A stretch of DNA of 62,966 bases, filler included, from Licmophora abbreviata (Eukaryota), in the NCBI GenBank assembly GCA_900291995.1. It is 7 parts of 7 records of this genome, joined end to end, with 100 filler letters (N's around TTAATTAATTAA, not from the genome) between each part and the next. Parts side by side here need not be neighbours in the genome. Positions count along the whole stretch, not along the records: positions 31,956 to 51,760 come from OLMU01002639.1; 6 more parts are not named here. The stretch is one strand, 5' to 3'. The notes beneath the pieces were generated by a model. That model worked only from the letters and a program-made list of their open reading frames with translations. It was not told the origin of the DNA and did no database searches. The position numbers and the translations under genes were made by a program. How positions within the stretch are numbered: the stretch's first letter is position 1; each line of letters opens with the position of its first letter. Shown here in pieces: positions 1 to 62,966 of the stretch.

Positions 1-19
1 CTCATCTTTTGGGACTGCC

Positions 20-916
20 ATGCCCTTTGCTACCGGTGGTCCTCAGCAACCAGGCCTGGGGTCAGGGCAGAGCCTGCCCCTCATTGGAAACCCCCTCGCT
101 CAGCACCAGATGCCTCTATTCATAAATCCTTTTGGAGGCTTGTCAGCTCCCACTGCACTTCCCTTCTCCTTTGTTACTCCACAGATGATGGCTGGTATTT
201 TTGCCAATCCCGCAATGTCATTTGCAGGTGTGGCACCCACAGGAATCCCCCCGGAGCTGCTTGCGAGCTATCTTCTAAGTGGAAGTGCTCTAGGTAGAAT
301 GCTTCCAAATCCAGCCATGATGCTCTCCTTCCCATCAACAATGGTTCGCCCAGCGGTATCCTTCAATCTGTCCGCAGGTGACCTATCGAATGCTACTGGT
401 ACATCGCAACAAGCGCCACCAAGTGCTGATCACGGAAGTGCCGCAGGCAATCGGAGAGGCCCTCAACTTCCCATGCTCTTTACTCCAGTTGACGAAGACG
501 TCCTTTCAGATTATCAGATCATGCTACGAAGGCAGGTAGAGTTCTTTGAAGCCACTCAAGAAGACGTCGATACGACAACTCCGGGGCGCCACAGAGATAT
601 TGTTCTCGGGCAAGTTGGCATCAGATGTCGACACTGCGTGCACTTGCCGCTTCACATGCGTACTAAAGGCTCTGTGTACTATCCCTTCAAGCTCAAGGGA
701 CTCTACCAAGCGGCCCAGAACATGTCATCGAGCCACCTATGCAAGTCATGCGAGAGCATTCACCCTGCGATACGTGCGCAGCTGCTGGCATACAATGAAG
801 GCAAGTCTTCGTCTGGCTATGGAGGGAAACAATACTGGGCAGACGCTGCCAAGGCACAAGGTTTCGTGGAGACCGAAGAGAGAGGACTGCAATTTTCGCA
901 GGATGATCCGAGTTAG
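20..916 (+). CDS. Hypothetical protein: low-complexity P/S/A/G/M N-terminus plus a diatom-expanded Cys/His C-terminal domain; possibly 5'-partial
   Basis: C-terminal block LSDYQ..LRRQVEFFEAT..D..GR...I.LGQVGIRCRHC...KGSVYYP..L.GLYQAAQNM...HL..C...G..YW, which I recognise as a domain repeated in many uncharacterised diatom proteins; the frame is also open upstream of the ATG to the window edge. Confidence 0.75.
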   Translation: MPFATGGPQQPGLGSGQSLPLIGNPLAQHQMPLFINPFGGLSAPTALPFSFVTPQMMAGIFANPAMSFAGVAPTGIPPELLASYLLSGSALGRMLPNPAMMLSFPSTMVRPAVSFNLSAGDLSNATGTSQQAPPSADHGSAAGNRRGPQLPMLFTPVDEDVLSDYQIMLRRQVEFFEATQEDVDTTTPGRHRDIVLGQVGIRCRHCVHLPLHMRTKGSVYYPFKLKGLYQAAQNMSSSHLCKSCESIHPAIRAQLLAYNEGKSSSGYGGKQYWADAAKAQGFVETEERGLQFSQDDPS

Positions 917-1004
917 CCGGTCTGTGCCATTACCCGGGTGCTTGATAGTCGATACAATGCAAAGCGATTTTCAAGCGAGTGCTGCATAAACGCGTACTAG
1001 TCAA

Positions 1005-2513
1005 TTATAAAGAGACAATAATGAAGTCCAGCACACTAACTACCGACAAGAATAGAAAGCAATCTCTTCGCAATTCACGATTCTGGCGTCCCTTCCCTTG
1101 ATCGACGAGGACGTCTTCGCGAAAGCTTCGAATGACCTCTTGTCCGATACGATCCAAGTGGGGAAAGTGCTCCTTCTGTACTTCATAAAACTCGTCGCGC
1201 GAGATTTTGGGCTCTAACTCTACATAGCGTGTTCGCCCTCCGAATGCTGTATCGACCTGGATCGAGTCAGTTTTGTTGTTCTGGTGTGCCTTGTCGGCCC
1301 ACGCATAGATGCACCGTAGTCGATGCGGCATTTCGACCTCGTCCTCGAAATGACGTCGTTTTGCAATCTGAAATAGACGCAAGAGACGTTTCTCAGCGCG
1401 CTGCTCCTTTCTACGCTCTCGCCACCCTTTCTTAGGAATTGGAAGAGACTTTCCCGCATCAATCTCCTGAAGTGGCGTACGAATGGGGATTGCCTTGACT
1501 GCATCCTCGAAAAGTGTGTGTACAGCATTCTGGGTAGGATGAACAACAAGGTACGCCACTTTGTCCATTTCAACCTGGTCCAGCATTCCGTCGCCATCCC
1601 GATCCATCAAATTCCACACGGCAGATACGCGATCGGAACATGACCCGCCAGCGAAGGTTCGAAGCACCTCATTTAGCTGATGCAACGGCAAGGTCGATGC
1701 CTGAGCGTCCAACGTACGATCGTCGACTGCCGAGCGATCCACATCAGCATCAGTGACAGTTGCCAAGGCATCCCAAGATTCTTTCAGGTGATCGGCGGCC
1801 GCTTGAACCAGAACCCAACGATGGCGCGTGACGTTGGTGCCGACCGCCTCGGCGACAGAATCTAGATTGCCATCCACATCACTTTTCTCAATCCCTTCTA
1901 CTTGATCGCGGTCGAGGATCTCAAAAAAGTCACGTACGTTCCTTAAGCAGCGCTGAGGAGGATATTTGGCCGCCATTGACACAGCCTTGTGTGACACTTC
2001 CGCCAAGTACGTTCCCCACTGAACTTGGTGCAAGTCGTCCGGCAGATCCTTGCCGCGTTCGTCCATCCACGCCTGTAACTCATGTGCAACAGAAGCTTCA
2101 TTCGTTTCGTCAGCAGCTCTGGCAATCGCATGTATGCCATCCGCCAAGTAAAGGTCTAGCTTTTGTTCCGGAGTGGCGGCATCGTCCAAGGTCTTTTGTC
2201 CGGCGTCCAGCGCTGCTCGGAGCTCGCCGAGCTTGTCTCGCTTGGCCGACGTCGGTGCCCACACACCACCTGACGTGGAAACGTCCTGCGCTGTCGGCAT
2301 TTTCGCGTTCGAGGATGGCGCAGAAGCCGATGGAGACATGGGGCTGTATCCCACGAGGCGATCTGAGAAACGGCGTGAGACTTGTAGTGAAGACGGACGT
2401 TCTGACGAAGCCAAACGAGCCGCCGTGTTTTGACATGGAGAACAGGGAGCCCTCAAACTCGACAGTCTGGACGAAATCTGATGACGTACGGCCAACTGCA
2501 TAAGTCGACTCAT
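1005..2513 (-). CDS. EF-hand protein with probable mitochondrial presequence and C-terminal hydrophobic anchor
   Basis: Canonical EF-hand loop DRDGDGMLDQVE; Arg/Ser-rich acid-poor N-terminus from ATG 2513 (MSRLMQLAVRHQISSRLSSLR); hydrophobic C-terminus FLFLSVVSVLDFIIVSL. Confidence 0.7.
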   Translation of the reverse strand: MSRLMQLAVRHQISSRLSSLRAPCSPCQNTAARLASSERPSSLQVSRRFSDRLVGYSPMSPSASAPSSNAKMPTAQDVSTSGGVWAPTSAKRDKLGELRAALDAGQKTLDDAATPEQKLDLYLADGIHAIARAADETNEASVAHELQAWMDERGKDLPDDLHQVQWGTYLAEVSHKAVSMAAKYPPQRCLRNVRDFFEILDRDQVEGIEKSDVDGNLDSVAEAVGTNVTRHRWVLVQAAADHLKESWDALATVTDADVDRSAVDDRTLDAQASTLPLHQLNEVLRTFAGGSCSDRVSAVWNLMDRDGDGMLDQVEMDKVAYLVVHPTQNAVHTLFEDAVKAIPIRTPLQEIDAGKSLPIPKKGWRERRKEQRAEKRLLRLFQIAKRRHFEDEVEMPHRLRCIYAWADKAHQNNKTDSIQVDTAFGGRTRYVELEPKISRDEFYEVQKEHFPHLDRIGQEVIRSFREDVLVDQGKGRQNRELRRDCFLFLSVVSVLDFIIVSL

Positions 2514-2964
2514 GATGATAATATTCAAGATGGAAAGCAAGAAGAAGCGAGGAGGAGATTCATTCGGCGAGACAAAAGGCCGGGTCTGCCGATACCAAGT
2601 ACTAGTAGGAGGGTTGAGCAGCAGCCACCATCGACGACGGAGAGCACATCAGCGAATGTCTAATAATCTAATCATGTTCAATGTTGAATGTGACATGTGA
2701 CGCAACGAGGTTCGCGGTGCGCGGCGTTTGCGCGCTTAAAATTATATCAAACCCGGGGTAACATATCATGCCTTGTACTTTTCCACGTTGACACGAACAT
2801 GTTCACGCGGTTTGTTCATTATTAATCCTATCGTAGCTTCTAGCTAATCGTCTGTCGCAGACGGTACGTTGCACCACAAATCGGTTACCTGGTACAAATA
2901 CCGACGTCGTAGCGCTTTCTTAGCAGTATGAGTAGAGAGTACCGGTATGATACTTCTCTAGAGT

Positions 2965-3809
2965 CTAAGTTGTGGTCCACACAGGAACTCCCGATAGGGC
3001 GCTCGCCGTTGCAATTCCGATCGTAATGAGAGCTAGACTGCCGCAGATGTTGACAAAGAATACCACAAGTCCGATCGCGGTAGCTTTGTTGCAGTTGAAT
3101 CGACTCTGCGCATCTACTACGGCCTTTTCGAAGTAGCGCGAAAGATAGACAGAAAGAGCGAACCGAGCGGGTCGGATGATATTGAGGAAAGCAAAGAAGC
3201 CCGCGTACACAGCCAAGAAACCTTTCCACTGTTCAGGAGCCAAGGGAGAAAGACCCGACTTTATCAGAGTAAAGATCAAAGCGTGAGAAATTACAATCAA
3301 ACATTCTTGAGGACATAACCTGCGATTGCTTCAGAGATACGCACCCTTCTGGAAGCAATGTACCACGCACACGATACAGCTGTACACCCGAAAGCATTGC
3401 TCACGAATCCATAAGACAGTATGACGCTCGTCCCTAGCTTTGTGAGTGTTGTCCGATCGATCTTCTTGGTTCCAAAGATCTTCGACCAGAAACCCTTCTT
3501 TTCTCCGTCGTCGACGGAAAGAGATTCATCCATCGACATTTCTTTGTCGCCAGATTCCACGTCTTCTCCTCCTGCTTCTCGGTCGTCATCAGACATCATA
3601 TCGAGCTGTGTTAACAAGCGGTGGGCGACGGAGTGATCTCTAGATGCGCGACACCTGCCAACGAGGCGAGGGCGAGCACGGGGGGCTACTGCGAGGCGGG
3701 CGGTTCGCGAGACCGAATACTTGTTCAGCCCAAACGCTGCCACATTCTGAACATTGGCAGCCATCAGCAGAAAAGCGCATACAGCTTTATACACAAGTCG
3801 ATAATGCAT
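2965..3809 (-). CDS. Plastid-targeted membrane protein, FAM210/DUF1279-like (2 exons)
   Basis: Signal peptide ending VQNVAA|FGL; GT-AG intron 3344-3259 joins ...WYIASRR to SGLSPLAPEQWKGFLAVYAGFF..NIIRPARFALS in frame; several hydrophobic helices. Family assignment tentative. Confidence 0.7.
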
Positions 3810-4596
3810 ATTGCCAGGTGCAGGAGCTTCCCCTCCGACGCGGGCCGTAGCTAGACTTCTCACTGATTGCAGGGTGACCTTGTCCCGAGACTGTCGTCAA
3901 GTTGAATACGAACGAGACACAAGATCGCGATACCTTATACTCCCCGACGTTTTATTCATTTTTCTAGATTGACGAAGGAAACTTTGTGCCACTTAAAACG
4001 TGGGTTGTGTTGGATCGCTTTTCAACCATTGCAATCTAGCCGCCGTCCGTAGCTGGTACCTATTGCAATGATTGTTTAACAGTTAAGGTGAATTTTGATA
4101 TGAGTAATACATGATACCAAGTGCGGCACTGCTGGGGCCTGAAAAGAAATATAATGAGGCCACAGACGAATCGAATCAGCCTGCATGCACTGTAGACTGA
4201 CTCGTCTATCCGTTGTTTCCCGTGGTTGGTGCAGTAAGACTGCTTGGCGAAACAAAGCGATTGTCGCGTCCACCGAATAACAAATTCGTCGGTCACACGA
4301 GTACAGGTCGTAGTATGATACTCGTGATGAATCTTCAACTAGTTTTCTCAACAAAGGTTGCGAATCGATCTAACAAAACTCGCCGGTAGACACAAAGACA
4401 TCGTAAATACACTGTGGGTAACAAGTCTTCTCACTAATGACTAAGTCAAAGTTGGCGAGGGTTCCCAGGGTGTGATGTGACATGAACGTAGGGAGCAAAC
4501 CAGCCCCTACGCTGAGCTTCGCCAGGGAGCAAGAGAGATGGACATGGAGGTCTAGATTGCAGTATCGTCCTTGGCAAGCAGGCAATTACTCGTGAG

Positions 4597-6590
4597 TCAA
4601 TCCCATTCTGTAGTCTCTTCCGCATTTCCTTCCTTCGTAGCTTCTGCAGCCGCTCGCTCCTCCTGAAGCGCCTCGTGTCGCGATCGCCTCGCACGATTCA
4701 AGCGATACTGATCCTTCATCTCTTGCAAGGCCAGATCCAGCTGTCGGTTCGATTCCAACTCGACAAAAGCGAAAGTCGTGTTCATCGGGACCGTAGCAAT
4801 AACTCCACGATCGCCACCATATTTTCGAAATGCGCGTTCTAGTTCAGCACGCCGCAACTCGACTTCTGCTTCGGTGGAAATACGCGACATGCCACTGACG
4901 AATAGCTTGCGCTGGAAAACCAATGAGAATCAACCAGTGAGACACTGGATGACGACATCTCAGGCAAACATCCTAACGCGAGTATACATACCGGGTGTAG
5001 ACCACTGAACACATTTGTACCTGCAACGTGAGAGAGGTCGCCCTGGGCCATTGACGCCTTGTGGCCCCACCAGACTTTGTAAACTGTCCACACCTCTCGA
5101 CCTGTCAGTTCAGCAAGAGCCGACATCTGGTATGTTAACGACCAGCGTGCGATAGGTTTTCACAGGTTTTATTTTCACCCTCGAGCGATTCTGCACTTAC
5201 TTCCGTAGTCATCTGAGCTCGGGAACTGCAAGACCAAAGGTCCTTGTTTCGATGGTAGCTGCCGACGATGCTCCAATCGAGCGCAGTGCTCACCCTCGAG
5301 GATCACATCAAAGCCATCGCCGTTTATCTGGATGACAAGAGTACACGCCGACTGTCCGAATATCAAAGGAAGCTGTGAAAGTGGAATGTTAATGCCCTGT
5401 CCCCAAATTCCTGCTTGCTTGTCGTTGACAACTACCTGGCCACCACGTTCGTGCTGACGTGGATTGAAGTGAAATAGCACGTCGAAGAAATCTGCATGAT
5501 CCGGTCCGGCAATGTTGACACTTGATTCAGATGAGAAAACGACCGCTGAGATATGAGGCGTCAAAGAGAAAAGCACACATAAAACCAATTATCTGATTGA
5601 TCTCTGCGTACCTGAAACGTTTCGAGTCCGGAGGAGCCATGAATTTGATTGCGAGTGTGTTGTTGCCTTTGCCGACCCGTGCTTGTTCAATATCAAAATC
5701 TTCCAGCTGAAAGCTCAGAGCGTCATGGTTGGGAGTCATCGAGGACTCAGGTGGAGACCAGCTCACTGAATCGGTAGACATTGGAAACAATACTTTGCCT
5801 GCGTTGACGGGAAATTAGAGCAAGGCGGGAGGTAGTCTTGGTAAGAAGCGCCTAGTGTATAAAGAAATACAACGCAGTGTAGGCACGCTCCCCAATACAC
5901 ACCTGTATAGCTCTTGAGTCCCAGCTCCTGAGAGAATTCGTGGGGCGGAGTCGCTTGATGGCTGAGATTGGCAATGAGCGACGCCTTCTCCGCTGGCGCG
6001 TCCAGCCTCTTGCGTTTGAGTGATATTCCGGTTGTACTCTCCGCTGCATCGGCCGCAGAGGCGAGATGTTGCTGCCGCAAAGCTTCGGCGGCCGCTTCCG
6101 ACTCGGCTTTCACAGAATTTTTCGCCTCTTCCACCTGTTCTCGCAATTCGGCCAATTTTGCTTCGCGGCGTTGGTGCAGTGTGTCCGCGCCCCCCTCTTC
6201 TTCGTCGTCTTCTGATTCCAAATCGTCGTCGTGATCAATGCCTTCGGCCTCGTGTTTTACCAGTCGGTCTGCCTTCCTTTTCCGCGGTTTCTTCTTTTTG
6301 GGAATTTCCTCGTGTTGCTCTTCCTCTTCTCTGGATTGCTGAAACTTGGCGTCCGCTGCGGCCAATTTGGCTTTGGCTTGACGCTCCTTGATCCGTGCTG
6401 CTTCCTTTTCGTAGGTTCGAATCGTCTCGTACATTTTCAGCAGCTCCTCTTCTTCTCTTGTCGGTTCAAAATCCTCTGGAAGCGGCACAAGATTGTATTT
6501 TGCTTGGGCAGCCGCTGTCGGTGTCCTCCAGCTCGGTGGCGGCAGAGGAGGAGCCGCGGGTGGGCCTCCCGGTGCCGGTATGGGTACCAT
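4597..6590 (-). CDS. Coiled-coil/NLS-rich protein with a galectin-like domain and a C-terminal RRM (5 exons)
   Basis: Introns 5902-5799, 5611-5521, 5200-5102 and 4991-4912 (all GT-AG) splice in frame; galectin signature KRFSVNI...VLFHFNPR...VVVN....WG; RRM RNP2 KLFVSGM and RNP1-like TTFAFVEL; basic clusters KKKKPRKRK and KRKR. Confidence 0.8.
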
Positions 6591-6935
6591 GGTTCTTTGC
6601 GAAGAGTGTGTCTTAAGTTTTCATTTCCGCCAATTGAATCGACTGATTCGACTGGATCGATTCGATTACGAGACGAGTTGGTTCTCGCGCGCGCGTGTTC
6701 GAGAGTGTCTCATGTGACATGTCTCATGTCATGCTTATTTTCGGGTCTTCGTGGCCTTTGGCGCCAAAAAACAAACAAACTGACGAGGCCAAGTCACCGC
6801 GGCACGGCGATGCCCAGTCGAGCGCCGATGATCGATGATTATACTTTGATCTTCCCACGCGCACGGTCGACGCCCCGTCGCCTACCTCTTTAAATTTTCA
6901 GGTTTCTATATTTGGCAGAAGGAAAACGATTGACG

Positions 6936-8099
6936 ATGAAAAGCGGCCGGATGAAGACTACTACTATGCCGATACTTTGTAGCATGGTTGTAGTCAGCTT
7001 GTCACTTGGGATCGTCTATTTCTATCTGGAAACTGAACGTCTGAAACGAAAGATTTCGAAAACAACGAGCAACGAGACAGAGGAGTCGGTGGAGAAGAGT
7101 TCCGAAAGCTCGACAGACTCCTCCAAGAGAGATTTCAGCATGCATGAAATCGGTGTCGTGTACTCGCCCTTCCCCCAACGAGCTGGATGTCCCCGTCAGG
7201 GAACCTTGGCGCCTCATGTTGCGTCGCACGTTCTGTTACATTCTCACTTATCCGCTGATATATTGGACGGGATCACCTCTTATTCGCACGTGTGGGTGAT
7301 CTTCTCCTTTCACTTGAATTCTCGTGGCAAAGCAAAGCAAGGGACCAGAAAGGGGTCGAAAACATTCACTGCTGCCAAGGTGCGACCACCTCGGGCAGGA
7401 GGGCGAAAGATCGGAGTACTTGCGACACGGGCTCCGCATCGGCCCAATCCGGTCGGTCTGTCGTTGGCTTTGCTGGAATCTGTTAGCGTTGTCAGCATAC
7501 GAGGGAAATCTCACGCTTGTTTGGTATTGCGCGGGTTGGATCTGGTGGACAATACGCCCGTATACGATATCAAGCCGTACGTTGTTTGGGACTCTGTGGA
7601 ACGCTCCACACTACGTGTCCCGTCGTGGGTATCGGCAGAGGACGAGATGGCCCAAGTGACATGGAGTGAAGCGGCAAGGGTCAATCTGGCGTTTGCTCAA
7701 CGGCATCTGGCTCCTCTATACCCCAAGAGTGACCAAGGCATTGCGGATGCTTCCAAGGCAATATCTGAAATTGTGGCTCAGGATCCGAGAGCGCCTCGTG
7801 ATGGACGTGGCGCCTCATCTGTATCATCAGCGTTCGAGTTTTCGTTTGGTGAACTACGGGTGTCTTTTGTCGTAGATGAACGCAGGGTTGCAAAAATTAT
7901 TTCAGTGATTGTCGACGAAGGGGATCTCTCTGCTACCGACGGAAGCTATCCGCGTAATCTTGCAGTTCGCCGCAATGCGGAAAGGAAGACGACAGAACGG
8001 GGCGACAGAATCCCAAGCTGGGCAGGTCCCGTGCGTGAGGGCGATATGGAAAGCTTGTTGCAGCTCCAGGATGGAACGGTCTGGCAGAGTCGGGCATAA
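6936..8099 (+). CDS. TRMO: tRNA (adenine(37)-N6)-methyltransferase, TsaA/TrmO family
   Basis: Motifs IG.VYSPF..RAGCPRQG, YSHVWVIFSFH, KVRPPR..G..IGVLATRAPHRPNPVGLS, GLDLVDNTPVYDIKPY, QDPR. Confidence 0.9.
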   Translation: MKSGRMKTTTMPILCSMVVVSLSLGIVYFYLETERLKRKISKTTSNETEESVEKSSESSTDSSKRDFSMHEIGVVYSPFPQRAGCPRQGTLAPHVASHVLLHSHLSADILDGITSYSHVWVIFSFHLNSRGKAKQGTRKGSKTFTAAKVRPPRAGGRKIGVLATRAPHRPNPVGLSLALLESVSVVSIRGKSHACLVLRGLDLVDNTPVYDIKPYVVWDSVERSTLRVPSWVSAEDEMAQVTWSEAARVNLAFAQRHLAPLYPKSDQGIADASKAISEIVAQDPRAPRDGRGASSVSSAFEFSFGELRVSFVVDERRVAKIISVIVDEGDLSATDGSYPRNLAVRRNAERKTTERGDRIPSWAGPVREGDMESLLQLQDGTVWQSRA

Positions 8100-8590
8100 C
8101 AAGACTCTCCACGGCGCTTATTCTTTGATTGAAAGTCAAGGAGATTGAAGAAATCGACCGATACCAGGTTCTGGCTTGCGCAAGGTTCTCACTCTCGAGT
8201 GCGACCAGGGTGGCTACAATAGAATTTAATAAAGACAGCTCTCCTGCTATTTTGAATTTGCAGCTTCGTGCTAGCGTGGTTAATACTGTGCCCGGTTCAG
8301 GTAACACTCCGACGCAGACTTCCGGTAGTGTCCATCGATGATATTGAAACTAGCACAGCATTAAGGCGTAAGGGAAAGAAAGGGCCAAGCGTCGATAGGA
8401 AATCTCGAGTTTTTTTAATCTCTTGCGTCCGCGGTCTCCTCAGCCACTCATTTTCGATTTTGACTTTTGACGCAGCCCACTCAACATTGAACATGAACGA
8501 TCGATCTGATCGTGCTGTCGACGACGAGGGCCAGCAGAGAACAGCCATTGGTCGCTGTCTGTCAATTACGCTCTTGAGCAAGATCTACAA

Positions 8591-10028
8591 ATGACGAAGA
8601 ACGCATTCATGACAGTGAGCGTCGGCGAGAAGGAGCTGGGAACGCTGCAGCTCGTCTTGTATGACGACACAGTCCCGCGCACAGTTTCAAATTTTGTCGG
8701 CCTCTTTCCTCGATACAAGGGCTGCAAGTTTCATCGAATCATCCCTCGTTTCATGGCTCAGGGTGGAGACTACGAAAAGGGAGATGGAACTGGTGGAGAA
8801 AGTATATTCGGAAAGAAGTTTGACGATGAAAATTTCATCCACCGACATTCGAAACGTGGCGTGCTCAGCTTGGCGAACTCGGGGCCGGACTCAAATGGGA
8901 GTCAGTTCTTCATTACGTTTCGGCCCACACCGCATCTTGACGGCAGACACGTTGTCTTTGGGCACGTTGATATGACGACAGGGAACGCGGTGGGAGTCAT
9001 GGACGCAATGGAGAACGTACGCACGGGCCGCGACGACGCTCCACTCGTACCTCTGATCATTTCCGACTGCGGCGTCGTCGAACTGAACAAAAAAGAAGCG
9101 CAGGATGCAGATGAGATTGACCTCGATGCTCCAGAAGGTCAGATGAACAGCGCACAAGCGGAAGCCCATGCCGAGCCACAGCCGCACGACGACGACATTG
9201 ACTTGTCGGAAGGAGAAGAAGACGACGACGACGACACACCAAAAACCAACTCGCAAGCATTGCGGGATCGCCTCAAGAAGTTGAAGATGAAGATGAATCA
9301 GGCTCGCCAGCTTAATCGACAGGAAGTTATGCGTGAGGGTGAGCGGCTAGGGAGTGTCGAAGGGATGGCGAAGGAACGAAGGCGGCAGGCGGTACAGGAA
9401 AAAAAGATGAGAGAAAAGGAATGGGAAGCACGCAATGCGAAGGCTATGGAAGTTGCAGCAGAAGCTGGTATCGAGGCAAAGTTCGTTGTCCAGCCGGCCG
9501 TGGACAGTATGGTAAGTGTATTTTTTTTGCTGTGATGAGCGAAGAGATAGCGGTTGTAGGCGGTATCGTCAGCTCAAGTACTTTTGTTCCGACATGGCTG
9601 AACATGCACAGAACAAGTCCATGCGGGAGGCAGCAAAGGTGGAATCGAGACGCCACAGTGCCAGAGATTACCACAATCCAGAAGGCCAACATCGGAATTA
9701 TCAACGTAGTATCAAGAGTGTTCCTGCTCATGGGGCATTGGATCATGCTTCGGCTGACTCCAGTGGGACATTCAACCCTATGGGGGTCATGTCAGCAGGA
9801 GCGAACGAAGAAGCCGACGAACGCAACGGGGCTCGTCGACTGGCGAATGAGATGAAGCGACGAATCGAAAAGCAAGCAAAGCGAAAACGCGATAAGCTGG
9901 AGTTCGAGGCCACCGACGTCACGTCCATCAGCAAGCGAAACAAGATGTTTAACAAGAAGATTGGGCGCGACTACGACGAGCATACCGCGGAGATCCGGCA
10001 GAATCTAGAGCGTGGAACAGCCCTATAA
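8591..10028 (+). CDS. Cyclophilin-type PPIase fused to a SYF2 splicing-factor domain (2 exons)
   Basis: N-terminal cyclophilin (FHRIIPRFMAQGGD, GTGGESIFG, LANSGPDSNGSQFFIT, HLDGRHVVFG); intron 9512-9611; C-terminus DVTSISKRNKMFNKKIGRDYDEHTAEIRQNLERGTAL is the SYF2 signature. Confidence 0.9.
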
Positions 10029-12308
10029 TGCACTAACTACACTATTTTTTTTCTGCACACTTTTGTGGCGTCCGGCTCCTTCCAAGCTAGCTCTATCCGT
10101 TCCTATCGCTGAGTGCAGGTCTTGCAATAGACGGTGGGATGTCTTGTCCACAGAGTCGCGTACCGGGACACATGTTATACTCGCAACGTGTCCGTCAGGC
10201 CGGACGAGAACGGCCGTAGCTCCATTAGCAGAAGGCAGAAGCATCGATTGTAGAGCTGAGTTCACATCTCGCAACACCACATGCGATCCGTCTGTCGAAA
10301 GTTTTTGTTCGACGCCTATCACCTCAACAGGGATAATCTGCAAGCCTGAAACTGATGCCATACATGTCGCCACGTCAATGAGCACATCGCTTGATCCGCC
10401 GGCTGAACAAAATAATATGAGCGCGAAAGAAGGTCCGTTCAAACAAAGCTGTGAGGGCAGATCCGTCGACGAGACTATAGCCGTCTCGTTTTCGTCCTTT
10501 CGTATCACTCGCATGCTCGGAGGATTGCAGATTGATGCCGAAACGACTTCCAGCTCGGCGTGTGGAAAAAGGGAGCCCACTCTGATTTCGGGCTGCAATC
10601 CTTCGGTGTCTTTCGTCCACTGTTGCCTCTCTCCTGCCTCCTGAGCTAACGTTCCATCGTGATTGTCGTCGTAGCTAAAGCCGAGTTCAAACTTTGGAAA
10701 GAGAAGTGGAAGTCCTGCCCCAAGTTTCAATATGCGTCGAATGTTTCCAGTCAAATGCTGCCCTGTGAAACCCGACGGGTCCTTTAAAGTCGAAAGGGGC
10801 AACATAGCCGTTTCAAGGAGCGTTTGAAATACTTTCTGTCGCGTCTCCAACGAAAAGAGGGTTGACATGCCGTTCAGTAGCGAAATGAGAGCTGCAGGAT
10901 GTCGGTCGTTCAAATAACATGCCTTGCTCAGCTCGACTATTCGGCGGTAATTGCGGACCGAGAGTGCGGCGTTTCTCTGTGCGACCGGTCGTCGTTCCTT
11001 CTCGTACGCATTGAGCAAAGCCACGATAGCACGATGAGAATCTAGACCCGATTGGCGGTCCCGTCTTTTGTACCAAGTCGAAAGCCGCCATGCCAAATTG
11101 TGAGCGTCCTGAATTCCTGTATTCATTCCAAACCCGCCCGCTGGCGGAAAGACATGTGCCGAGTCACCGAGGAGAAGCCCCCCTTGCCCATCGTGATATC
11201 TGTCGGCAACAATCGAGCTCATTGACCAGGGCCGAATCGAGACGATTTCTACCCCCGACGATATTCCGAACGCAGCTTCTACCATGGACTGAACTTGTGG
11301 CTCTGAGAAGTTTTTCTGTGGAGTCTGGTAAGGAGGAAAGAATGGGATCTGCAAAATGTATTCGCCCTCCGAATGGCAGACCATCATTCCAAGTAACTTT
11401 GGGTTATAAATGGAATAGAGCATAGCTTTCGGGAAAGTACTTGCCAATTCTGGTGTCGCGCGAATATGTACGTTCATGAGGTGCTGGATACCCTCTTGTC
11501 CGGTCTTATGAATCCCCCATACCTTCCGACGCAGTTGTGAGTTTGCCCCATCCGCAGCGACGACAATGGGTGCACGATACACAACTTCCGAGACTGTCGC
11601 GTCCAACGACTGGTGTATACGTACCGAGTATGATCCATTGGGGTCGCGGTCGCGTTCGACAAGTGTGACTCTCTGATCGTACAAGATGTGCGTCTCGCGT
11701 CCAGCCTCGCGCAATGCATTGTTGTAGAGAATCCGGCAAAATGTGTGTTGCGCCAAATGGCCCACCGTGCAGGCACTGAGAGGAGAGTCTTGACTGAGGT
11801 CTTGATCCATGTCGCTCGTTTGAGATTGTTCCCCTGCGAATGGCACCAAGACTCCGTTGGCTTCCGTGCGTTTTTGCAGTGGCCGATCGACGGGATGACG
11901 GACTCTCGCCATGATATGGTCCGAGGCCATGGAATAGCCAAAGTTGAAATGCTGCCAGTCAGATACAGGGGGCATGGCACGACATGTCTGCTCATAGACG
12001 TTCGGCAGACAGTTTCGCAGTATCTCCATGGTACGCGTGTTCAGAAAGTGAGCCTGGGGATGAAGAAATCGTTCGGTGGGAGATTGCGCCTCGAACAAGA
12101 CGTGCGGAGTGTTGTAGCGCGAGAGCAGGTTCGACAGGCACAAGCCAGAAGGTCCTCCTCCCACAATGATTATAGGGGTTTCGTGGAAAGTCGTCTTGCG
12201 TGCAGCTGCTGACGCGAGGGTTCTTCGGCAGTAGCGGTAGATCAAGGGAAGACCGGAAAAGAGTGGTTTCCGCAGTCGAAAGAAGGTCAACGGACGGGCC
12301 GCTCTCAT
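10023..12308 (-). CDS. FAD-dependent monooxygenase (aromatic-ring hydroxylase, PheA/TfdB-like), probably with organellar presequence
   Basis: GGGPSG Rossmann motif, AADGANS (DG motif), LLGDSAHVFPPAGGFGMNTGIQDAHNLAW (GD motif), C-terminal VLVRPDGHV; Arg-rich N-terminus from ATG 12308. Confidence 0.9.
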   Translation of the reverse strand: MRAARPLTFFRLRKPLFSGLPLIYRYCRRTLASAAARKTTFHETPIIIVGGGPSGLCLSNLLSRYNTPHVLFEAQSPTERFLHPQAHFLNTRTMEILRNCLPNVYEQTCRAMPPVSDWQHFNFGYSMASDHIMARVRHPVDRPLQKRTEANGVLVPFAGEQSQTSDMDQDLSQDSPLSACTVGHLAQHTFCRILYNNALREAGRETHILYDQRVTLVERDRDPNGSYSVRIHQSLDATVSEVVYRAPIVVAADGANSQLRRKVWGIHKTGQEGIQHLMNVHIRATPELASTFPKAMLYSIYNPKLLGMMVCHSEGEYILQIPFFPPYQTPQKNFSEPQVQSMVEAAFGISSGVEIVSIRPWSMSSIVADRYHDGQGGLLLGDSAHVFPPAGGFGMNTGIQDAHNLAWRLSTWYKRRDRQSGLDSHRAIVALLNAYEKERRPVAQRNAALSVRNYRRIVELSKACYLNDRHPAALISLLNGMSTLFSLETRQKVFQTLLETAMLPLSTLKDPSGFTGQHLTGNIRRILKLGAGLPLLFPKFELGFSYDDNHDGTLAQEAGERQQWTKDTEGLQPEIRVGSLFPHAELEVVSASICNPPSMRVIRKDENETAIVSSTDLPSQLCLNGPSFALILFCSAGGSSDVLIDVATCMASVSGLQIIPVEVIGVEQKLSTDGSHVVLRDVNSALQSMLLPSANGATAVLVRPDGHVASITCVPVRDSVDKTSHRLLQDLHSAIGTDRASLEGAGRHKSVQKKNSVVSAL

Positions 12309-12716
12309 CCTTGTCGCCTTTGACCGCTGCTGGTGAATGAATCCTATCCAATCGAATGAATCGCTGTCAGACAATGTGTATCGTACTCGTTCGGTAGGTC
12401 TGTTTGTTCTAGACTACTTGAACTTGTACTATACGCGGCGTGCGGTGCACAATGGATGCGGTGTGGACTTATCATAGTACACCTTCGTCATGTTTCTATC
12501 ATAACACAATGGCAGTACGATAGCAGACCAAGTTCGAAACTGTTTTTTGTTTTCTTGCAAAATCGAAGAATCGAAGTTTGGTAACCCGGAGCTTTGATTC
12601 ATTGCGGGACGTCTTCGAACCTGTTTCATACGCGTACGAGTAGACAAGGAGTACGAGTAGGCTCGAAATTGAAAATGGAGAGATTGGGCGGCCAGAAGAA
12701 GAAGAAAGCTTCCAGG

Positions 12717-13646
12717 ATGACGAGTACCGCCTCATTCTTACTAGGAGTGCGCTCCGTACAGCATATTCATAGTAGTGGCGCGAGTAAGGTCTTGCATGGC
12801 GCTCGGACTCTTTGCTGTGCAAGATCAAGGATCGACATCAAAGTCAACAGCGCTCTGGTAAGACCTGTGTCGCCTCGACTCGCGGACGCGGTCTCCATGT
12901 CGCCTCGAACCATCTCGTACGAGCTGGCCCATCAACAGCACCAGCACTATGTCCGTACCATCGAAACTATCCTCGGACCGCAACATGTGATCCACTGTCC
13001 TGCGACCAACGACTTCCCAGACTCTTGTTTCGTCGAAGATACCATGGTGGCGATTGGGAATCGCGTCGTAATCACGCGCTTGGGGCATGAATCTCGACGG
13101 GGTGAAGTTGACTCTCTTCAACTTCCGAAATCACTGGACATTATCGATATGCGTCGCGACACGATCTACCCCGACGCACTGTGCGATGGTGGCGATGTTC
13201 TTTTTACAGGGAGACACTTGTTTGTGGGCCTGTCCAACCGGACGAATCGAAATGGTATGCAGGTCCTGCGAGAGGCCTTTCCGGAGTACGAAACTGTGGC
13301 CGTTCCTGTCTTAGGAGCGCTTCACTTGAAGTCGGTCGTAACACACATGGACGAAAATACCTTGGTAGCGTGGGCCGATGCAAGAGCTAACAAGCTCTTG
13401 GACGACATGCAAGCGACTAACCGAGGGTACGAGATTCTTCGAATCCCTGATGCGCTAGCTGCCAATGCACTCTTGATCAATCAACACTTGCTCGTACAGG
13501 ACGTGACCTGTCAGCAGTCCCGGAGTATATTGCAAAAAGCAGCAGACGCGCGGAGTCTTCAAACTCACGTTGTTGACACAAGTGAGTTGGCCAAGTGCGA
13601 CGGGGCACTGACATGCTGCACGGTCTTACTCACACAAGAAACATAG
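12717..13646 (+). CDS. DDAH: Dimethylarginine dimethylaminohydrolase (amidinotransferase/pentein fold)
   Basis: FPDSCFVEDT, SRRGEV, DGGDVLFTG, VGLSNRTN, LHLKS, SELAKCDGALTCC (catalytic Asp/His/Cys retained); start codon uncertain. Confidence 0.88.
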   Translation: MTSTASFLLGVRSVQHIHSSGASKVLHGARTLCCARSRIDIKVNSALVRPVSPRLADAVSMSPRTISYELAHQQHQHYVRTIETILGPQHVIHCPATNDFPDSCFVEDTMVAIGNRVVITRLGHESRRGEVDSLQLPKSLDIIDMRRDTIYPDALCDGGDVLFTGRHLFVGLSNRTNRNGMQVLREAFPEYETVAVPVLGALHLKSVVTHMDENTLVAWADARANKLLDDMQATNRGYEILRIPDALAANALLINQHLLVQDVTCQQSRSILQKAADARSLQTHVVDTSELAKCDGALTCCTVLLTQET

Positions 13647-14036
13647 AACTACTTTCGATCGCTTTGGTGCGCTTCGATACGAAGATGGCCGTCTTCTTCT
13701 ATGGAACTATGTCAATTTACAGTACCAGATAGAATGACAAAGGAATAGCTATGAGCTAAGTGTTCAACATTTCTATCTTCTAACAATCGATCGATCGAGC
13801 TTGGCGGGTGGAGTGTACTTGCGTACTGGGAATTGCCTCGTCTGATACAGTAGGTACGGCTTGACTGACGACGATGATTGCAATGAACTTTCATCAGGAT
13901 TAGCATCGACGATCATGAGAAGGACGTGGGTCAACGCGTCGAGATCATCGCTAGACAAGTTTGAGGCGATAGAATCGATCGAATCGACTTCCGTTTGAGT
14001 TTACCGGGAATCATTTGTACGCCTCCTTGCATCGAC

Positions 14037-14136
14037 NNNNNNNNNNNNNNNNNNNNNNNNNNNNNNNNNNNNNNNNNNNNTTAATTAATTAANNNNNNNN
14101 NNNNNNNNNNNNNNNNNNNNNNNNNNNNNNNNNNNN
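14037..14136. other. Artificial contig linker (N44-TTAATTAATTAA-N44)
   Basis: 100-nt spacer with six-frame stop cassette, identical at six positions. Confidence 0.98.
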
Positions 14137-14378
14137 ACTGAGACGTGAGACGCGGTGATGACGCGGTGAAACTTTGAAAGAAAAACTGAGATTGGCGCGC
14201 TCTCTAATAATGTCATGACAGAGTATGCATTTATTATCGCTTAAGATGACTATTCTGTCGTCATCGCGCACCTTTCCGCCGCCACCTTATTCTCGGTCCT
14301 CGCAGCGAGTGGTCGACTTGACTCAATGAGCAAAATGAAAGATTGAGAGTGACGCATGTCGAGCCTTGCTGGTCGACG

Positions 14379-15866
14379 ATGAGCACCACGGGCACATTGA
14401 CTACAGTGTCGGCTCCTGGAAAGGTTCTCCTGGTCGGAGGATACCTGATTCTGGAGGAGCCGAATGAGGGGCTGGTGATCGCAGCTGACAAACGATTCTA
14501 TTGCACGATAGAGAAGACGCCACAAACCGTACCGCCAGTGGATGGCGCTGCCGCAGAGGACATCGCAATCAGAGTGCACAGCCCTCAGTTCCACGAATCC
14601 TGGGGATATACTTTCAGTCGGCACGACCATTCCGTACGACTGGCATCCGATTCCGAGGGTGGCCCCAGCAACTCGTTTGTGGAAAAGACATTACGAGTGA
14701 CGTTGGCGTATCTTGCCGTCCGGCAGCCAGCATTTCACCAGTCAGTCCTGTCGCTCGACATCACGATTCGCGCGGACAATGATTTCTACAGCGTTCTTCC
14801 TCATCTCAAGGCAAGAAATTGGGAAGCCACGTTCAAGAATGTTGTCGCGCTTCCAAAGTGTCTGCCATGTCCTCGAGATGAACACGGCCAGACAGTTGTG
14901 CACAAGACGGGGCTTGGAAGCAGTGCTGCGTTGGTGACCAGTCTAGTTGGAGCATTATTGCAGACGCTTCGACTAGAGTCTGAGTCCCATTTGTGGGAAG
15001 AGCAGACGCACCGCTTGGCTCAGATATGCCATTGTCATGCACAAGGAAAAGTAGGGAGCGGGTTCGATGTCAGCGCCGCCGTTCACGGCTCGCACGTTTA
15101 TCGTCGCTTTCCAAAGCGTCTACTAGGTGATCTGCTGAACGAGCTCGATGGTTCAGACAACAAACATCAAAGTCATGGGATGTTGTCCTTGGAAATGGCG
15201 GCGGCTATTCAGCATCTTGTCGATCATATGGACTGGTCAGGTGGACTGGTCACTCCGCTCGCCTTGCCCAAGGGCTTGCAACTCATGCTGGCAGACGTGG
15301 GCGGTGGATCGGAGAGCCCCTCCATGGCCCGCCGGGTGCTACAATGGAAGAAAGATGAACGTGACAATGCCGGGGAGACGCCACTGTACTGGAGACGACT
15401 GTCTGAGCTGAATAGTGAACTTGTCGGTGTTCTACGGCGCGCCCCTCCATTGGACATAGCGGAGGTGACCGCCTTGGCCAGCTTGTCTCTGGAGAAGGAC
15501 AAATTACAAACACCCAATGATCTTTTGGAGCTTCGAAGACTTTTCATTGAGGTTCGTTCAAACCTTCGGTCCATTGGAGAAGCAGTCGGTGTGCCCGTCG
15601 AGCCAGGTGCTCAAACCATTCTGGCTGACGCGACCATGAATCTTCCGGGTGTTATCGCGGCACTTGTTCCGGGAGCAGGTGGCTATGACGCCATGGCATG
15701 TTTATGCGTAGACAGCGTTGCGGTCCGTGAGGCCGTCGGGACGCTTTGGGCTGGATGGAAAGATGCGCCCGTGTGTCCGCTCGCGGTACAAGCTGCTAGT
15801 TACGGTGAGGGTATCGCTGTTGAGCAGAATTTCCAGCTACACGCTCACGAGGCAGACGAAAGTTAA
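14379..15866 (+). CDS. ERG8: Phosphomevalonate kinase, ERG8/GHMP type
   Basis: VSAPGKVLLVGGYLILE, DNDFYS, KTGLGSSAALVTSLV, HC.AQGKVGSGFDVSAAV.GS, GGSESPSM, VPGAGGYDA. Confidence 0.93.
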   Translation: MSTTGTLTTVSAPGKVLLVGGYLILEEPNEGLVIAADKRFYCTIEKTPQTVPPVDGAAAEDIAIRVHSPQFHESWGYTFSRHDHSVRLASDSEGGPSNSFVEKTLRVTLAYLAVRQPAFHQSVLSLDITIRADNDFYSVLPHLKARNWEATFKNVVALPKCLPCPRDEHGQTVVHKTGLGSSAALVTSLVGALLQTLRLESESHLWEEQTHRLAQICHCHAQGKVGSGFDVSAAVHGSHVYRRFPKRLLGDLLNELDGSDNKHQSHGMLSLEMAAAIQHLVDHMDWSGGLVTPLALPKGLQLMLADVGGGSESPSMARRVLQWKKDERDNAGETPLYWRRLSELNSELVGVLRRAPPLDIAEVTALASLSLEKDKLQTPNDLLELRRLFIEVRSNLRSIGEAVGVPVEPGAQTILADATMNLPGVIAALVPGAGGYDAMACLCVDSVAVREAVGTLWAGWKDAPVCPLAVQAASYGEGIAVEQNFQLHAHEADES

Positions 15867-16273
15867 CGCGGGGGGGGGAAGCTCCCGATTCCGGCTTGTA
15901 GATGCAATCATCTATAGACCTTCGAACGACATAACGTAAAGTTTGGAGCTGAGTCATGAGTTATTAGATAGACGGGACTCGACCAAGCTTCCACGCAAGT
16001 CATCGACCGACGACGGGAAGACATGTTCGCTTTCCGCCGCGAACTACTCTTAACTTGAAACTGTGTGAGCATCGATTTGTTTGCCATCAACTCTGCAACT
16101 CGAAATGCGTCAGTTTCTTCGGCGTCGTTGTCGTATGTTGTCGACGTTCAGGCACAACAAATTGGATTCAGATCGGACTCAGCGTGGCTGCACGTGATTG
16201 ACTTTAAGAAGTAGCCGTATTACAGTAGCGCCCCATCAAGACTGTAGACTCGCTAGACTGAGGAAAGAAAGGG

Positions 16274-19200
16274 ATGCCGCGTCAGTTGTACCCTCAGACG
16301 AAGCTCAAGACGTCGTGTCGATCTCAGAGGAAGAGCACTATGGTTGCCTGGGTGTGCTTGTCAACGTTATCAAGCGCAAGGGCAGCGTTTCTAAGCAACT
16401 CCAGAACAGTCACCCGGTCGACCTCGTTTCTGAAAAACCAAGTGTCCGGTGTACGTACCGGTATGCCGCATCTCATTGGATCTCGGTGGTCGAGCCCGAC
16501 GTCTCTCGCCGTGTCGACAGCGACAGAGCCCAAGCGGAGTTACGATGATGTAAACAAGGAACGAGGGCTGGACAAGTATGAACCCTCTGCTTTCGAATCG
16601 GAAATTTACTCGTGGTGGGAAAAGTCAGGGTGCTTTCAGCCTGATGCCAAGCAGCCGGAAGACGCAAAGTCCAAGAAGGAACCGTATGTACTGCCGATGC
16701 CGCCACCAAACGTCACGGGGCGGCTGCACATGGGCCACGCCATTTTTGTCGCTTTACAGGATGTCTTGGCGAGATTTCATCGGATGCGGGGCCGTCCTGT
16801 GTTGTGGTTGCCTGGAACTGACCACGCAGGTATTGCGACGCAGTTGCAGGTTGAACGGCTCTTGTTGCAGGAAGGGACCACACGAGAGGAGGTTGGGCGT
16901 GAAGAATTCTTGCGAAGAACTTGGGAATACAAGGAACTTCAGGGTGGCCATATCACACGTCAACTGCGTTGTTTGGGGGCGTCGGCAGATTGGACCCGTG
17001 AGCGATTTACAATGGATGCGGATCTTAGTCAAGGTGTGACGGAGGCGTTTGTGAGACTTCATGAGAAAGGCCTCGTCTACCGTGGAGAGTACATGGTGAA
17101 CTGGGCACCTTTGCTAAAGACTGCAGTGAGTGATTTGGAGGTGGATTATTCGGATGAAGAGGGGAAACTCTACTACTTCAAATACATGGTGGAGGACAGC
17201 GAAGGTGAGTCGCTATTTATTTTGACGTGTGTGTGACTCCACAAAACACGGAGGCATGATACGATCGGCTGAAATTTCCTTTCGCCTCTATCGACAGAGT
17301 TCCTTCCTGTGGCAACCACACGACCAGAGACGATTTGCGGAGATACGGCAGTTTGTGTACACCCCGAGGACAAGCGATACAACCATCTTGTCGGAAAGAG
17401 TGTTGTTGTTCCAATGGGTGGTGGTCGAGTTATCCCGATCATTGCAGACGATTACGTCGACATGGAGTTTGGTACCGGAGCTCTGAAGATTACACCAGGC
17501 CACGATCCCAATGATTACGCAATTGGGAAGAAATTTGACCTCCCCATAATCAACATCATGAACAAAGACGGTTCGCTCAATGCTAATGCTGGTGACTACG
17601 ATGGTCTCGATCGATTCGATGCCCGGATCAAACTGTGGCAAGACATTGACGATGCTGGTCTTGCAATCAAAGTAAGTGTCAATATGTTATGGACAACTGT
17701 ACCACCGCCACCGTTTGTTGTCTCACTGGTCTGCATGTCTCCAAAAGGTTGATCCGCATACTCAACGAGTTCCAAGATCCCAGCGTGGTGGAGAAATCAT
17801 TGAACCGCTTGTCAGTAGTCAGTGGTTTGTCAAGACGGAAGGTATGGGCGCGAAAGCGCTCAAGGCTGTTCAGGATGGGGATATCAAGATTGTCCCCCAG
17901 AGATTCGATAAAATTTGGAATAACTGGCTGACTGATATTCATGATTGGTGTATCTCGCGGCAGCTGTGGTGGGGCCACCGCATCCCTGTGTGGTACGTCG
18001 GAGAGACCGGCGAAGACGAATATATTGTTGCCCGGAGTGAAGCCGAAGCTCGTGAAAAGGCGGTGTCGGTGGGGCACCCCGAAGGCGTCGCGCTACGCCA
18101 AGAAGAAGACGTTCTTGACACTTGGTTTAGTTCGGGTCTTTGGCCTTTTGCAACGGTAGGATGGCCCCAGAACGAAAACGTCAAGGGATCGGATCTAGAA
18201 CGTTTCTACCCTGGAACGTGCCTCGAAACCGGGTACGACATCATTTTCTTCTGGGTCGCTCGAATGGTAATGATGGGTTTGGAGCTGACTGGAAAGTCTC
18301 CATTCAGTGTGATCTACTTGCACGGTCTTGTTCGCGCCGCCGATGGCAGCAAGATGTCCAAGACAAAAGGAAATGTAATCGACCCCCTGGATACTGTCTC
18401 CGAGTATGGCGCAGACAGCCTGCGATATTCGCTCGTGACGGGTGTAACACCCGGGCAGGTAAGCGAGACAAAGGGATAGGAGCAAGCAACCTCTTGTTCC
18501 GCCGATCGTCCAACTCAACTTCCCCCAAACGCTTCACCTAATGTAGGATATCCCTTTGAACATGGAAAAGATAGAAGCAAACCGCAATTTTGCCAACAAA
18601 TTGTGGAATTGCTGCAAGTTCGTTTCCGGTAATGCACTGAAGGGAATCACGGACGACGACATGGCGGAGCTCGGCGTTGACGGCCCCATCACGCAAGATG
18701 AGTTCGACTCGTTCTCTCTACCAGAACGCTACATTGTTTCCAAGTGTCATACTCTAGTTGCCAGTGTGACGAAAGACATCGAGAACTACCAGCTCGGCGC
18801 CGCCGGGAGCAAGGTATACGAGTTCTTGTGGGATCAATACGCGGACTGGTACATTGAAATTTCCAAGACGCGTTTGTACGAAGGTGCCGGAGGCGGGGAC
18901 GAAAACGAAGCGAAGGCAGCTCGGCGGGTGCTTGTGTATGTGTTGGACACGAGCTTGCGACTGCTTCATCCGTACATGCCGTACGTGACGGAGCAGCTCT
19001 GGCACCACCTACCGCGTTCGAACCCATCAAAAGAACAGGCGACACACTCGCTCATGTTGGCCGACTGGCCACAAATGAACGACGATCTTCCTTTGGTGAC
19101 AAGCGAGGAAGACGAGTCCACATTTGCGTGCTTCCAAGCTCTGACTCGTAGCATTCGAAACGCTCGTGCCGAATACAACGTCGAACCGGGAAAGCGCATC

Positions 19201-19614
19201 TCGGCCGTTGTTGTGGCCAAGGGTGATCTGCGAGAAGCGCTGGAGACAGAAGGAAAGTCGCTGGTTGCCTTGGCCAAATTGGATCCCGATAAGATTATTT
19301 TCTACGAGGCAGGTAGTGACGAAGCCAAGGTAGTATCCGAGGACGACGACTCTGTTCAGTTGGTAGTTCAAGACGGAGTCGAAGCGTTCCTTCCACTGTC
19401 TGGTTTAATCGATCCTGAGAAGGAGCGCGTTCGGTTGACGAAGCAGAGCGAGAAGTTGGCCAAGGAGATTGAGAAACTGTCAGGACGTTTAAAGTCTAAG
19501 GGATTCGTCGACAAAGCACCGGCTGCTGTAGTCGACAAGGCGAAGAGTGAATTATTGGAACTGGAAGATCAGGCGGCCAAGCTCCAAAGTAGCCTATTAG
19601 CACTTCCGCATTAA
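16274..19614 (+). CDS. valS: Valine--tRNA ligase, organellar (bacterial-type), 4 exons
   Basis: [13 protein letters not shown] (HIGH), [38 protein letters not shown]-terminal coiled coil FVDKAP; introns 17205-17297, 17672-17747, 18459-18546; signal-like segment ending SSARAA|F; second in-frame ATG at 16340. Confidence 0.96.
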
Positions 19615-19705
19615 AAAATTCTAACTTGGACATTCGAATCAGCTTGAGTGTACATCGCATGCTTTTTCTTTGCACTAACATAGTAAGGTATTGTGGATTC
19701 TACCG

Positions 19706-20664
19706 TCATTCGTCGGGAGCTCTCGAGAGACATGGCAAAGACCATTCTTTGATGCCAGCCGTATACTGTCCAGGCATGTGGTTGGTATCGCCGTACAACT
19801 CCAGGGCCCACGACCCAAACTTTCCATCATGTGAAATAATTCTGGAAAACATGGTGATTCCACCCAGCGGCCAAGGTCCTAGTTTTGATTGTGTGACAGT
19901 CTCCGCTCCTTCGAAGTGCAAGGCAATGGCTTGGTCGCACGGTGCGTGGCTGACAATGCAGATGTTAACTCCAGGTTCATGATCCAAAAGTCTAGACACG
20001 GTAGTAGCGCATCGAGTCAATAATGCATCTTCGGTTTCGATGAAGTGCGGCGCTCCCGTAGGTACAATGGGACTATCGTCGGGCACCACTGGATTGACTG
20101 ATTTGTACGAGGAATCAATCGAAGTGAAGAGTTGGGCCAGCTTCGCCGCAGGCCTCGGCTCTGTCTTGACACCATTGGGTTCGACAAGTAAAGACGGAGT
20201 CAACCATTCGGTCAGTCCTGCTTCAATCTTGACCGGAACAGTCGGGGATAGTTCTGATGCAACGATGTGAGCCGTGTGCGTCGTCCTGAGAAAGGGCGAA
20301 GTGAAGACTACCCGCGGAGCGTTTTCGGAGCTGGAAGCAATTCGTTGCGCGATACTCGTTGCGTGGTCCACGCCTTCGTTGGGGTCAATATCGCCTAAAT
20401 GAAAGAATGGAGAGACAAGAGTCCCCGTGAGCAGGGAAGAGCGTTTTCTGTGCTATTTCTTGGTATTTAGAGCTTGTACCGGCACAGTAGGTCTAGTCAG
20501 CGGCGGAGGGGTGCAAGGTAGGTGTCCCTGTACCGTTATTAGTTTGTGGCGAGGACTGAGAACTCACTGTCAAACGGCCCTAGATTCTCCACAAGCGGGA
20601 ATTCCGTCAGCCCATACCGAACGATCCATACGCACTGCTTTCGGTTCGAGTCAAGGGTCTCCAT
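19706..20664 (-). CDS. Histidine phosphatase (phosphoglycerate mutase) superfamily protein with RYG in place of RHG (2 exons)
   Basis: Exon 1 (20664-20568) METLDSNRKQCVWIVRYGLTEFPLVENLGPFD; intron 20567-20395; exon 2 has VFTSPFLRTTHTA, IEAGLTEW and ICIVSHAP. Confidence 0.75.
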
Positions 20665-20805
20665 TGTTCGCTCTGAATCGAAAGTGGAAAGTGGAGACTT
20701 GAAGCGGGATGTTCATTGTCGAGTTTATTGTTGAGACTGAGGAACTTGGAATTTGAGCGAAATGACGCAAGAAGTTTATTGGCGCGCCCGCCCGACCAAT
20801 ACAAA

Positions 20806-20843
20806 CGACTCGCTCGACTCAGAATGGACTCGACTCACTCGAC
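20806..20843 (+). promoter_or_regulatory. Candidate cis-element cluster (CGACTC repeats containing GACTCACTCGAC) in a divergent intergenic region
   Basis: Exact 12-mer at 20832-20843, about 115 nt upstream of the OPA3 ATG; the same 12-mer recurs at three other non-coding sites. Confidence 0.4.
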
Positions 20844-20956
20844 CCAACTGCTCAAACTTTCAACTTCCAACTTGAAACTTTCGCAAACACTCTCTTGCAA
20901 CAGCGTTCGACTTCGTCGTCGTCGCTGCCAAATCTTCGACTTGTGCCTCCCCTGTC

Positions 20957-21740
20957 ATGGTTGCAGCCCTTCCGTACGTTCGTTTGCTTCCTATGGGGCC
21001 AACCTTGATCGGCGCTTAATGTCTAGTTTGCTCACTCGCTCTAATCATTGCAGTTTTCTCACTCGCTCGTCGCGTCGCTCGTCACTCACAGCGTAACGAA
21101 ACTAGCCAGTCTCTTGATCAAGACGTTGGCAAAACCTCTCTCCAAGAGAATCAAACATGAATTCTCTCGCTACAAGCTGGGACAGAGCATCCTGGTCGGA
21201 ATCGGACAATCGAATCACATCATTACGTCGCGCATGACCATATGGAGCGCTGGATATCGTGTACGTAGTATTACTCCGCTCGAAGAGTCCAAAGCCATGG
21301 CGCAAGGAGCCGACTTTGTTGGAGAGTCCTTTATACTCATGGTCAGCGGAGGAATCATTGTCTGGGAGTACAATCGCGGAAGAGAAAAGGATCGCACCAA
21401 GCGACAACAGATTCGAGAGGAGGCCCGGGCCCAGCGAGAAGCCTTGCAAGCGAAGCTATTGACCCTCGATTCGAGATTAAAGGCATTGGAGGTTGTCGTA
21501 CAGGCAAACACTCAGTCTTTAGTAGTATTTGGTGGGAAAAGATATGAGGCGCCGACAGATACAGTTCCTATAGATGATGACGAGCGACCGCTGCCTCTCA
21601 CTCCTGACTTGGAGGCCGCGACTATTGAAGAGCAGACAGAGAGAACAGTGGAGGTGGTCCAAGATACTGAAGCGTCAACTGCTGGTACTCGTCACGCTCA
21701 AGAAGCACCATGGAAGTGGTGGGTTTGGAGGCCGTGGTAG
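20957..21740 (+). CDS. OPA3: OPA3-like mitochondrial protein (2 exons)
   Basis: Intron 20974-21091 gives MVAALPVTKLASLLIKTLAKPLSKRIK; PLEESKAMAQGADFVGESFILMV...WEY.R followed by a coiled coil. Confidence 0.88.
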
Positions 21741-21894
21741 TAGCACTCATGTTGTGGTAGATGTGCAGCGTTATCATACTAGTGTTCAACCAGGTATCAG
21801 ATTCAGTACACACACCTGGAACAGGCTTGTAGAGTACAGGCACTGGTGCCGCAAACAGTATCAGTGTGTGAAAGTAGTGTGCCCCTTCTCGTTT

Positions 21895-23013
21895 CTAAGA
21901 CTTCTTGCGATTGTGCGTCGTTTTGTTTCGAAACATCTTTCCGCTTAGAGCAAAGATGGAAATGGCAACGAGAACGAGCACACCAAATGCCGCAACAAAC
22001 GGAACGGAAGAATTGCTCGCATCGCCTACCATGGGTCGGTCTTGCGCGGCGCGGTGTATCACTCTGGGCTCTGCTGTCACAACTAATGGGTCTCCCTTTT
22101 GGAGCTGATCCCTCCTGGTTTCTTCTTCTTTCTCTTCTCCCACATCGGATTCATTCTCTTCATCGTCGTCCGAGGACTCGTCTTCCTCATCAGTACCTGT
22201 ACCGGTATCAGTGCTCGTAGACGTGGCAGCGGTACCGTCATCCGTGACGACGCCTCGAACCACGGTACATTCGAGGAAGCGATCGGTGAGAGGGAAGTTG
22301 TCTTCAATGTAACTCCGTCCTGAATGAATCTTTCCCTGCACTGGTCCTTTCCCCCACGGGGGCATGTCTCCGTAGGAATAGAAGTTGTTGACATTTTCCA
22401 TTCCCTCAAGGACTTGTCCAATTGGCGTTTCCCACTTCTGTTGTCCGAGTCCAGCATTCCGACCATAAGAGATGAACAACTGGGATGTACGGCTGTTGTC
22501 TCCACTTCCAGCGTACGAAATGGTTCCTTCCACAAACTGAACTGGAGGATTCTGTTGCGGGTCGTCGGGAATGGGAGTATTGGCAAGCTTCTTGAGTTCT
22601 TCACTCGCGCTGTAGCTGTGAAGCGTTAAGGTACGTCGGGCGAAGAGAGCATCAGACAAGCACAAGTATAGCAATGTAGTACATGTAGCAGGTACTCTAG
22701 AGCAAACACGCGACTCGTGTCCGGTGTCGCATCGCGGCCATTTTCGGTATCTTGTATGATACCTGGTAGCATTGCACATTCAACATTGAACACTGTCCTG
22801 TGCGCCTCTGACTCACCTGATGCCAAACTGTACAAGAAAGTGGGGAACGACGCGATAAAAGTGTGAACTATCGTAGAATCCGGACTGAAAGAGGTGGAGA
22901 GCGCGATCGTATCCGTGTGGCGACCATTTCCGATTCAAGCGCAGCGCGATCGGGCCTGCTGATGTTCCGCAACGGACGATCGAGACTTCGTCAGGGTCAA
23001 CCGTTGTAGTCAT
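21895..23013 (-). CDS. Divergent cyclophilin-like protein with acidic linker and C-terminal transmembrane helix (2 exons)
   Basis: WSPHGYDR..LF.SGFYD.SHFYRVVPHFLVQFGI; intron 22816-22616; GTISYAGSGDNSRTSQLFI, ETPIGQVLEGMENV; TM VPFVAAFGVLVLVAISIFAL followed by a basic tail. Confidence 0.8.
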
Positions 23014-23287
23014 GCTTGTCGTCCTGTACTGCCAGTATTCGTGTGACGGTAGCTTCGTCTTGTTAGTATCGAGGTCTACGAGGCACTTTACCAGGTACTG
23101 CCCTGTTGGCTTTCATCAGCAAGGACTTTGAGACTTTGAACTTGAGACTGTGCTGTGAGGGGTGTGCGGGGAGGGGTGATGAGGCGGGTCATTCCTTTCT
23201 CGATTACTAGTACTCGGAGTACAATTTATAAAAAATACGATAGGATAGCCGTCCGCGCGACGGCGCGCTCACTTTGGAATTTGAAAT

Positions 23288-23339
23288 GAGTCGAGTCAGT
23301 CGAGTGAGTCAAGTCACGAATTCTTCGACTCATTCGACT
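23288..23339 (-). promoter_or_regulatory. Candidate cis-element cluster (GACTCACTCGAC on the minus strand)
   Basis: GTCGAGTGAGTC at 23299-23310 within GAGTC repeats, about 290 nt upstream of a minus-strand ATG at 23013. Confidence 0.4.
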
Positions 23340-23365
23340 ATAAGTTCATTCGCATACGTCAGCGA

Positions 23366-23465
23366 NNNNNNNNNNNNNNNNNNNNNNNNNNNNNNNNNNN
23401 NNNNNNNNNTTAATTAATTAANNNNNNNNNNNNNNNNNNNNNNNNNNNNNNNNNNNNNNNNNNNN
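23366..23465. other. Artificial contig linker
   Basis: N44-TTAATTAATTAA-N44. Confidence 0.98.
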
Positions 23466-23478
23466 TCGTTTTCGTTGG

Positions 23479-24898
23479 TTGTTGCAGCATCTATGGAACA
23501 AGCTAGTTGATAATGGCCACATCTATCTGGGAAACTATGAGGGATGGTACTCAGTACGAGATGAATGTTTTTATAACGAATCAGAGTTGCTTGATGGGAA
23601 GGCACCGACAGGAGCCGAGGTCGAATGGGTCACGAAAGAGGAGTCGTACTTTTTCAAGTTGTCCGAGTTTGAAGGCAAACTTTTGGAGCTCTATGAGAGC
23701 AACCCTGACTTTATCGCACCACAGTCACGGCGAAATGAGGTGAGTGATTTGACATATTTAGTGTGTCTCGCGGCCCAACGACCTGCTGACGTTTGCACCC
23801 CGCCAAACTACGCAACAGGTCGTATCGTTTGTTAAGGGTGGCCTCCGTGACTTGTCCGTTAGTCGAACATCGTTCAAGTGGGGAGTTCCAGTTCCGGGGG
23901 ACGACGATCATGTCATGTACGTTTGGATTGATGCTCTTGCGAACTACATTTCAGCACTTGGTTATCCAGACGCAGAGCCGGACTCTGACTTTTCCAAGTA
24001 TTGGCCTGCGTCGCTGCACGTTGTCGGGAAAGATATTCTTCGATTTCACGCTGTGTATTGGCCTGCGATGTTGATGGCAGCCGACCTTTCTCTTCCTAAG
24101 AGACTGTTTGCTCACGGGTGGTGGACCAAGGATGGGGAGAAAATCTCCAAGTCCATAGGCAACGTGATCGACCCCGTCGATCTCGTTGAGAAGGTGTGTT
24201 TGTTCGAATATGATTTAGATGCGTTGCGTCGTCCCATTTCTTATCTATTTCACACGTGTCATAACTCTCACATTTTGCACTCGCAGTATGGGGTTGATCA
24301 AACTCGTTTCTTCTTGATGGCCGAAGTCGGTTTTGGAAATGACGGTGACTTCTCGGACGCGTCGATGGTGCGCAAGGTGAATGCGAACTTGGCAAACGAG
24401 CTGGGGAACCTATGCCAACGAACACTGACGATGATATTCAAGAACTGTGATAAGGCTGTCCCCGTTGATATCGGTCCTTACAAGGAAGAAGACGAGGCGC
24501 TGCTCGTGTCAGCAGGTGCGCTGAGGGAGAAGGCGGCGACAGCTATTTCGACGCAAGCGATTCACAAGTACGTGGATGCGTTGGTGGAAATGATTTGGGC
24601 CGCAAACAAATACATCGATGAGATGGAGCCGTGGGTGCTTCGCAAGACGGATCCGCATAGGATGGCGACGGTGCTGTACGTGCTAATGGAAGTACTTCGT
24701 CGCGTGGCCATTCTGTATCAGCCTCTGATACCAGGATCGGCAAACGAGATACTGAACCAACTGACTGTCCCCGAGGACGAGCGAACATTTGCTCATTTGG
24801 AAAATACTTATGCAATCAGGGCCGGCAGTCCCATTTCGAAGCCGGTGGGTGTGTTTCCGAGGTTAGAGCTGCCAACTGAAGAGCTAGTCGATGCCTAG
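23479..24898 (+). CDS. metG: Methionine--tRNA ligase, organellar (bacterial-type), 5'-truncated by contig edge
   Basis: [75 protein letters not shown]; introns about 23740-23818 and 24194-24286; the HIGH exon lies outside the contig. Confidence 0.93.
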
Positions 24899-25335
24899 GT
24901 GAGCATGCCCGGTATGCGAGGAGCAAGTAGACTCGACAGTATCGAGCAAAAGCTGCCTACGTATCGGTAGGTCTGCAGGTAAACTATCATACGATGGCGC
25001 GTACAGATACCTGGCCCCGGTACGCCTACGCGTGCACCCGTGCCTTGTCAAACCTCATGCTGAATGCAGTACTTATACTAAAAAAGCGTTGAACTAAGCT
25101 GGTTATTGATATTGGACAATCGGTAATCGAGACTGTGCATATGCCGACTGCCCCACGCACCGCGGACGATCAATCTTCATATAACGGCTTGATGAGCGGG
25201 TGCCACTGATGCAACCAGGCGCAAAGCCTAGGGAAAAAAAGACGAAGAGAGTATCAGTTCATGTTTGGACAGTCAAGCTATTGTAGCATAGAAAACATAA
25301 CCCGGTCAACGACAGCAAATCCCACGGAGCGAATC

Positions 25336-25435
25336 NNNNNNNNNNNNNNNNNNNNNNNNNNNNNNNNNNNNNNNNNNNNTTAATTAATTAANNNNNNNNN
25401 NNNNNNNNNNNNNNNNNNNNNNNNNNNNNNNNNNN
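25336..25435. other. Artificial contig linker
   Basis: N44-TTAATTAATTAA-N44. Confidence 0.98.
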
Positions 25436-25509
25436 AACACTACAAATCCTATCTCCTTCATCCATGAGGAGCGAAATATCACGGTCGTCAGCCACTCGAA
25501 CGTCGGAGT

Positions 25510-25574
25510 GACGACTGACTCGACTCACTTGTCTGATTGCACCGGATCTGGACTCTGAATGACTCACTCGACTC
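25510..25574 (+). promoter_or_regulatory. Candidate cis-element cluster (GACTCACTCGAC) near contig start
   Basis: Exact 12-mer at 25561-25572 plus GACTGACTCGACTCAC upstream. Confidence 0.3.
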
Positions 25575-25818
25575 CCTCAACTTCTCGTCACTCGAAGACC
25601 TATCGTACGTCTTCATCATCTAGACCTATCGGTATGAGAGCTCTGTCGACTGAATATGGTGGCCAAAATTCTCGATTCTAGTCTCTAGTATGAGCTACAC
25701 GCATGTATACCATCTATCGCACCGTTGCTGGTACCTGGTACACCCATCAGAGGCGGTCGAAGGGTCGGGCACAGCTCAATAGGTACTATAGTCTACATCT
25801 ATAACTGCAGCGTATGGG

Positions 25819-28800
25819 CTACTCAATGCGTTCCGACTCTCCTCTTCTCCGAATTTCCTCGTCGTATGGCTGCGTCTCTATACCGGCTGCAAGGCGTTGT
25901 TGGGTTGATTTGCGTCCCTCCAGCAGCCTGTTTTTCTGGCTGGCAGCCCATTCATCGGCATCTCTACTCATTAATTCAACGCGTTCCGGTGGTAGAAGTT
26001 CACGCAAGTCACGATTCAGCTGAAGCAGCTTGTTTGTCATTTCGCCGAGGACAGGGCCACCATCGAACTCGCCGCGAACGGTATCACCAAGTGATGCAAC
26101 GATATTGTCTGCTACTTGCACGAAAGGGCGAATATCCATCGTCGGCATGTCGTCGATCAGTTTACTAAGAAGCATTCTTCTCTCCGCCTTCGTCTCCATC
26201 CTTAGGATATACGAGACATTCTCAACGTGACGATTCAGAGACCGTGCGAGCTCCACGTATACACCCTGCTGGACTATCTTCAAGACGAACAGCCACTCAC
26301 TATGCTCCGGGTCACCGAGCAAACCTTCTCGCGCGAGTCGCCCCTCCTCTTCAGCCACTGCATACTTAAGGTAGGCAACAAACGCATCATCCATCAAAGG
26401 CCGCATATCACGGACAGCCTCGGTAAGAGCATTGGCGGTCTCTTCTTCCGTTCGGTGGTCTGGATCCATGGCAACCTTGCAAATTGAGCGGACAAGTTCT
26501 AGTTGCGTCGCTTCAAGCTCGGCGCCTAGTGCACGTGCTTCTTTCAAGAGCAATTGGGCGTACTCGACGAGGTGTCCCAAGATCTGACGCTCGCGACGCT
26601 GAGCTTCATCGACAATTGATTCTTCACCCCTCCTTCGCGCATCGAGAGCACGTTCGGCCATTGCCTCCAGCCGCTCTCTCAAAAGCTCGACAAAATTTTC
26701 GGATAGAAGGATGTCTTTGAAGTTGGACACGATCTCTCGCATGCGTTCCTCGGGCTGTACACTAAGTTCATCAACTAGCATCTGCAGTCGTGACCGCTCG
26801 GCAAGCATTTGCACCGGATCATCGACTAAGCCAATATGCACAGCCTCACCAAGCATAGAACGAAGGCTTGATACTTGCACGAAGGAGAGCTCCCTATCTC
26901 CGACGTAGTACCGTGTCGCGTCTCCGTTGGCACCTTCAACTGTCTTCAGTCTTGCAAGTACGTTCGACGCAAACCGGGCCTGTTTAACAGCCGTGTCAAG
27001 TTCCTTCGGCAGCCGGACATCCCTGGTACCGGGCAGTGCACCAGGCCAATTCACGGCGATTTCTGGATCAACATTCAGGTCGTAGACCTCTGGACCAGAG
27101 AAGATATCAAACGTCGGATTCGCACCAGGGCTGTCCGATTCCTCATCGGGTGACCGATTGATTCGAACTTCGAGCTCGGCCAGTTCGTCGTCCAGAGACC
27201 TGCCATAGGAAGATACCGACTTGTCGCCGCGAATCAGATCGTTCAGTTGCTCGTTCTCCATACTTTTTGCGGTGATGTCGGCGGATTCCTGGTTTGACGC
27301 TACCAGATCGAGACGGCCCTCAGCGAGACTCTCTCCCGCTTGAAATATCCTTTTCAGTTCTTCTGCTGCACTCAGCTCCGTTTCCATCATATCCTCAGGA
27401 TCGGCAATGTCAGGTCTCACACCATCCAGCTCTGAGGGCGAATCGTCCAGCGTGACAGTCCGGCGTAAGCGTTCTGATCTTCGCAGTTGCTGCTCACGGA
27501 GGAGTTCCTTTGCCTTTTCGAATGCTCCATTTACAAAACCGCGGCCAGGATCGTTGCCTTCTTCCTGCTTTTCTCCGTATTGCATAACTGCATCAAGAAG
27601 CTCCTCCGGAAGCATGTCACTTCCTTCCTGGGAAAGATCTTCGAGTATTTGTTGCGCACTTTCGACGATATGTTTCTCTGTCTGTGGACGTTCTACGAAA
27701 GAAAAGCCAGAAGAATCATCTGGAGCTGAGGTCGAATTTCTGACCTCCTCCACGACGGACTCAAACGTTCGCTTCAATTGTTGCTGTGGAGCTTCTACAG
27801 AGGAAGACTCGACGGCACTAGCATTCGTTTCCTTGTTCAAACCGGCCCTTTTTTTCTCTGGGCTGTCAGTTCTCTTTTGTACAACACGATCGGCGTCAAC
27901 AGAGCGTTTCCACCGCGCTTCACGCTCTTTTGGGGTCGAGATTGTCATCCGAAGAGGCGAAGATTTGGAATTACTGTTTTTCGAAGCCTTCGTGGAAATC
28001 GGCGGGACAGAAGCTGCAGGTCTCGACTTTTCAGGCTTTCGTTTTCCGTTGAGTACGACCGCACGCTTGGTTTTCTGGATAGTAGAGTGCGCATCAACTA
28101 AATCACTAGGGTCAGGGCCAGGCGCGTTTGATGCAGATGAACGTTTTTCTTCCATGATCCGTCTAGCTGCCATGACAGCAAAATCCTCATCTCGTTGCGT
28201 CGCTGCTTCTTCTGGCGGAATACTTTTATCACCAGGCAAATCGCTCTTACTGTCACGTCTCACGCCCAGATCGAAAGATGATGAGGTTGGAGCATCTTCA
28301 ATAATTTCCGCCTCGATGGCCTCCTTTACGGTTCTGACGTTGGAGGGTGTCGACGCTGCCATCACGTCTACCGGTACATGCTCCGGATGGAACTGAGCAA
28401 TTCCATTCTGCAGATCGTCGAGCCCACGATCGAGCGCTCTGAGGATTCGCTTTTCCGAGTCAGCAAACAGGCTCTGCATCATTGGAGCAAGCTTGGGTGT
28501 TTCCGACGAGATCGGATCTTTGCTAACGACGATCATGGCCATTTCAGGTACTGCGCCTTGCTTCACCTCATCAGTGTAGACACCAACGACTTCCACCAGC
28601 ATGCGCGTGGCGCTTGCAGAAGTGGACAGGGGTGAATCCCATGCTATTATTCCATCTCCCTCGGAAAATGGCCCGCCCCTCGAGGGCGAAGATTTATACA
28701 ACATTGGCAAATCCGTCGGCAATGAGAATTGGTCCTGAAGATACTCGACAAGGTTTGCCAGGAACGTGGTCGGGGGCAATTTTTTGTAGGGTCGCAGCGT

Positions 28801-29058
28801 CTTTTGATACACAACGTTTCGTCCTGGCGCAGACGTAACGGGATGTCCTTCTTTCCTCGAAACGGAGCACACTTGCCTGTTGGATCGAATCATGGACGAT
28901 TTGGTTGGGCCCCAAACGGGCCAAGCGAAGACGCGGGCGCTACAGGGATCATGGACGAAAGCAGTCGCGACAAAGCACAACGAGGAGATCGCCACGAGCA
29001 GCGAGAAGATTCGACGGTCGTGTCTGCGTCTGCGCGACAATCCTGTCACTAGAGTCAT
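25819..29058 (-). CDS. Large (~1079 aa) plastid-targeted protein of unknown function with an alpha-helical C-terminal region
   Basis: Uninterrupted ORF; signal peptide IFSLLVAISSLCFVATA|FVH followed by a Ser/Arg-rich transit-like region; disordered middle; acidic helical C-terminal half. Start placed at ATG 29058. Confidence 0.8.
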   Translation of the reverse strand: MTLVTGLSRRRRHDRRIFSLLVAISSLCFVATAFVHDPCSARVFAWPVWGPTKSSMIRSNRQVCSVSRKEGHPVTSAPGRNVVYQKTLRPYKKLPPTTFLANLVEYLQDQFSLPTDLPMLYKSSPSRGGPFSEGDGIIAWDSPLSTSASATRMLVEVVGVYTDEVKQGAVPEMAMIVVSKDPISSETPKLAPMMQSLFADSEKRILRALDRGLDDLQNGIAQFHPEHVPVDVMAASTPSNVRTVKEAIEAEIIEDAPTSSSFDLGVRRDSKSDLPGDKSIPPEEAATQRDEDFAVMAARRIMEEKRSSASNAPGPDPSDLVDAHSTIQKTKRAVVLNGKRKPEKSRPAASVPPISTKASKNSNSKSSPLRMTISTPKEREARWKRSVDADRVVQKRTDSPEKKRAGLNKETNASAVESSSVEAPQQQLKRTFESVVEEVRNSTSAPDDSSGFSFVERPQTEKHIVESAQQILEDLSQEGSDMLPEELLDAVMQYGEKQEEGNDPGRGFVNGAFEKAKELLREQQLRRSERLRRTVTLDDSPSELDGVRPDIADPEDMMETELSAAEELKRIFQAGESLAEGRLDLVASNQESADITAKSMENEQLNDLIRGDKSVSSYGRSLDDELAELEVRINRSPDEESDSPGANPTFDIFSGPEVYDLNVDPEIAVNWPGALPGTRDVRLPKELDTAVKQARFASNVLARLKTVEGANGDATRYYVGDRELSFVQVSSLRSMLGEAVHIGLVDDPVQMLAERSRLQMLVDELSVQPEERMREIVSNFKDILLSENFVELLRERLEAMAERALDARRRGEESIVDEAQRRERQILGHLVEYAQLLLKEARALGAELEATQLELVRSICKVAMDPDHRTEEETANALTEAVRDMRPLMDDAFVAYLKYAVAEEEGRLAREGLLGDPEHSEWLFVLKIVQQGVYVELARSLNRHVENVSYILRMETKAERRMLLSKLIDDMPTMDIRPFVQVADNIVASLGDTVRGEFDGGPVLGEMTNKLLQLNRDLRELLPPERVELMSRDADEWAASQKNRLLEGRKSTQQRLAAGIETQPYDEEIRRRGESERIE

Positions 29059-29410
29059 CGCCGCTGGGTAGGGGTTCGAAAGGTTTGTCATACGAATACC
29101 GGTGCAGAGTATTGCTTTTTCGATCCAGAACAGAACTGGACTTGCCAGTTTTATCAAATTGCCAATCATACGAAAGACACCTGCGTCGCGAGCGCGCGCT
29201 GAAATATTTGTGCAATGATGGGTGGCTCTCGGCGTCTGTGCGGATTGAACATTAGTATTTGACACAGTTATTGTTATTTATTGTATTTCATTCATGACTT
29301 ATTTCATACACATTCAACTTTTACAAGACTGAAACCAAACCCGTCTGTTTGTTCGTAGGTACAAGTACCTAGTACTACGAAGTATATTATCGTACATACC
29401 ACTCATTCTC

Positions 29411-30415
29411 ATGCCGGCACCATCACAGGTACCGGGTACCAAGTATCATCAGCCTGGAACAGGACCACGTCGCCACGCACAAAGCGCATACACCATGCCG
29501 TCTTTGAACGGATCTAGTGCTTCGAATCGCTTGTCAAGCTATAAGATTACTAGATCGAATCGATCTGGAATGGCCAAAAAGACCGAGCAAGACTGTCCCG
29601 CGACAATCGTGCCGTATTTGGCGAACCGGAACTACCACATTCCAGGAAACAACTGGTACGAAGACTACCTCCAGTATTTTTCCAATAACCATCCCATCTT
29701 TGGAATGTGCTGTCACCACAAGCTACATCCTGTCCAGTTCCGACAGCGAATCTTCATCTTGATTGGAAGCATTGCGTTCGGATTGACCATTACGAACATT
29801 GTTGTGCTGTACTTTGTATACTACTCCGACGACGGGTTCGACGCCAAGGTATTCTCTGCAAACTTTACACTAGGGGGAGATTCCGAGACTGCAATGCAAG
29901 AACTCAGCGTGACCAACGGACAAATCTTTCTTTGGACCGTCGGAAGTGGGTTGCATTCCTTCTTTGATTTAACCACGTGGTACATTGCCGCGTCGGCTTG
30001 TTGTCAGCCAGGGGGGAGTCTACAGTGCCTCGGGAGCTGCAAGATGCTCGGAAGCTATCTCGTCGTCTTCATTACTGTCATACTCACCGCTCTCGCCACC
30101 TTTATTGTCATTCTGCGAGCGAGCATCATCAATAACTCCGAAGAGCCGGCGGCAGACGAGGTAGGATCTGGAGGTGTCTTGGACGACGAGATTCAGTTCG
30201 GGGACATCAACGGAATAGAAGACTTTCGCTTTCTGGTAAGCTTCTGCATCGAACTAGCCCTTGCGCTCTTTCTATGGTACTTCGTGACGGGCACACTTCT
30301 GTTTTCTGGCATCCTGGGATGCGGGAGAATTCCACTTCTCGGCGGTCGACCAGTCGAAATCAAGGCGGAAGAGGATGCAAAGATGAGACGCACGCAAAGT
30401 GTTCGCGATGTGTAA
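29411..30415 (+). CDS. Multi-pass membrane protein of unknown function
   Basis: About four hydrophobic helices; Cys/His block NNHPIFGMCCHHKLHP...R; Cys cluster ACCQPGG..CLGSC; true start may be the downstream ATG (MPSLNG). Confidence 0.75.
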   Translation: MPAPSQVPGTKYHQPGTGPRRHAQSAYTMPSLNGSSASNRLSSYKITRSNRSGMAKKTEQDCPATIVPYLANRNYHIPGNNWYEDYLQYFSNNHPIFGMCCHHKLHPVQFRQRIFILIGSIAFGLTITNIVVLYFVYYSDDGFDAKVFSANFTLGGDSETAMQELSVTNGQIFLWTVGSGLHSFFDLTTWYIAASACCQPGGSLQCLGSCKMLGSYLVVFITVILTALATFIVILRASIINNSEEPAADEVGSGGVLDDEIQFGDINGIEDFRFLVSFCIELALALFLWYFVTGTLLFSGILGCGRIPLLGGRPVEIKAEEDAKMRRTQSVRDV

Positions 30416-31855
30416 TCCATTTCCGGTGGACGAATGCGAAATTGGGGGCGAGCCTACTACATTACTTAAGAAAAGAGACGAGGGTGAGGTACCGGTGACA
30501 ATAGTACTTTGCTGCACGATCATGTGTCAAACGCGGTGGCGTTGCAGAATCTCGGCCGACTATATGCTGCACCATTCTCACGCGCGGTTTCCTTCGACAA
30601 ATGCAGAGTTGATCCCAACAACCAGTACGATGGGTGTTGTCGCCAACAGTAACAGCACATGAGTCCCTTTGGGTTCCGGTAGTCTTCTACCTTCGGCGCA
30701 CCGTCACAGTGTGCATCGCAGCAGAACGACGGACACAACGTTTTAAGGCGGCTTCCTGCGCATGAATCCGTTGGTCGCTTCTGATTCTCCAGGTCGGGCC
30801 TCAAAGAAAAACCGATACCAGATAAGGCTCTGATCGAAAGTCGGAGTCGGCTCCACGATTGCCTACTGGCGTCGTATGTCCACGATACATGAGCTCAGAC
30901 TCGATTTTGGGTGTTGTCGTCGTTTCTTCGCTATCCGATGCTTTTCTTTTATTGGTATGAATCCGAGGAAGCGGAGGGCGAGTTGAAGTGTTCTTTCTAT
31001 GATCTCCGAGCTGACTATATGGTGTCCATTACATAGGTTCAAGGTGATCGTCGTCATCACCGGGGCGCCGGGATGATGCTCCATTTTAAAAATAGAAAAA
31101 GACGAGTCCACGTCGACACGCCTATCTCTTGCTTCAAAACAGATATTCGAAGTTTCTTTCTTTATACCATAATCTTGCATACAAACGACTCGTTTCCCGA
31201 AGCGACGATCGAATCGACGACGTCCTTCATATACACTTTAGCCCCGACGGCATTACTCCCATAATGTTCGACGACGCCCTAAGTTATTTGCTTATCTTTT
31301 ACCAAACGTTTCTGGAACAGTCGCGGTCGCTGAAAACTAGTTTTGCGACTGCACCACAAGAGAGAGCCACTTAGCTACAAGTTCCTAAAGAAGGCTCTCG
31401 CACGACAAGAACAGAAGAGACATGCTCAAACGGGACCGTGAGGTATCTATCGGAAGAGTCCACTGAAACTTTCATCCTAGGATATATGGTTTTTTGTCTA
31501 AGTAAAAAATGGGCGTCCATCACTTTCGCTCAGCGCCTATGTAATTAATGTGCGTTGGAGAAAACAGTCTACTAGAGATTTAGTGTAAAGGGCCTCAGGA
31601 GTCTTCCAACATGATGACAACACGCGAAAGCATGTGTTTTTCGCTGGGCGCGCAAAATCGGCCAGTCCGAAATTACTCAGTCCTCATTTTTATAAATATT
31701 TTATGATTGGTGTTCCGCCGTCACAGCTACTTAGGGAAAATTAGTCGATGATGGTCCGCGGCTCTACGAGGCCGGCTGGCGCGTGCTACACTCCATTATT
31801 TGCATTATTTTCATGTGCTCTTGGCACAAACGTATGATACCCGGTATTCGTACCC

Positions 31856-31955
31856 NNNNNNNNNNNNNNNNNNNNNNNNNNNNNNNNNNNNNNNNNNNNT
31901 TAATTAATTAANNNNNNNNNNNNNNNNNNNNNNNNNNNNNNNNNNNNNNNNNNNN
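31856..31955. other. Artificial contig linker
   Basis: N44-TTAATTAATTAA-N44. Confidence 0.98.
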
Positions 31956-31975
31956 CTCTCTCTCTCTCTCTCTCT
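31956..31975. repeat. (CT)10 microsatellite at contig edge
   Basis: CT dinucleotide run directly after the linker; probable cause of the assembly break. Confidence 0.9.
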
Positions 31976-32164
31976 TCACCGGCGCGTCTGTTCTCATCCT
32001 GAATCGAATGGATGAACGTGTTGTGAGCTGTCATCGCATCTGCAGTCGCTTCTCTCACGCGAAACAGTAAGCGACAGGAGCAGTCTCCCTTCTTCGGTGA
32101 ATTCGACCCTTGGGAGCGCCACATTTGAAACGTTTGAGGACTTGGGGCGCAGAACGCGAACGAA

Positions 32165-34436
32165 ATGAAATTTACCGAGGAGCAGTCTGTATCATCCGTT
32201 GAACACGGTGTGACTCGATTGGAAACGCCTTTTTCGGGACATCCGCCTGATGACGGCGACTTGCAGAAAGCTGAAGAAATGGGTTTCGGAGAAGATCCGT
32301 CAGCTTCCGTTGAGTACGGTGTGAGGCGAGAAGACAGTGACACCGAGCTGTCACCCGAACAAGGGACATCAGGGCACAGTGCAGAGATGGTGCCCGTGAT
32401 GATGACAGATGCATCTGAGATTGATACCAAGGCAAAAAGGGAAAGCAGACACAGCGAAGTTCACCAAGCTCTCCGGTGGGGCGGTAGATTCAAGACGTCG
32501 CTACTGGGCAAGTACGATCGTGATGTAACCAAATATACCAACGAGGAACTGGGCGTTCATGGTCTCAAAGAGGCATTCGATGGAACAAATGGATGGGGCC
32601 GGACGTTGCTTTATCTCGTTTGTTTCACTGTGTTCGGATTCTTGTTCCTATGGTTAACGATTCCACTTGTTAGAGAGTATATGGATAGGACCGTCATTAC
32701 ATCGGTAAGCTCGGTTGGGGTGATGAAGGGCGCGCCTCTCCCAATAGTCACCATTTGTCCAATGGGACGAGGCATCACCTGTGACTGCTTGCTTTGGCGT
32801 CGACTGCATTGTCGGTACCTATCTGAGAAGCGAAATTTTTCATGGATGGTTCGTTTCGACAGATGGTCCTGTTGGCCTAACTTTGACTTTGTAGACCTAC
32901 TAGACGGGCAGTTTCCACGGTGGAAAGATGCTCGTTGTGAAGACTTCTTGCCGAACTCGACTGCTGTTCTTGAGGACACTTGCGGTCCCACGGCATCAGA
33001 CAAGCTGAAAATCGAGAATTGGTCGCAATATACCGAAGACAGTCTCTTCAATACGATCGTTCTGAGAGAGTCTCTTCCAGATGGCCCGTTTATAACGAAC
33101 AAAGAGCTGATGATCTACGGTTCCATTAAATTGGAGGAAAAGGTCACATTCTATAGAACATCGGACGTATACGTCGAGTGGATCAAGGATGTAAATAGGA
33201 CTTTGATCGAGAGGGATTATCACGAATGGTCAAGAATGAAGCGCTGTGTACAGCTTCGTATCCCGCCGGACTATGGTCGTCAGCACTTACCAGGATCCAA
33301 CTACGGCATCCTTGCAGTCGTCACCGGAATCCGTGCCACTGACTTTCCTCTCTTAGACATGTCCAGGTATATACAAATTCAAAGCTTATTATGTGCACGC
33401 CGCTCGACTCTCGCTTACTCAAATTTGTCACTCGTGATTGTGATCGATTCGCAGGGCCACAGCGGCCGTTGAAGTAAACACCAACTACGTTCGAGAGAGC
33501 CGTTACAATGACAGTTATTTTCCTGTTGAAGCAAATGACTTCATTACCATCCCTGCTGGAAGCCAGTCTACTCTTGAGTTCGAGCTCGAAGCATTGGTGC
33601 GGAAGCCTGGATGGGGGTCGCCACAATCTAGACAGTGTTCATCCACGCGCTTGCCACGGAGCCTATGCCTGAGACAGTTGCTAGTGGCCAATGCAGCAGT
33701 AAATTGCAACTGCAGTCGCTCTGGACCGAGCATTCCAGGTGGCTCTGGCCTCTCCGCCCTTGACTGTTCCGCGACCGAGGGCACAGTTGAGTACAACTGC
33801 GTGATCCAACACTTACGAAACCTAAGCGTTGCTGGAGTTCCTCTTTCTATTTGTCCAGAACAGTGCGAAAATCTATATATGTACCCGGTCAAACACACCA
33901 CAGTTCCTTTGACGCTGCCCCAGATAGTATACTTGAAGAACATTGAGGTTGCGGCGTTTCGCCAATCATCCCACTACCTGAACCAATACCAGGAGACTCC
34001 GGCAATCCCAGATTGTGGGATTTTGGAGAGCTCAACCCGTTTGACAACATCACGGAGGATTCGACGATTATGCTTCGTGTTGGCTTGGGCAGACTAGGTG
34101 AGCTTTCACTTCTCTCACACATACTCTCGATTCTTGTTGATTATCCGCTACGGCTCTAATAAGTGTCTAACCATTCTTGCTGAATCTTCGCTCCCAGATC
34201 TCAAGGAGCTATCGGAACTCCCAAGTCTTTCCATTGGGGCGCTATTGGGATCAATCGGAGGTAACGCGGGACTCTGGTGCGGGATAAGTTTTTCACTGAT
34301 TGTCGAGATTATTGAATTCGGCTTGATGGGATTTCTCTATGGAAACGGGATTCTACACAGGGGAGGACAAAAGATCGGCAGAAGCCTACGGAGAAGCGTT
34401 CAGTCTACGGGACGAGCGAAGCGCAGCAAGCGGTAG
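32165..34436 (+). CDS. DEG/ENaC/ASIC (amiloride-sensitive sodium channel) family protein with an apparent 1-nt frameshift near 33947-33961
   Basis: Pre-TM1 VHG; TM1 RTLLYLVCFTVFGFLFLWLTIPLVREY; post-TM1 VITSV...PLPIVTICP; Cys-rich thumb (C..CL...CNC...C...C...CPEQCE..Y); TM2 LSIGALLGSIGGNAGLWCGISFSLIVEIIEF with G-x-S filter; GT-AG introns 33367-33454 and 34098-34197. Confidence 0.85.
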
Positions 34437-34474
34437 GCTCAACCACTTCGATTGATAATGCATTCTAGAAGTAC

Positions 34475-35485
34475 CTATGCGTCCTCTAGTCTGTCTTCCA
34501 CTTGATCGATGAACTTCACCAGGATAGGCGCCAGTACCTTGTTGTCGCGATACTTTTCGAGCAACTGCGCAAGATGAATCACTATTTCTTTTCGTTGCGG
34601 CTTTGTGAAATTAGAGTTTTGCACCTCAATTGACTCAGCTTCTATGGAAGGATGTTCCTCCAGTTGTAGTCGCCGTCTCCGTCGGAGACCGTTGTTGTCG
34701 GCGTTTGTCTCTACGACTGCCTTCCACGTACACGGTATCTCCTCTGGTGGAATCGTTGACACGCCCTCGCTTCGACTTAAAAACTCTGCCATACTCGATG
34801 CCAACTTGGGTCCATGCTCATTGCTTAGGAATGCTTCGTATGATATAACGAGTCGATTCAGCGTTGAATATCGATCCATCCAGTACTCCAGGTGCTTTCG
34901 CCATGTCTCAATCTCCTCGGCAAAATACTTGTCTCTCCACGTGATCCACTCCTCTACCGGTGCGCTCACTCCCAAAGGAGACTGCTTGGTCATGGTTGCA
35001 TATATGTGATTGTGATAGGATGGAAGCGCATCCATGGGGTGTCGCAAGAAGATGACAACACGGGGAATCGATTCTGCCCCCGGTACCTCTCGACTGAGCG
35101 ATGCTGGATAGTGCGTCTTGACACCAACTACGTTACGGTGTCCATTGGAAAAGGCATCGTCGCCTGTTATGAGGCCTGTGAGCGCTTGTGTGACCTGCCA
35201 TGACACCCGTGTTCCAGAACCAGGATACGAAGCCAGAAATGTCGGTGTCACCTTGTGCTTTGGTATTTGTGGGTCACTCAGAGGACAGGCTGGAATTTCG
35301 TCTGTCTGTCTCAGATGAGTCGTCGCCTGCGCATTATCACTTATCATAGAAGAGGTATTCCTAGTGATCATCATAGGACTAGTCGGCCCCGTGATGAAGG
35401 ACAGGAACCAAAAGACCACCACGAACACAACGATCGAACCAACCGAGCTCCGAGGCAATCGATCTCGCAATCGACTTGAGTTCAT
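34475..35485 (-). CDS. Sulfotransferase-like type II membrane protein (PAPS-binding P-loop)
   Basis: N-terminal TM anchor; LASYPGSGT (5'-PSB), VKTHYP, LRHPMDALPSY (3'-PB), VISYE. Confidence 0.8.
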   Translation of the reverse strand: MNSSRLRDRLPRSSVGSIVVFVVVFWFLSFITGPTSPMMITRNTSSMISDNAQATTHLRQTDEIPACPLSDPQIPKHKVTPTFLASYPGSGTRVSWQVTQALTGLITGDDAFSNGHRNVVGVKTHYPASLSREVPGAESIPRVVIFLRHPMDALPSYHNHIYATMTKQSPLGVSAPVEEWITWRDKYFAEEIETWRKHLEYWMDRYSTLNRLVISYEAFLSNEHGPKLASSMAEFLSRSEGVSTIPPEEIPCTWKAVVETNADNNGLRRRRRLQLEEHPSIEAESIEVQNSNFTKPQRKEIVIHLAQLLEKYRDNKVLAPILVKFIDQVEDRLEDA

Positions 35486-35861
35486 TTATGACGCTGGGAC
35501 GATCTTTCCGAAAAATGAAACTTTTTGAAAGCTGCGAAGAACTAGAGCGAGCAGTGATGGACAATGCCTCTCTCTGGTGCAACGACGCGGAGTGTGTGTG
35601 TCTCTTGTTCTCTCGTCGCGCCTTGCGTGAAAATGTGAGCTGAAGTGTGCCAAGAGTCATCGTTTCAAATGACTCTACATTTATGGGAGGCAGATTGGAG
35701 TGAGCCTTGGGCCACGTTGATGCGACATTGATGAGACACGACACGGAGCGACGGACAAGAAAACTTGCCGCCAACAAACGTCATCAATGCAGAGCGCGGC
35801 GTGATGTATGATATGTGTGTGTTTTGGCCATGACAAAACCAACACCGGCAACACAGCCACA

Positions 35862-35881
35862 ACACACACACACACACACAC
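35862..35881. repeat. (AC)10 microsatellite
   Basis: AC dinucleotide run in the divergent intergenic region. Confidence 0.9.
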
Positions 35882-36036
35882 CCTGTAGGAAGGGTAGTCT
35901 CGATCGATCTGGCATAACCTTGAATCTACGTACCATCATTCTGCTTCACAGTACCTCTAAAGGAGCGCCAAGCCTTTTTCGCTGGCCTGGAATTCTGCTG
36001 GTCCTCACGATATCGTCGGTGTCGCCAGTCTTCAGC

Positions 36037-36534
36037 ATGAGACTAGTGATACAACGCGTTGCGTCTGCCTCCGTCACAGTCGATGGGAACACGATTTCAT
36101 CGATCGGACCTGGAATACTGGCACTGGTTGGCGTGCACGAGCATGACACCGAACAAGATCTGACCTACTGTTGCAAGCGCCTATTGGCAGCCAAGCTATG
36201 GGAGAATGCCAATGGAGGAATGTGGCGACACGGTGTCAAACAGAAAGACTTTGAAGTCTTATGCGTCAGTCAATTTACTTTGTATGGTACGCTGAGTAAG
36301 AAGAATCAACCCGACTTCAAACTTGCAATGAAGGCATTGCCGGCCGAGCGCATATACAATCAGTTTTTGGAAATGCTTCGAAGGGACTATCAGCCGGACA
36401 GGATCGCGGATGGGAAGTTTGGTGCCATGATGGACGTAGCGCTTGTCAACGATGGACCTGTAACATTGGTGATTGAAAGTGAGCCCCAACGCCTTCAGAG
36501 AATGGCCTTAGTGAGACGAGTGACGGCGAAATAG
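36037..36534 (+). CDS. DTD1: D-aminoacyl-tRNA deacylase
   Basis: MRLVIQRV..ASVTV, LCVSQFTLYG, PDF..AM, G.FGAMMDVALVNDGPVTL (cis Gly-Pro motif). Confidence 0.95.
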   Translation: MRLVIQRVASASVTVDGNTISSIGPGILALVGVHEHDTEQDLTYCCKRLLAAKLWENANGGMWRHGVKQKDFEVLCVSQFTLYGTLSKKNQPDFKLAMKALPAERIYNQFLEMLRRDYQPDRIADGKFGAMMDVALVNDGPVTLVIESEPQRLQRMALVRRVTAK

Positions 36535-36986
36535 GGACTGAGTCATGACGATCTCGGCTGGGGATTCGTAGTTGCTCTATTTCAGATCACGGGAGCCACC
36601 GCGTCGCTCCTAGTCTAACGAGCCGCATGAATACCTTAGTAGATAGCGTCTCCTGTTAGCAGCAGGCGACTTCACGGAGTTCAGTGCACGAGTGAGTCTA
36701 GAGTCTGGCAGTCGGGGCCATCGAGACATTGATCACACCGGGTGAGGGACCTACGGTCAGAAGAGGGAATTTGGAACTTTTCTTGTCACTCAACGTGGAC
36801 CACGAACGAAAGACGCCCTTCCGCACGGCGACAGAGTATGAAATACACGCGAACACACGATGGTACGAATACGACATATTCCGACGGCTCGAGAACTCTC
36901 GTCTGTTTGGACTCATTGGAAACAACACCCCCGCGCTTTTGAACCCCGTCTAGGCTTTTCAGCTCGTACCACGCTCACAATCGAAA

Positions 36987-37858
36987 ATGGGAGACAATTG
37001 GGATGACAGCGACGACGAATGGGATGTCGGTGATGACGACCTCGACGCCCGACTGGGACTCAGCAAGCTATCTACCAACGACGCGACTCCCAATTTTGAC
37101 GACGAGGAAGAGGATCTCACTCTCAAGGAGAAAGAGCTTGCTTCCAAGAAGGATCATGCTGACTTGAAAAAGAAGGGAAACGCTCTGGCTGCCAAGAAGA
37201 AGGCGGAGCAGGAGCGCCTTGACGAGGAGGAACTTGCTCGTAAGACAATGGAACTGGAAGCTCAGATGGAGGCGAAGCTGTCGCCGGATGAACTTCGAAA
37301 GCTCAAGAGACAGCAGATCGAAGACGCTGACAATGCGCTAACAGATGACTTGTTCGGCGGAGTCGACGATGCACCCAAGCGGCAAGCCGTAGCGACAGCA
37401 GCTTCCGACGCCGTCGTGCTCAAGGACCTCAAAGACCACCTCAAGCATGCTAGAAAAGTGGCACAGGCCATCAAGGTGCGTATGGATCAGGCGACGCGTA
37501 ACGTGAAATGGAGAATTTTGACGCGCTCACCCGGCATCTCATCTTATCTCCTCTACCTTAGACACACGGAAAGACACATCTTGCCTCAGCATTTCTCAAG
37601 GAGGCGATCCAAGAATGCAAGGATGTTCTGGATGAAGACGCCATTGCAGAAATTATCAAGACGTGCAATGTGATCAAGAATGAAAAGGTACAGGCTGCGA
37701 AGCGAAAGGTCAAGGGGCAGGCACAGAAGTCTCAGAAGCGTGACAAGGCGGCCGAGGCCAAGGCGAGAAACACACAGGTGGAGTTGTATGGTGACAGCGA
37801 TGCGCAGATCGATCAGTACGACGACTATGGCGCAGACTACGAGGACAGTTTCTTCTAG
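36987..37858 (+). CDS. EIF3J: Eukaryotic translation initiation factor 3 subunit J (2 exons)
   Basis: Acidic Trp N-terminus MGDNWDDSDDEWD; ELRKLKRQQIEDADNALTDDLFGG; intron 37476-37561; C-terminus YDDYGADYEDSFF. Confidence 0.85.
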
Positions 37859-37907
37859 CATGCAGTTCGAATTGTAGGCTCTTCTGAAAGCTCGCTGATA
37901 TTATTAT

Positions 37908-39278
37908 TTACACTTGTGGTTTCCCCCTCGAGAACTGTTGTAAACACGTCGGTACTCTTTCGTCGTCGCCAGGCCACACCAGCCCCCACTCCCGAATGAA
38001 TTGCGGATTCCAAAAGCGACTAACGTGACGCTGCCCGGCATCGCAAATGACAGTAACAACCGTGGAGTTGGGCTTCAATAGGCTAGCCTCGCGAATAGCC
38101 CCAACGACATTCATGGCTGAACTCGACCCCACCCACAGCCCTTCGGTTCGCAACAGCCAATGCGCCATGTCCACAGCCTCTTGATCTTCTACGCGAGTAG
38201 CGTCGTCAATCATGTCGACGCCCAACTTGAAGTTGGCCGTCATGCGGTCCAAGCCAATTCCTTCGGCCAGTGTATCGTAACGATGCCGCTTCAAAACTCG
38301 TTCTCGTTGTTGCGGTGCGTAAGCGACTCCATGGTGGATTCGGTGATACAGGGCGCTTCCGGGAGGATCTATTAGAATCACGCGACACTTGCCTCTGGAT
38401 TGTTCTTTGAGGTACGATGCAACACCAGCAATCGTCCCACCCGTCCCCGACGACATGACAAAAGCATCTAGTTGTGGACACTCTCTCCACACTTCCGGTC
38501 CCGTCGTTTCGTAGTGCACTTGAAAGTTGGCTTCATTCTCGAACTGATCGATAAAGACCGCCGCAATCTGAAACTGCTGACGTGCCGTTGCAGCAATGCG
38601 TCGTGCGATGTTCACATAGTGATTGGGGTTGCTAATGGCAGAGCACGCAACAACGTGCACGATCGCTCCCAGTGCCGTCAGGATCGCTTGTTTTTCGGAT
38701 GCCTGATCGTCTGGGAGGACCACGATACAGGCATGTCCCCGTGCCGCACATAATGTCGCCAAGGAAATACCAGTCGAGCCCGATGTGCCCTCCACCACGA
38801 GTCCGCCTGTACGAGATTGCTGCATGGCATGCCGAAGAAGGGTCTCGAATGGAATGGTTTCTTCCGATGCGGTGCTATTGATTGGCGTGGACGAGCTGGT
38901 AAACACTGGTGGTTGTCCTGATCTACTATCCTTTGAGTGATAAGTCGCAACATCGATGGGTGGAGGCAGTTGATGAGATTCTTCGGCCCTTTGGATCATA
39001 GAGAGGGCTGCGCGGTCCTTGCCCGAGAATCCCGGATTCATACTCTCCATCTTGACGTAAATGGAGCGGCCAATCAAGGATGAGAGTCTTTCCAGCTTGA
39101 TTAGAGGCGTCTTTCCAATCAAAGCTTCATAGACAGAGCAACCTGATGACCGTTGTCGTGCAATATTACGCCTTCGTCGTCGGTACGACAGGTAGGATCG
39201 CAAGGAAAGCGCCGCAGCTGCACCCGCTAGAGCGGATGGAACGACCAACGATAGTGTTCGAAGCGAAACCTGAGTCAT
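37908..39278 (-). CDS. Cysteine synthase-like PLP enzyme (fold type II) with an N-terminal membrane anchor (MCY1/cys12-like)
   Basis: IGKTPL, VKMESMNPGFSGKDRAA (PLP Lys), VEGTSGSTGISLA, DQFEN.AN..HY.TTGPE, SGTGGT, AEGIG, EGL.VGSSS; hydrophobic N-terminus followed by RRRRR. Confidence 0.9.
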   Translation of the reverse strand: MTQVSLRTLSLVVPSALAGAAAALSLRSYLSYRRRRRNIARQRSSGCSVYEALIGKTPLIKLERLSSLIGRSIYVKMESMNPGFSGKDRAALSMIQRAEESHQLPPPIDVATYHSKDSRSGQPPVFTSSSTPINSTASEETIPFETLLRHAMQQSRTGGLVVEGTSGSTGISLATLCAARGHACIVVLPDDQASEKQAILTALGAIVHVVACSAISNPNHYVNIARRIAATARQQFQIAAVFIDQFENEANFQVHYETTGPEVWRECPQLDAFVMSSGTGGTIAGVASYLKEQSRGKCRVILIDPPGSALYHRIHHGVAYAPQQRERVLKRHRYDTLAEGIGLDRMTANFKLGVDMIDDATRVEDQEAVDMAHWLLRTEGLWVGSSSAMNVVGAIREASLLKPNSTVVTVICDAGQRHVSRFWNPQFIREWGLVWPGDDERVPTCLQQFSRGKPQV

Positions 39279-39650
39279 GCTACGATGGATTCTATAGCCT
39301 TTCAATTCCTAGTTTTTCGCCTACACAGTGAGATCGACGTGGCTTTGTTCGTATTAATGGCGCTGTTGAGGATGCTCTGCGCCGAATGCCTGAAGTTCGG
39401 ATCAACACACCGCCGGCCCTCATCTCGTCCTCATCCCGGCGTTGAAGTGAGATTTTCTGTTAGGCCAGATTTTGGCGCGCCGATAACAGACACACAGATG
39501 GCTGTGGGTTCTGAGCCTTTTTGAGTTCCCAAAAATGAAAAACTGCCCGCGTTGGGACGATGATGTGATCTCGATGGTAATGCTCATCAGCCGGCGTCTT
39601 CCCTCCTCTCGTCCAGGTCAATCTATATCGAACAGCCTTGGAGCAAGAGA

Positions 39651-40544
39651 ATGAGCACCTCTCAAGACAAAAGGTTTCTAGTAGATGAAATTCGTCGAGA
39701 AAATGAAGCGAAATGGAAGACACTTACCGCACTGCATTCTGATGATGCTTCTCATCGCATACAACAAGACGCCGCCAATGACACACTGAATGATATTGCG
39801 CCAATTCATCCGTCGGCCTCGACTGCAGAAACTGCAATAGAGACGTTTAGAGCAGCTCTGCAGGTAGAGCTGGATCTTTTACACTCGGCGCAATGGAAAG
39901 CGCCGAATCATCCAACACAAGCGCAGGACTACATGAGAGAGATTGTAGACTCCTACGAGGAACTGCGGCAGACGCATGCTGTACTGGAACAGCGTTGTCT
40001 ACTAGAATCTCGGAAACTGGAGCGTTTGAAAACTATACTCGTGAATCATCGTCAGCAGCAACAACGATTACAGTCGTTGCGTTCGTCTTTGCAAGATGGC
40101 TCCGCGGCAGCACCCATCGGTGCATCACAGGGCGACACTGGTGACGACGCTGAGAATGACTGGATACGGTCAGAACTACAGTACATTGTTTCGCAGATAC
40201 TTGTTCGCGATAGAAAAGACAGAGTGGAGAAGAACCAGGAGTCTAATGAGAAAGAAAACCCTTGGAACCTGTCCAGGGGTCATGCCGCGAATGATCAGAA
40301 GGATCGGCCGTCGAAGAGACCACGTCGAGATCAAGAAGAGAACATTGAGGGATGGGCAATGAATCGGCTTATTCTGGAACTGGTCAAGCTATTTCTCAGT
40401 TCGCCTGCCGATCCATATCTTCGCTTGGATAGTCCTACTGTCATGGCGGACCCAACCGATATGGAGTTGCTCCGCCAAAGCGGCGTGGTTGAGACTCATC
40501 CGGAGAACAACAAGCTTGCTAGGCTGTCCGATTACTCTAGTTGA
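39651..40544 (+). CDS. CENPK: Probable centromere protein K (CENP-K) homologue
   Basis: N-terminal coiled coil; C-terminal LELVKLFLSSPADPYLRL...ELLRQSGVVETHPENNKLARL matches the CENP-K pattern DPY...ELL..G....HPE....RL as I recall it. Confidence 0.65.
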   Translation: MSTSQDKRFLVDEIRRENEAKWKTLTALHSDDASHRIQQDAANDTLNDIAPIHPSASTAETAIETFRAALQVELDLLHSAQWKAPNHPTQAQDYMREIVDSYEELRQTHAVLEQRCLLESRKLERLKTILVNHRQQQQRLQSLRSSLQDGSAAAPIGASQGDTGDDAENDWIRSELQYIVSQILVRDRKDRVEKNQESNEKENPWNLSRGHAANDQKDRPSKRPRRDQEENIEGWAMNRLILELVKLFLSSPADPYLRLDSPTVMADPTDMELLRQSGVVETHPENNKLARLSDYSS

Positions 40545-40661
40545 CGTCAGTTCGACTTGGTCTATTAAAAGTCTCCCAGAAGTCGCCGTATGAGATGCCT
40601 CATTAGAAAGCACTTTATGCCAATAGGTACTCGCCTAGAGTTCTACTTAGATCTCTACCGC

Positions 40662-42828
40662 TTACAACAGACGTCGTCTTGCCTCATTCACCTCCGTGAC
40701 ACGCACGGATTCCTGAAGCCTTGACTTGGCGTCTCGCAAAAGCTCCACAAGCTCATTTAACTCTTGGGCTCGCGAAGCCACCTTGTGGTACTCGCTCTCT
40801 CCCGCCGCCGCCGATGACACCTGCACCGCAATTTCATCAATATCAGCCGCCGTTTCGAATCCATTCTTGGAGTGAGCGGCTTCTCGCTTCTTCAAACGAC
40901 GCTTCTCGGCCCTTGATCTCATAAACATGATATGCTGGATACACTTGTGGCAGAGAAAATCGTCCTCCGGTTCTGGATACTTGACGGTGTGCTTCTGGCG
41001 GATACATGGAAGGTGAACGGCGTTGGAACAAAAGTCACAACAGAAAAGAGTGCCGCCTTCCTTGCAGATCACGCATTCATCAACGTGCTCTCCTTGATAT
41101 CGCGTGATCGATGGAAACCTACCAGCATCGATTTCATCTGCAAGTACACGCACGTCAATGATCGGTGGAAGGGGCTTGGGTGGTGGCATTTCGGGGGGAG
41201 CCGTCTTTCTGCGTTTTCGTCGCTTCTTTGCTAGGGGCTCTTTCTTGGCGCGCCGCTTTCCTCGCTCCTGGAATCCGAGGCTCTCAAAGACGGAAGGATA
41301 CATGGCACCATTCAATCGATTTCTCTCCTTCATAAGCTGGGTTCGCAAGTCGTGCAGAATCACGTCGGGATTGGGAATGTCGCTCACGTCGCTATCCGAA
41401 TCGTCGTCTGAAGGTTCCACGACCTCTCTTGGAATGGCGCCGGGCAATAGGAAACCCAGTGACGACCAAACATGTGGATAACATGTGAGTCTCTGCAATG
41501 GCCCTCTCTTGCCGCTGACTTCCTGCGATCGCGTCAAGAGCGAATCGACTCGATCTTCAATGTCCTTGTGGATCTGGAGTGACTGCTCCCCTTGCGCTGC
41601 CTTCTTTTTGACACAAACCTGACCTTGAGCGTGGTATGCATATCCAGGTCGAGATGAAAACTTCCGTCCGCATTCGGCGCAGACGAATTGGTCGATCGAC
41701 TCGACGTACTCTTCCGTCAGCAATCGCCGCTGAAGAAGCAACTTCATGCTGCAAGGAGCCGAGTTCGGTTTGGATACAGGCAGCGATGCACTGCTGATTT
41801 CTGACTTGTCATCATCACTGTTATTATTGTCACAATCCTCAGCCTCTCTGCCTACGAGGTCCACGTGCACGTCTCGCTCGTCTGGGACAAGCAAACACTC
41901 CACAATGCGGTCCGGATGGGACTCTATCGGACAGAGGGGATCTTGCGACGGCGGCTTTGGGGCAGAGAGCACTCGCCCTTCAGAAGCTTTGGTTCTTGGA
42001 TCTCCTTCAAAGTAAACATCAAAAACAGTTGCCTGCTTGACTTCACCCCGCTGATACAACTCCCCAAGTTGGCGACGACGAGAACGGTTCCGTACCGAGA
42101 GCGTAGTCCACTTTCGTCTCTGTCGCGCTTCCACTTTGTGTCTGGCACTTTTGAAATTCTTGGCCAGCTGACTGGCATTGGATGGGCGCTGTGCAGTGGA
42201 CTTCGCGCGTGTGTCTGACACCACTTCGACGACGCCAAAGGGCGTGACAAACTTCGATCCGGGCTTTAGCGTGTCAAATATGGTAGCATTGGCAGAAGGT
42301 CCCCTCTTGCTGCCGCGTTGGCGCTGTGAAGCATCGCCTCGACATACATTGTGGTCTACCGGAAGCCAAACAAACAAAGAAAGATCAGAGAGACTGCACA
42401 CATACTCTTTCTCAACAATGAATTCGGATCCACATCATAGATACACTACACTCACCGACATGATAATCCCTCCCCATTATCGACGTGAACAATCGCTTGC
42501 AATGCGGGCACGTGCGACTTTTGACAGAGCCACGATCACGACCACCAGATGCCTTTTTCCTTCCCTTTCGTTTCTTGGGAGCTCTTTCAGGAGGTTTCTT
42601 CGCGGCTTTGTCATTGTCCGTCGTAGCTGCCGCCTTGCTGCCACTAGCAGCACGACCTCGACGACGCTTTTTTGAGGGAGTCGTCGTTGTTTTATCGGGG
42701 ATCACTTTCACATAGTCTTCGCTGTAATCCACTTTCTTTCTCTTGCGCGTTGATTTCCTTCGTGGCAACAAAGGAGACTCCGGCGGCTCCTCTTCGTTGC
42801 CACTGCCATTGTCCGACGACGCCATCAT
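40662..42828 (-). CDS. Nuclear protein with two C2H2-like zinc fingers and a PHD finger (2 exons)
   Basis: CPHCKRLFTS..GRDYHV|DHNVC across intron 42455-42356; CAECGRKFSS..GYAYHA..VC; PHD CVICKEGGTLFCCDFCSNAVHLPC...FLCHKC; many basic NLS clusters. Confidence 0.85.
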
Positions 42829-43140
42829 GGTGGATGTGTTCAGAATTTTGGCAAAAAAAACAGGATGGGGTGCGAATTTCAGTGCGAGCTCGATAAAACG
42901 AGAGCTCGAATATCGTTTCGCTTCGCTCCACGCGGAGCCAACATGTTGACGTTGACCTCCGTACAAAACGAGCGTACGAGCTAGTCGAAGAGGTCAACTC
43001 ATCAAGAACCCGGAAGTTGAACTTTTTCACAACCGCAAAAGATTTTGCGCCGACATCGGCCGGTAGATCGCATCACCTTGTTTCGCCGGCGTCACTCTTC
43101 CGTGTTGTTGTCGAGTACCAAACATACATCTAAGAGAAAC

Positions 43141-44417
43141 ATGAAGGTGGCTATTGTGGCATTGCTGTCCACGTTGGTGGTGGCAAATGGATTCGCTGTC
43201 CGCTCAGGATCATTTGCTCGGCTCTCGAGGTGAGAATGTTTTTAAGGGAATCGCTTCCAAATTTACCTGATGTTGCGGTGTCGTCTGTGGTATGTTCTAT
43301 GTCTGTTTTTCTTACTTTCTTGCTTTCCTTTTGTCGTATCTACAGTCTGCCCATGTCAACAACAGAAGAATCGAAAACAGAAGGCAAAAAAGCTGGTGCC
43401 GATGCTCCTCCCGTCAGCATAGGCTGGAACTCTCACCAGCCGGTCGACCAAGTCCCCGACTCTCTCGTGCGCGAAGGCGACGGACCCGACGGAAACTACC
43501 CTATGCGCGCCAAGTTTGAGAAAATGTGCCGCGAGGCCCAAAAGTCCATCACAAAAGCCATCGAAGAGATCGATGGCGAGGCCAAGTTCCAAGAGGACTG
43601 CTGGACCCGTGCCAACGGCGGGGGCGGCATGTCTCGCGTCATGAGCAACGGAAAGGTATTTGAAAAGGCTGGAGTCAACCTCAGTGTCGTGTATGGTTCC
43701 ATGCCGCAAGAAGCTCTTCAGGCTGCCACGGAGCGAGGTGTGGATCGGAGCAAGGGCATGGCTCCCGGTGAGCGTGTACCCTTCTTTGCCTGCGGTCTCA
43801 GCAGTGTCATGCACCCCAAGAACCCTTTCGCCCCAACTATGCATTTCAACTATCGGTACTTTGAGACAGATGGAGGAGTCTGGTGGTTTGGAGGCGGAAC
43901 CGACATTACGCCCTCGTACATTGACGAGGACGACATGAAACACTTCCACGGAACTTACAAGGAGGTGTGCGACAAGCATGATCCGGACTACTACAAGGAA
44001 TTCAAGGCGTGGGCTGACCGATATTTTGTCATTAATCATCGTAATGAAACCCGCGGCTGTGGTGGAATCTTCTTTGATGACCAGAATGATCGGGATCCGG
44101 ACGAGATCTTTGAGTTTTCAAAGGAGAGCCTCAACTCGGTCGTCAAGGCGTACGGACCGATCGTTGAAAAGCACAAGGACGATCCGTTCACTGAAAAACA
44201 AAAGGAGTGGCAGCTCATTCGGAGAGGACGCTACGTTGAGTTCAACTTGGTATATGATCGTGGAACCGTCTTTGGTTTGAAGACCGGCGGGCGCATTGAA
44301 AGCATTCTCATGAGTCTTCCCGAGACGGCACGATGGGAATACGATAACAAGCCTGAACCCGGGTCTCCCGAGGCCGAGCTTCTGGATGTATGCAAGCACC
44401 CGAGGGACTGGGTGTAA
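43141..44417 (+). CDS. hemF: Oxygen-dependent coproporphyrinogen III oxidase, plastid-targeted (2 exons)
   Basis: Signal peptide MKVAIVALLSTLVVANG|F; intron 43230-43345; FEKAGVN.SVV.G, HPKNPFAPTMHFNYRYF, WWFGGGTDITP, RGCGGIFFDD, RRGRYVEFNLVYDRGT.FGL. Confidence 0.96.
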
Positions 44418-44638
44418 GCCAGTACAGCCATTGGTGAAAGGAATGCGGTTGCAGAGACGATTTTTGTCGTGAAACGATGGTGGTGATAGATAATGCACTA
44501 CAAAATCTCAATTATACGCATATTGTCTCTCTTTTATGATATAACCTTATACCTGCCGCTACAAGCATAGTTCTGTTGAACTGACTCAGCATTCCAGTGA
44601 TGTAAACAGGTATACGGAAGAATGCACACACAATATGT

Positions 44639-46779
44639 TCAAACTTCCTGGAACGGTCTGGTTGCAGAAGAACTCCTTCTGGCCGATCGACTCGGGGCGC
44701 CGGAGCGCCGAGATCGGCTTCGTGTTTCGTTGGAAGAGTCCGCATACTGCCTACGCGGTGCACGAGCTTCGTCGGAGTCCGCCGATGCGAACTTCCCTGA
44801 TGAACGTGGGACGCTCGTACTGCGCCCTCGGCGCCTAGAATCGCCAAGTTCTTGTTCCAGTATGACACTTGTGTCTTCGTTGTTCCCCGCACAAGCAAAG
44901 GATCCTACAAGAGTTTTTGCATGCTGCGCCAGGCCACTAACGGAAGATGCAACAGATCCAGGACCACGCTTCGGGCGCGATGTTTCAAAGGTGTCCTTCA
45001 GACCTTCCATATTGAAATCGACCGGAGGTTTTAGATTGGATGCCCCCGTTCGAGCCTGCTCCATGTACTCTTCACTCTTGCTTTGTTTCATTTTCATGTA
45101 CTTCTGCTTGTAAGCGACGGTACTTTCTTGTGCAGAAGTCAGCTTCTCTTCCCATTCCTGTTTTCAACATCCGAAACGGCAATCGAAAGGTGAGCACGTC
45201 GTTGGCGCAGACAACAGCCAATGAGCCGCAACGAGCCAGAATTTCATCGATCTTACCGCCTTTGCCAATAGGTACTCGCCCTTGAGCTTTCCAAGATTCT
45301 GCTCAAGCTTTTCTTCGTTCTTCATTTGGTTTCTCTGGGCGTCGCTCAGAGCAATCCAGAAGCGCTGCGACACGCTCTGCAACGGCGTATTATCGTACAC
45401 AGGCGCGCCCAAGACTTCCTTCATTTCCTCCACAAGGCTCGCTAGCTCCTCCTCGGAACTCTGAACAACACCAGTCTGTGCACCGGTACTTCCCTGAGAC
45501 GGATGATCCTTGGGCTTGACTAAGACACAATCTCCTCGTTTGCTCGGATCAGGCAGTTTCGGCCCATTTCCTGCTCGAAGTCCCGATCGCAAGACGTCGT
45601 CCATGGCGTACCTCAAAATGGCACACGCACGATCCGGGCTCATACTTTCTGCCCGCGCAATGGACAACTGCAATCGTCCACGATGATCCGAGTCGACCGG
45701 CAACATGGCAGAAGAGCTCTGACAGGCTGCCTCGTACAACTGAAAACACTCAGTATGCTTGTTTGCTTGTCTCAGAGGTGCCCCCTGTCGAATCGCTTCT
45801 GTCAATGCTTCCTTGACATCCGGATCAATGTACTCGTCATGCCTCGACGGAGCACCTTTGGTTGGGGGAGATGCCGCCGGCACAGTGTCGTCAACCGCAA
45901 CGCCCTTTTGCTTGCGCAACTCCTCCATTTCTGCCTCTCTTCGAGACGATTCAAAGGCGGCTCCCTCCATGTGGGCTGCTTCGACGACATGCTGAAAGAG
46001 TTTCTGCACGTCAGCAAATGCATCGATAATTGCCTCGCCCATGACATCGTAGCCCTAAAGCAATTTGAAGACGCGTCAGCAGAGGCAAACTAGCGAAAAG
46101 GCGGCCAGACACACACATTTTTCACTCCACCATGACTTACCTCGTCATAGTGCTCCATCAGTTTTTCCGCAATTGCTAAAAGACCATCTTCATGTCCCGA
46201 TAAGGCGTCCACCAGCAATTCCGGAGTAACAATGGGATTCGCTTCATCTCCAGCGGCCTCGTCCTGCTGCTGCTGTTGCGACCTGGGGGTCCGTGTCGGA
46301 GACGTCCTGCTACGAGGCGTCACCGGCGAGCGCCCGTTACTGGGCTGCTGGTTGAACTCTTTCGGGGAGGACTCGTTGGTACTGTGGCGATAGCCCGACG
46401 ACGGAGGATCAGTCTTGTTGTGACTACGCCTCGTGTCGTGTTCCACGGACGCCATGGCACGTTCTCGCGTCGTCGGACGATTTCCACTACTGCTTGCGAA
46501 CTTTCGTCCCGTCGAGTGACTCCTGGTAGAGGGCGCTGCGTCATTGTCTCCTTCACGAGAAGACGACTTGGCATTGCGCTCTAGCGAGCGGGCCCGCGAC
46601 GGCGTGCCGCCGTTGTTGTTGTTGCTGTCCTCGATGCGGCGATTGTACTCACGTGCGCGTTCCAAGACAGACGAACGCGAAGACTGCGTTGATTTATACG
46701 AGGCGACACTCTTGGATTCACCGCTAGTAATGGTATCTTGTGTCGTCATGTCAGGAGAGGAAACAGGGGGAGATCTCAT
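44639..46779 (-). CDS. Hypothetical protein with disordered ends, helical core and coiled coil (3 exons)
   Basis: Introns 46140-46055 and 45256-45158 (GT-AG) join three ORFs in frame; core VTPELLVDALSGHEDGLLAIAEKLMEHYD.GYD.MGEAIIDAF and AIRQGAPL.....ECFQLYE. Confidence 0.75.
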
Positions 46780-47325
46780 GGTCGGCGGCGCCGTCAAACT
46801 TGAAATGTTTTTTGGCAGGAAGAAAGTGGAAGTGGGTCGTTTTGAGAAGAATGATCCAACGTCTGATGGTACAAAATGTGTAGAATTGCACGTGAGAGGC
46901 CAATGCTCGACATGAATACTAAGGATCCGAATAATGTCAATGCTGCTGTACGGGACCAAACAAAAATTGACGCTTGAACATCACGCCCAGCCGTCTCTAC
47001 ACAGGCCTTTCATGACCATTCCGTTCATCCTTCTTCACACTTGAACACTGCAAGGATTATCTAAAGAGTGCATAGGAATGTTGATCCCTCTCTCATGGCG
47101 GCCGCCATGCACCTTTTCAATCTAGCAAACAAGATTCGATTTATCAGGCATCGACATCATGATACGAATATCATGATACGTCTTAATTAAACCAGCGTCC
47201 GATGTTACGTTTCAGCCCTTTATTTTCCAAACTTCCGAGCGACGCGCGACGATGATGTGATGGCGACCCCATCAGCCATCAGAGCAAATTCTGGACACAT
47301 CAAGCTCATCGTTCATTGTACCACC

Positions 47326-48396
47326 ATGGCTGTCTCATCGAATGTTCCTTACCTAGTGACAAATGGGTGGATATGCTTGATAAGCATCCTCGCAACACAA
47401 TATCCGTTCGAAAAGAGGAAGGCAGTAGCGATGATTGTGACACCACCGACAGCATGTCTCGTCGGAGCGATAGTGGCCTGGTACCATGCCCATCCCGTGC
47501 TGGCATTTGTGTTGATAATGCTTCTACTTATGTTGATAGTCTTCACTCTCAGACTGAGTCACATGGTGATTCAGAATCGGCAACCCGCCTTTCCGGAAGC
47601 GCTTCAGATTCTGCAAGACCGTGCACGGAAAGGATCTGTCCAACGTACTCCCGAGTTTGACATCTATCTGCCCGCTGAGCTCGTTCACTCTACTACTTCA
47701 AATAGATCAACACTACGACAACAGAGCATAGACTGTGCCTTTCTTTTTATTCCGGGCGCTTTGATTGAACCTACCGCGTACGCCGGCATTGCGTCGAAAC
47801 TAGCGGAGGAGGGAATTCTCGTGGTGGTGCAAAATACGGAACCCTTTCGATTGCCGTCAACCCTTGCAGACTGCACAGAAGAATCCATTCGCGACACGAT
47901 GAAGTATGTTCGGGTTGAACTTGGTATTCGGGTCACGGAATGGGCCATTGGAGGCCACAGTATGGGAACAACGGCAGCGGCGTGTCTGACAACTCGAATA
48001 TCGCAAATTCGCAAGCTCGTCTTCTGGGGATCCTGCGTTTTAAAAGGGGTTGACTTGAGCGACGTCCATGACTTATCTGTCTTGATTGTGAATGGCACCA
48101 ACGATGGGTTTTTCACCAGCAAATCTGAAGAAGAACTACAAGATTTTCGAGCAATGTTACCTCCTGAGCACCGACATGATGGCAATAATGGTAGCATGTG
48201 CCGCCGAGCAGGAGGAACTAAGTATCATTTGATAAAAGGTGGAAATCATGCCGGGTTTGCGCATTATGGACCACATACGTTTTCTCGGCAAGATGGCGAG
48301 CGTTCTATCAGTCTCGAAGAGCATCATGGAGAGGCTGTGCAAGTCACGGTCAAGTTTCTGTTGTCATCATCATCCAAGGCGACTAAAAGGGAATAA
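47326..48396 (+). CDS. Alpha/beta hydrolase with N-terminal membrane helices
   Basis: Oxyanion region FIPGAL..P.AY; nucleophile elbow GGHSMG; GTNDG (Asp); IKGGNHAGFAHYG (His); Kozak-like CCACCATGG at the start. Confidence 0.85.
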   Translation: MAVSSNVPYLVTNGWICLISILATQYPFEKRKAVAMIVTPPTACLVGAIVAWYHAHPVLAFVLIMLLLMLIVFTLRLSHMVIQNRQPAFPEALQILQDRARKGSVQRTPEFDIYLPAELVHSTTSNRSTLRQQSIDCAFLFIPGALIEPTAYAGIASKLAEEGILVVVQNTEPFRLPSTLADCTEESIRDTMKYVRVELGIRVTEWAIGGHSMGTTAAACLTTRISQIRKLVFWGSCVLKGVDLSDVHDLSVLIVNGTNDGFFTSKSEEELQDFRAMLPPEHRHDGNNGSMCRRAGGTKYHLIKGGNHAGFAHYGPHTFSRQDGERSISLEEHHGEAVQVTVKFLLSSSSKATKRE

Positions 48397-48756
48397 CTAA
48401 GGTGCGTTTTGTTCAGGAGTTGAAGACGCATCTGAGGTACGAGTATAGATGAGCATATTTCTAGCGAATGAATCATACGTACGTACTTGACGTCTCGTAG
48501 CAATTCGGTTCGAAGCGATGATGGTTACAAAAGAGAGGTAGCGCTGTGTGAGGTCTATGCAACGCAAAATCCAATGAGAAAGTCACAAAAAGATACCTTG
48601 CTGACGTACGTACTTTGCGTAGATTCAGTACGGAATCTCACGTATAGAGGTTGGCATTCCGAAACTCCAAGAGAAAGAACACGCACTCCACGAGCACACA
48701 GGCAACACTGCAATCTAGGTGATCTTGTTGTGGCACTTGTAAGACAAGAGTTTACG

Positions 48757-50478
48757 ATGGTTTTGCGTTCTTCGGTCGTCTTGGTCCTCCCGTCCCTTGT
48801 GACGGGCTTTGTGGCGCCTGGACGCCATGTTCGGTCTCCCATGACGTCGCTGAGCATGTCTGGCGACGAGTTCACTGTTGCAGTGGTGGGAGATCTCCAT
48901 TTGGACCCGCGTAAAATGGAAGACTACAACGAAGGAAAGGACCAGTGGGTGCCCATTCTGGAAGAGGCCAAGAACACGCACGGCAACGCGGCGCTCGTAT
49001 CGCTGGGTGATTTGGGAGAGTCCAAATCTGTGAGGCCGACGGAAACCTCGGAACTCTTCGCAGGAACCACCGAATGCCATGAACTGGCCGCGTCCTACCT
49101 CGGTTCGTTTGGAGTCCCCTACGAAGTCATCGGAGGAAACCACGATCTCGAAGGTCTCGATGAGTTCGAAACGGACGAGGAAAACCTTGAATTGTTTCTA
49201 CGTGCCCACAATAAGCCCACACCCAATTTTTGCCGCGAAATTGCCGACAAGACCTTGCTCGTCGGTCTCAGCTCCACCGTCTTTCGCGATGCTCCCTACA
49301 CGTCGCACGAAGTGACCATCGATGATGTTCAGATTGCCTGGTTCGAACAGCTTCTCAAGGATCACCCCTCGGATGACGGCTGGAAGATGTTCGTCTTCAC
49401 TCACGCCCCTCCGAATGGCTCCGGACTCCGTGTGCTCCAGGAGAATCACGTTGTGAATGGATGCTGCTGGTTGAATCATTCCAACGATAAGAAGTGCCGC
49501 AAGTTTATTGAACTTGTGCGCGAGCACCGGTGCATCAAGGCGTGGTTCTCGGGACACTTCCATCTCGGACAAGATTACATGGACTCCATTACCTTCCCGA
49601 CGATTGATCCCAAGGACGGACCCTACCCAAACCGAGGTTCGTGTGTCTTTGTTCAGACGTCGGTCATGCGAGGAGGAACCTCCCGTGATGGACGCCAGCA
49701 GTCGCGTCTTCTCCGAGGTAACAAGGACGGATTTGAAGTTTGCACCGTCGATCATAAGGACGGCGGAAAGGTCCGTTTGGACGCCACCATTACCTACAGT
49801 GATTGCAACCACGAGGTCGGTGTGTACGCGCACGAGGATGTTGCCGCCAAGGGTGACGAATACTTCAAGGTCTACCAGCCAACGAATGGAGACAGTCTTC
49901 ACCCTCCGGATGACGGTTACATTCAGTACCAGCCCGATGGCCGACTTGTTGTCGACGAAGAGGTTACCAAAGAGACATGCGCTTGGTGGAAACTTTCGTG
50001 TGGCCGCGTTCTTGGCTTGCTCAAGGGTATGCTGATCGAATACGATCCCTCCACCCTAGCCCCGCTTGGACTCGTCGTGGGGGCCGATGAGCTGGTCGGA
50101 AAGCGCGTTGCTGTCATCGATAGCGGTATTGATGAGGAGTGCATCATCTCGGAAGAAGAAGGCATGGAGGGATACGACTGTGGCACGGTCGGGGCTATGC
50201 GCGAGCAGGCTGTGGTCATGTACGACCAAGAGGACGGTTCTGTTGTCGTTGTCCAGCCCAACGAAGACGGTTCGTACTGGCGAAAGATTGTCCGTAACAA
50301 GATGGTGAGGATGAAGGAGGTGCGCCGCGTGAAGGCGGCTCGCGAGTTTGCCATGGAGGTATTGAAACTCGAAGAAGACAATGCCAAGATTGTGTCGTCG
50401 TGGGGGCCGTACACGTCCACGTCGGGTACCGCAAAGTCAACGGGTGTCGCTGGTCTCACAGCCCCTGCGCGTGTGTGA
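48757..50478 (+). CDS. Plastid-targeted calcineurin-like metallophosphoesterase with a C-terminal extension
   Basis: Signal peptide MVLRSSVVLVLPSLVTG|FVAP; metal motifs GDLH, LGD, GGNHD, FTHAP, SGHFH. Confidence 0.88.
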   Translation: MVLRSSVVLVLPSLVTGFVAPGRHVRSPMTSLSMSGDEFTVAVVGDLHLDPRKMEDYNEGKDQWVPILEEAKNTHGNAALVSLGDLGESKSVRPTETSELFAGTTECHELAASYLGSFGVPYEVIGGNHDLEGLDEFETDEENLELFLRAHNKPTPNFCREIADKTLLVGLSSTVFRDAPYTSHEVTIDDVQIAWFEQLLKDHPSDDGWKMFVFTHAPPNGSGLRVLQENHVVNGCCWLNHSNDKKCRKFIELVREHRCIKAWFSGHFHLGQDYMDSITFPTIDPKDGPYPNRGSCVFVQTSVMRGGTSRDGRQQSRLLRGNKDGFEVCTVDHKDGGKVRLDATITYSDCNHEVGVYAHEDVAAKGDEYFKVYQPTNGDSLHPPDDGYIQYQPDGRLVVDEEVTKETCAWWKLSCGRVLGLLKGMLIEYDPSTLAPLGLVVGADELVGKRVAVIDSGIDEECIISEEEGMEGYDCGTVGAMREQAVVMYDQEDGSVVVVQPNEDGSYWRKIVRNKMVRMKEVRRVKAAREFAMEVLKLEEDNAKIVSSWGPYTSTSGTAKSTGVAGLTAPARV

Positions 50479-50548
50479 TCGTTCAAGAGTTTTGGGTCAA
50501 TTCTAGTAGAGAGTAGTCAATCTTAATAGTTCTAGCGATCCCTGAGTA

Positions 50549-51656
50549 TCACATTCGACAAACGCCTCTACCACATAGATGTCTCAGTTCAGTCAGCTTT
50601 GAGCGATCTCGTCGATATCTCTTTTGTTTCTGGTCGTTGGGCTTGGGTCCGTCCGTCAGAAGGAGGATTCTATGAGGTGACTGTGACGGCGCATTCTCCC
50701 AAGCATCCCGAGTCAAAGCGTCGGCTCGTACGCGAAACCCCGCGTCGAGTGTCGCGTTTGGGAAGAATTTCATGCCGACCACGGCCTCTAGATCCGTCCA
50801 CTGCACCAAGTAATTTTCAAGCGAAACCCTCCCCTTGGTCGCTTCTCGATTTGGCATGACAAACGCGGCGAAGCGAACAATCGCGTCGTGGTCGTCAACG
50901 ATAGCTACTACCTTGTACAAGTGTGTCGGCACCGACACCAGAGAGGGGGGAGTTCCTATCGCCTGGTACTGATATTGAAACACGGTATTTCCATTTTCTG
51001 TTTTGGTATACGAGCTCGGAAGCCACAAGGGACCGGAAACGACGTACGTGATCGACTTCGTTTCGTGCCACTCCTTGTCAGCCACGGTGCGTACCCACTC
51101 CTCGAGTTGCGCCCAGGGGCCTCGGTTCATGGATGGCACTTGGGGGGATCACATTCGTCAAGGAGAACGTATCCCGCAAAACACTATCAGGATGATGGAA
51201 ATGAAAATCCGCCACTGGTGCCAAGTGCCCACGATCGTAGCCACTGTTGCGATAGTGCCCATCGCGCGAACGAAACTCGACGGGAAGTGCTGGCTCCTCC
51301 CGAAATCGGTGCCTCCTCGCCGGTGAAGCAGTGTTACTATGATTCTGTCCATCACTGCGTTTGACACCCTCCAATCTTTCCAGAACATAGATCGGTGTTC
51401 TAGTACGGGCGTCATAACCAATCTCCAGGAACGGGTTGGGCTGAAATACAGAGATTGGACTACTTGGTGACATGCTGCTGCTACTGGGCGTATCAGCGCG
51501 GTCTCCTAGACCAATGACGACTCGGTCATGATGGCCATCCTTGCCGTTTCTCTCCTCGGTCTTGGCCTTGGGAATGACACAAGCCAACCCCACTGCACTA
51601 CCGCAAAGGACAATGCTTCTCTGTACAGCTCTGAATTGCATGTACGGCGGAACCAT
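50549..51656 (-). CDS. ENDOG: DNA/RNA non-specific endonuclease (EndoG/Nuc1 family), frameshifted at a G6 run (51142-51147)
   Basis: YD.RTR.P.YVLE.L, YRNSGYDRGHLAP.AD, TFSLTNV.PQ...NRG.W..LEEWVR, VVSGPLWLP, VSVPTHLYKV, AFVMPN, DLEAVVG..FF; the two ORFs join if one base of the run is removed. Confidence 0.88.
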
Positions 51657-51760
51657 TTGCCACGAGGTGCCTCTCTCGCGTGTCGTTCATGATGCTGTGA
51701 TGTGTAGTCGGCGCATCACGTGTGTTGCGACTCGACCAAAAATTCTCCTCCTTTTCGCTG

Positions 51761-51860
51761 NNNNNNNNNNNNNNNNNNNNNNNNNNNNNNNNNNNNNNNN
51801 NNNNTTAATTAATTAANNNNNNNNNNNNNNNNNNNNNNNNNNNNNNNNNNNNNNNNNNNN
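51761..51860. other. Artificial contig linker
   Basis: N44-TTAATTAATTAA-N44. Confidence 0.98.
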
Positions 51861-51938
51861 GCCTGATTATGTTGCGAGCTCCTTTTTTTGGCGCGCCACG
51901 ACAATTATATCAACCGCGCTGCGATCTAGGCGACGACC

Positions 51939-52992
51939 ATGACGATGCGCCGGCTCCCCCCTGCGTCGTCGTCTGCTATTCTCGATTACGGCCATGGCAA
52001 CATTCGTATCCGCCGATGCGGATCGAAGAACAATATTTTGATTGTCGCCTTGAATCGACCCAAAGTTAAGAATGCATTCTCAGATCCTCTGTACCTCGAT
52101 CTGATCGGTGTTCTACAAGACACTGCAGCGGATCCGTCCTTGTCGGCCATCGTCCTGACAGGTACAGGGTCGTACTTCAGTAGCGGTGCGGACCTCAAAG
52201 AAGGGACCTTTATACCGGCAGATGGGTCGAGCCGCGATACGCTGAACTTGCCCGCGGGTCGTTTCATGATGGCCATGCTGGGATTTCCAAAGATCATCTG
52301 TGCTGCCGTCCAAGGGCCTGCAGTGGGGATCGGCGTGACTCTTCTTCTGCATTGCGACTTGTGTTATTGTACTGAGAAAGCGACCTTCTGGGTACCCTTT
52401 ACTCGACTAGCTTTAGGTATGTATATGCGAAGAACGTACAGAACGCTTTTGGGATGGGCCGAACCAGACGTTTTCTCACTCTGCTCATCGCGTTATTGAC
52501 AACCATCGTAGTACCGGAGCTCTGCTCCTCCGTGACCATGTTGGAAACAATGGGACTTTCCAGGGCAAACGAACTCTTACTCCTGGGTAAGAGAATTAAC
52601 GCAGACACTGCTCTTCGGTGGAACATTTGCTCTCAAGTCGTGTCCGGCTGCGATACGAGCGGCGACCCCTTTGATCCCGAAAGTATCGCCAGTCACTTGG
52701 CCGACGAGGTCGACCGTCGTATCTTGTCTCTGCCGCTTGGCGAGGCTACGGCTGGGGTGAGATTGTCCTATGTGTTTGTTCCAACTCGCCAAATAGTGCA
52801 TATAGAGCTAACGACCGTATTATCTCTTCATAGGTGTTTGTATCGATGGTCCGCGCCCCCCGAAAGGCAAGGCTGGAGCAGATCTGTCGACAAGAACTCC
52901 GCAAGCTGGACGAACGTTTCAACAACGGTGAATGCCTCGAGGCCATCATGCAGCTTAAGATTGGGACAAAGAGCGAGCGCAGCAAACTTTGA
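51939..52992 (+). CDS. Peroxisomal enoyl-CoA delta isomerase (crotonase superfamily, ECI2-like), 3 exons
   Basis: LNRPKVKNAF, LTGTGSYFSSGADL, FPK....AVQGPAVGIGVTLLLHCD, PFTRLAL|VPE.CSS; introns 52417-52511 and 52757-52833; ends ...ERSKL* (PTS1). Confidence 0.88.
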
Positions 52993-53065
52993 CTAGAGAA
53001 AAATGCTAGCTTTGTGGAAAACACACAAAACAACGATTGTACAAACCCGTCCTCGAGCGGCATCT

Positions 53066-54787
53066 TCAGTCCCGACGGAAGGGGCGCCGCAGTCGCGATC
53101 CAACCTTGCGCAATCGTTTCTTACTGAGCTGGCGACCGAGACCAAAGATTTCTCGAAAGCTAGACTGGTACAGTTCGATCGTCTCGTCTCGTACCCGCAC
53201 GTCGTTTTGCAAAGCATCTACATTCTGCCTCAGGCTGACAATCACTTCATTCTTCTTGCCAATCTCGGTCGTGTAATTCTTCTCCATCCGTTGTCGCTCC
53301 TCGATAAACTGCTTCTTGGCCAGCTCGTAACTCTCAATTTGGGCTTTCAGGTCCCGGGTTGCTTCCTGAGAGGCAGCAAGGTCGCTTTCTAAGCTTTGGA
53401 TTGTCCCTGTCAGCTCGCCAATCTGAGAAGAGTACTTCTCGGTGAGGTATCTCCGTTCATTTCGAGCGTCGCGCTTGGCTCCTTCGTAGAGATCATTCAT
53501 TTCTGTACGAATCGTTTCGTATCGTTTATTCATCTGTTTGGCCTTCAGTTTACGGTCCCGCACTCCATCGTCAATCTTCTTCTCCAAGACGTCCTTTTCT
53601 TTCTTGAACTGGATCTGCTCTTGTTCAAGCTGGGTCTGCACTTCTGTCAGCTTAGCCTGTTCGGCGACTATGGTGCTCTCAAGACGTTCCTTCGTGCTGG
53701 CAAAACGTTGTTGCTCGACCTCTAGCTGTTTCGACAACACGCCTACTCGCCTCTTTTCCACGCTGATCCGGTCTTCGAGATCCGATTTCACTTGCTCGAA
53801 CAGCTTCCGATCGTTGTAAAGCTGGCGCTCAGCTCTTTGAAGCTTTTCCGTTTCTTGAGCAAGTTGCAGTTCGAGAACGGCTCGCTCTTCCCTGCGAAGA
53901 ACCGATTCCGATGTGAGCTTTGCATCCATATTTCGTAGCTTTTCTTGTTGCACCGACATTTCCTTTCTGAGCTCTCGCTGCGTCTTTTCGAATTCAGACC
54001 GAACTCGTTCCAGCTTCGTCTCAGCTTCTTCGACGCGCGACGTTTCTCTCTCAATTTTTCGTTCAAAGTCGCTCTTCTCCCGCTGGTATTTTTTCTTCTG
54101 GTCTTCAAAGCGGTTCGAAACGTCCACAAGCTTTGCCTTTTCCGCGTCAATCATTTGCGTGAGCTCATCCTTTTCTTTCTCGAAACGCATCTGCTCGAAT
54201 TCCAAAGAATCTTCGGCGTTCAACAAACGTTCTTTGAGCTCATTCGCAACACCCCGCTCCATTTGCAGCTCCTCTTGCGCCTGCTCGAGGGCACTACTGT
54301 AGTTCTTCACATCTTGTTCGAGCTCTTTTTGTCGCTTGAGCGCCTCAGCCTTGGCTTCATCGTCCATCCTTTTCCTACCTCCTCCAGCCATATTGAGGAC
54401 ATCCGTCAGTTCAGTAATCTGCTGCACAAACCGCATCTTTTTCTTGCCCCAGCTTTCCTGGCCGTCCTTGAGCTCTTGCTGCGCAGCGACTAGTTTCTGC
54501 TGTGCCTCCCCCACCATCGATGTCAACTCCTGGATGCGTTCTTCCGATTTGGAAGCTTCCTTATTGGCGATGTCTATGTTTTGCTGCAGATCTTGCATTT
54601 CTTTCTCGTAGCCTTCCTCAATGGTTGTCTCTCTCAGCCGTACTAGTGGCAAGATTTGTGCCGTCGGTGGCGTAAGATAGGACGACGGCGACGACCGAGT
54701 GATGAACGGCGCGAATGCCCTGACATCGCCCAAGATTAACCCAGCGCCAATTGAAAGTAAAATCCGTGTCGCTGAAACGACCCTCAT
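53066..54787 (-). CDS. Plastid-targeted long coiled-coil protein (paralogue A)
   Basis: Signal peptide ending GDVRA|FAP; about 500 aa of E/K/Q/R-rich heptad sequence; basic amphipathic C-terminus. Confidence 0.85.
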   Translation of the reverse strand: MRVVSATRILLSIGAGLILGDVRAFAPFITRSSPSSYLTPPTAQILPLVRLRETTIEEGYEKEMQDLQQNIDIANKEASKSEERIQELTSMVGEAQQKLVAAQQELKDGQESWGKKKMRFVQQITELTDVLNMAGGGRKRMDDEAKAEALKRQKELEQDVKNYSSALEQAQEELQMERGVANELKERLLNAEDSLEFEQMRFEKEKDELTQMIDAEKAKLVDVSNRFEDQKKKYQREKSDFERKIERETSRVEEAETKLERVRSEFEKTQRELRKEMSVQQEKLRNMDAKLTSESVLRREERAVLELQLAQETEKLQRAERQLYNDRKLFEQVKSDLEDRISVEKRRVGVLSKQLEVEQQRFASTKERLESTIVAEQAKLTEVQTQLEQEQIQFKKEKDVLEKKIDDGVRDRKLKAKQMNKRYETIRTEMNDLYEGAKRDARNERRYLTEKYSSQIGELTGTIQSLESDLAASQEATRDLKAQIESYELAKKQFIEERQRMEKNYTTEIGKKNEVIVSLRQNVDALQNDVRVRDETIELYQSSFREIFGLGRQLSKKRLRKVGSRLRRPFRRD

Positions 54788-55184
54788 GATGAACAACCAA
54801 GGCGTGTCAACACCGTGAAGCCACTGCTGATATCACCGCCAGCTATGAGGCTTTACCAGCATGCATCCAGATGATGGGTGCGTACGAACTTTTCTTTGGC
54901 TGTGTCAGCAAAAGACGCGGCGATTTCGGATTTTGAGCCCGCCGACGATGAGATACAGCCCTGTCGTAGAACGCGTACCGCACCCTACATACTGTCACCT
55001 GGAGGACCAAGAGCACTGAAAGGCCCTCATAGCTATCGTAAAGCCATTGACAACCTATCGGAAGTGCAGTAAGTAGAAGTATACAAAAGGCTGAAATCCC
55101 CTTCTTTACCTATTATTTGTCAGAGCGAGCAACACTATACTGACCCCGCTTCCGAAGAAGTGACCGCGGAAGCGTCTAGGACTA

Positions 55185-57482
55185 CTATTGCCTTCGCTTT
55201 TTTCTGACGCGCTTCTTTGCTAGATCGACAGTCATCTTCAACAGCGACCGGAAACTTGACCTCTCACTTTCATTTTGGGCGTCAAGATTGGAAATGCCAC
55301 TACGAAGGGTGCTGAGATCCTCCTCAAGTGCAGCAATAGCTTCGTCGCGGTCGTCGATCTTATCTAGATAGGTATCCAGCAAGTCTGATTTCTGCTTGAC
55401 CATGGCCTCAGTGTAAGCATTCACGTTGAGAAGCACCCCGTTCTCTTCAGCGAGCTTCGAGACCTGTTTTCTCATTTGATCTGCATCATCGGCTTCCACC
55501 TTGAGACGAGAAACATCGTTTGTCAACGACGTGATTCTATCCTTGTACAAGTTGTCCAGTCTAACTGCCTCAGCCTGCCCCTTGAGTTTCTCTTCTTGCC
55601 ATAGCTCAGTCATCTCGGACTGAACAGACTCGTATCGCTCTTGCATGTCCGTTGTTGTCTGTCGCAGAGCTTCCTCACCTCGTGCAATCTCAGCTTCCAG
55701 CCGTTGCTTCTCCGTTGCCGCTAAATTCTTCTCCTTTGCAAGCAGCTCCTCCATTTCCGCTACTTTGGATTTTTGTTCGACCAGAGAACTTTCCAATGAC
55801 TGCGTCAACTGGCGGCTCTTCTCTCGTTCCATTTCCAGTTCCTCGGTAAGCTTGTTCGCCTTCGCAATCTTAAAGACAATTCTCATTTCCATATCCTCTG
55901 CCGTTTCGTTCATAGTCTTCTCGCGGCTCTCCGAAAGAGTCGCCAATTCTCTTAGTTGGAGGCTGGCCTCTTGCGCTTTTGTTTCTAGTCTCAGCTTGTC
56001 GACTTCATACTGCTTCTGCTCCTTGTCAAGCTGTTGTTCAAGCTTCTGAATCTGTACGGTCTGCGCGCTCACTGTCCGCTTGAGTTCCCTCTTGGCACGG
56101 CTGAGATCGTTAGCTTCGTCGCTCTTGAGCGACAAGTGTTGCTGTTCCGCAGTCAGAAGACGTTCAGCCTGTCCGAGGGACGTTTGTAGCGAGCGCTTCT
56201 CTCTGCGATATAACTTTCGTTCTATCTCTAACTGATTGCTGAGATCGTTGACTCTGGAAATTTCTTCCGTCAGACGAGTCTCCCAATCGTCGAGATCTTG
56301 ACGACGGCTCTCCAACCCAGTAATGTTGGTTGCGTACTCGGACTGAATAGCTGCAATCGTTTCGGCCTGCTCTGCAATGGCGGCGTTGAGTTCTGACTCT
56401 TTGGATATAAATTCTGCTTCTTGCCGCAAGAGTCGATTCTCTAGCTCCGTCTTTTCCAGCTTGTATTGGTCTTGTGACGTTGACAATTTGAACTGCATCT
56501 CGTCCAGCATGTTTGATTGCTTCTCGACTGTCTGCGCAAGGGCCTGTTCCCTCTTCTGAAATTCACTTTCTTGTTTCGCCAGCTGTCGCTCCATGTCAAT
56601 CAATTTCCTTGTGTAGGCATCAATTTCGTCGTCGAGCTCCTGGCGCTCGCGATTGAAGTGCACGTCGTTCACTGTCATTTCCTTGTCAAAACTGGATAAC
56701 CTCGACTTGAGCTCTTTCAATTCCGTTTGCAGTTGCTCCTTTTCCCTTTCGAATCTCATTTGTTCAAATTCGTATTGATCTGCTGCATCCTCGAGTCTAG
56801 TCCGGAGCGCCTCGGCTTTTTGCTGTTCCAACAGGAGCGCTTTCTCTGTCTGATTGAGCTCGAGTCGAAGCTCATCCACCTCTTTCTCCAATGTGACATT
56901 TTGCTGCAAAGCCCCCTCGTAAGTCTGATTCCCATCCGACGATGAAACCAACATCAGTCCGTCCAACTCTTCGACCCGAGAGTTCAAGGTGTTCTTCTCC
57001 TTCTCCCACGCTTTTTGATTTCTGACTAGTTTTCGTTCCTTTGCTGCCAACTGTGACTGCGTCTTGAGAAGGCTAGCTTGCAGTTCCTCTATCAGCACCT
57101 CTGCCTCAGCAGCTTGCTTTGCTGCCGCTTCCACTTCATGCTGCAGGGGGTCGAGCTTGGATGTGCTGTCATTCTTGAGAGCAATAGTCTTCAAAGTGTC
57201 CGATTTGACCTTTTTCGTGTTGGTGCTGTGCACCCCAGTCGCAAGTTTCGTCGTTTCATTCTTTTTCTTTCTAGTCTTTTTCTTTTGTGCGGCCGACTGA
57301 TTCTTGCCCTGACTATTGCGGGGAGTAGCTCCAAGTACCACGGAGGAGGAGATGTGAGACGTCGGTAGATAAGCTGGGCGAGGTGACGATGTGTGGCGTG
57401 AAGTGAAGCCATGGATAATGACACCTGATCTACACAGCAACAGCAACAACAAGGTGAAAGGAGCCAGCCTTTGGCTCTTCAT
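55185..57482 (-). CDS. Plastid-targeted long coiled-coil protein (paralogue B)
   Basis: Signal peptide MKSQRLAPFTLLLLLLCRSGVIIHG|F; over 600 aa of coiled coil; shares EFEQMRFE.EK..L, RYE....EM..L and SSFR.......KKR blocks with paralogue A. Confidence 0.85.
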   Translation of the reverse strand: MKSQRLAPFTLLLLLLCRSGVIIHGFTSRHTSSPRPAYLPTSHISSSVVLGATPRNSQGKNQSAAQKKKTRKKKNETTKLATGVHSTNTKKVKSDTLKTIALKNDSTSKLDPLQHEVEAAAKQAAEAEVLIEELQASLLKTQSQLAAKERKLVRNQKAWEKEKNTLNSRVEELDGLMLVSSSDGNQTYEGALQQNVTLEKEVDELRLELNQTEKALLLEQQKAEALRTRLEDAADQYEFEQMRFEREKEQLQTELKELKSRLSSFDKEMTVNDVHFNRERQELDDEIDAYTRKLIDMERQLAKQESEFQKREQALAQTVEKQSNMLDEMQFKLSTSQDQYKLEKTELENRLLRQEAEFISKESELNAAIAEQAETIAAIQSEYATNITGLESRRQDLDDWETRLTEEISRVNDLSNQLEIERKLYRREKRSLQTSLGQAERLLTAEQQHLSLKSDEANDLSRAKRELKRTVSAQTVQIQKLEQQLDKEQKQYEVDKLRLETKAQEASLQLRELATLSESREKTMNETAEDMEMRIVFKIAKANKLTEELEMEREKSRQLTQSLESSLVEQKSKVAEMEELLAKEKNLAATEKQRLEAEIARGEEALRQTTTDMQERYESVQSEMTELWQEEKLKGQAEAVRLDNLYKDRITSLTNDVSRLKVEADDADQMRKQVSKLAEENGVLLNVNAYTEAMVKQKSDLLDTYLDKIDDRDEAIAALEEDLSTLRSGISNLDAQNESERSSFRSLLKMTVDLAKKRVRKKRRQ

Positions 57483-57718
57483 GGGCAGTAATTCTTCAAT
57501 TTGAACTATACTGGTGAACTAGTGTCGATGAAACCCTTCTTGTGTTGTCCTGTGTTGCTGTTGTGACACAGACCATCTGGAATCTGCATGCAGTGCACTG
57601 TGAATTGAATTCCAATCGATGAGGCGTGCTGGCTTTCTCACCCGTTGCGTATCATTCTACGAAAGACGGGTAGTAGCAACGAGATACTTAAGAATGCTGA
57701 GATGGGCGCGCGCGTGTC

Positions 57719-59206
57719 ATGACACTCTCACAAAAATGGCTGCGCCTTGTAAAACCGGCGAGGTGCTCTGATGATGCGACCAAAAGACAGCGACAGGATG
57801 TCGTCGCCATGACTGAGGAGCAAGGTGCCGCTTCTCCCCCTACATTTTGGTGGGAATCGCTTCAGGGGGAGTGCCCGATTACTCTGGAGCCATTATCTTC
57901 TCTCCCCTATCCACCGTTTCTTCTGAAGTCGGCTGAGGATGACAATGGTGACCCGCCGAACTCACAACAAACAAGTGTGTCCTACTTTGATGGCATGGCG
58001 TTGGCCTCCTACATTGTCTCGCGGGGAGTCTTTCAAAATCCCTTAACCCGCCAACAGCTGAGATGGGAGGACTGCCGACGACTGGATAAGTACGTTGCGC
58101 ACTATCGACATGATGTATTGCATCCACAACAGATTGTGAGTGTCTGCGAAGCTTTCGGACTGCGCGAAGCAGTGCGTGTCAAACAGCACCGCCCCAACAA
58201 CAGCAGTGACACAAGTGAGGCATCGAGACGACGAGCAGAAGCCCTCCGAAGCGAAGCATCCATTGCGATGCGCCACTTGTTTGTTTTTGGTCGTGCTAGG
58301 AATAGAAGAGAGAATAATCATCCGAGTGCTGACTTGCAAAGAGGTCGTCCTTGTTCGGATGTTACTCCTGACAGCGGACCCCGCGGTGGCTTTGACCTTC
58401 ACGGGGGCTTCCCTGTCGATAGAGCAGTACAAGAGATGGATGGTTTACAAATCATTGATGATGATGAAGCACATGTGTCACAGGTGGAGCGAGAAGCATA
58501 TGAGGAGCAGCAACAAGCGTTTCCGCCCCTGACTTACGCAATCACTGAACCAACCGCTGGGACCGTCGTCGAACCTGATGCAGACTTTCTGCAGCATGTT
58601 AGACAGACTGCTGTGCAGACGCGAAAAGAGGACATTCACAACAGGCAGATCATGATTCAAGCGCGTCGTCGAATGATCGAGGAGGCAAGAAGACGTCAAG
58701 AGGAACGAAAGCAGATTCGAGATACGCGAGCTGAGAAACTTCAGCTGATTCACCGTGAGCAACTGGCTAATCAAGAGGAAATAGTGCAGGCCCGAGCGGA
58801 AATTGAACAATGGAGAGCGCAACAATGGGAAAAGTTGCGACAATTGGCAGATGAGGCGGATGCGAAGTCTGCTGTCGTACGGGCTCAAACCTCCGTGCCA
58901 GAATATCATAGAGACGACCTAACGACGCTACCAGCTGTCGACGAGGAAAGCACCAACGCCAAACGAGTAGCGAAAAAGGCGGCGAAGAGACGAAGGGCTC
59001 GAGAACGAAAGAAGACGAAGAATGACCATGAACGCGAGCTAGCTCTCAAACAGGAGGAAAGCGATGCGGTGGAGAAGCGCAAGGCACAATCTACAGTCAA
59101 ATGCGACGCCTGTGGCTGTGGCATCTTGGGAGCCGGCTTTGAAAAGTTTGGCCGTCGATTCTGTTCCCCAAAGTGCGCTCGAGCAGGACCGACAGTGTCG
59201 TCCTAA
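57719..59206 (+). CDS. U-box/RING-like N-terminal domain + coiled coil + C-terminal treble-clef zinc finger protein
   Basis: ECPITLEPL...YFDG.ALASYI...FQNPLTRQ.L (U-box-like); C-terminal CDACG..ILG..FE.FG..FCSPKC. Confidence 0.7.
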   Translation: MTLSQKWLRLVKPARCSDDATKRQRQDVVAMTEEQGAASPPTFWWESLQGECPITLEPLSSLPYPPFLLKSAEDDNGDPPNSQQTSVSYFDGMALASYIVSRGVFQNPLTRQQLRWEDCRRLDKYVAHYRHDVLHPQQIVSVCEAFGLREAVRVKQHRPNNSSDTSEASRRRAEALRSEASIAMRHLFVFGRARNRRENNHPSADLQRGRPCSDVTPDSGPRGGFDLHGGFPVDRAVQEMDGLQIIDDDEAHVSQVEREAYEEQQQAFPPLTYAITEPTAGTVVEPDADFLQHVRQTAVQTRKEDIHNRQIMIQARRRMIEEARRRQEERKQIRDTRAEKLQLIHREQLANQEEIVQARAEIEQWRAQQWEKLRQLADEADAKSAVVRAQTSVPEYHRDDLTTLPAVDEESTNAKRVAKKAAKRRRARERKKTKNDHERELALKQEESDAVEKRKAQSTVKCDACGCGILGAGFEKFGRRFCSPKCARAGPTVSS

Positions 59207-59232
59207 TCGTTGACAACCGAAGCATCCATTTA

Positions 59233-59790
59233 CTAACGTAGCCCTTTCACCATGATGTAGTCGTTCTCGATCTGTTGACCAACTCGAAACTTCTTACTGC
59301 CAACAATTTGAAACTGGTGTTTCCTGTAAAACCCTATCGCCCGATGGTTCCTCTTATTGGTACTCAGCCAGATAGAACGACAGACCAGATCACTCGCAAG
59401 AGCTAACGCGGCGTTCATCAGCATAGTCGACACGCCATCCCCATGGTGTTTGGACTCTACAAATATCTTGGACAGCTCCATCGTCGGCCGGGTCTCGACC
59501 ATTCGCGGGACATTCTGATCGTCACTCTCTCGCTTTCGAAGGATAGAGTAGCCGACGATTCGATCATCCACGAGTGCAACGAAGACAGCACGGTCAGGAT
59601 CGGCAATAAATTCGTAAAAACGAGCCTTCGACAGGTTGTCGTCGATGAAGGCTGCAATACTGTCGGGCGTCAAGGAAGGCGGGCATGCCAGAGGAAACGT
59701 CCGCGCAGCAACCTTCACCAGTTCGTCCATGTCTGCAGGCTCCGCTCTTTTCACGTGCATCAGGCGATGTCCCGAACTATGTGCCTTCAT
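59233..59790 (-). CDS. GNAT-family N-acetyltransferase (PaiA-like), bacterial-type, intronless
   Basis: AARTFPLACPP...IAAFI..NLS...F..IADP; IVGYS; ELSKIFV...HHG.GV...LM (motif A); IWL.TN..N.RAI.FY.KH.F...G...F.VG..IE.DY.M (motif B). Confidence 0.9.
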   Translation of the reverse strand: MKAHSSGHRLMHVKRAEPADMDELVKVAARTFPLACPPSLTPDSIAAFIDDNLSKARFYEFIADPDRAVFVALVDDRIVGYSILRKRESDDQNVPRMVETRPTMELSKIFVESKHHGDGVSTMLMNAALALASDLVCRSIWLSTNKRNHRAIGFYRKHQFQIVGSKKFRVGQQIENDYIMVKGLR

Positions 59791-59920
59791 CGCTCATCTC
59801 TTCTCGTTCTGCAACACCGCATTATCCTCCCTCTAGCAGTAAGTAGCATCATCATGGTCCTTGATTTTTTTTGAATTTGGGCAAAATTCGATCCGTTTTT
59901 TGTTTTTTCAACGAGTCTAC

Positions 59921-59942
59921 CTCGACTCACTCGACTCGACTC
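59921..59942 (+). promoter_or_regulatory. Candidate cis-element cluster CTCGACTCACTCGACTCGACTC in a divergent intergenic region
   Basis: Exact GACTCACTCGAC at 59924-59935, about 215 nt upstream of ATG 60151. Confidence 0.4.
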
Positions 59943-60150
59943 ATCTTGGCGACATTGAACATCAGCCCACAATGACACAACGAGCATGTCGGCAGTCGGT
60001 GATGAGGATTGGAAACTGTTCTCCCTCTCTTGTTTCGTTACACAGCAAAGCGAGTCGTTTCGAGCACAGGGGAATCATCCGAGACGCTCGTCTCGTTTAT
60101 CATTGGTTTTGGCTGAGAAGCTTCGAAGGAGTGAACGAGATTGACCATCA

Positions 60151-61656
60151 ATGACTCCTCCGCCGGTTGCCTGTACAGAAAGTCATCCTCAGCCGTCTCG
60201 ACGGCGGGGGCGGCATTCTTTCGGAAGATGTGGCGCTCCATTGTTGGTTTTTGTTATCCTTGGGGCTGTTGGGTGGGGCTGGGCAGCACTGGACTTGCCC
60301 TCTGCCACATCGAGACGCCTCTCGGAGTCAATGGTGCAGCCGAAACGAATCTTGTACATCATGACGACGCTCGCCGAGTACAATACAGGTGGCAGGTCTA
60401 CAGTCAAGGGCTCCGATCGTCTGCAAGAAACTCTCATACCAGTCCTGGTGGAAGGAGTCGACAGCATGCTCTCATTTGGATACGAGGTGGATGTCTACAT
60501 CGTATGCCACTATACGATGCAACCGGAGCGTCTCCAGCTCATTCAGGACAAGCTTCCGCCCACAGTCAATTTGGAGGTCTGGGATGATGCAACGCCTTTG
60601 GGTTACAAATTGGAAGAGAAGAATTCAAAGGCAATGGACTATATTACTCGAGGGCTTGCGCGTCAGCATCGTTTTGTCATCAAAGACCGGCTTCTGGAAT
60701 ACGACGTCTTTGTCAACTTTGAAGACGACATGCTCATTACGGGCGCTCATGTCCAGAATTATGTCGAAATGACAAACGAGCTGCTGCAATTGCGTGCCAA
60801 TGCTCCCCCCGAGCTGCCAAGGGATTATGATCACATTCCGAAGGGCAAGCTTGCCAATGAGTACGACGGTCCCTTGAGTCAGGCACAGCTCAAACGAATG
60901 CTTCCTGGATTCGCAAGAGTCGAAGTAATGCTGGACGAGGCGAATTTCGGTTCGCAACCGCAACTCGATCCGGTTCCCGTCGATTTGGAGAACGCTACTT
61001 TGTCTGTAGATCCGCAGCCCTGCTGTCACGTTTCTAACAAGACGTCTAACGAACACATGCCCATGACGCCAACGTCTGACAAATTGATAGTGTGGGAAAC
61101 GGCCATCGATGCGCTGGGCGTGCGAGAAATGCCCACCAATTCATCTCTAGGATGGGTCATGATGCAGCGCGGTCCCAACTACGACAAAGTCGAAAAGCCG
61201 CTAATCATTGGGGACTATTGGTCCAGACGGGCTTTGCCAAACAACAAGGAACGTCGGCCTCAACCCAATCTGGGGCAGTACGTGAACAATCAAGGAGGCT
61301 GGATGGCGACGAGGCAGCAGATATGGGAATGGCACACGGAGGTGTGCCCTGGCGGATTCCTGCCACCATACGATGCCCCACACTATAACCTTGATGGACT
61401 AGACTTGCGGAACGTTGAGTACTGGTCGGGTGGTCTTAGCTTGGTTACATATCTCCACGCCTGCAACCTGCAGCGCATCATAAGCCTCGATCCTTCAAGA
61501 TTCTCGCGACAGCTGCTCTATCACACAGCCAACAACAAACAACGACAACTACATGGCAGAACAGACCGCTTTGTCAAACTGAACAATTTGCTGGGGCAGT
61601 TGAATACGGTACGGAAACATGCGCAAGCGGAACAAACGGCCGCTTCGAAAAAGAAA
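60151..61656 (+). CDS. Type II membrane protein, glycosyltransferase-A-like hypothetical; 3' end cut by the linker
   Basis: N-terminal TM LLVFVILGAVGWGWAAL; YDVFVNFEDDMLI (DxD-like after a hydrophobic strand); NNQGGWMAT; LLYHTANNK. Confidence 0.65.
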
Positions 61657-61756
61657 NNNNNNNNNNNNNNNNNNNNNNNNNNNNNNNNNNNNNNNNNNNN
61701 TTAATTAATTAANNNNNNNNNNNNNNNNNNNNNNNNNNNNNNNNNNNNNNNNNNNN
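61657..61756. other. Artificial contig linker
   Basis: N44-TTAATTAATTAA-N44. Confidence 0.98.
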
Positions 61757-62963
61757 CAACAGGTGCGCTGCATCCTGGGCAGGGCTTTGTGTTCTGTACG
61801 AAATATAATTGAATGTATGAGTGAGTATCAGAACAGAAACGAGAGCGACGGCGGGTTCTGAAGCGCACCTTCTTGATCCAGAACTTTGACGAGCCAAATA
61901 TCCTGTTCCACTCGTCAAAGTCGCTGCAGCGAGCTGGTACATGGGGCACCTCGCCACACTCATAACAAAAGCATTCCTGACAGCTCTCGCACTTGTACGG
62001 CGTCGCAGTCATCCGCGTCGGCGTGCGAACGACCATGTTGCAATCCGTACCAGGGCAGAACCGATGCATTCGATCTCGTTCGACGAAGTGTCTCAGCAAC
62101 GACTTCCTCCACTTCGGGACAAAATCTGGAGCGACTCCTTTGATGTCTACACCAGTTACGCGTTCAGTGCATGCCTGACTGGGGCATGTTGCACTCAGGA
62201 TTAGCATTGGGCCCTCGAGAAACCGATTCTCAACATATCCGTGCCAGCAGTCAACGCAGAAGCGATGCCCGCACGGAAGTGCGTAGGTGGTTGCAGTGTC
62301 AAGTTCATCGTCGTAACATATCCCACACGAGAAGGTAGACTCGTTGTTGTTCACTTCAATATCTGAAAACTCGTAATTGGCGTGACATCGACTCTGGATG
62401 CCGCACTTCTCCATGGTTCTATCAGGATTGGCTTGAAGCGTTGCCGTTGCGGTCGCGAGATCGAAGTCAAAGTCGTGCAAGAGCACCGATGCCGCGCTTG
62501 AGGTGATATGCAACGTATTCGAGAGATTGCCAATGCGCTTGTTGAGCTCTTCCGTGATATCGTGTACACCAGCGTCTTCGGAGAAATCGGTGAACACTAG
62601 TGTCCCTCCCGGATCAGTATCCACCCGAACAAGTTTTCCTGACTCAAGCCCACTTACAAGCGACTTGCCCATCTTTGCAACTACAGCATCAGAGTCACTA
62701 CTGAGAAAGCCACCAATGTGGTACGCCGCGAGTGGGTCTGTTGTGAACAGCAGCTCGTCTGCCCACCGTGCCGAGGCTATACGGGCGGAAGGAGATTCAC
62801 AACACGCCGCCGCCATGAGCGCTGGCAATAAGAACGAAGTGTCGATGTCGGAGTTACATTCTGCAGACATCTTCGACTTGAATGTAGAAAGAAGCGCATT
62901 GAGACACTGCGAGACCCAAGCCTGCATGATCCCGTCTTCGTAAAGTGCACATCGGAACAACAT
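61757..62963 (-). CDS. Internal fragment of an Ariadne-type RBR E3 ubiquitin ligase with an upstream HEAT-like region
   Basis: UBA-like ASVLLHDFDFD; RING1 CGICYD...LPCGHRFCVDCW..Y....CP...C; IBR FCPGTDC...C..C..FCYECG..PH.P..C..W; 75-nt intron 61868-61794; RING2 start NTKPCPGC; truncated at both ends. Confidence 0.88.
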
Positions 62964-62966
62964 GAT

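Follow-up and report, generated by a model that had tools for sequence, protein, structure and literature searches.

Comparison with orthologous proteins confirmed that, in the diatom Licmophora abbreviata, a galectin-type domain and an RNA recognition motif (RRM) belong to one gene product. The five-exon gene that encodes it occupies positions 4597-6590, on the minus strand, of the window, that is, of the whole stretch of 62,966 nucleotides that was analysed. The same design was found in other stramenopiles, in which its core is conserved over a range that takes in diatoms, brown algae and Phytophthora.

Gene model

An earlier note on this DNA had described five exons splicing in frame. When the gene was rebuilt from the sequence, the five exons gave 1620 nt and a protein of 539 amino acids with a single terminal stop, the four introns were of the GT..AG type and the two ends (4597 and 6590) proved exact (Table 1). 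Without splicing, the reading frame that starts at the ATG stops at codon 276. An in-frame stop is located just upstream of this ATG (position 6590), the methionine being preceded by 10 codons in the stop-to-stop ORF 5763-6620. In the six-frame list, the gene is split over separate ORFs of 285, 95, 137, 106 and 110 amino acids and, as had been claimed, the fusion is hidden in the ORF track. The strings quoted in the note (KRFSVNI, FHFNPR, VVVND, WGQG, INGDGFD and HR) were all present in the spliced product. In a six-frame scan of the whole window, one H-x-N-P-R motif was observed, which is that of the galectin/RRM gene.

Table 1. Features of the galectin/RRM gene (positions in the window)
Feature	Positions	Strand	Description
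Exon 1	5903-6590	minus	688 nt, aa 1-229 and first base of codon 230; Pro/Ala-rich start, long helices, acidic/basic low-complexity stretch, then conserved T-P-P-H-E-F-S
Basic cluster KKKKPRKRKADR, NLS-like	6264-6299	minus	aa 98-109
Basic cluster KRKRLD, NLS-like	6000-6017	minus	aa 192-197
Intron 1	5799-5902	minus	104 nt, GT..AG, phase 1
Exon 2	5612-5798	minus	187 nt; first galectin-fold strands, near-invariant Trp243, N-N-T-L motif
Intron 2	5521-5611	minus	91 nt, GT..AG, phase 2; K-R-F-S-V-N-I acceptor backed by orthologues
Exon 3	5201-5520	minus	320 nt; galectin-type domain core
H309-F-N311-P-R313 (H-x-N-x-R)	5457-5471	minus	
N324 (V-x-N), then W331-G-Q-G334-I-N336	5388-5426	minus	
Intron 3	5102-5200	minus	99 nt, GTAAGT..AG, phase 1; read-through meets in-frame TGA
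Exon 4	4992-5101	minus	110 nt; last galectin-fold strand, then linker to RRM
W409-W410-G411	5064-5072	minus	exon 4; family-specific, invariant
Intron 4	4912-4991	minus	80 nt, GTATGT..AG, phase 0; joins galectin part to RRM part
Exon 5	4597-4911	minus	RRM, C-terminal helix, tail, stop
RRM	4687-4911	minus	aa 436-510, exon 5
C-terminal helix R-A-R-R-S-R-H-E-A-L-Q-E-E-R-A-A-A-E-A and tail ending W-D	4597-4686	minus	diatom-specific
Stop codon	4597-4599	minus	

The exon junctions in L. abbreviata are assigned by homology to orthologues. When the spliced product was aligned with 10 of these (48-73% identity), no gap was observed at any junction. At least four of the 10 (P0011, P0024, P0041 and P0088) carry MMETSP names of the form 'Transcript ... 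type:complete' and are therefore transcriptome-derived proteins. At the site of intron 4, the orthologues read through without a break (H-P / R-K-L-F). Two other acceptors were tried and rejected: an upstream AG near 5560 for exon 3 and C-A-G/A-T-G for exon 4 both broke the frame, and the acceptors chosen are those that the orthologues support.

The chance that this model is wrong, with the exons of the galectin part and that of the RRM belonging to two adjacent genes or exon 5 being unused, seems negligible. Such an error would be compatible with junctions that rest on homology to proteins of other organisms and with the marginal RRM HMM score of the Licmophora sequence (see below). However, intron 4 is clean in its length, phase and borders, the transcript-derived orthologues read H-P-R-K-L-F straight over its site, and the order of the domains is identical from diatoms to Phytophthora.

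The galectin-type domain

Exon 3 alone passed the threshold of Pfam PF00337 (Gal-bind_lectin) with 34.6 bits (cut-off 22.1, E 1.5e-08), and the closest relative, P0001, which is 73% identical overall to the Licmophora protein, obtained 36.7 bits. The comparison of a family profile with galectin-8 gave an E value of 5.6e-28. For the test by structure, the AlphaFold model of P0001 was used in place of the Licmophora chain; over residues 211-510 of this model, the block-mean pLDDT was above 90 except for one block at 79. All the top matches listed by Foldseek for the P0001 model were galectins (best E 1.4e-10), and its superimposition onto galectin-9N (2d6k_B) by VIA gave a Z of 17.5 and an rmsd of 1.9 Å for 143 out of 143 residues. 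The fold match extends over residues 218-400 of P0001, which correspond to aa 230-412 of the Licmophora protein. A search of the ESM Atlas with P0001 returned no usable match. As judged from the model of the relative, the region of about aa 230-412 is a complete galectin-type beta-sandwich, and the galectin-type domain of the earlier note stands by both sequence and structure. Affinity for beta-galactosides is part of the classical definition of a galectin; 'galectin-like' or 'galectin-fold' would be the safe name for this domain.

The residues of the sugar site were followed with the motifs H-x-N-x-R, V-x-N and W-G-x-E-x-R. In an alignment of 60 family members, the H, N and R of the first motif and the Trp were invariant (60/60), and the site Asn of V-x-N was present in all members except one (59/60). 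In contrast to these, the Glu of W-G-x-E-x-R was found at the canonical column in 1 member out of 60 and the Arg two positions further on in 5, their places being taken in the Licmophora protein by Gly (G334) and Asn (N336), respectively. The whole W-G-x-E-x-R motif was intact in 1 of 44 family-like representatives (P0216). It had been claimed for this sequence that the Glu is replaced but that H-x-N-x-R, the Asn and the Trp are retained, which is true here and family-wide. The note is to be corrected on one point, as the Arg of this motif is replaced too.

Across the 60 sequences, with their mean column identity of 28%, only 9 columns are invariant, and the sugar-site H, N, R and W make up 4 of them. 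The residues that are invariant and specific to the family, D395 and W409-W410-G411, fall outside the sugar site. A conserved ligand groove in the galectin-fold domain is likely on the strength of this alignment. The invariance of the four residues is partly expected, because the relatives were first found by shared 5-residue words and then aligned. Moreover, these residues are the most conserved in all galectins, and their retention is therefore no proof of a working ligand site. Because W-G-x-E-x-R lacks its Glu and its Arg in almost all members, canonical binding of lactose or other glycans by the domain is doubtful.

The C-terminal RRM

When compared with Pfam PF00076 (RRM_1), exon 5 scored 19.9 bits (E 6.6e-04), just below the cut-off of 20.7. 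At the same position, the orthologues P0001 (27.9 bits), P0176 (37.4), P0190 (38.7), P0211 (53.1) and P0287 (45.1) all passed. The RRM had been announced without the remark that, in Licmophora itself, it lies under the Pfam cut-off, and the earlier statement is corrected accordingly. In the predicted model of exon 5, four strands (residues 2-6, 38-40, 48-51 and 70-73) and two helices (14-27 and 55-64) follow one another in the beta-alpha-beta-beta-alpha-beta order, with a pLDDT of about 90 over residues 1-70. The matches listed by Foldseek for this model were all RRM chains, with a probability of 0.95-1.0 and E values of only 4e-3 to 2e-2. Comparison by VIA with U1A, U2B'' and SNF gave Z values from 10.7, obtained with U1A, down to 9.6. 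As modelled, exon 5 adopts an RRM fold, which is borne out by both structural comparisons and by the HMM scores of the orthologues.

The RNP2-like L-F-V-S-G-M and the RNP1-like T-F-A-F-V-E-L sequences of the Licmophora RRM keep the aromatic positions, which stack on RNA in the consensus, but not its basic, Gly and Asn residues. Both motifs are near-canonical in the oomycete and brown-alga members and degenerate in the diatom members. Because these consensus residues are absent from RNP1/RNP2, the binding of RNA could be weak or swapped for the binding of protein.

The N-terminal region

The search of exons 1, 2 and 4 with Pfam returned no domain, the rows obtained being sub-threshold and at chance level where there were any. 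As regards the coiled coil of the earlier note, the N-terminal part of the predicted P0001 model shows no more than two long confident helices, which flank a disordered acidic/basic stretch. The N-terminus is not hydrophobic (over the first 75 aa, the maximum Kyte-Doolittle 15-residue mean is 0.39) and is not signal peptide-like. At the site of KRKRLD, 8 of the 10 aligned diatom orthologues carry a basic cluster of the form K/R-R-K-K/R. Since a hydrophobic N-terminus is absent and two basic clusters are present, the protein would be intracellular. Both clusters may function as nuclear signals, and the protein is probably nuclear, its location being suggested by these two clusters only. For exon 1, a prediction of a two-copy complex gave a score of 0.00, the predictor having made no use of the alignment; this score has no weight either way.

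Distribution of the fusion

Both Pfam domains were present in 61 of the 120 relatives listed, as counted by hand from precomputed annotation. The architecture search showed that the galectin plus RRM design recurs across stramenopiles, transcript-derived proteins included: it was found in diatoms, brown algae, xanthophytes, chrysophytes and Phytophthora, with Ectocarpus, Discosporangium, Tribonema and Hydrurales among the named members besides the diatoms and Phytophthora. The conserved core consists of the galectin fold, an invariant W-W-G strand and the RRM, in this order. In the search of representatives, the galectin-type domain of P0211 was about 40% identical to that of Licmophora exon 3. 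As the same design occurs in all five groups, the fusion appears to be ancient and stramenopile-wide, and its single origin may be argued from the shared derived features only.

Proposed function

We consider it reasonably probable that the protein acts inside the cell, probably in the nucleus, as an RNA-binding adaptor whose galectin groove holds a non-classical second ligand. It is made of four parts: an N-terminal region of helical, acidic/basic character that carries the two NLS-like clusters, the galectin-type domain, a short linker, and the RRM with its C-terminal helix. The RRM would grip RNA by means of its retained RNP aromatic residues, and the conserved canonical groove of the galectin-fold domain (His, Asn, Arg, Asn, Trp) would hold the second ligand, with the net effect that a partner is brought to RNA or to an RNP. 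Nearly all members lack the Glu and the Arg needed to complete the beta-galactoside/LacNAc site, so that this ligand is probably not classical lactose or LacNAc; a modified sugar, or a partner other than a glycan, for instance a peptide, would be more likely. Any link to splicing or RNA processing would be hypothetical. The covalent lectin-fold/RNA-binding module of the earlier note is thus retained as regards the fold (by HMM and structure), the RRM (by structure) and the single product, whereas the recognition of glycans, which it had raised as a possibility, is doubtful in view of the missing Glu and Arg.

In the reading attributed to that note, the protein would be a true lectin: its domain would recognise glycans of the beta-galactoside type on nucleocytoplasmic glycoconjugates, with the RRM coupling this recognition to RNA processing. 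Of the seven signature residues, five have indeed been retained over a very deep divergence (four of them invariant, the Asn in 59/60), the fold is nearest to the sugar-binding N-domains of galectin-8 and -9, and P0216, with its whole W-G-x-E-x-R, suggests a descent from a canonical lectin. Nevertheless, we regard this reading as unlikely. In galectin-1, single changes at the Glu and Arg positions abolish lactose binding, and we know of no suitable nuclear glycan in the stramenopiles concerned. The Glu and the Arg are absent from the Licmophora protein, and the counts in the family (Glu in 1/60, whole motif in 1/44) argue in the same direction. Furthermore, signature-deviant animal relatives such as mammalian GRIFIN are described as no longer binding galactose (PMC10343441).

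At the opposite end, the galectin fold could be a mere scaffold or self-association module with no function left in its groove, the protein being an ordinary hnRNP-like RRM protein and its lectin ancestry a relic. The position of the invariant D395 and W409-W410-G411, outside the sugar site, is in favour of this view, prototype galectins dimerise through their sheets, and the oomycete form resembles a classical RGG/RRM protein. A relic site should drift, yet the H, N, R and W have remained invariant and the Asn is kept in 59/60 at a mean column identity of 28%, which makes this explanation improbable as well. We regard as very unlikely a further reading, in which the protein is a natural two-handed reader whose target is RNA or RNP that carries sugar: the RRM would bind the RNA, and the conserved, non-canonical groove would recognise a glycan or glycosylated nucleoside of the same RNA or of a bound protein.

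Novelty and significance

Both the galectin domain and the RRM are textbook domains. No paper on the galectin plus RRM architecture was found in the open full text of PubMed Central and in bioRxiv; a Perkinsus EST paper was rejected as a prior report of the design, the terms occurring there in unrelated places. The sequences are already public, and automatic annotation names both domains ('Galectin', 'Galactoside-binding lectin/RNA recognition motif'). The new part is the recognition of a conserved, uncharacterised family and not the sequence itself. As independent evidence from evolution, the fusion indicates that a domain of the galectin fold and the binding of RNA can serve one function, and it bears on the contested role of galectin-1 and -3 in nuclear RNPs. 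The groove, conserved but with an altered signature, points to a ligand specificity that is new for the galectin fold. If the two-handed reader were true, this ancient stramenopile fusion would serve as a 'Rosetta stone' in the long dispute about a link of galectins with RNPs, and would give genetically tractable access, outside animals, to biology of the glycoRNA type. Diatoms and Phytophthora being genetically tractable, these questions are directly testable.

Comparison with known systems

The N-terminal domains of galectin-8, -9 and -4 (8N, 9N and 4N) have the same beta-sandwich as the P0001 model, with Z values of 16.5-17.5 and an rmsd of 1.9-2.5 Å over nearly the whole solved domain. Between galectin-8 and the stramenopile family, there is a one-to-one alignment of F-H-F-N-P-R, the Asn of the site and W-G. 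However, the identity to the three domains is about 20%, and the Glu of W-G-x-E is a Gly, Ala or Ser in the stramenopile family, which adds a pre-domain segment, the invariant W-W-G strand and the C-terminal RRM. In addition, a long helical N-terminal region precedes the domain in the diatom members, and NLS-like basic clusters are present in the Licmophora protein.

The mammalian protein GRIFIN, with its deviant galectin signature, is described as having lost galactose binding (PMC10343441). Like the stramenopile family, GRIFIN and GRP/LGALSL combine a galectin fold with a partial signature from which galactose-motif residues are missing; both are small single-domain animal proteins devoid of an RNA-binding domain.

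According to older literature, galectin-1 and -3 act in splicing extracts. These reported nuclear splicing or RNP-associated factors have no RRM, and in their case the galectin domain meets RNPs as a separate protein, whereas in the stramenopile protein the RRM is covalently attached. For endogenously tagged galectin-3, no RNA crosslinks were reported (PMC11648975).

The RRMs of U1A/U2B''/SNF and of SRSF3/SRSF7 share the fold of exon 5, including the helix after the last strand, with Z values of 10.7-10.2 and an rmsd of 1.7-3.6 Å over 70-78 residues. Among solved chains, the best sequence matches were the RRMs of the arginine/serine-rich splicing factors SRSF7, SRSF3 and SRSF1 (best E 0.0026). 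The identity to the U1A/U2B''/SNF/SRSF RRMs is only 14-20%, with weak E values, and RNP1 and RNP2 of the diatom proteins are degenerate.

Finally, the Phytophthora infestans protein P0287 ('RNA recognition motif-containing protein', named 'Galectin' in UniRef) belongs to the same family. It differs from the Licmophora protein by another N-terminus, an RGG-rich linker, canonical RNP1 and RNP2 and the absence of the C-terminal helix and of the W-D tail, and it is about 40% identical to P0211, a short oomycete-like form. In P0287, a galectin domain (51.5 bits) is followed by V-W-W-G-H and then by the RRM at the score given above, and H-F-N-P-R, the Asn and W-G are kept while the Glu and the Arg are missing.

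Structure of the galectin-RRM gene

Reading of positions 4000-7200 together with the stop-to-stop ORF list gave five open pieces in different frames of the minus strand. The four introns (104, 91, 99 and 80 nt) all start with GT and end with AG, and the spliced coding sequence of 1620 nt encodes 539 residues with a single, terminal stop. Without splicing, a stop is reached at codon 276; of the four introns just intron 3 is divisible by three in length, and it contains an in-frame TGA. Translation would start at the ATG at 6590, before which the frame has no other ATG back to a stop ten codons upstream. Since the rebuilt five-exon model gives an intact frame, the coordinates and peptide strings of the earlier note are right.

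Exons of the galectin-RRM gene, joined by script from the sequence and the stop-to-stop ORF list
Feature	Position	Strand
Exon 1	6590-5903	minus
Exon 2	5798-5612	minus
Exon 3	5520-5201	minus
Exon 4	5101-4992	minus
Exon 5	4911-4597	minus

When the spliced product was aligned with ten relatives (48-73% identity), no gap was observed at any of the four exon junctions, and orthologues read H-P-R-K-L-F continuously over intron 4, where the galectin and RRM parts are joined. Named relatives include Odontella aurita, Cylindrotheca, Chaetoceros neogracile and Pseudo-nitzschia; several bear MMETSP names ("Transcript ... type:complete") and are therefore transcriptome-derived, others being EukProt entries. 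As transcriptome-derived relatives align without junction gaps and H-P-R-K-L-F is unbroken, it is very unlikely that the two parts belong to separate genes, and an error in the gene model itself is barely conceivable. The comparison thus supports the single gene that had been proposed.

The neighbouring gene, in divergent orientation, is a single 387-aa ORF (6936-8099, plus strand) with a TrmO_N tRNA-methyltransferase domain (E 6.8e-32). Its N-terminus includes a hydrophobic segment, an unusual feature in TrmO. Because just 345 bp (6591-6935) separate the two start codons, both genes probably share a bidirectional promoter. Away from this locus, six pairs of 44-base N runs with 12 bases between the two runs of each pair (14037-14136, 23366-23465, 25336-25435, 31856-31955, 51761-51860 and 61657-61756; 528 N in total) look more like masked or withheld sequence than like assembly gaps.

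Galectin-type domain and RRM

Exon 3 by itself matched the Pfam galectin profile PF00337 with 34.6 bits (cut-off 22.1 bits). The fold was modelled on the closest relative, P0001, which is 73% identical overall to the window protein, with a 60-sequence alignment. The mean pLDDT was 84.5, and block means over residues 211-510 exceeded 90 except one at 79. The top Foldseek rows listed were all galectins (best E 1.4e-10), and comparison with galectin-9N by VIA-align gave a Z of 17.5 and an rmsd of 1.9 Å for 143/143 residues. The matching P0001 residues 218-400 correspond to window residues 230-412, encoded by exon 2, exon 3 and the start of exon 4. The family profile matched galectin-8 with an E of 5.6e-28. 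Profile (exon 3) and structure (P0001 model) thus agree on the galectin fold.

Shortly before this fold lies a largely invariant T-P-P-H-E-F-S (residues 214-220; 5931-5948, minus). Across 34 diatom sequences its T, P, F and S never vary, and the second P and the H hardly do; in the P0001 model, block-mean pLDDT values for this segment are mostly 77-94.

Against RRM_1, exon 5 scored 19.9 bits, slightly below the Pfam cut-off of 20.7, and orthologues scored above it: P0001 27.9, the Phytophthora infestans member P0287 45.1 and the short oomycete-like form P0211 53.1 bits. Folded with an alignment, exon 5 of the window gave beta-alpha-beta-beta-alpha-beta followed by a helix. The Foldseek rows listed were RRM chains without exception, at a probability of 0.95-1.0 and an E of 4e-3 to 2e-2; VIA Z values to U1A, U2B'' and SNF were 10.7-9.6. 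By sequence, the nearest solved chains were RRMs of the arginine/serine-rich splicing factors SRSF7, SRSF3 and SRSF1 (best E 0.0026). The aromatic RNP positions are retained in the alignment with relatives. By structure, the C-terminal RRM was confirmed as a fold.

The sugar site

The reported retention of H-x-N-x-R, Asn and Trp with replacement of the Glu was found in the window, which reads W-G-Q-G-I-N, and in nearly all of the 60-member alignment. Just nine alignment columns are invariant, and H-x-N-x-R supplies three of them (His, Asn, Arg) and W-G a fourth (Trp). This invariance is partly built in, because such residues anchor every alignment of galectins and shared 5-residue words were used in the first search. 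The Asn of V-x-N is found in 59/60 members, and the conserved site residues align with the same residues of galectin-8. Within W-G-x-E-x-R, the Glu position is mostly Ala, Gly or Ser (Glu in 1/60) and the Arg position Asn, Ala, Gln or others (Arg in 5/60). In galectin structures, the kept residues serve galactose stacking and O4 binding. Given this pattern, that part of the site is strongly constrained, and the part completing lactose/LacNAc binding is gone.

The complete W-G-x-E-x-R occurs in one of 44 family-like representatives, P0216 (506 aa, W-G-A-E-L-R), which suggests descent of the family from a canonical lectin. P0216 is a candidate for a member still binding beta-galactosides. In animals, loss of galactose binding is described for galectin relatives whose signature deviates (PMC10343441). 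As one element of the signature is missing and any sugar binding is putative, the domain of the window protein is named galectin-like: a galectin fold and, by strict definition, no proven galectin.

Distribution of the family

An exon 3 query for longer proteins gave 219 relatives (E <= 0.001) among 255 candidates. By hand count of the 120 listed, precomputed annotation assigned both PF00337 and PF00076 to 61 and PF00337 only to 59, many of the latter being short fragments. A Pfam scan of 28 relatives found both domains in 9 (one RRM sub-threshold), galectin only in 17 (two sub-threshold) and nothing in 2. Searched exhaustively with HMMER, 1.84 billion representatives yielded 196 matches (E <= 0.001); the family-specific x-W-W-G strand was present in 44 of the 150 listed. 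Named members include Ectocarpus fasciculatus, Discosporangium, Hapterophycus, Tribonema, Heterococcus, a Hydrurales chrysophyte, Chrysoparadoxa and Aureoumbra. Searching from a short form led to Phytophthora infestans and P. capsici members; in the Phytophthora protein the galectin domain is followed by V-W-W-G-H, then by a linker rich in RGG and lastly by an RRM of canonical type. An RRM-like C-terminal part was seen in 17/18 diverse members viewed, the Aureoumbra sequence stopping short of it.

The architecture search proposed in the earlier note thus met the design in many stramenopiles. As members span diatoms, brown algae, chrysophytes, xanthophytes and Phytophthora, the core of galectin fold, W-W-G and RRM occurs stramenopile-wide. 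Diatoms have added to it a helical N-terminus and, at the other end, a helix that finishes in W-D.

The C-terminus of diatom orthologues is formed by a conserved helix, R-A-R-R-S-R-H-E-A-L-x-E-E-R-A-A, and closes with a Trp (W-D or W). Both features lie at 4600-4686 (minus) in the window and are absent from brown-alga, xanthophyte and oomycete members. The nearest non-family matches among those listed were giant multi-galectin catfish proteins (about 33% identity). Five giant proteins closest among these matches (P0121, P0122, P0127, P0136, P0139) contain 11-19 matched galectin stretches each; P0121, from Ictalurus punctatus (3272 aa), is annotated just "uncharacterized protein".

Public labels of members ("Galectin", "RNA recognition motif-containing protein", "Galactoside-binding lectin/RNA recognition motif") already name both domains, so neither the sequences nor the domain pair are new to databases. 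Full-text searches across open PubMed Central and bioRxiv papers found none discussing the architecture.

Proposed role

No hydrophobic stretch was found at the N-terminus of the window protein, from which we infer a non-secreted product; two basic clusters, KKKKPRKRKADR and KRKRLD, make it probably nuclear. The RRM, with its aromatic RNP positions retained, would bind RNA, and the galectin groove may take a second ligand, probably other than classical LacNAc. The protein could then act as an adaptor delivering a groove-bound partner to RNA or RNP. We hold this adaptor model to be reasonably likely, the weight lying mostly on its structural claims and far less on mechanism. A true beta-galactoside lectin is unlikely, given the rarity of Glu and Arg in W-G-x-E-x-R and the window's own W-G-Q-G-I-N; a relic galectin fold serving merely as scaffold seems equally doubtful. 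The boldest reading, in which the protein would recognise RNA or RNP bearing glycans, is quite improbable.

The interpretation first offered is partly supported: a single gene, two folds and deep conservation are established. The RNA-processing precedent of mammalian galectins is weaker than had been stated: in Peltan et al. 2023 (PMC11648975), endogenously tagged galectin-3 is reported to yield no RNA crosslinks. On that account, a natural galectin-RRM fusion becomes more, not less, interesting, because, in contrast to mammalian galectin-3, the window family has its RNA-binding module built in.

Follow-up and report, generated by a model that had tools for sequence, protein, structure and literature searches.

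A probable DEG/ENaC/ASIC-family channel subunit gene in a marine diatom-type genome

DEG/ENaC channels in and beyond animals

Channels of the DEG/ENaC family serve animals in salt balance, touch, pain and acid sensing, and the family has long been regarded as an animal invention. Diatoms are able to sense shear as well as changes in osmotic conditions and pH, and they fire action potentials, of which fast Na+/Ca2+ ones have been described in Odontella; to our knowledge the receptor channels that serve them for those cues are largely unknown. According to the passages of the survey PMC10507113 that treat the distribution of the family, DEG/ENaC channels occur among non-animals in just three unicellular species, including a heterotrophic stramenopile, in agreement with the scattered occurrence of non-animal homologues asserted in the earlier note on this DNA; the same passages leave undecided whether the family is old and was lost on a massive scale or spread by lateral transfer. 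Our literature searches found no paper describing a diatom DEG/ENaC channel: a 2024 survey of diatom channels does not mention the family (PMC11085791), the matches in PMC11986044 and PMC10982851 are entries of reference lists only, a 2026 preprint lists PF00858 among marine algal protein domains without discussing it, and one figure in the relevant part of PMC12806904 counts ASC domains across species. The novelty claimed in the earlier note is narrowed by the published homologue of the heterokont Cafeteria and by diatom transcripts that stand in databases as 'uncharacterized protein'.

Diatoms hold a small, little-noticed DEG/ENaC group, and the gene described here is one member of it. The window, that is the whole stretch of 62,966 nucleotides that was analysed, consists of seven contigs joined end to end by 100-nt linkers (N44 + TTAATTAATTAA + N44), and the true contig of the channel gene is 31956-51760. 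We consider it probable that this is an authentic gene from the nuclear genome of a diatom-type (ochrophyte) marine organism and encodes a full-size DEG/ENaC/ASIC subunit. A distinct, constrained, full-size clade from photosynthetic diatoms provides a second, ecologically dominant stramenopile lineage for the question of antiquity versus transfer, and expressed transcripts from cultured diatoms offer an experimentally tractable entry point.

The features of the locus are as follows; P0001 is the closest full-length relative, 47% identical.

32165-34436, + strand: whole gene; the ORF opens at ATG 32165, stop TAG at 34434-34436
32165..33366, + strand: exon 1, from the presumed cytoplasmic N-terminus through HG motif and TM1 into the extracellular domain, of which it holds the first half; encodes residues 1-400 and carries two bases (2 nt) of codon 401; 47% identity to P0001, covering 85% of the query
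32558..32563, + strand: HG motif before TM1 (H132 G133), aligning to the HG of ASIC1 and ASIC2
32600..32671, + strand: TM1, residues 146-169 (Kyte-Doolittle); its counterpart in the P0001 model is helix 126-155
32735..32761, + strand: post-TM1 motif P-L-P-I-V-T-I-C-P, aligning to F-P-A-V-T-L-C of ASIC1
33367..33454, + strand: intron 1, 88 nt, GT..AG, phase 2 (Arg codon split as AG and G); no gap against P0001 and P0002 across the junction
33455..33947, + strand: exon 2a, extracellular domain (palm and thumb part); 44% identity to P0001 (aligned with P0001 and P0002)
33705-33716, + strand: C-N-C, in exon 2a
33852-33869, + strand: C-P-E-Q-C-E, in exon 2a
~33948-34033, + strand: frame break with three candidate causes
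33948-34030, + strand: candidate intron A, 83 nt, GT..AG
33956-34011, + strand: candidate intron B, 56 nt, GT..AG
somewhere in 33948-34033, + strand: candidate 1-base assembly deletion
34031..34097, + strand: exon 2b, last beta-strand before TM2 (N-P-F-D-N ... V-G-L-G-R-L), frame open from 33947; 52% identity to P0001
34098..34197, + strand: intron 2, 100 nt, GT..AG, phase 1 (Asp codon split as G and AT); gap-free colinearity with P0001
34198..34436, + strand: exon 3, TM2, G-I-S, short basic C-terminus and the stop
34227-34343, + strand: TM2, in exon 3
34281-34289, + strand: G-I-S, residues 616-618, within TM2
36954-37670: eIF3j, on the true contig of the channel gene
43134-44414: coproporphyrinogen oxidase, with an N-terminal extension, on the same contig

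Family membership, fold and relatives

That 32165-34436 encodes a member of the DEG/ENaC/ASIC family, as the earlier note had proposed, is supported by Pfam matches at both ends of the protein, by the PDB matches of exon 3 and by the predicted fold of a relative. The Pfam ASC profile (PF00858; curated cut-off 23.6 bits) matches exon 1 with 35.4 bits (E 8.2e-9, residues 130-201 to profile positions 6-76) and exon 3 with 26.7 bits (E 3.6e-6, profile 420-455); no Pfam family matches exon 2 by itself, and ASC is the only one matched by the protein. Among the matches listed for exon 3 in the PDB, 19 of 19 are DEG/ENaC chains, including ASIC5 (E 7.4e-4), FaNaC (4.3e-3) and ENaC gamma (8.3e-3), and the G-I-S motif aligns to G-A-S, G-I-S and S-C-S of these three, respectively. 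Searched against the PDB with phmmer, exon 1 gave nothing significant (the top match being an unrelated TGF-beta at E 0.17) and P0001 recovered only the TM2 region of FaNaC (E 0.0023); a profile from our alignment A2 recovered ASIC1/2 with E values of only 0.07-0.28. In a protein-language-model search with P0001, all 30 of the 30 nearest matches were ASC clusters.

The motifs named in the earlier note (HG, TM1, P.VTICP, a Cys-rich thumb and TM2 with G-I-S) could all be located in the sequence. The subunit, about 666-675 residues long, has an N-terminus of ~130 residues, an ectodomain of ~430 residues and only two hydrophobic segments, at residues ~146-169 (TM1, called from 19-residue Kyte-Doolittle windows above 1.5 that start at residues 144-153) and ~611-635, the stretch between them containing 16 Cys and 8 N-x-S/T sequons; both termini would be cytoplasmic and the ectodomain outside.

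For the fold, P0001 served as a stand-in for the protein of the locus itself. Its AlphaFold2 model (pLDDT 80.7, pTM 0.73) matched ASIC2a, ASIC1 and FaNaC in Foldseek with E about 1e-19 (best 3.9e-19) and TM-scores (target) of 0.63-0.69, and superposed on ASIC1 6x9h with a VIA Z of 21.1 (368/403 residues aligned, model 133-615), on FaNaC with 18.8 and on ENaC with 18.7. Through this closest relative an ASIC-like subunit fold is a supported prediction for the protein encoded here.

Relatives are few, with 42 matches among 1.84 billion representatives, among them transcripts from Odontella aurita and Stephanopyxis turris, both diatoms. The full-length ones match Pfam ASC over most of its length (P0001 7-455, P0005 5-455, P0044 from Odontella 1-431). 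In the tree, our protein and P0001 form a pair (support 100/98), and the 11-row clade around them (93/98) also holds the Odontella and Stephanopyxis transcripts, while the canonical ASC rows sit on long branches very distant from this clade and, in the profile search with our alignment, match over TM1 only (E 1e-10 to 1e-3). Fifteen of the 16 ectodomain Cys are invariant among the main-clade rows covering them, whereas C198 is kept in 8/9; those of exon 2a are all conserved (9/9 or 10/10 main-clade rows), and our protein retains every conserved Cys of the clade. The HG motif occurs in 7/9 main-clade rows covering the column, Odontella having EG and P0005 QG, and G-[ILMV]-S is kept in all 6 other main-clade rows with full TM2; a sister clade (P0017, P0020, P0027) is without the G-x-S motif. 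When metagenome contigs were scanned with alignment A3, 161 stretches matched and none was a relative. A scan of such contigs with exon 2a returned two identical loci (L001 and L002) with a 44-residue, 48% match at E 1e-4 against a two-sequence database, which we treated as chance.

Gene model, frame break and genomic setting

The two GT-AG introns of the earlier note are both colinear with P0001 and P0002, and in the relatives P0016 and P0019, which are metagenome gene calls, the sequence diverges or holds an insertion exactly at the site of intron 2, presumably because they carry an intron at the same position. As a complete gene model, however, the two introns fall short: the resulting CDS is 2084 nt, not divisible by 3, and reading on in the exon-2 frame leads to a stop (TAG) at 34095-34097. 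Continuity with exon 3 is given by another frame, open from 33947 and distinct from that of exon 2a, and together with the TAG this requires a further break in frame between ~33948 and 34033. Seventeen GT/GC-AG candidates restore the frame, two of which, candidate introns A and B, preserve the conserved K-N-I-E and N-P-F-D-N flanks; the loop lengths left by both fit the homologues, and their splice sites are weak (donors GTTGCG or GTTTCG, one acceptor GAG). A donor at 33927, which like that of intron 1 starts with GTATAC, was rejected because the conserved V-Y-L-K-N-I-E stretch would be lost. Codon-usage log-likelihoods over 33948-34033 (+1.9 and +2.7 for frame A, -0.7 and +2.2 for frame B) do not separate the options when set against an in-frame mean of 1.6 for 14 codons with a standard deviation of 2.2.

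The break could also be real, in which case a true 1-base deletion in exon 2 would truncate the protein before TM2 and the locus would be a recently inactivated pseudogene making no channel. The TAG that follows the change of frame would fit such a history, as would the lack of a strong donor in either intron candidate and the failure of codon usage to discriminate. Against this, the rest of the gene is intact over ~666 codons, including HG, the TM2 motif and the full set of 16 ectodomain Cys, the frame downstream of the break is open and conserved through TM2, and the exon differences between the window and metagenome contigs (n=7) comprise four synonymous and three conservative changes (I>V, I>V, T>S). 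Moreover, the Endonuclease_NS gene on the same contig matches its Pfam profile at 21-110 and then at 109-219 across a run of six C, a change of frame that cannot be an intron, and an extra C after 36489 is present in two independent metagenome contigs; assembly indels are therefore a ready explanation for the break in the channel gene as well. We regard a dead gene as unlikely; for the break at ~33948-34033, a third, short intron or an indel introduced by the assembly is the likeliest cause.

Near-identical pieces of the channel gene and its neighbours were found in three runs from three studies. The metagenome contig pieces from four runs are 87-266 nt long and contain no joints, and within 33929-34110 the only piece from those four runs is an 18-nt CT-repeat. 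Among the runs listed as matching 31990-34600, all with small shares (0.07-0.14), there is no RNA run, and no opposite-strand ORF of at least 150 residues under the channel gene belongs to a Pfam family.

On the stretch 33000-36600 the channel gene is followed by a sulfotransferase-like gene and D-Tyr deacylase. Since no metagenome contig of the four runs spans both the channel gene and a gene next to it, their linkage rests on the assembly. The window is moreover made of separately assembled contigs joined by linkers, and the family is overwhelmingly an animal one, so that one could think of DNA from an animal or another eukaryote brought in by chimeric assembly or binning. The gene nevertheless lies 38 nt from a convergent neighbour inside one true contig with diatom-like genes, the GC content is uniform along 31956-51760, the introns are short (88 and 100 nt), and the protein is far removed from the canonical ASC rows. 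That contig does hold both hemF and eIF3j, as the earlier note had it, the seven-contig stretch as such being an artificial join. Its coproporphyrinogen oxidase is 87-93% identical to diatom proteins (89% to Ditylum brightwellii, 87% to Cylindrotheca closterium and Epithemia). As the relatives include transcripts from cultured diatoms in the same clade, contamination by animal DNA is very unlikely, and a foreign origin of any kind seems to us scarcely credible. Against animal contamination, the diatom transcripts of the clade and the oxidase are stronger arguments than the intron style invoked in the earlier note; the same two lines of evidence support a diatom setting of the channel gene.

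Proposed function and comparison with known channels

By analogy with every characterised family member, three subunits would form a trimer around a pore lined by TM2, and this pore would be voltage-independent, cation-conducting and probably Na+-preferring. It would be opened by a cue from outside the cell that acts on the large ectodomain, and in seawater its opening would depolarise the cell; block by amiloride and location in the plasma membrane may likewise be expected. As to the gating cue, a rough split would make a chemical one, H+ included, about as probable as the two others together, with a mechanical cue and a constitutive or regulated leak on a par; the proton, peptide or mechanical gating put forward in the earlier note stands as conjecture. 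The second His of the post-TM1 H-H pair of human ASIC1a, which with a presumed numbering offset we take to be the proton-sensor histidine, aligns to Val177 of our protein in a weak profile alignment (E 0.074); with Val at this column, and within the limits of that alignment, ASIC-style proton gating is not supported. In the part of PMC10507113 concerned with proton sensing, H73 and K211 of ASIC1a are called quintessential proton-sensor residues.

A tentative scenario, which we hold to be possible and rather doubtful, is that some diatoms, mainly centric ones (Odontella, Stephanopyxis), have kept an old diatom-specific DEG/ENaC branch as a cell-surface sensor of touch or shear, pH jumps or a small ligand, in which Na+ entry would produce the receptor potential that fires the fast Na+/Ca2+ action potentials of Odontella. 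If this were true, the sensory role of the family would be older than its use in animal neurons or run parallel to it, and the family would either date back to the divergence of stramenopiles and opisthokonts or have been exchanged laterally between them.

It could also be that a protein of ASIC-like fold is no cation channel but conducts anions, as PAC/TMEM206 does, or acts as a receptor without conductance. PAC chains also match the P0001 model, ion selectivity is not readable from sequence, and the sister clade is without G-x-S. However, the PAC matches (Z 11.9-12.6, ~240-256 residues aligned) compare with Z 15-21 and some 360-400 aligned residues (full range 300-405) for DEG/ENaC structures, the Pfam match is to ASC, and TM2 is close to those of FaNaC, ASIC5 and ENaC gamma, down to G-x-S and the acidic residues after it. 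Such a departure from the family's function appears highly improbable to us, and a cation channel is the reading retained here. PAC/TMEM206 (7jna, 7sqg) has two TMs per subunit and a related ectodomain core (Z ~12 against the P0001 model) and is a trimer, as our protein would be, but its score is far lower, no Pfam link leads to it from our protein, and its TM2 is without G-x-S.

The ASIC structures compared (6x9h, 4nty, 9e4a, 6l6p and 9mky, of ASIC1/ASIC2/ASIC5) share with our protein the two-TM subunit, the large Cys-rich ectodomain, the HG before TM1 and G-x-S in TM2, and for ASIC1 the P0001 model superposes at Z ~21 over 360-400 residues. Identity in the structural alignments is nevertheless only 14-16%, the ectodomain has ~370 residues in ASICs versus ~430 with 16 Cys here, and the N-terminus of ~130 residues is a further difference. 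FaNaC (7yvb, 8on7-8ona) has the most similar TM2 (G-L-W-M-G-I-S versus G-L-W-C-G-I-S here) and a fold matching the P0001 model at Z 15.7-18.8, whereas outside TM2 no similarity is detectable with phmmer and P0001 as query. ENaC alpha/beta/gamma/delta (6bqn, 6wth, 9blr) resemble our protein in family, fold (Z 17-18.7) and TM2 (E 8.3e-3), and the ENaC ectodomain also has 16 cysteines; they differ in that the filter position of ENaC gamma reads S-C-S instead of G-I-S and in that ENaC is a heterotrimer, a single gene being seen here.

Non-animal members have been reported from Cafeteria roenbergensis, Symbiodinium sp. KB8 and Tunicaraptor unikontum, one of them a stramenopile (Elkhatib et al. 2023, PMC10507113, in the sections on these homologues). 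Unlike the diatoms, Cafeteria is a non-photosynthetic bicosoecid, and the corresponding sections of that survey list 'Stramenopiles (one species)' and name no diatom. Relatives from named diatoms are the transcripts of Odontella aurita (UniRef100_A0A7S4K912, P0044) and Stephanopyxis turris (MMETSP0794, P0007), which bear the label 'Uncharacterized protein' or no name in the databases. They are only ~33% identical to P0001 (alignment A4), and Odontella has EG for HG; yet they match Pfam ASC with 73.6 and 89.1 bits, respectively, belong to the same clade and share the same 16-Cys pattern, and that of Stephanopyxis has the same TM2 motif as the protein described here.

Family signature and gene model

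The plus-strand open reading frame of the candidate DEG/ENaC/ASIC channel gene (32165-34436) is open from 32138, with 32165 as its first ATG. When four pieces of the gene were scanned with the Pfam ASC profile (PF00858, cut-off 23.6 bits), the check that had been proposed in the earlier note, matches exceeding the cut-off were obtained for the exon 1 piece 32165-33364 (400 residues; 35.4 bits, E 8.2e-9, residues 130-201 on profile positions 6-76) and for the exon 3 piece 34200-34433 (78 residues; 26.7 bits, E 3.6e-6, profile 420-455). Both ends of the profile are thus present, in the correct order and with about 2 kb between them. The two exon-2 pieces, scanned separately, gave no Pfam match, and a Pfam scan of the opposite-strand ORFs beneath the gene found no family. 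Every motif listed in the earlier note was recovered:

residues H132-G133, plus strand: HG motif before TM1
residues 146-169, plus strand: TM1, hydrophobic segment
plus strand: P-L-P-I-V-T-I-C-P motif
plus strand: C-N-C and C-P-E-Q-C-E motifs
residues 616-618, plus strand: G-I-S, within TM2

The protein has two hydrophobic segments only, and the 16 cysteines and 8 N-x-S/T sequons between them match what is expected of an extracellular domain. A sequence search of the PDB with exon 3 retrieved ASIC5 (E 7.4e-4), FaNaC (4.3e-3) and ENaC gamma (8.3e-3); among the matches listed, 19 of 19 are DEG/ENaC proteins, with G-I-S falling on the filter position. The DEG/ENaC reading of the gene is supported.

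A word-indexed search with exon 1 returned 2 proteins out of 1681 candidates, namely P0001, the closest full-length relative (662 residues, 47% identity), and P0002 (605 residues, 37%). The alignment of the window pieces to both crosses the two proposed intron junctions without gaps, which confirms these introns. The two-intron model therefore stands as regards its introns, but not as a complete open frame: with these introns alone the CDS is 2084 nt long and lacks an open reading frame, since the frame read from 33456 on stops at a TAG (34095-34097). Exon 3 is instead joined (G|AT, Asp) from another frame, which is open from 33947. Because the conserved Q-I-V-Y-L-K-N-I-E (up to 33947) lies in the first frame and N-P-F-D-N ... 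V-G-L-G-R-L (from 34034) in the second, the change must fall within 33948-34033. A scripted listing gave 17 GT/GC..AG intervals restoring the frame, two of which keep both conserved flanks:

33367-33454, plus strand: intron 1, 88 nt, GT..AG, gap-free homology across junction
34098-34197, plus strand: intron 2, 100 nt, GT..AG, gap-free homology across junction
33948-34030, plus strand: candidate intron 3, first option, 83 nt, restores frame and keeps flanks
33956-34011, plus strand: candidate intron 3, second option, 56 nt, restores frame and keeps flanks

Removal of 33948-34030 leaves a loop of the length found in the Odontella and Stephanopyxis proteins, P0009 and P0011, and removal of 33956-34011 one of the length found in P0004, P0005, P0010 and others. 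In the predicted P0001 structure the region is a low-confidence surface loop (block 541-550, pLDDT 61), codon statistics did not decide between the options, and the interval lies outside all metagenome contigs placed on the gene. A short third intron could well be the cause, at slightly less than an even chance. Almost as likely is a one-base deletion in the assembly, which is not far-fetched given two observations elsewhere on this contig. Endonuclease_NS is encoded in two frames that overlap, with the change at about 51144-51149 within a six-C run; one frame covers Pfam profile positions 21-110 and the other 109-219, so that an intron has no room and the change is an indel, probably an assembly error. 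In addition, contigs of two independent metagenome runs (X1 and X2) have an extra C after 36489 (36489-36490), towards the 3' end of the D-Tyr-tRNA deacylase ORF; either the strains differ there or the assembly has lost a base. A true frameshift in the channel gene is unlikely. The observation of the gene is real, and a corrected gene model is still needed.

The contig and its diatom affiliation

The window is a pseudo-molecule of seven pieces joined by six identical 100-nt linkers (N44 + TTAATTAATTAA + N44):

14037-14136, 23366-23465, 25336-25435, 31856-31955, 51761-51860, 61657-61756: linkers

Since these join separate contigs, linkage arguments across them are invalid. The earlier claim that the channel shares a contig with eIF3j and hemF holds for the single piece 31956-51760, on which the channel gene sits, but not for the window as a whole. 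That piece also carries:

34475-35485, minus strand: sulfotransferase-like gene, convergent with the channel gene
D-Tyr-tRNA deacylase
36954-37670: eIF3j
PALP enzyme
PHD-finger protein
43134-44414: coproporphyrinogen III oxidase (E 7.7e-134)
alpha/beta hydrolase
50552-51686, minus strand: Endonuclease_NS

The stops of the channel gene and the sulfotransferase-like gene are 38 nt apart (34434-34477), which makes this part of the genome very compact. The oxidase domain shares 93% of its residues with a JGI protein, 92% with an MMETSP0116 protein, 89% with Ditylum brightwellii, 87% with both Cylindrotheca closterium and Epithemia, and 86% with the bolidophyte Triparma; judged from such identities, the signature is that of a diatom or near-diatom ochrophyte. 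Upstream, the oxidase ORF is extended by about 127 residues (43134-43514) that include a hydrophobic stretch; the earlier note called this protein plastid-targeted. GC content is uniform along the piece. Near-identical short contigs of the channel gene and of its neighbours share three runs (X1, X2 and X4, from three studies), labelled as marine metagenome or with a coded organism; none of them bridges two genes. Against metagenome contigs the exons show seven differences, four synonymous and three amino-acid changes (I>V twice, T>S once), a small sample that nevertheless points the way expected of a working gene.

Elsewhere in the window, a valyl/class-I tRNA synthetase gene (16262-19611, plus strand) is broken up into four ORFs (16262-17233, 17273-17749, 17676-18476 and 18547-19611), the breaks being introns or indels, and a galectin-domain ORF (PF00337, E 1.6e-8; 5178-5588, minus strand), a domain unusual for a diatom-type genome, lies on a different contig (1-14036).

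Relatives and novelty

A profile built from P0001, P0002 and the window pieces was searched against 1.84 billion cluster representatives and yielded 42 proteins at E <= 1e-3, 27 at <= 1e-10 and 19 at <= 1e-30; hits in the weak tail (E 1e-10 to 1e-3) are canonical ASC proteins that align in the TM1 region only. Pfam ASC was present in 33 of 43 scanned proteins, exceeding the cut-off in 31, and the ten without it are short fragments. Cluster membership, looked up for 30 of the 42, placed an Odontella aurita MMETSP transcript (UniRef100_A0A7S4K912, 'Uncharacterized protein') with P0002, identified P0007 as an MMETSP transcript of Stephanopyxis turris, and gave three more MMETSP or Tara (MERC) transcript entries, one JGI member automatically named 'Amiloride-sensitive sodium channel' and, as the only NCBI-sourced protein, the distant P0037. 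Several relatives come from transcriptome projects or from contigs scarcely exceeding the ORF (e.g. 662 residues on 2054 nt), which argues that the clade is expressed somewhere, as judged from the relatives rather than the window locus. A 44-residue query match to L001 and L002, identical 8132-nt loci on JGI metagenome contigs from different records, was dismissed as chance.

A maximum-likelihood tree was built from 19 rows picked by length, the other 24 hits being excluded. In it the window protein pairs with P0001 (support 100/98) within an 11-row clade (93/98) containing both named diatoms; canonical ASC rows have very long branches. In every row of this clade that covers them, 15 of the 16 ectodomain cysteines are kept (C198 in 8/9), and HG is kept in 7/9. 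The TM2 motif G-G-N-x-G-L-W-C-G-[ILM]-S-F is common to P0001, P0005, P0007, P0011 and P0019, with one position different in P0009. The sister clade comprises four rows (100/99) with G-P-[DA] instead of G-x-S. These proteins (P0017, P0018, P0020 and P0027), with G-P-D or G-P-A at the pore motif and no HG, may have a different pore chemistry; the cluster of one includes a Tara (MERC) transcript.

The window gene represents a new branch of a known family, one that is divergent and includes diatoms. Outside animals, Deg/ENaC homologues are recorded in Cafeteria roenbergensis and Tunicaraptor unikontum, with Symbiodinium sp. KB8 as a candidate, in PMC10507113, whose BLAST survey lists candidates in 'Stramenopiles (one species)'; choanoflagellates are said to have homologues in PMC10770216, and a 2026 preprint lists PF00858 among marine algal protein domains without comment. 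Literature searches on the family in diatoms, stramenopiles, phytoplankton, algae and protists turned up no published description of it in diatoms, and the terms ENaC, ASIC, amiloride, degenerin and PF00858 are absent from the text of the diatom channel survey PMC11085791, although diatom entries may lie in the supplementary tables of these papers. The novelty is moderate: the family has already been published from one other stramenopile, and sequences of the branch were already in public transcriptomes, unannotated.

Proposed activity and comparison with known channels

Characterised DEG/ENaC members are voltage-independent trimers with a TM2-lined pore conducting Na+ (some also Ca2+), and are either constitutively open or opened by an ectodomain conformational change caused by protons, peptides or force. 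Since the window protein keeps the pore and gate parts (HG and TM1, the palm strands that run into TM2, and G-x-S with the acidic residues that follow), we commit to a cation channel. By analogy, its opening would depolarise the cell, since in seawater the Na+ gradient is directed inward. The ASIC proton-sensor histidine position aligns, weakly, with Val177, so that other residues would be used if protons gate the channel. This histidine is called quintessential for proton-sensitive ASICs in PMC10507113, which also describes a placozoan channel gated by protons through other residues. Fast Na+/Ca2+ action potentials are known from Odontella sinensis (PMC11085791), and to act as the depolarising sensor that precedes such spikes would be an attractive role for the channel.

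The fold was predicted for P0001 in place of the window protein, from a 37-row alignment (pLDDT 80.7, pTM 0.73; confidence drops only in residues 1-82 and 641-662). In a language-model atlas covering clusters of at least 50 members, the 30 nearest hits of P0001 were all ASC clusters, and all animal (top score 0.96). The earlier note had made its reading depend on an ASC profile or structural match, and the P0001 model adds an ASIC-like match to the profile hits. Foldseek gave 91 PDB matches at E <= 1e-3, the best being ASIC2a (6l6p, 3.9e-19), followed by ASIC1a and FaNaC1, with target TM-scores of 0.53-0.69. With VIA-align, 368/403 residues of ASIC1 (6x9h) were superposed on model residues 133-615 at Z 21.1; ASIC1/2 entries generally reached Z 19-21, FaNaC (7yvb) 18.8 and ENaC 17-18.7, whereas PAC/TMEM206, at Z about 12, showed a clear drop below all three.
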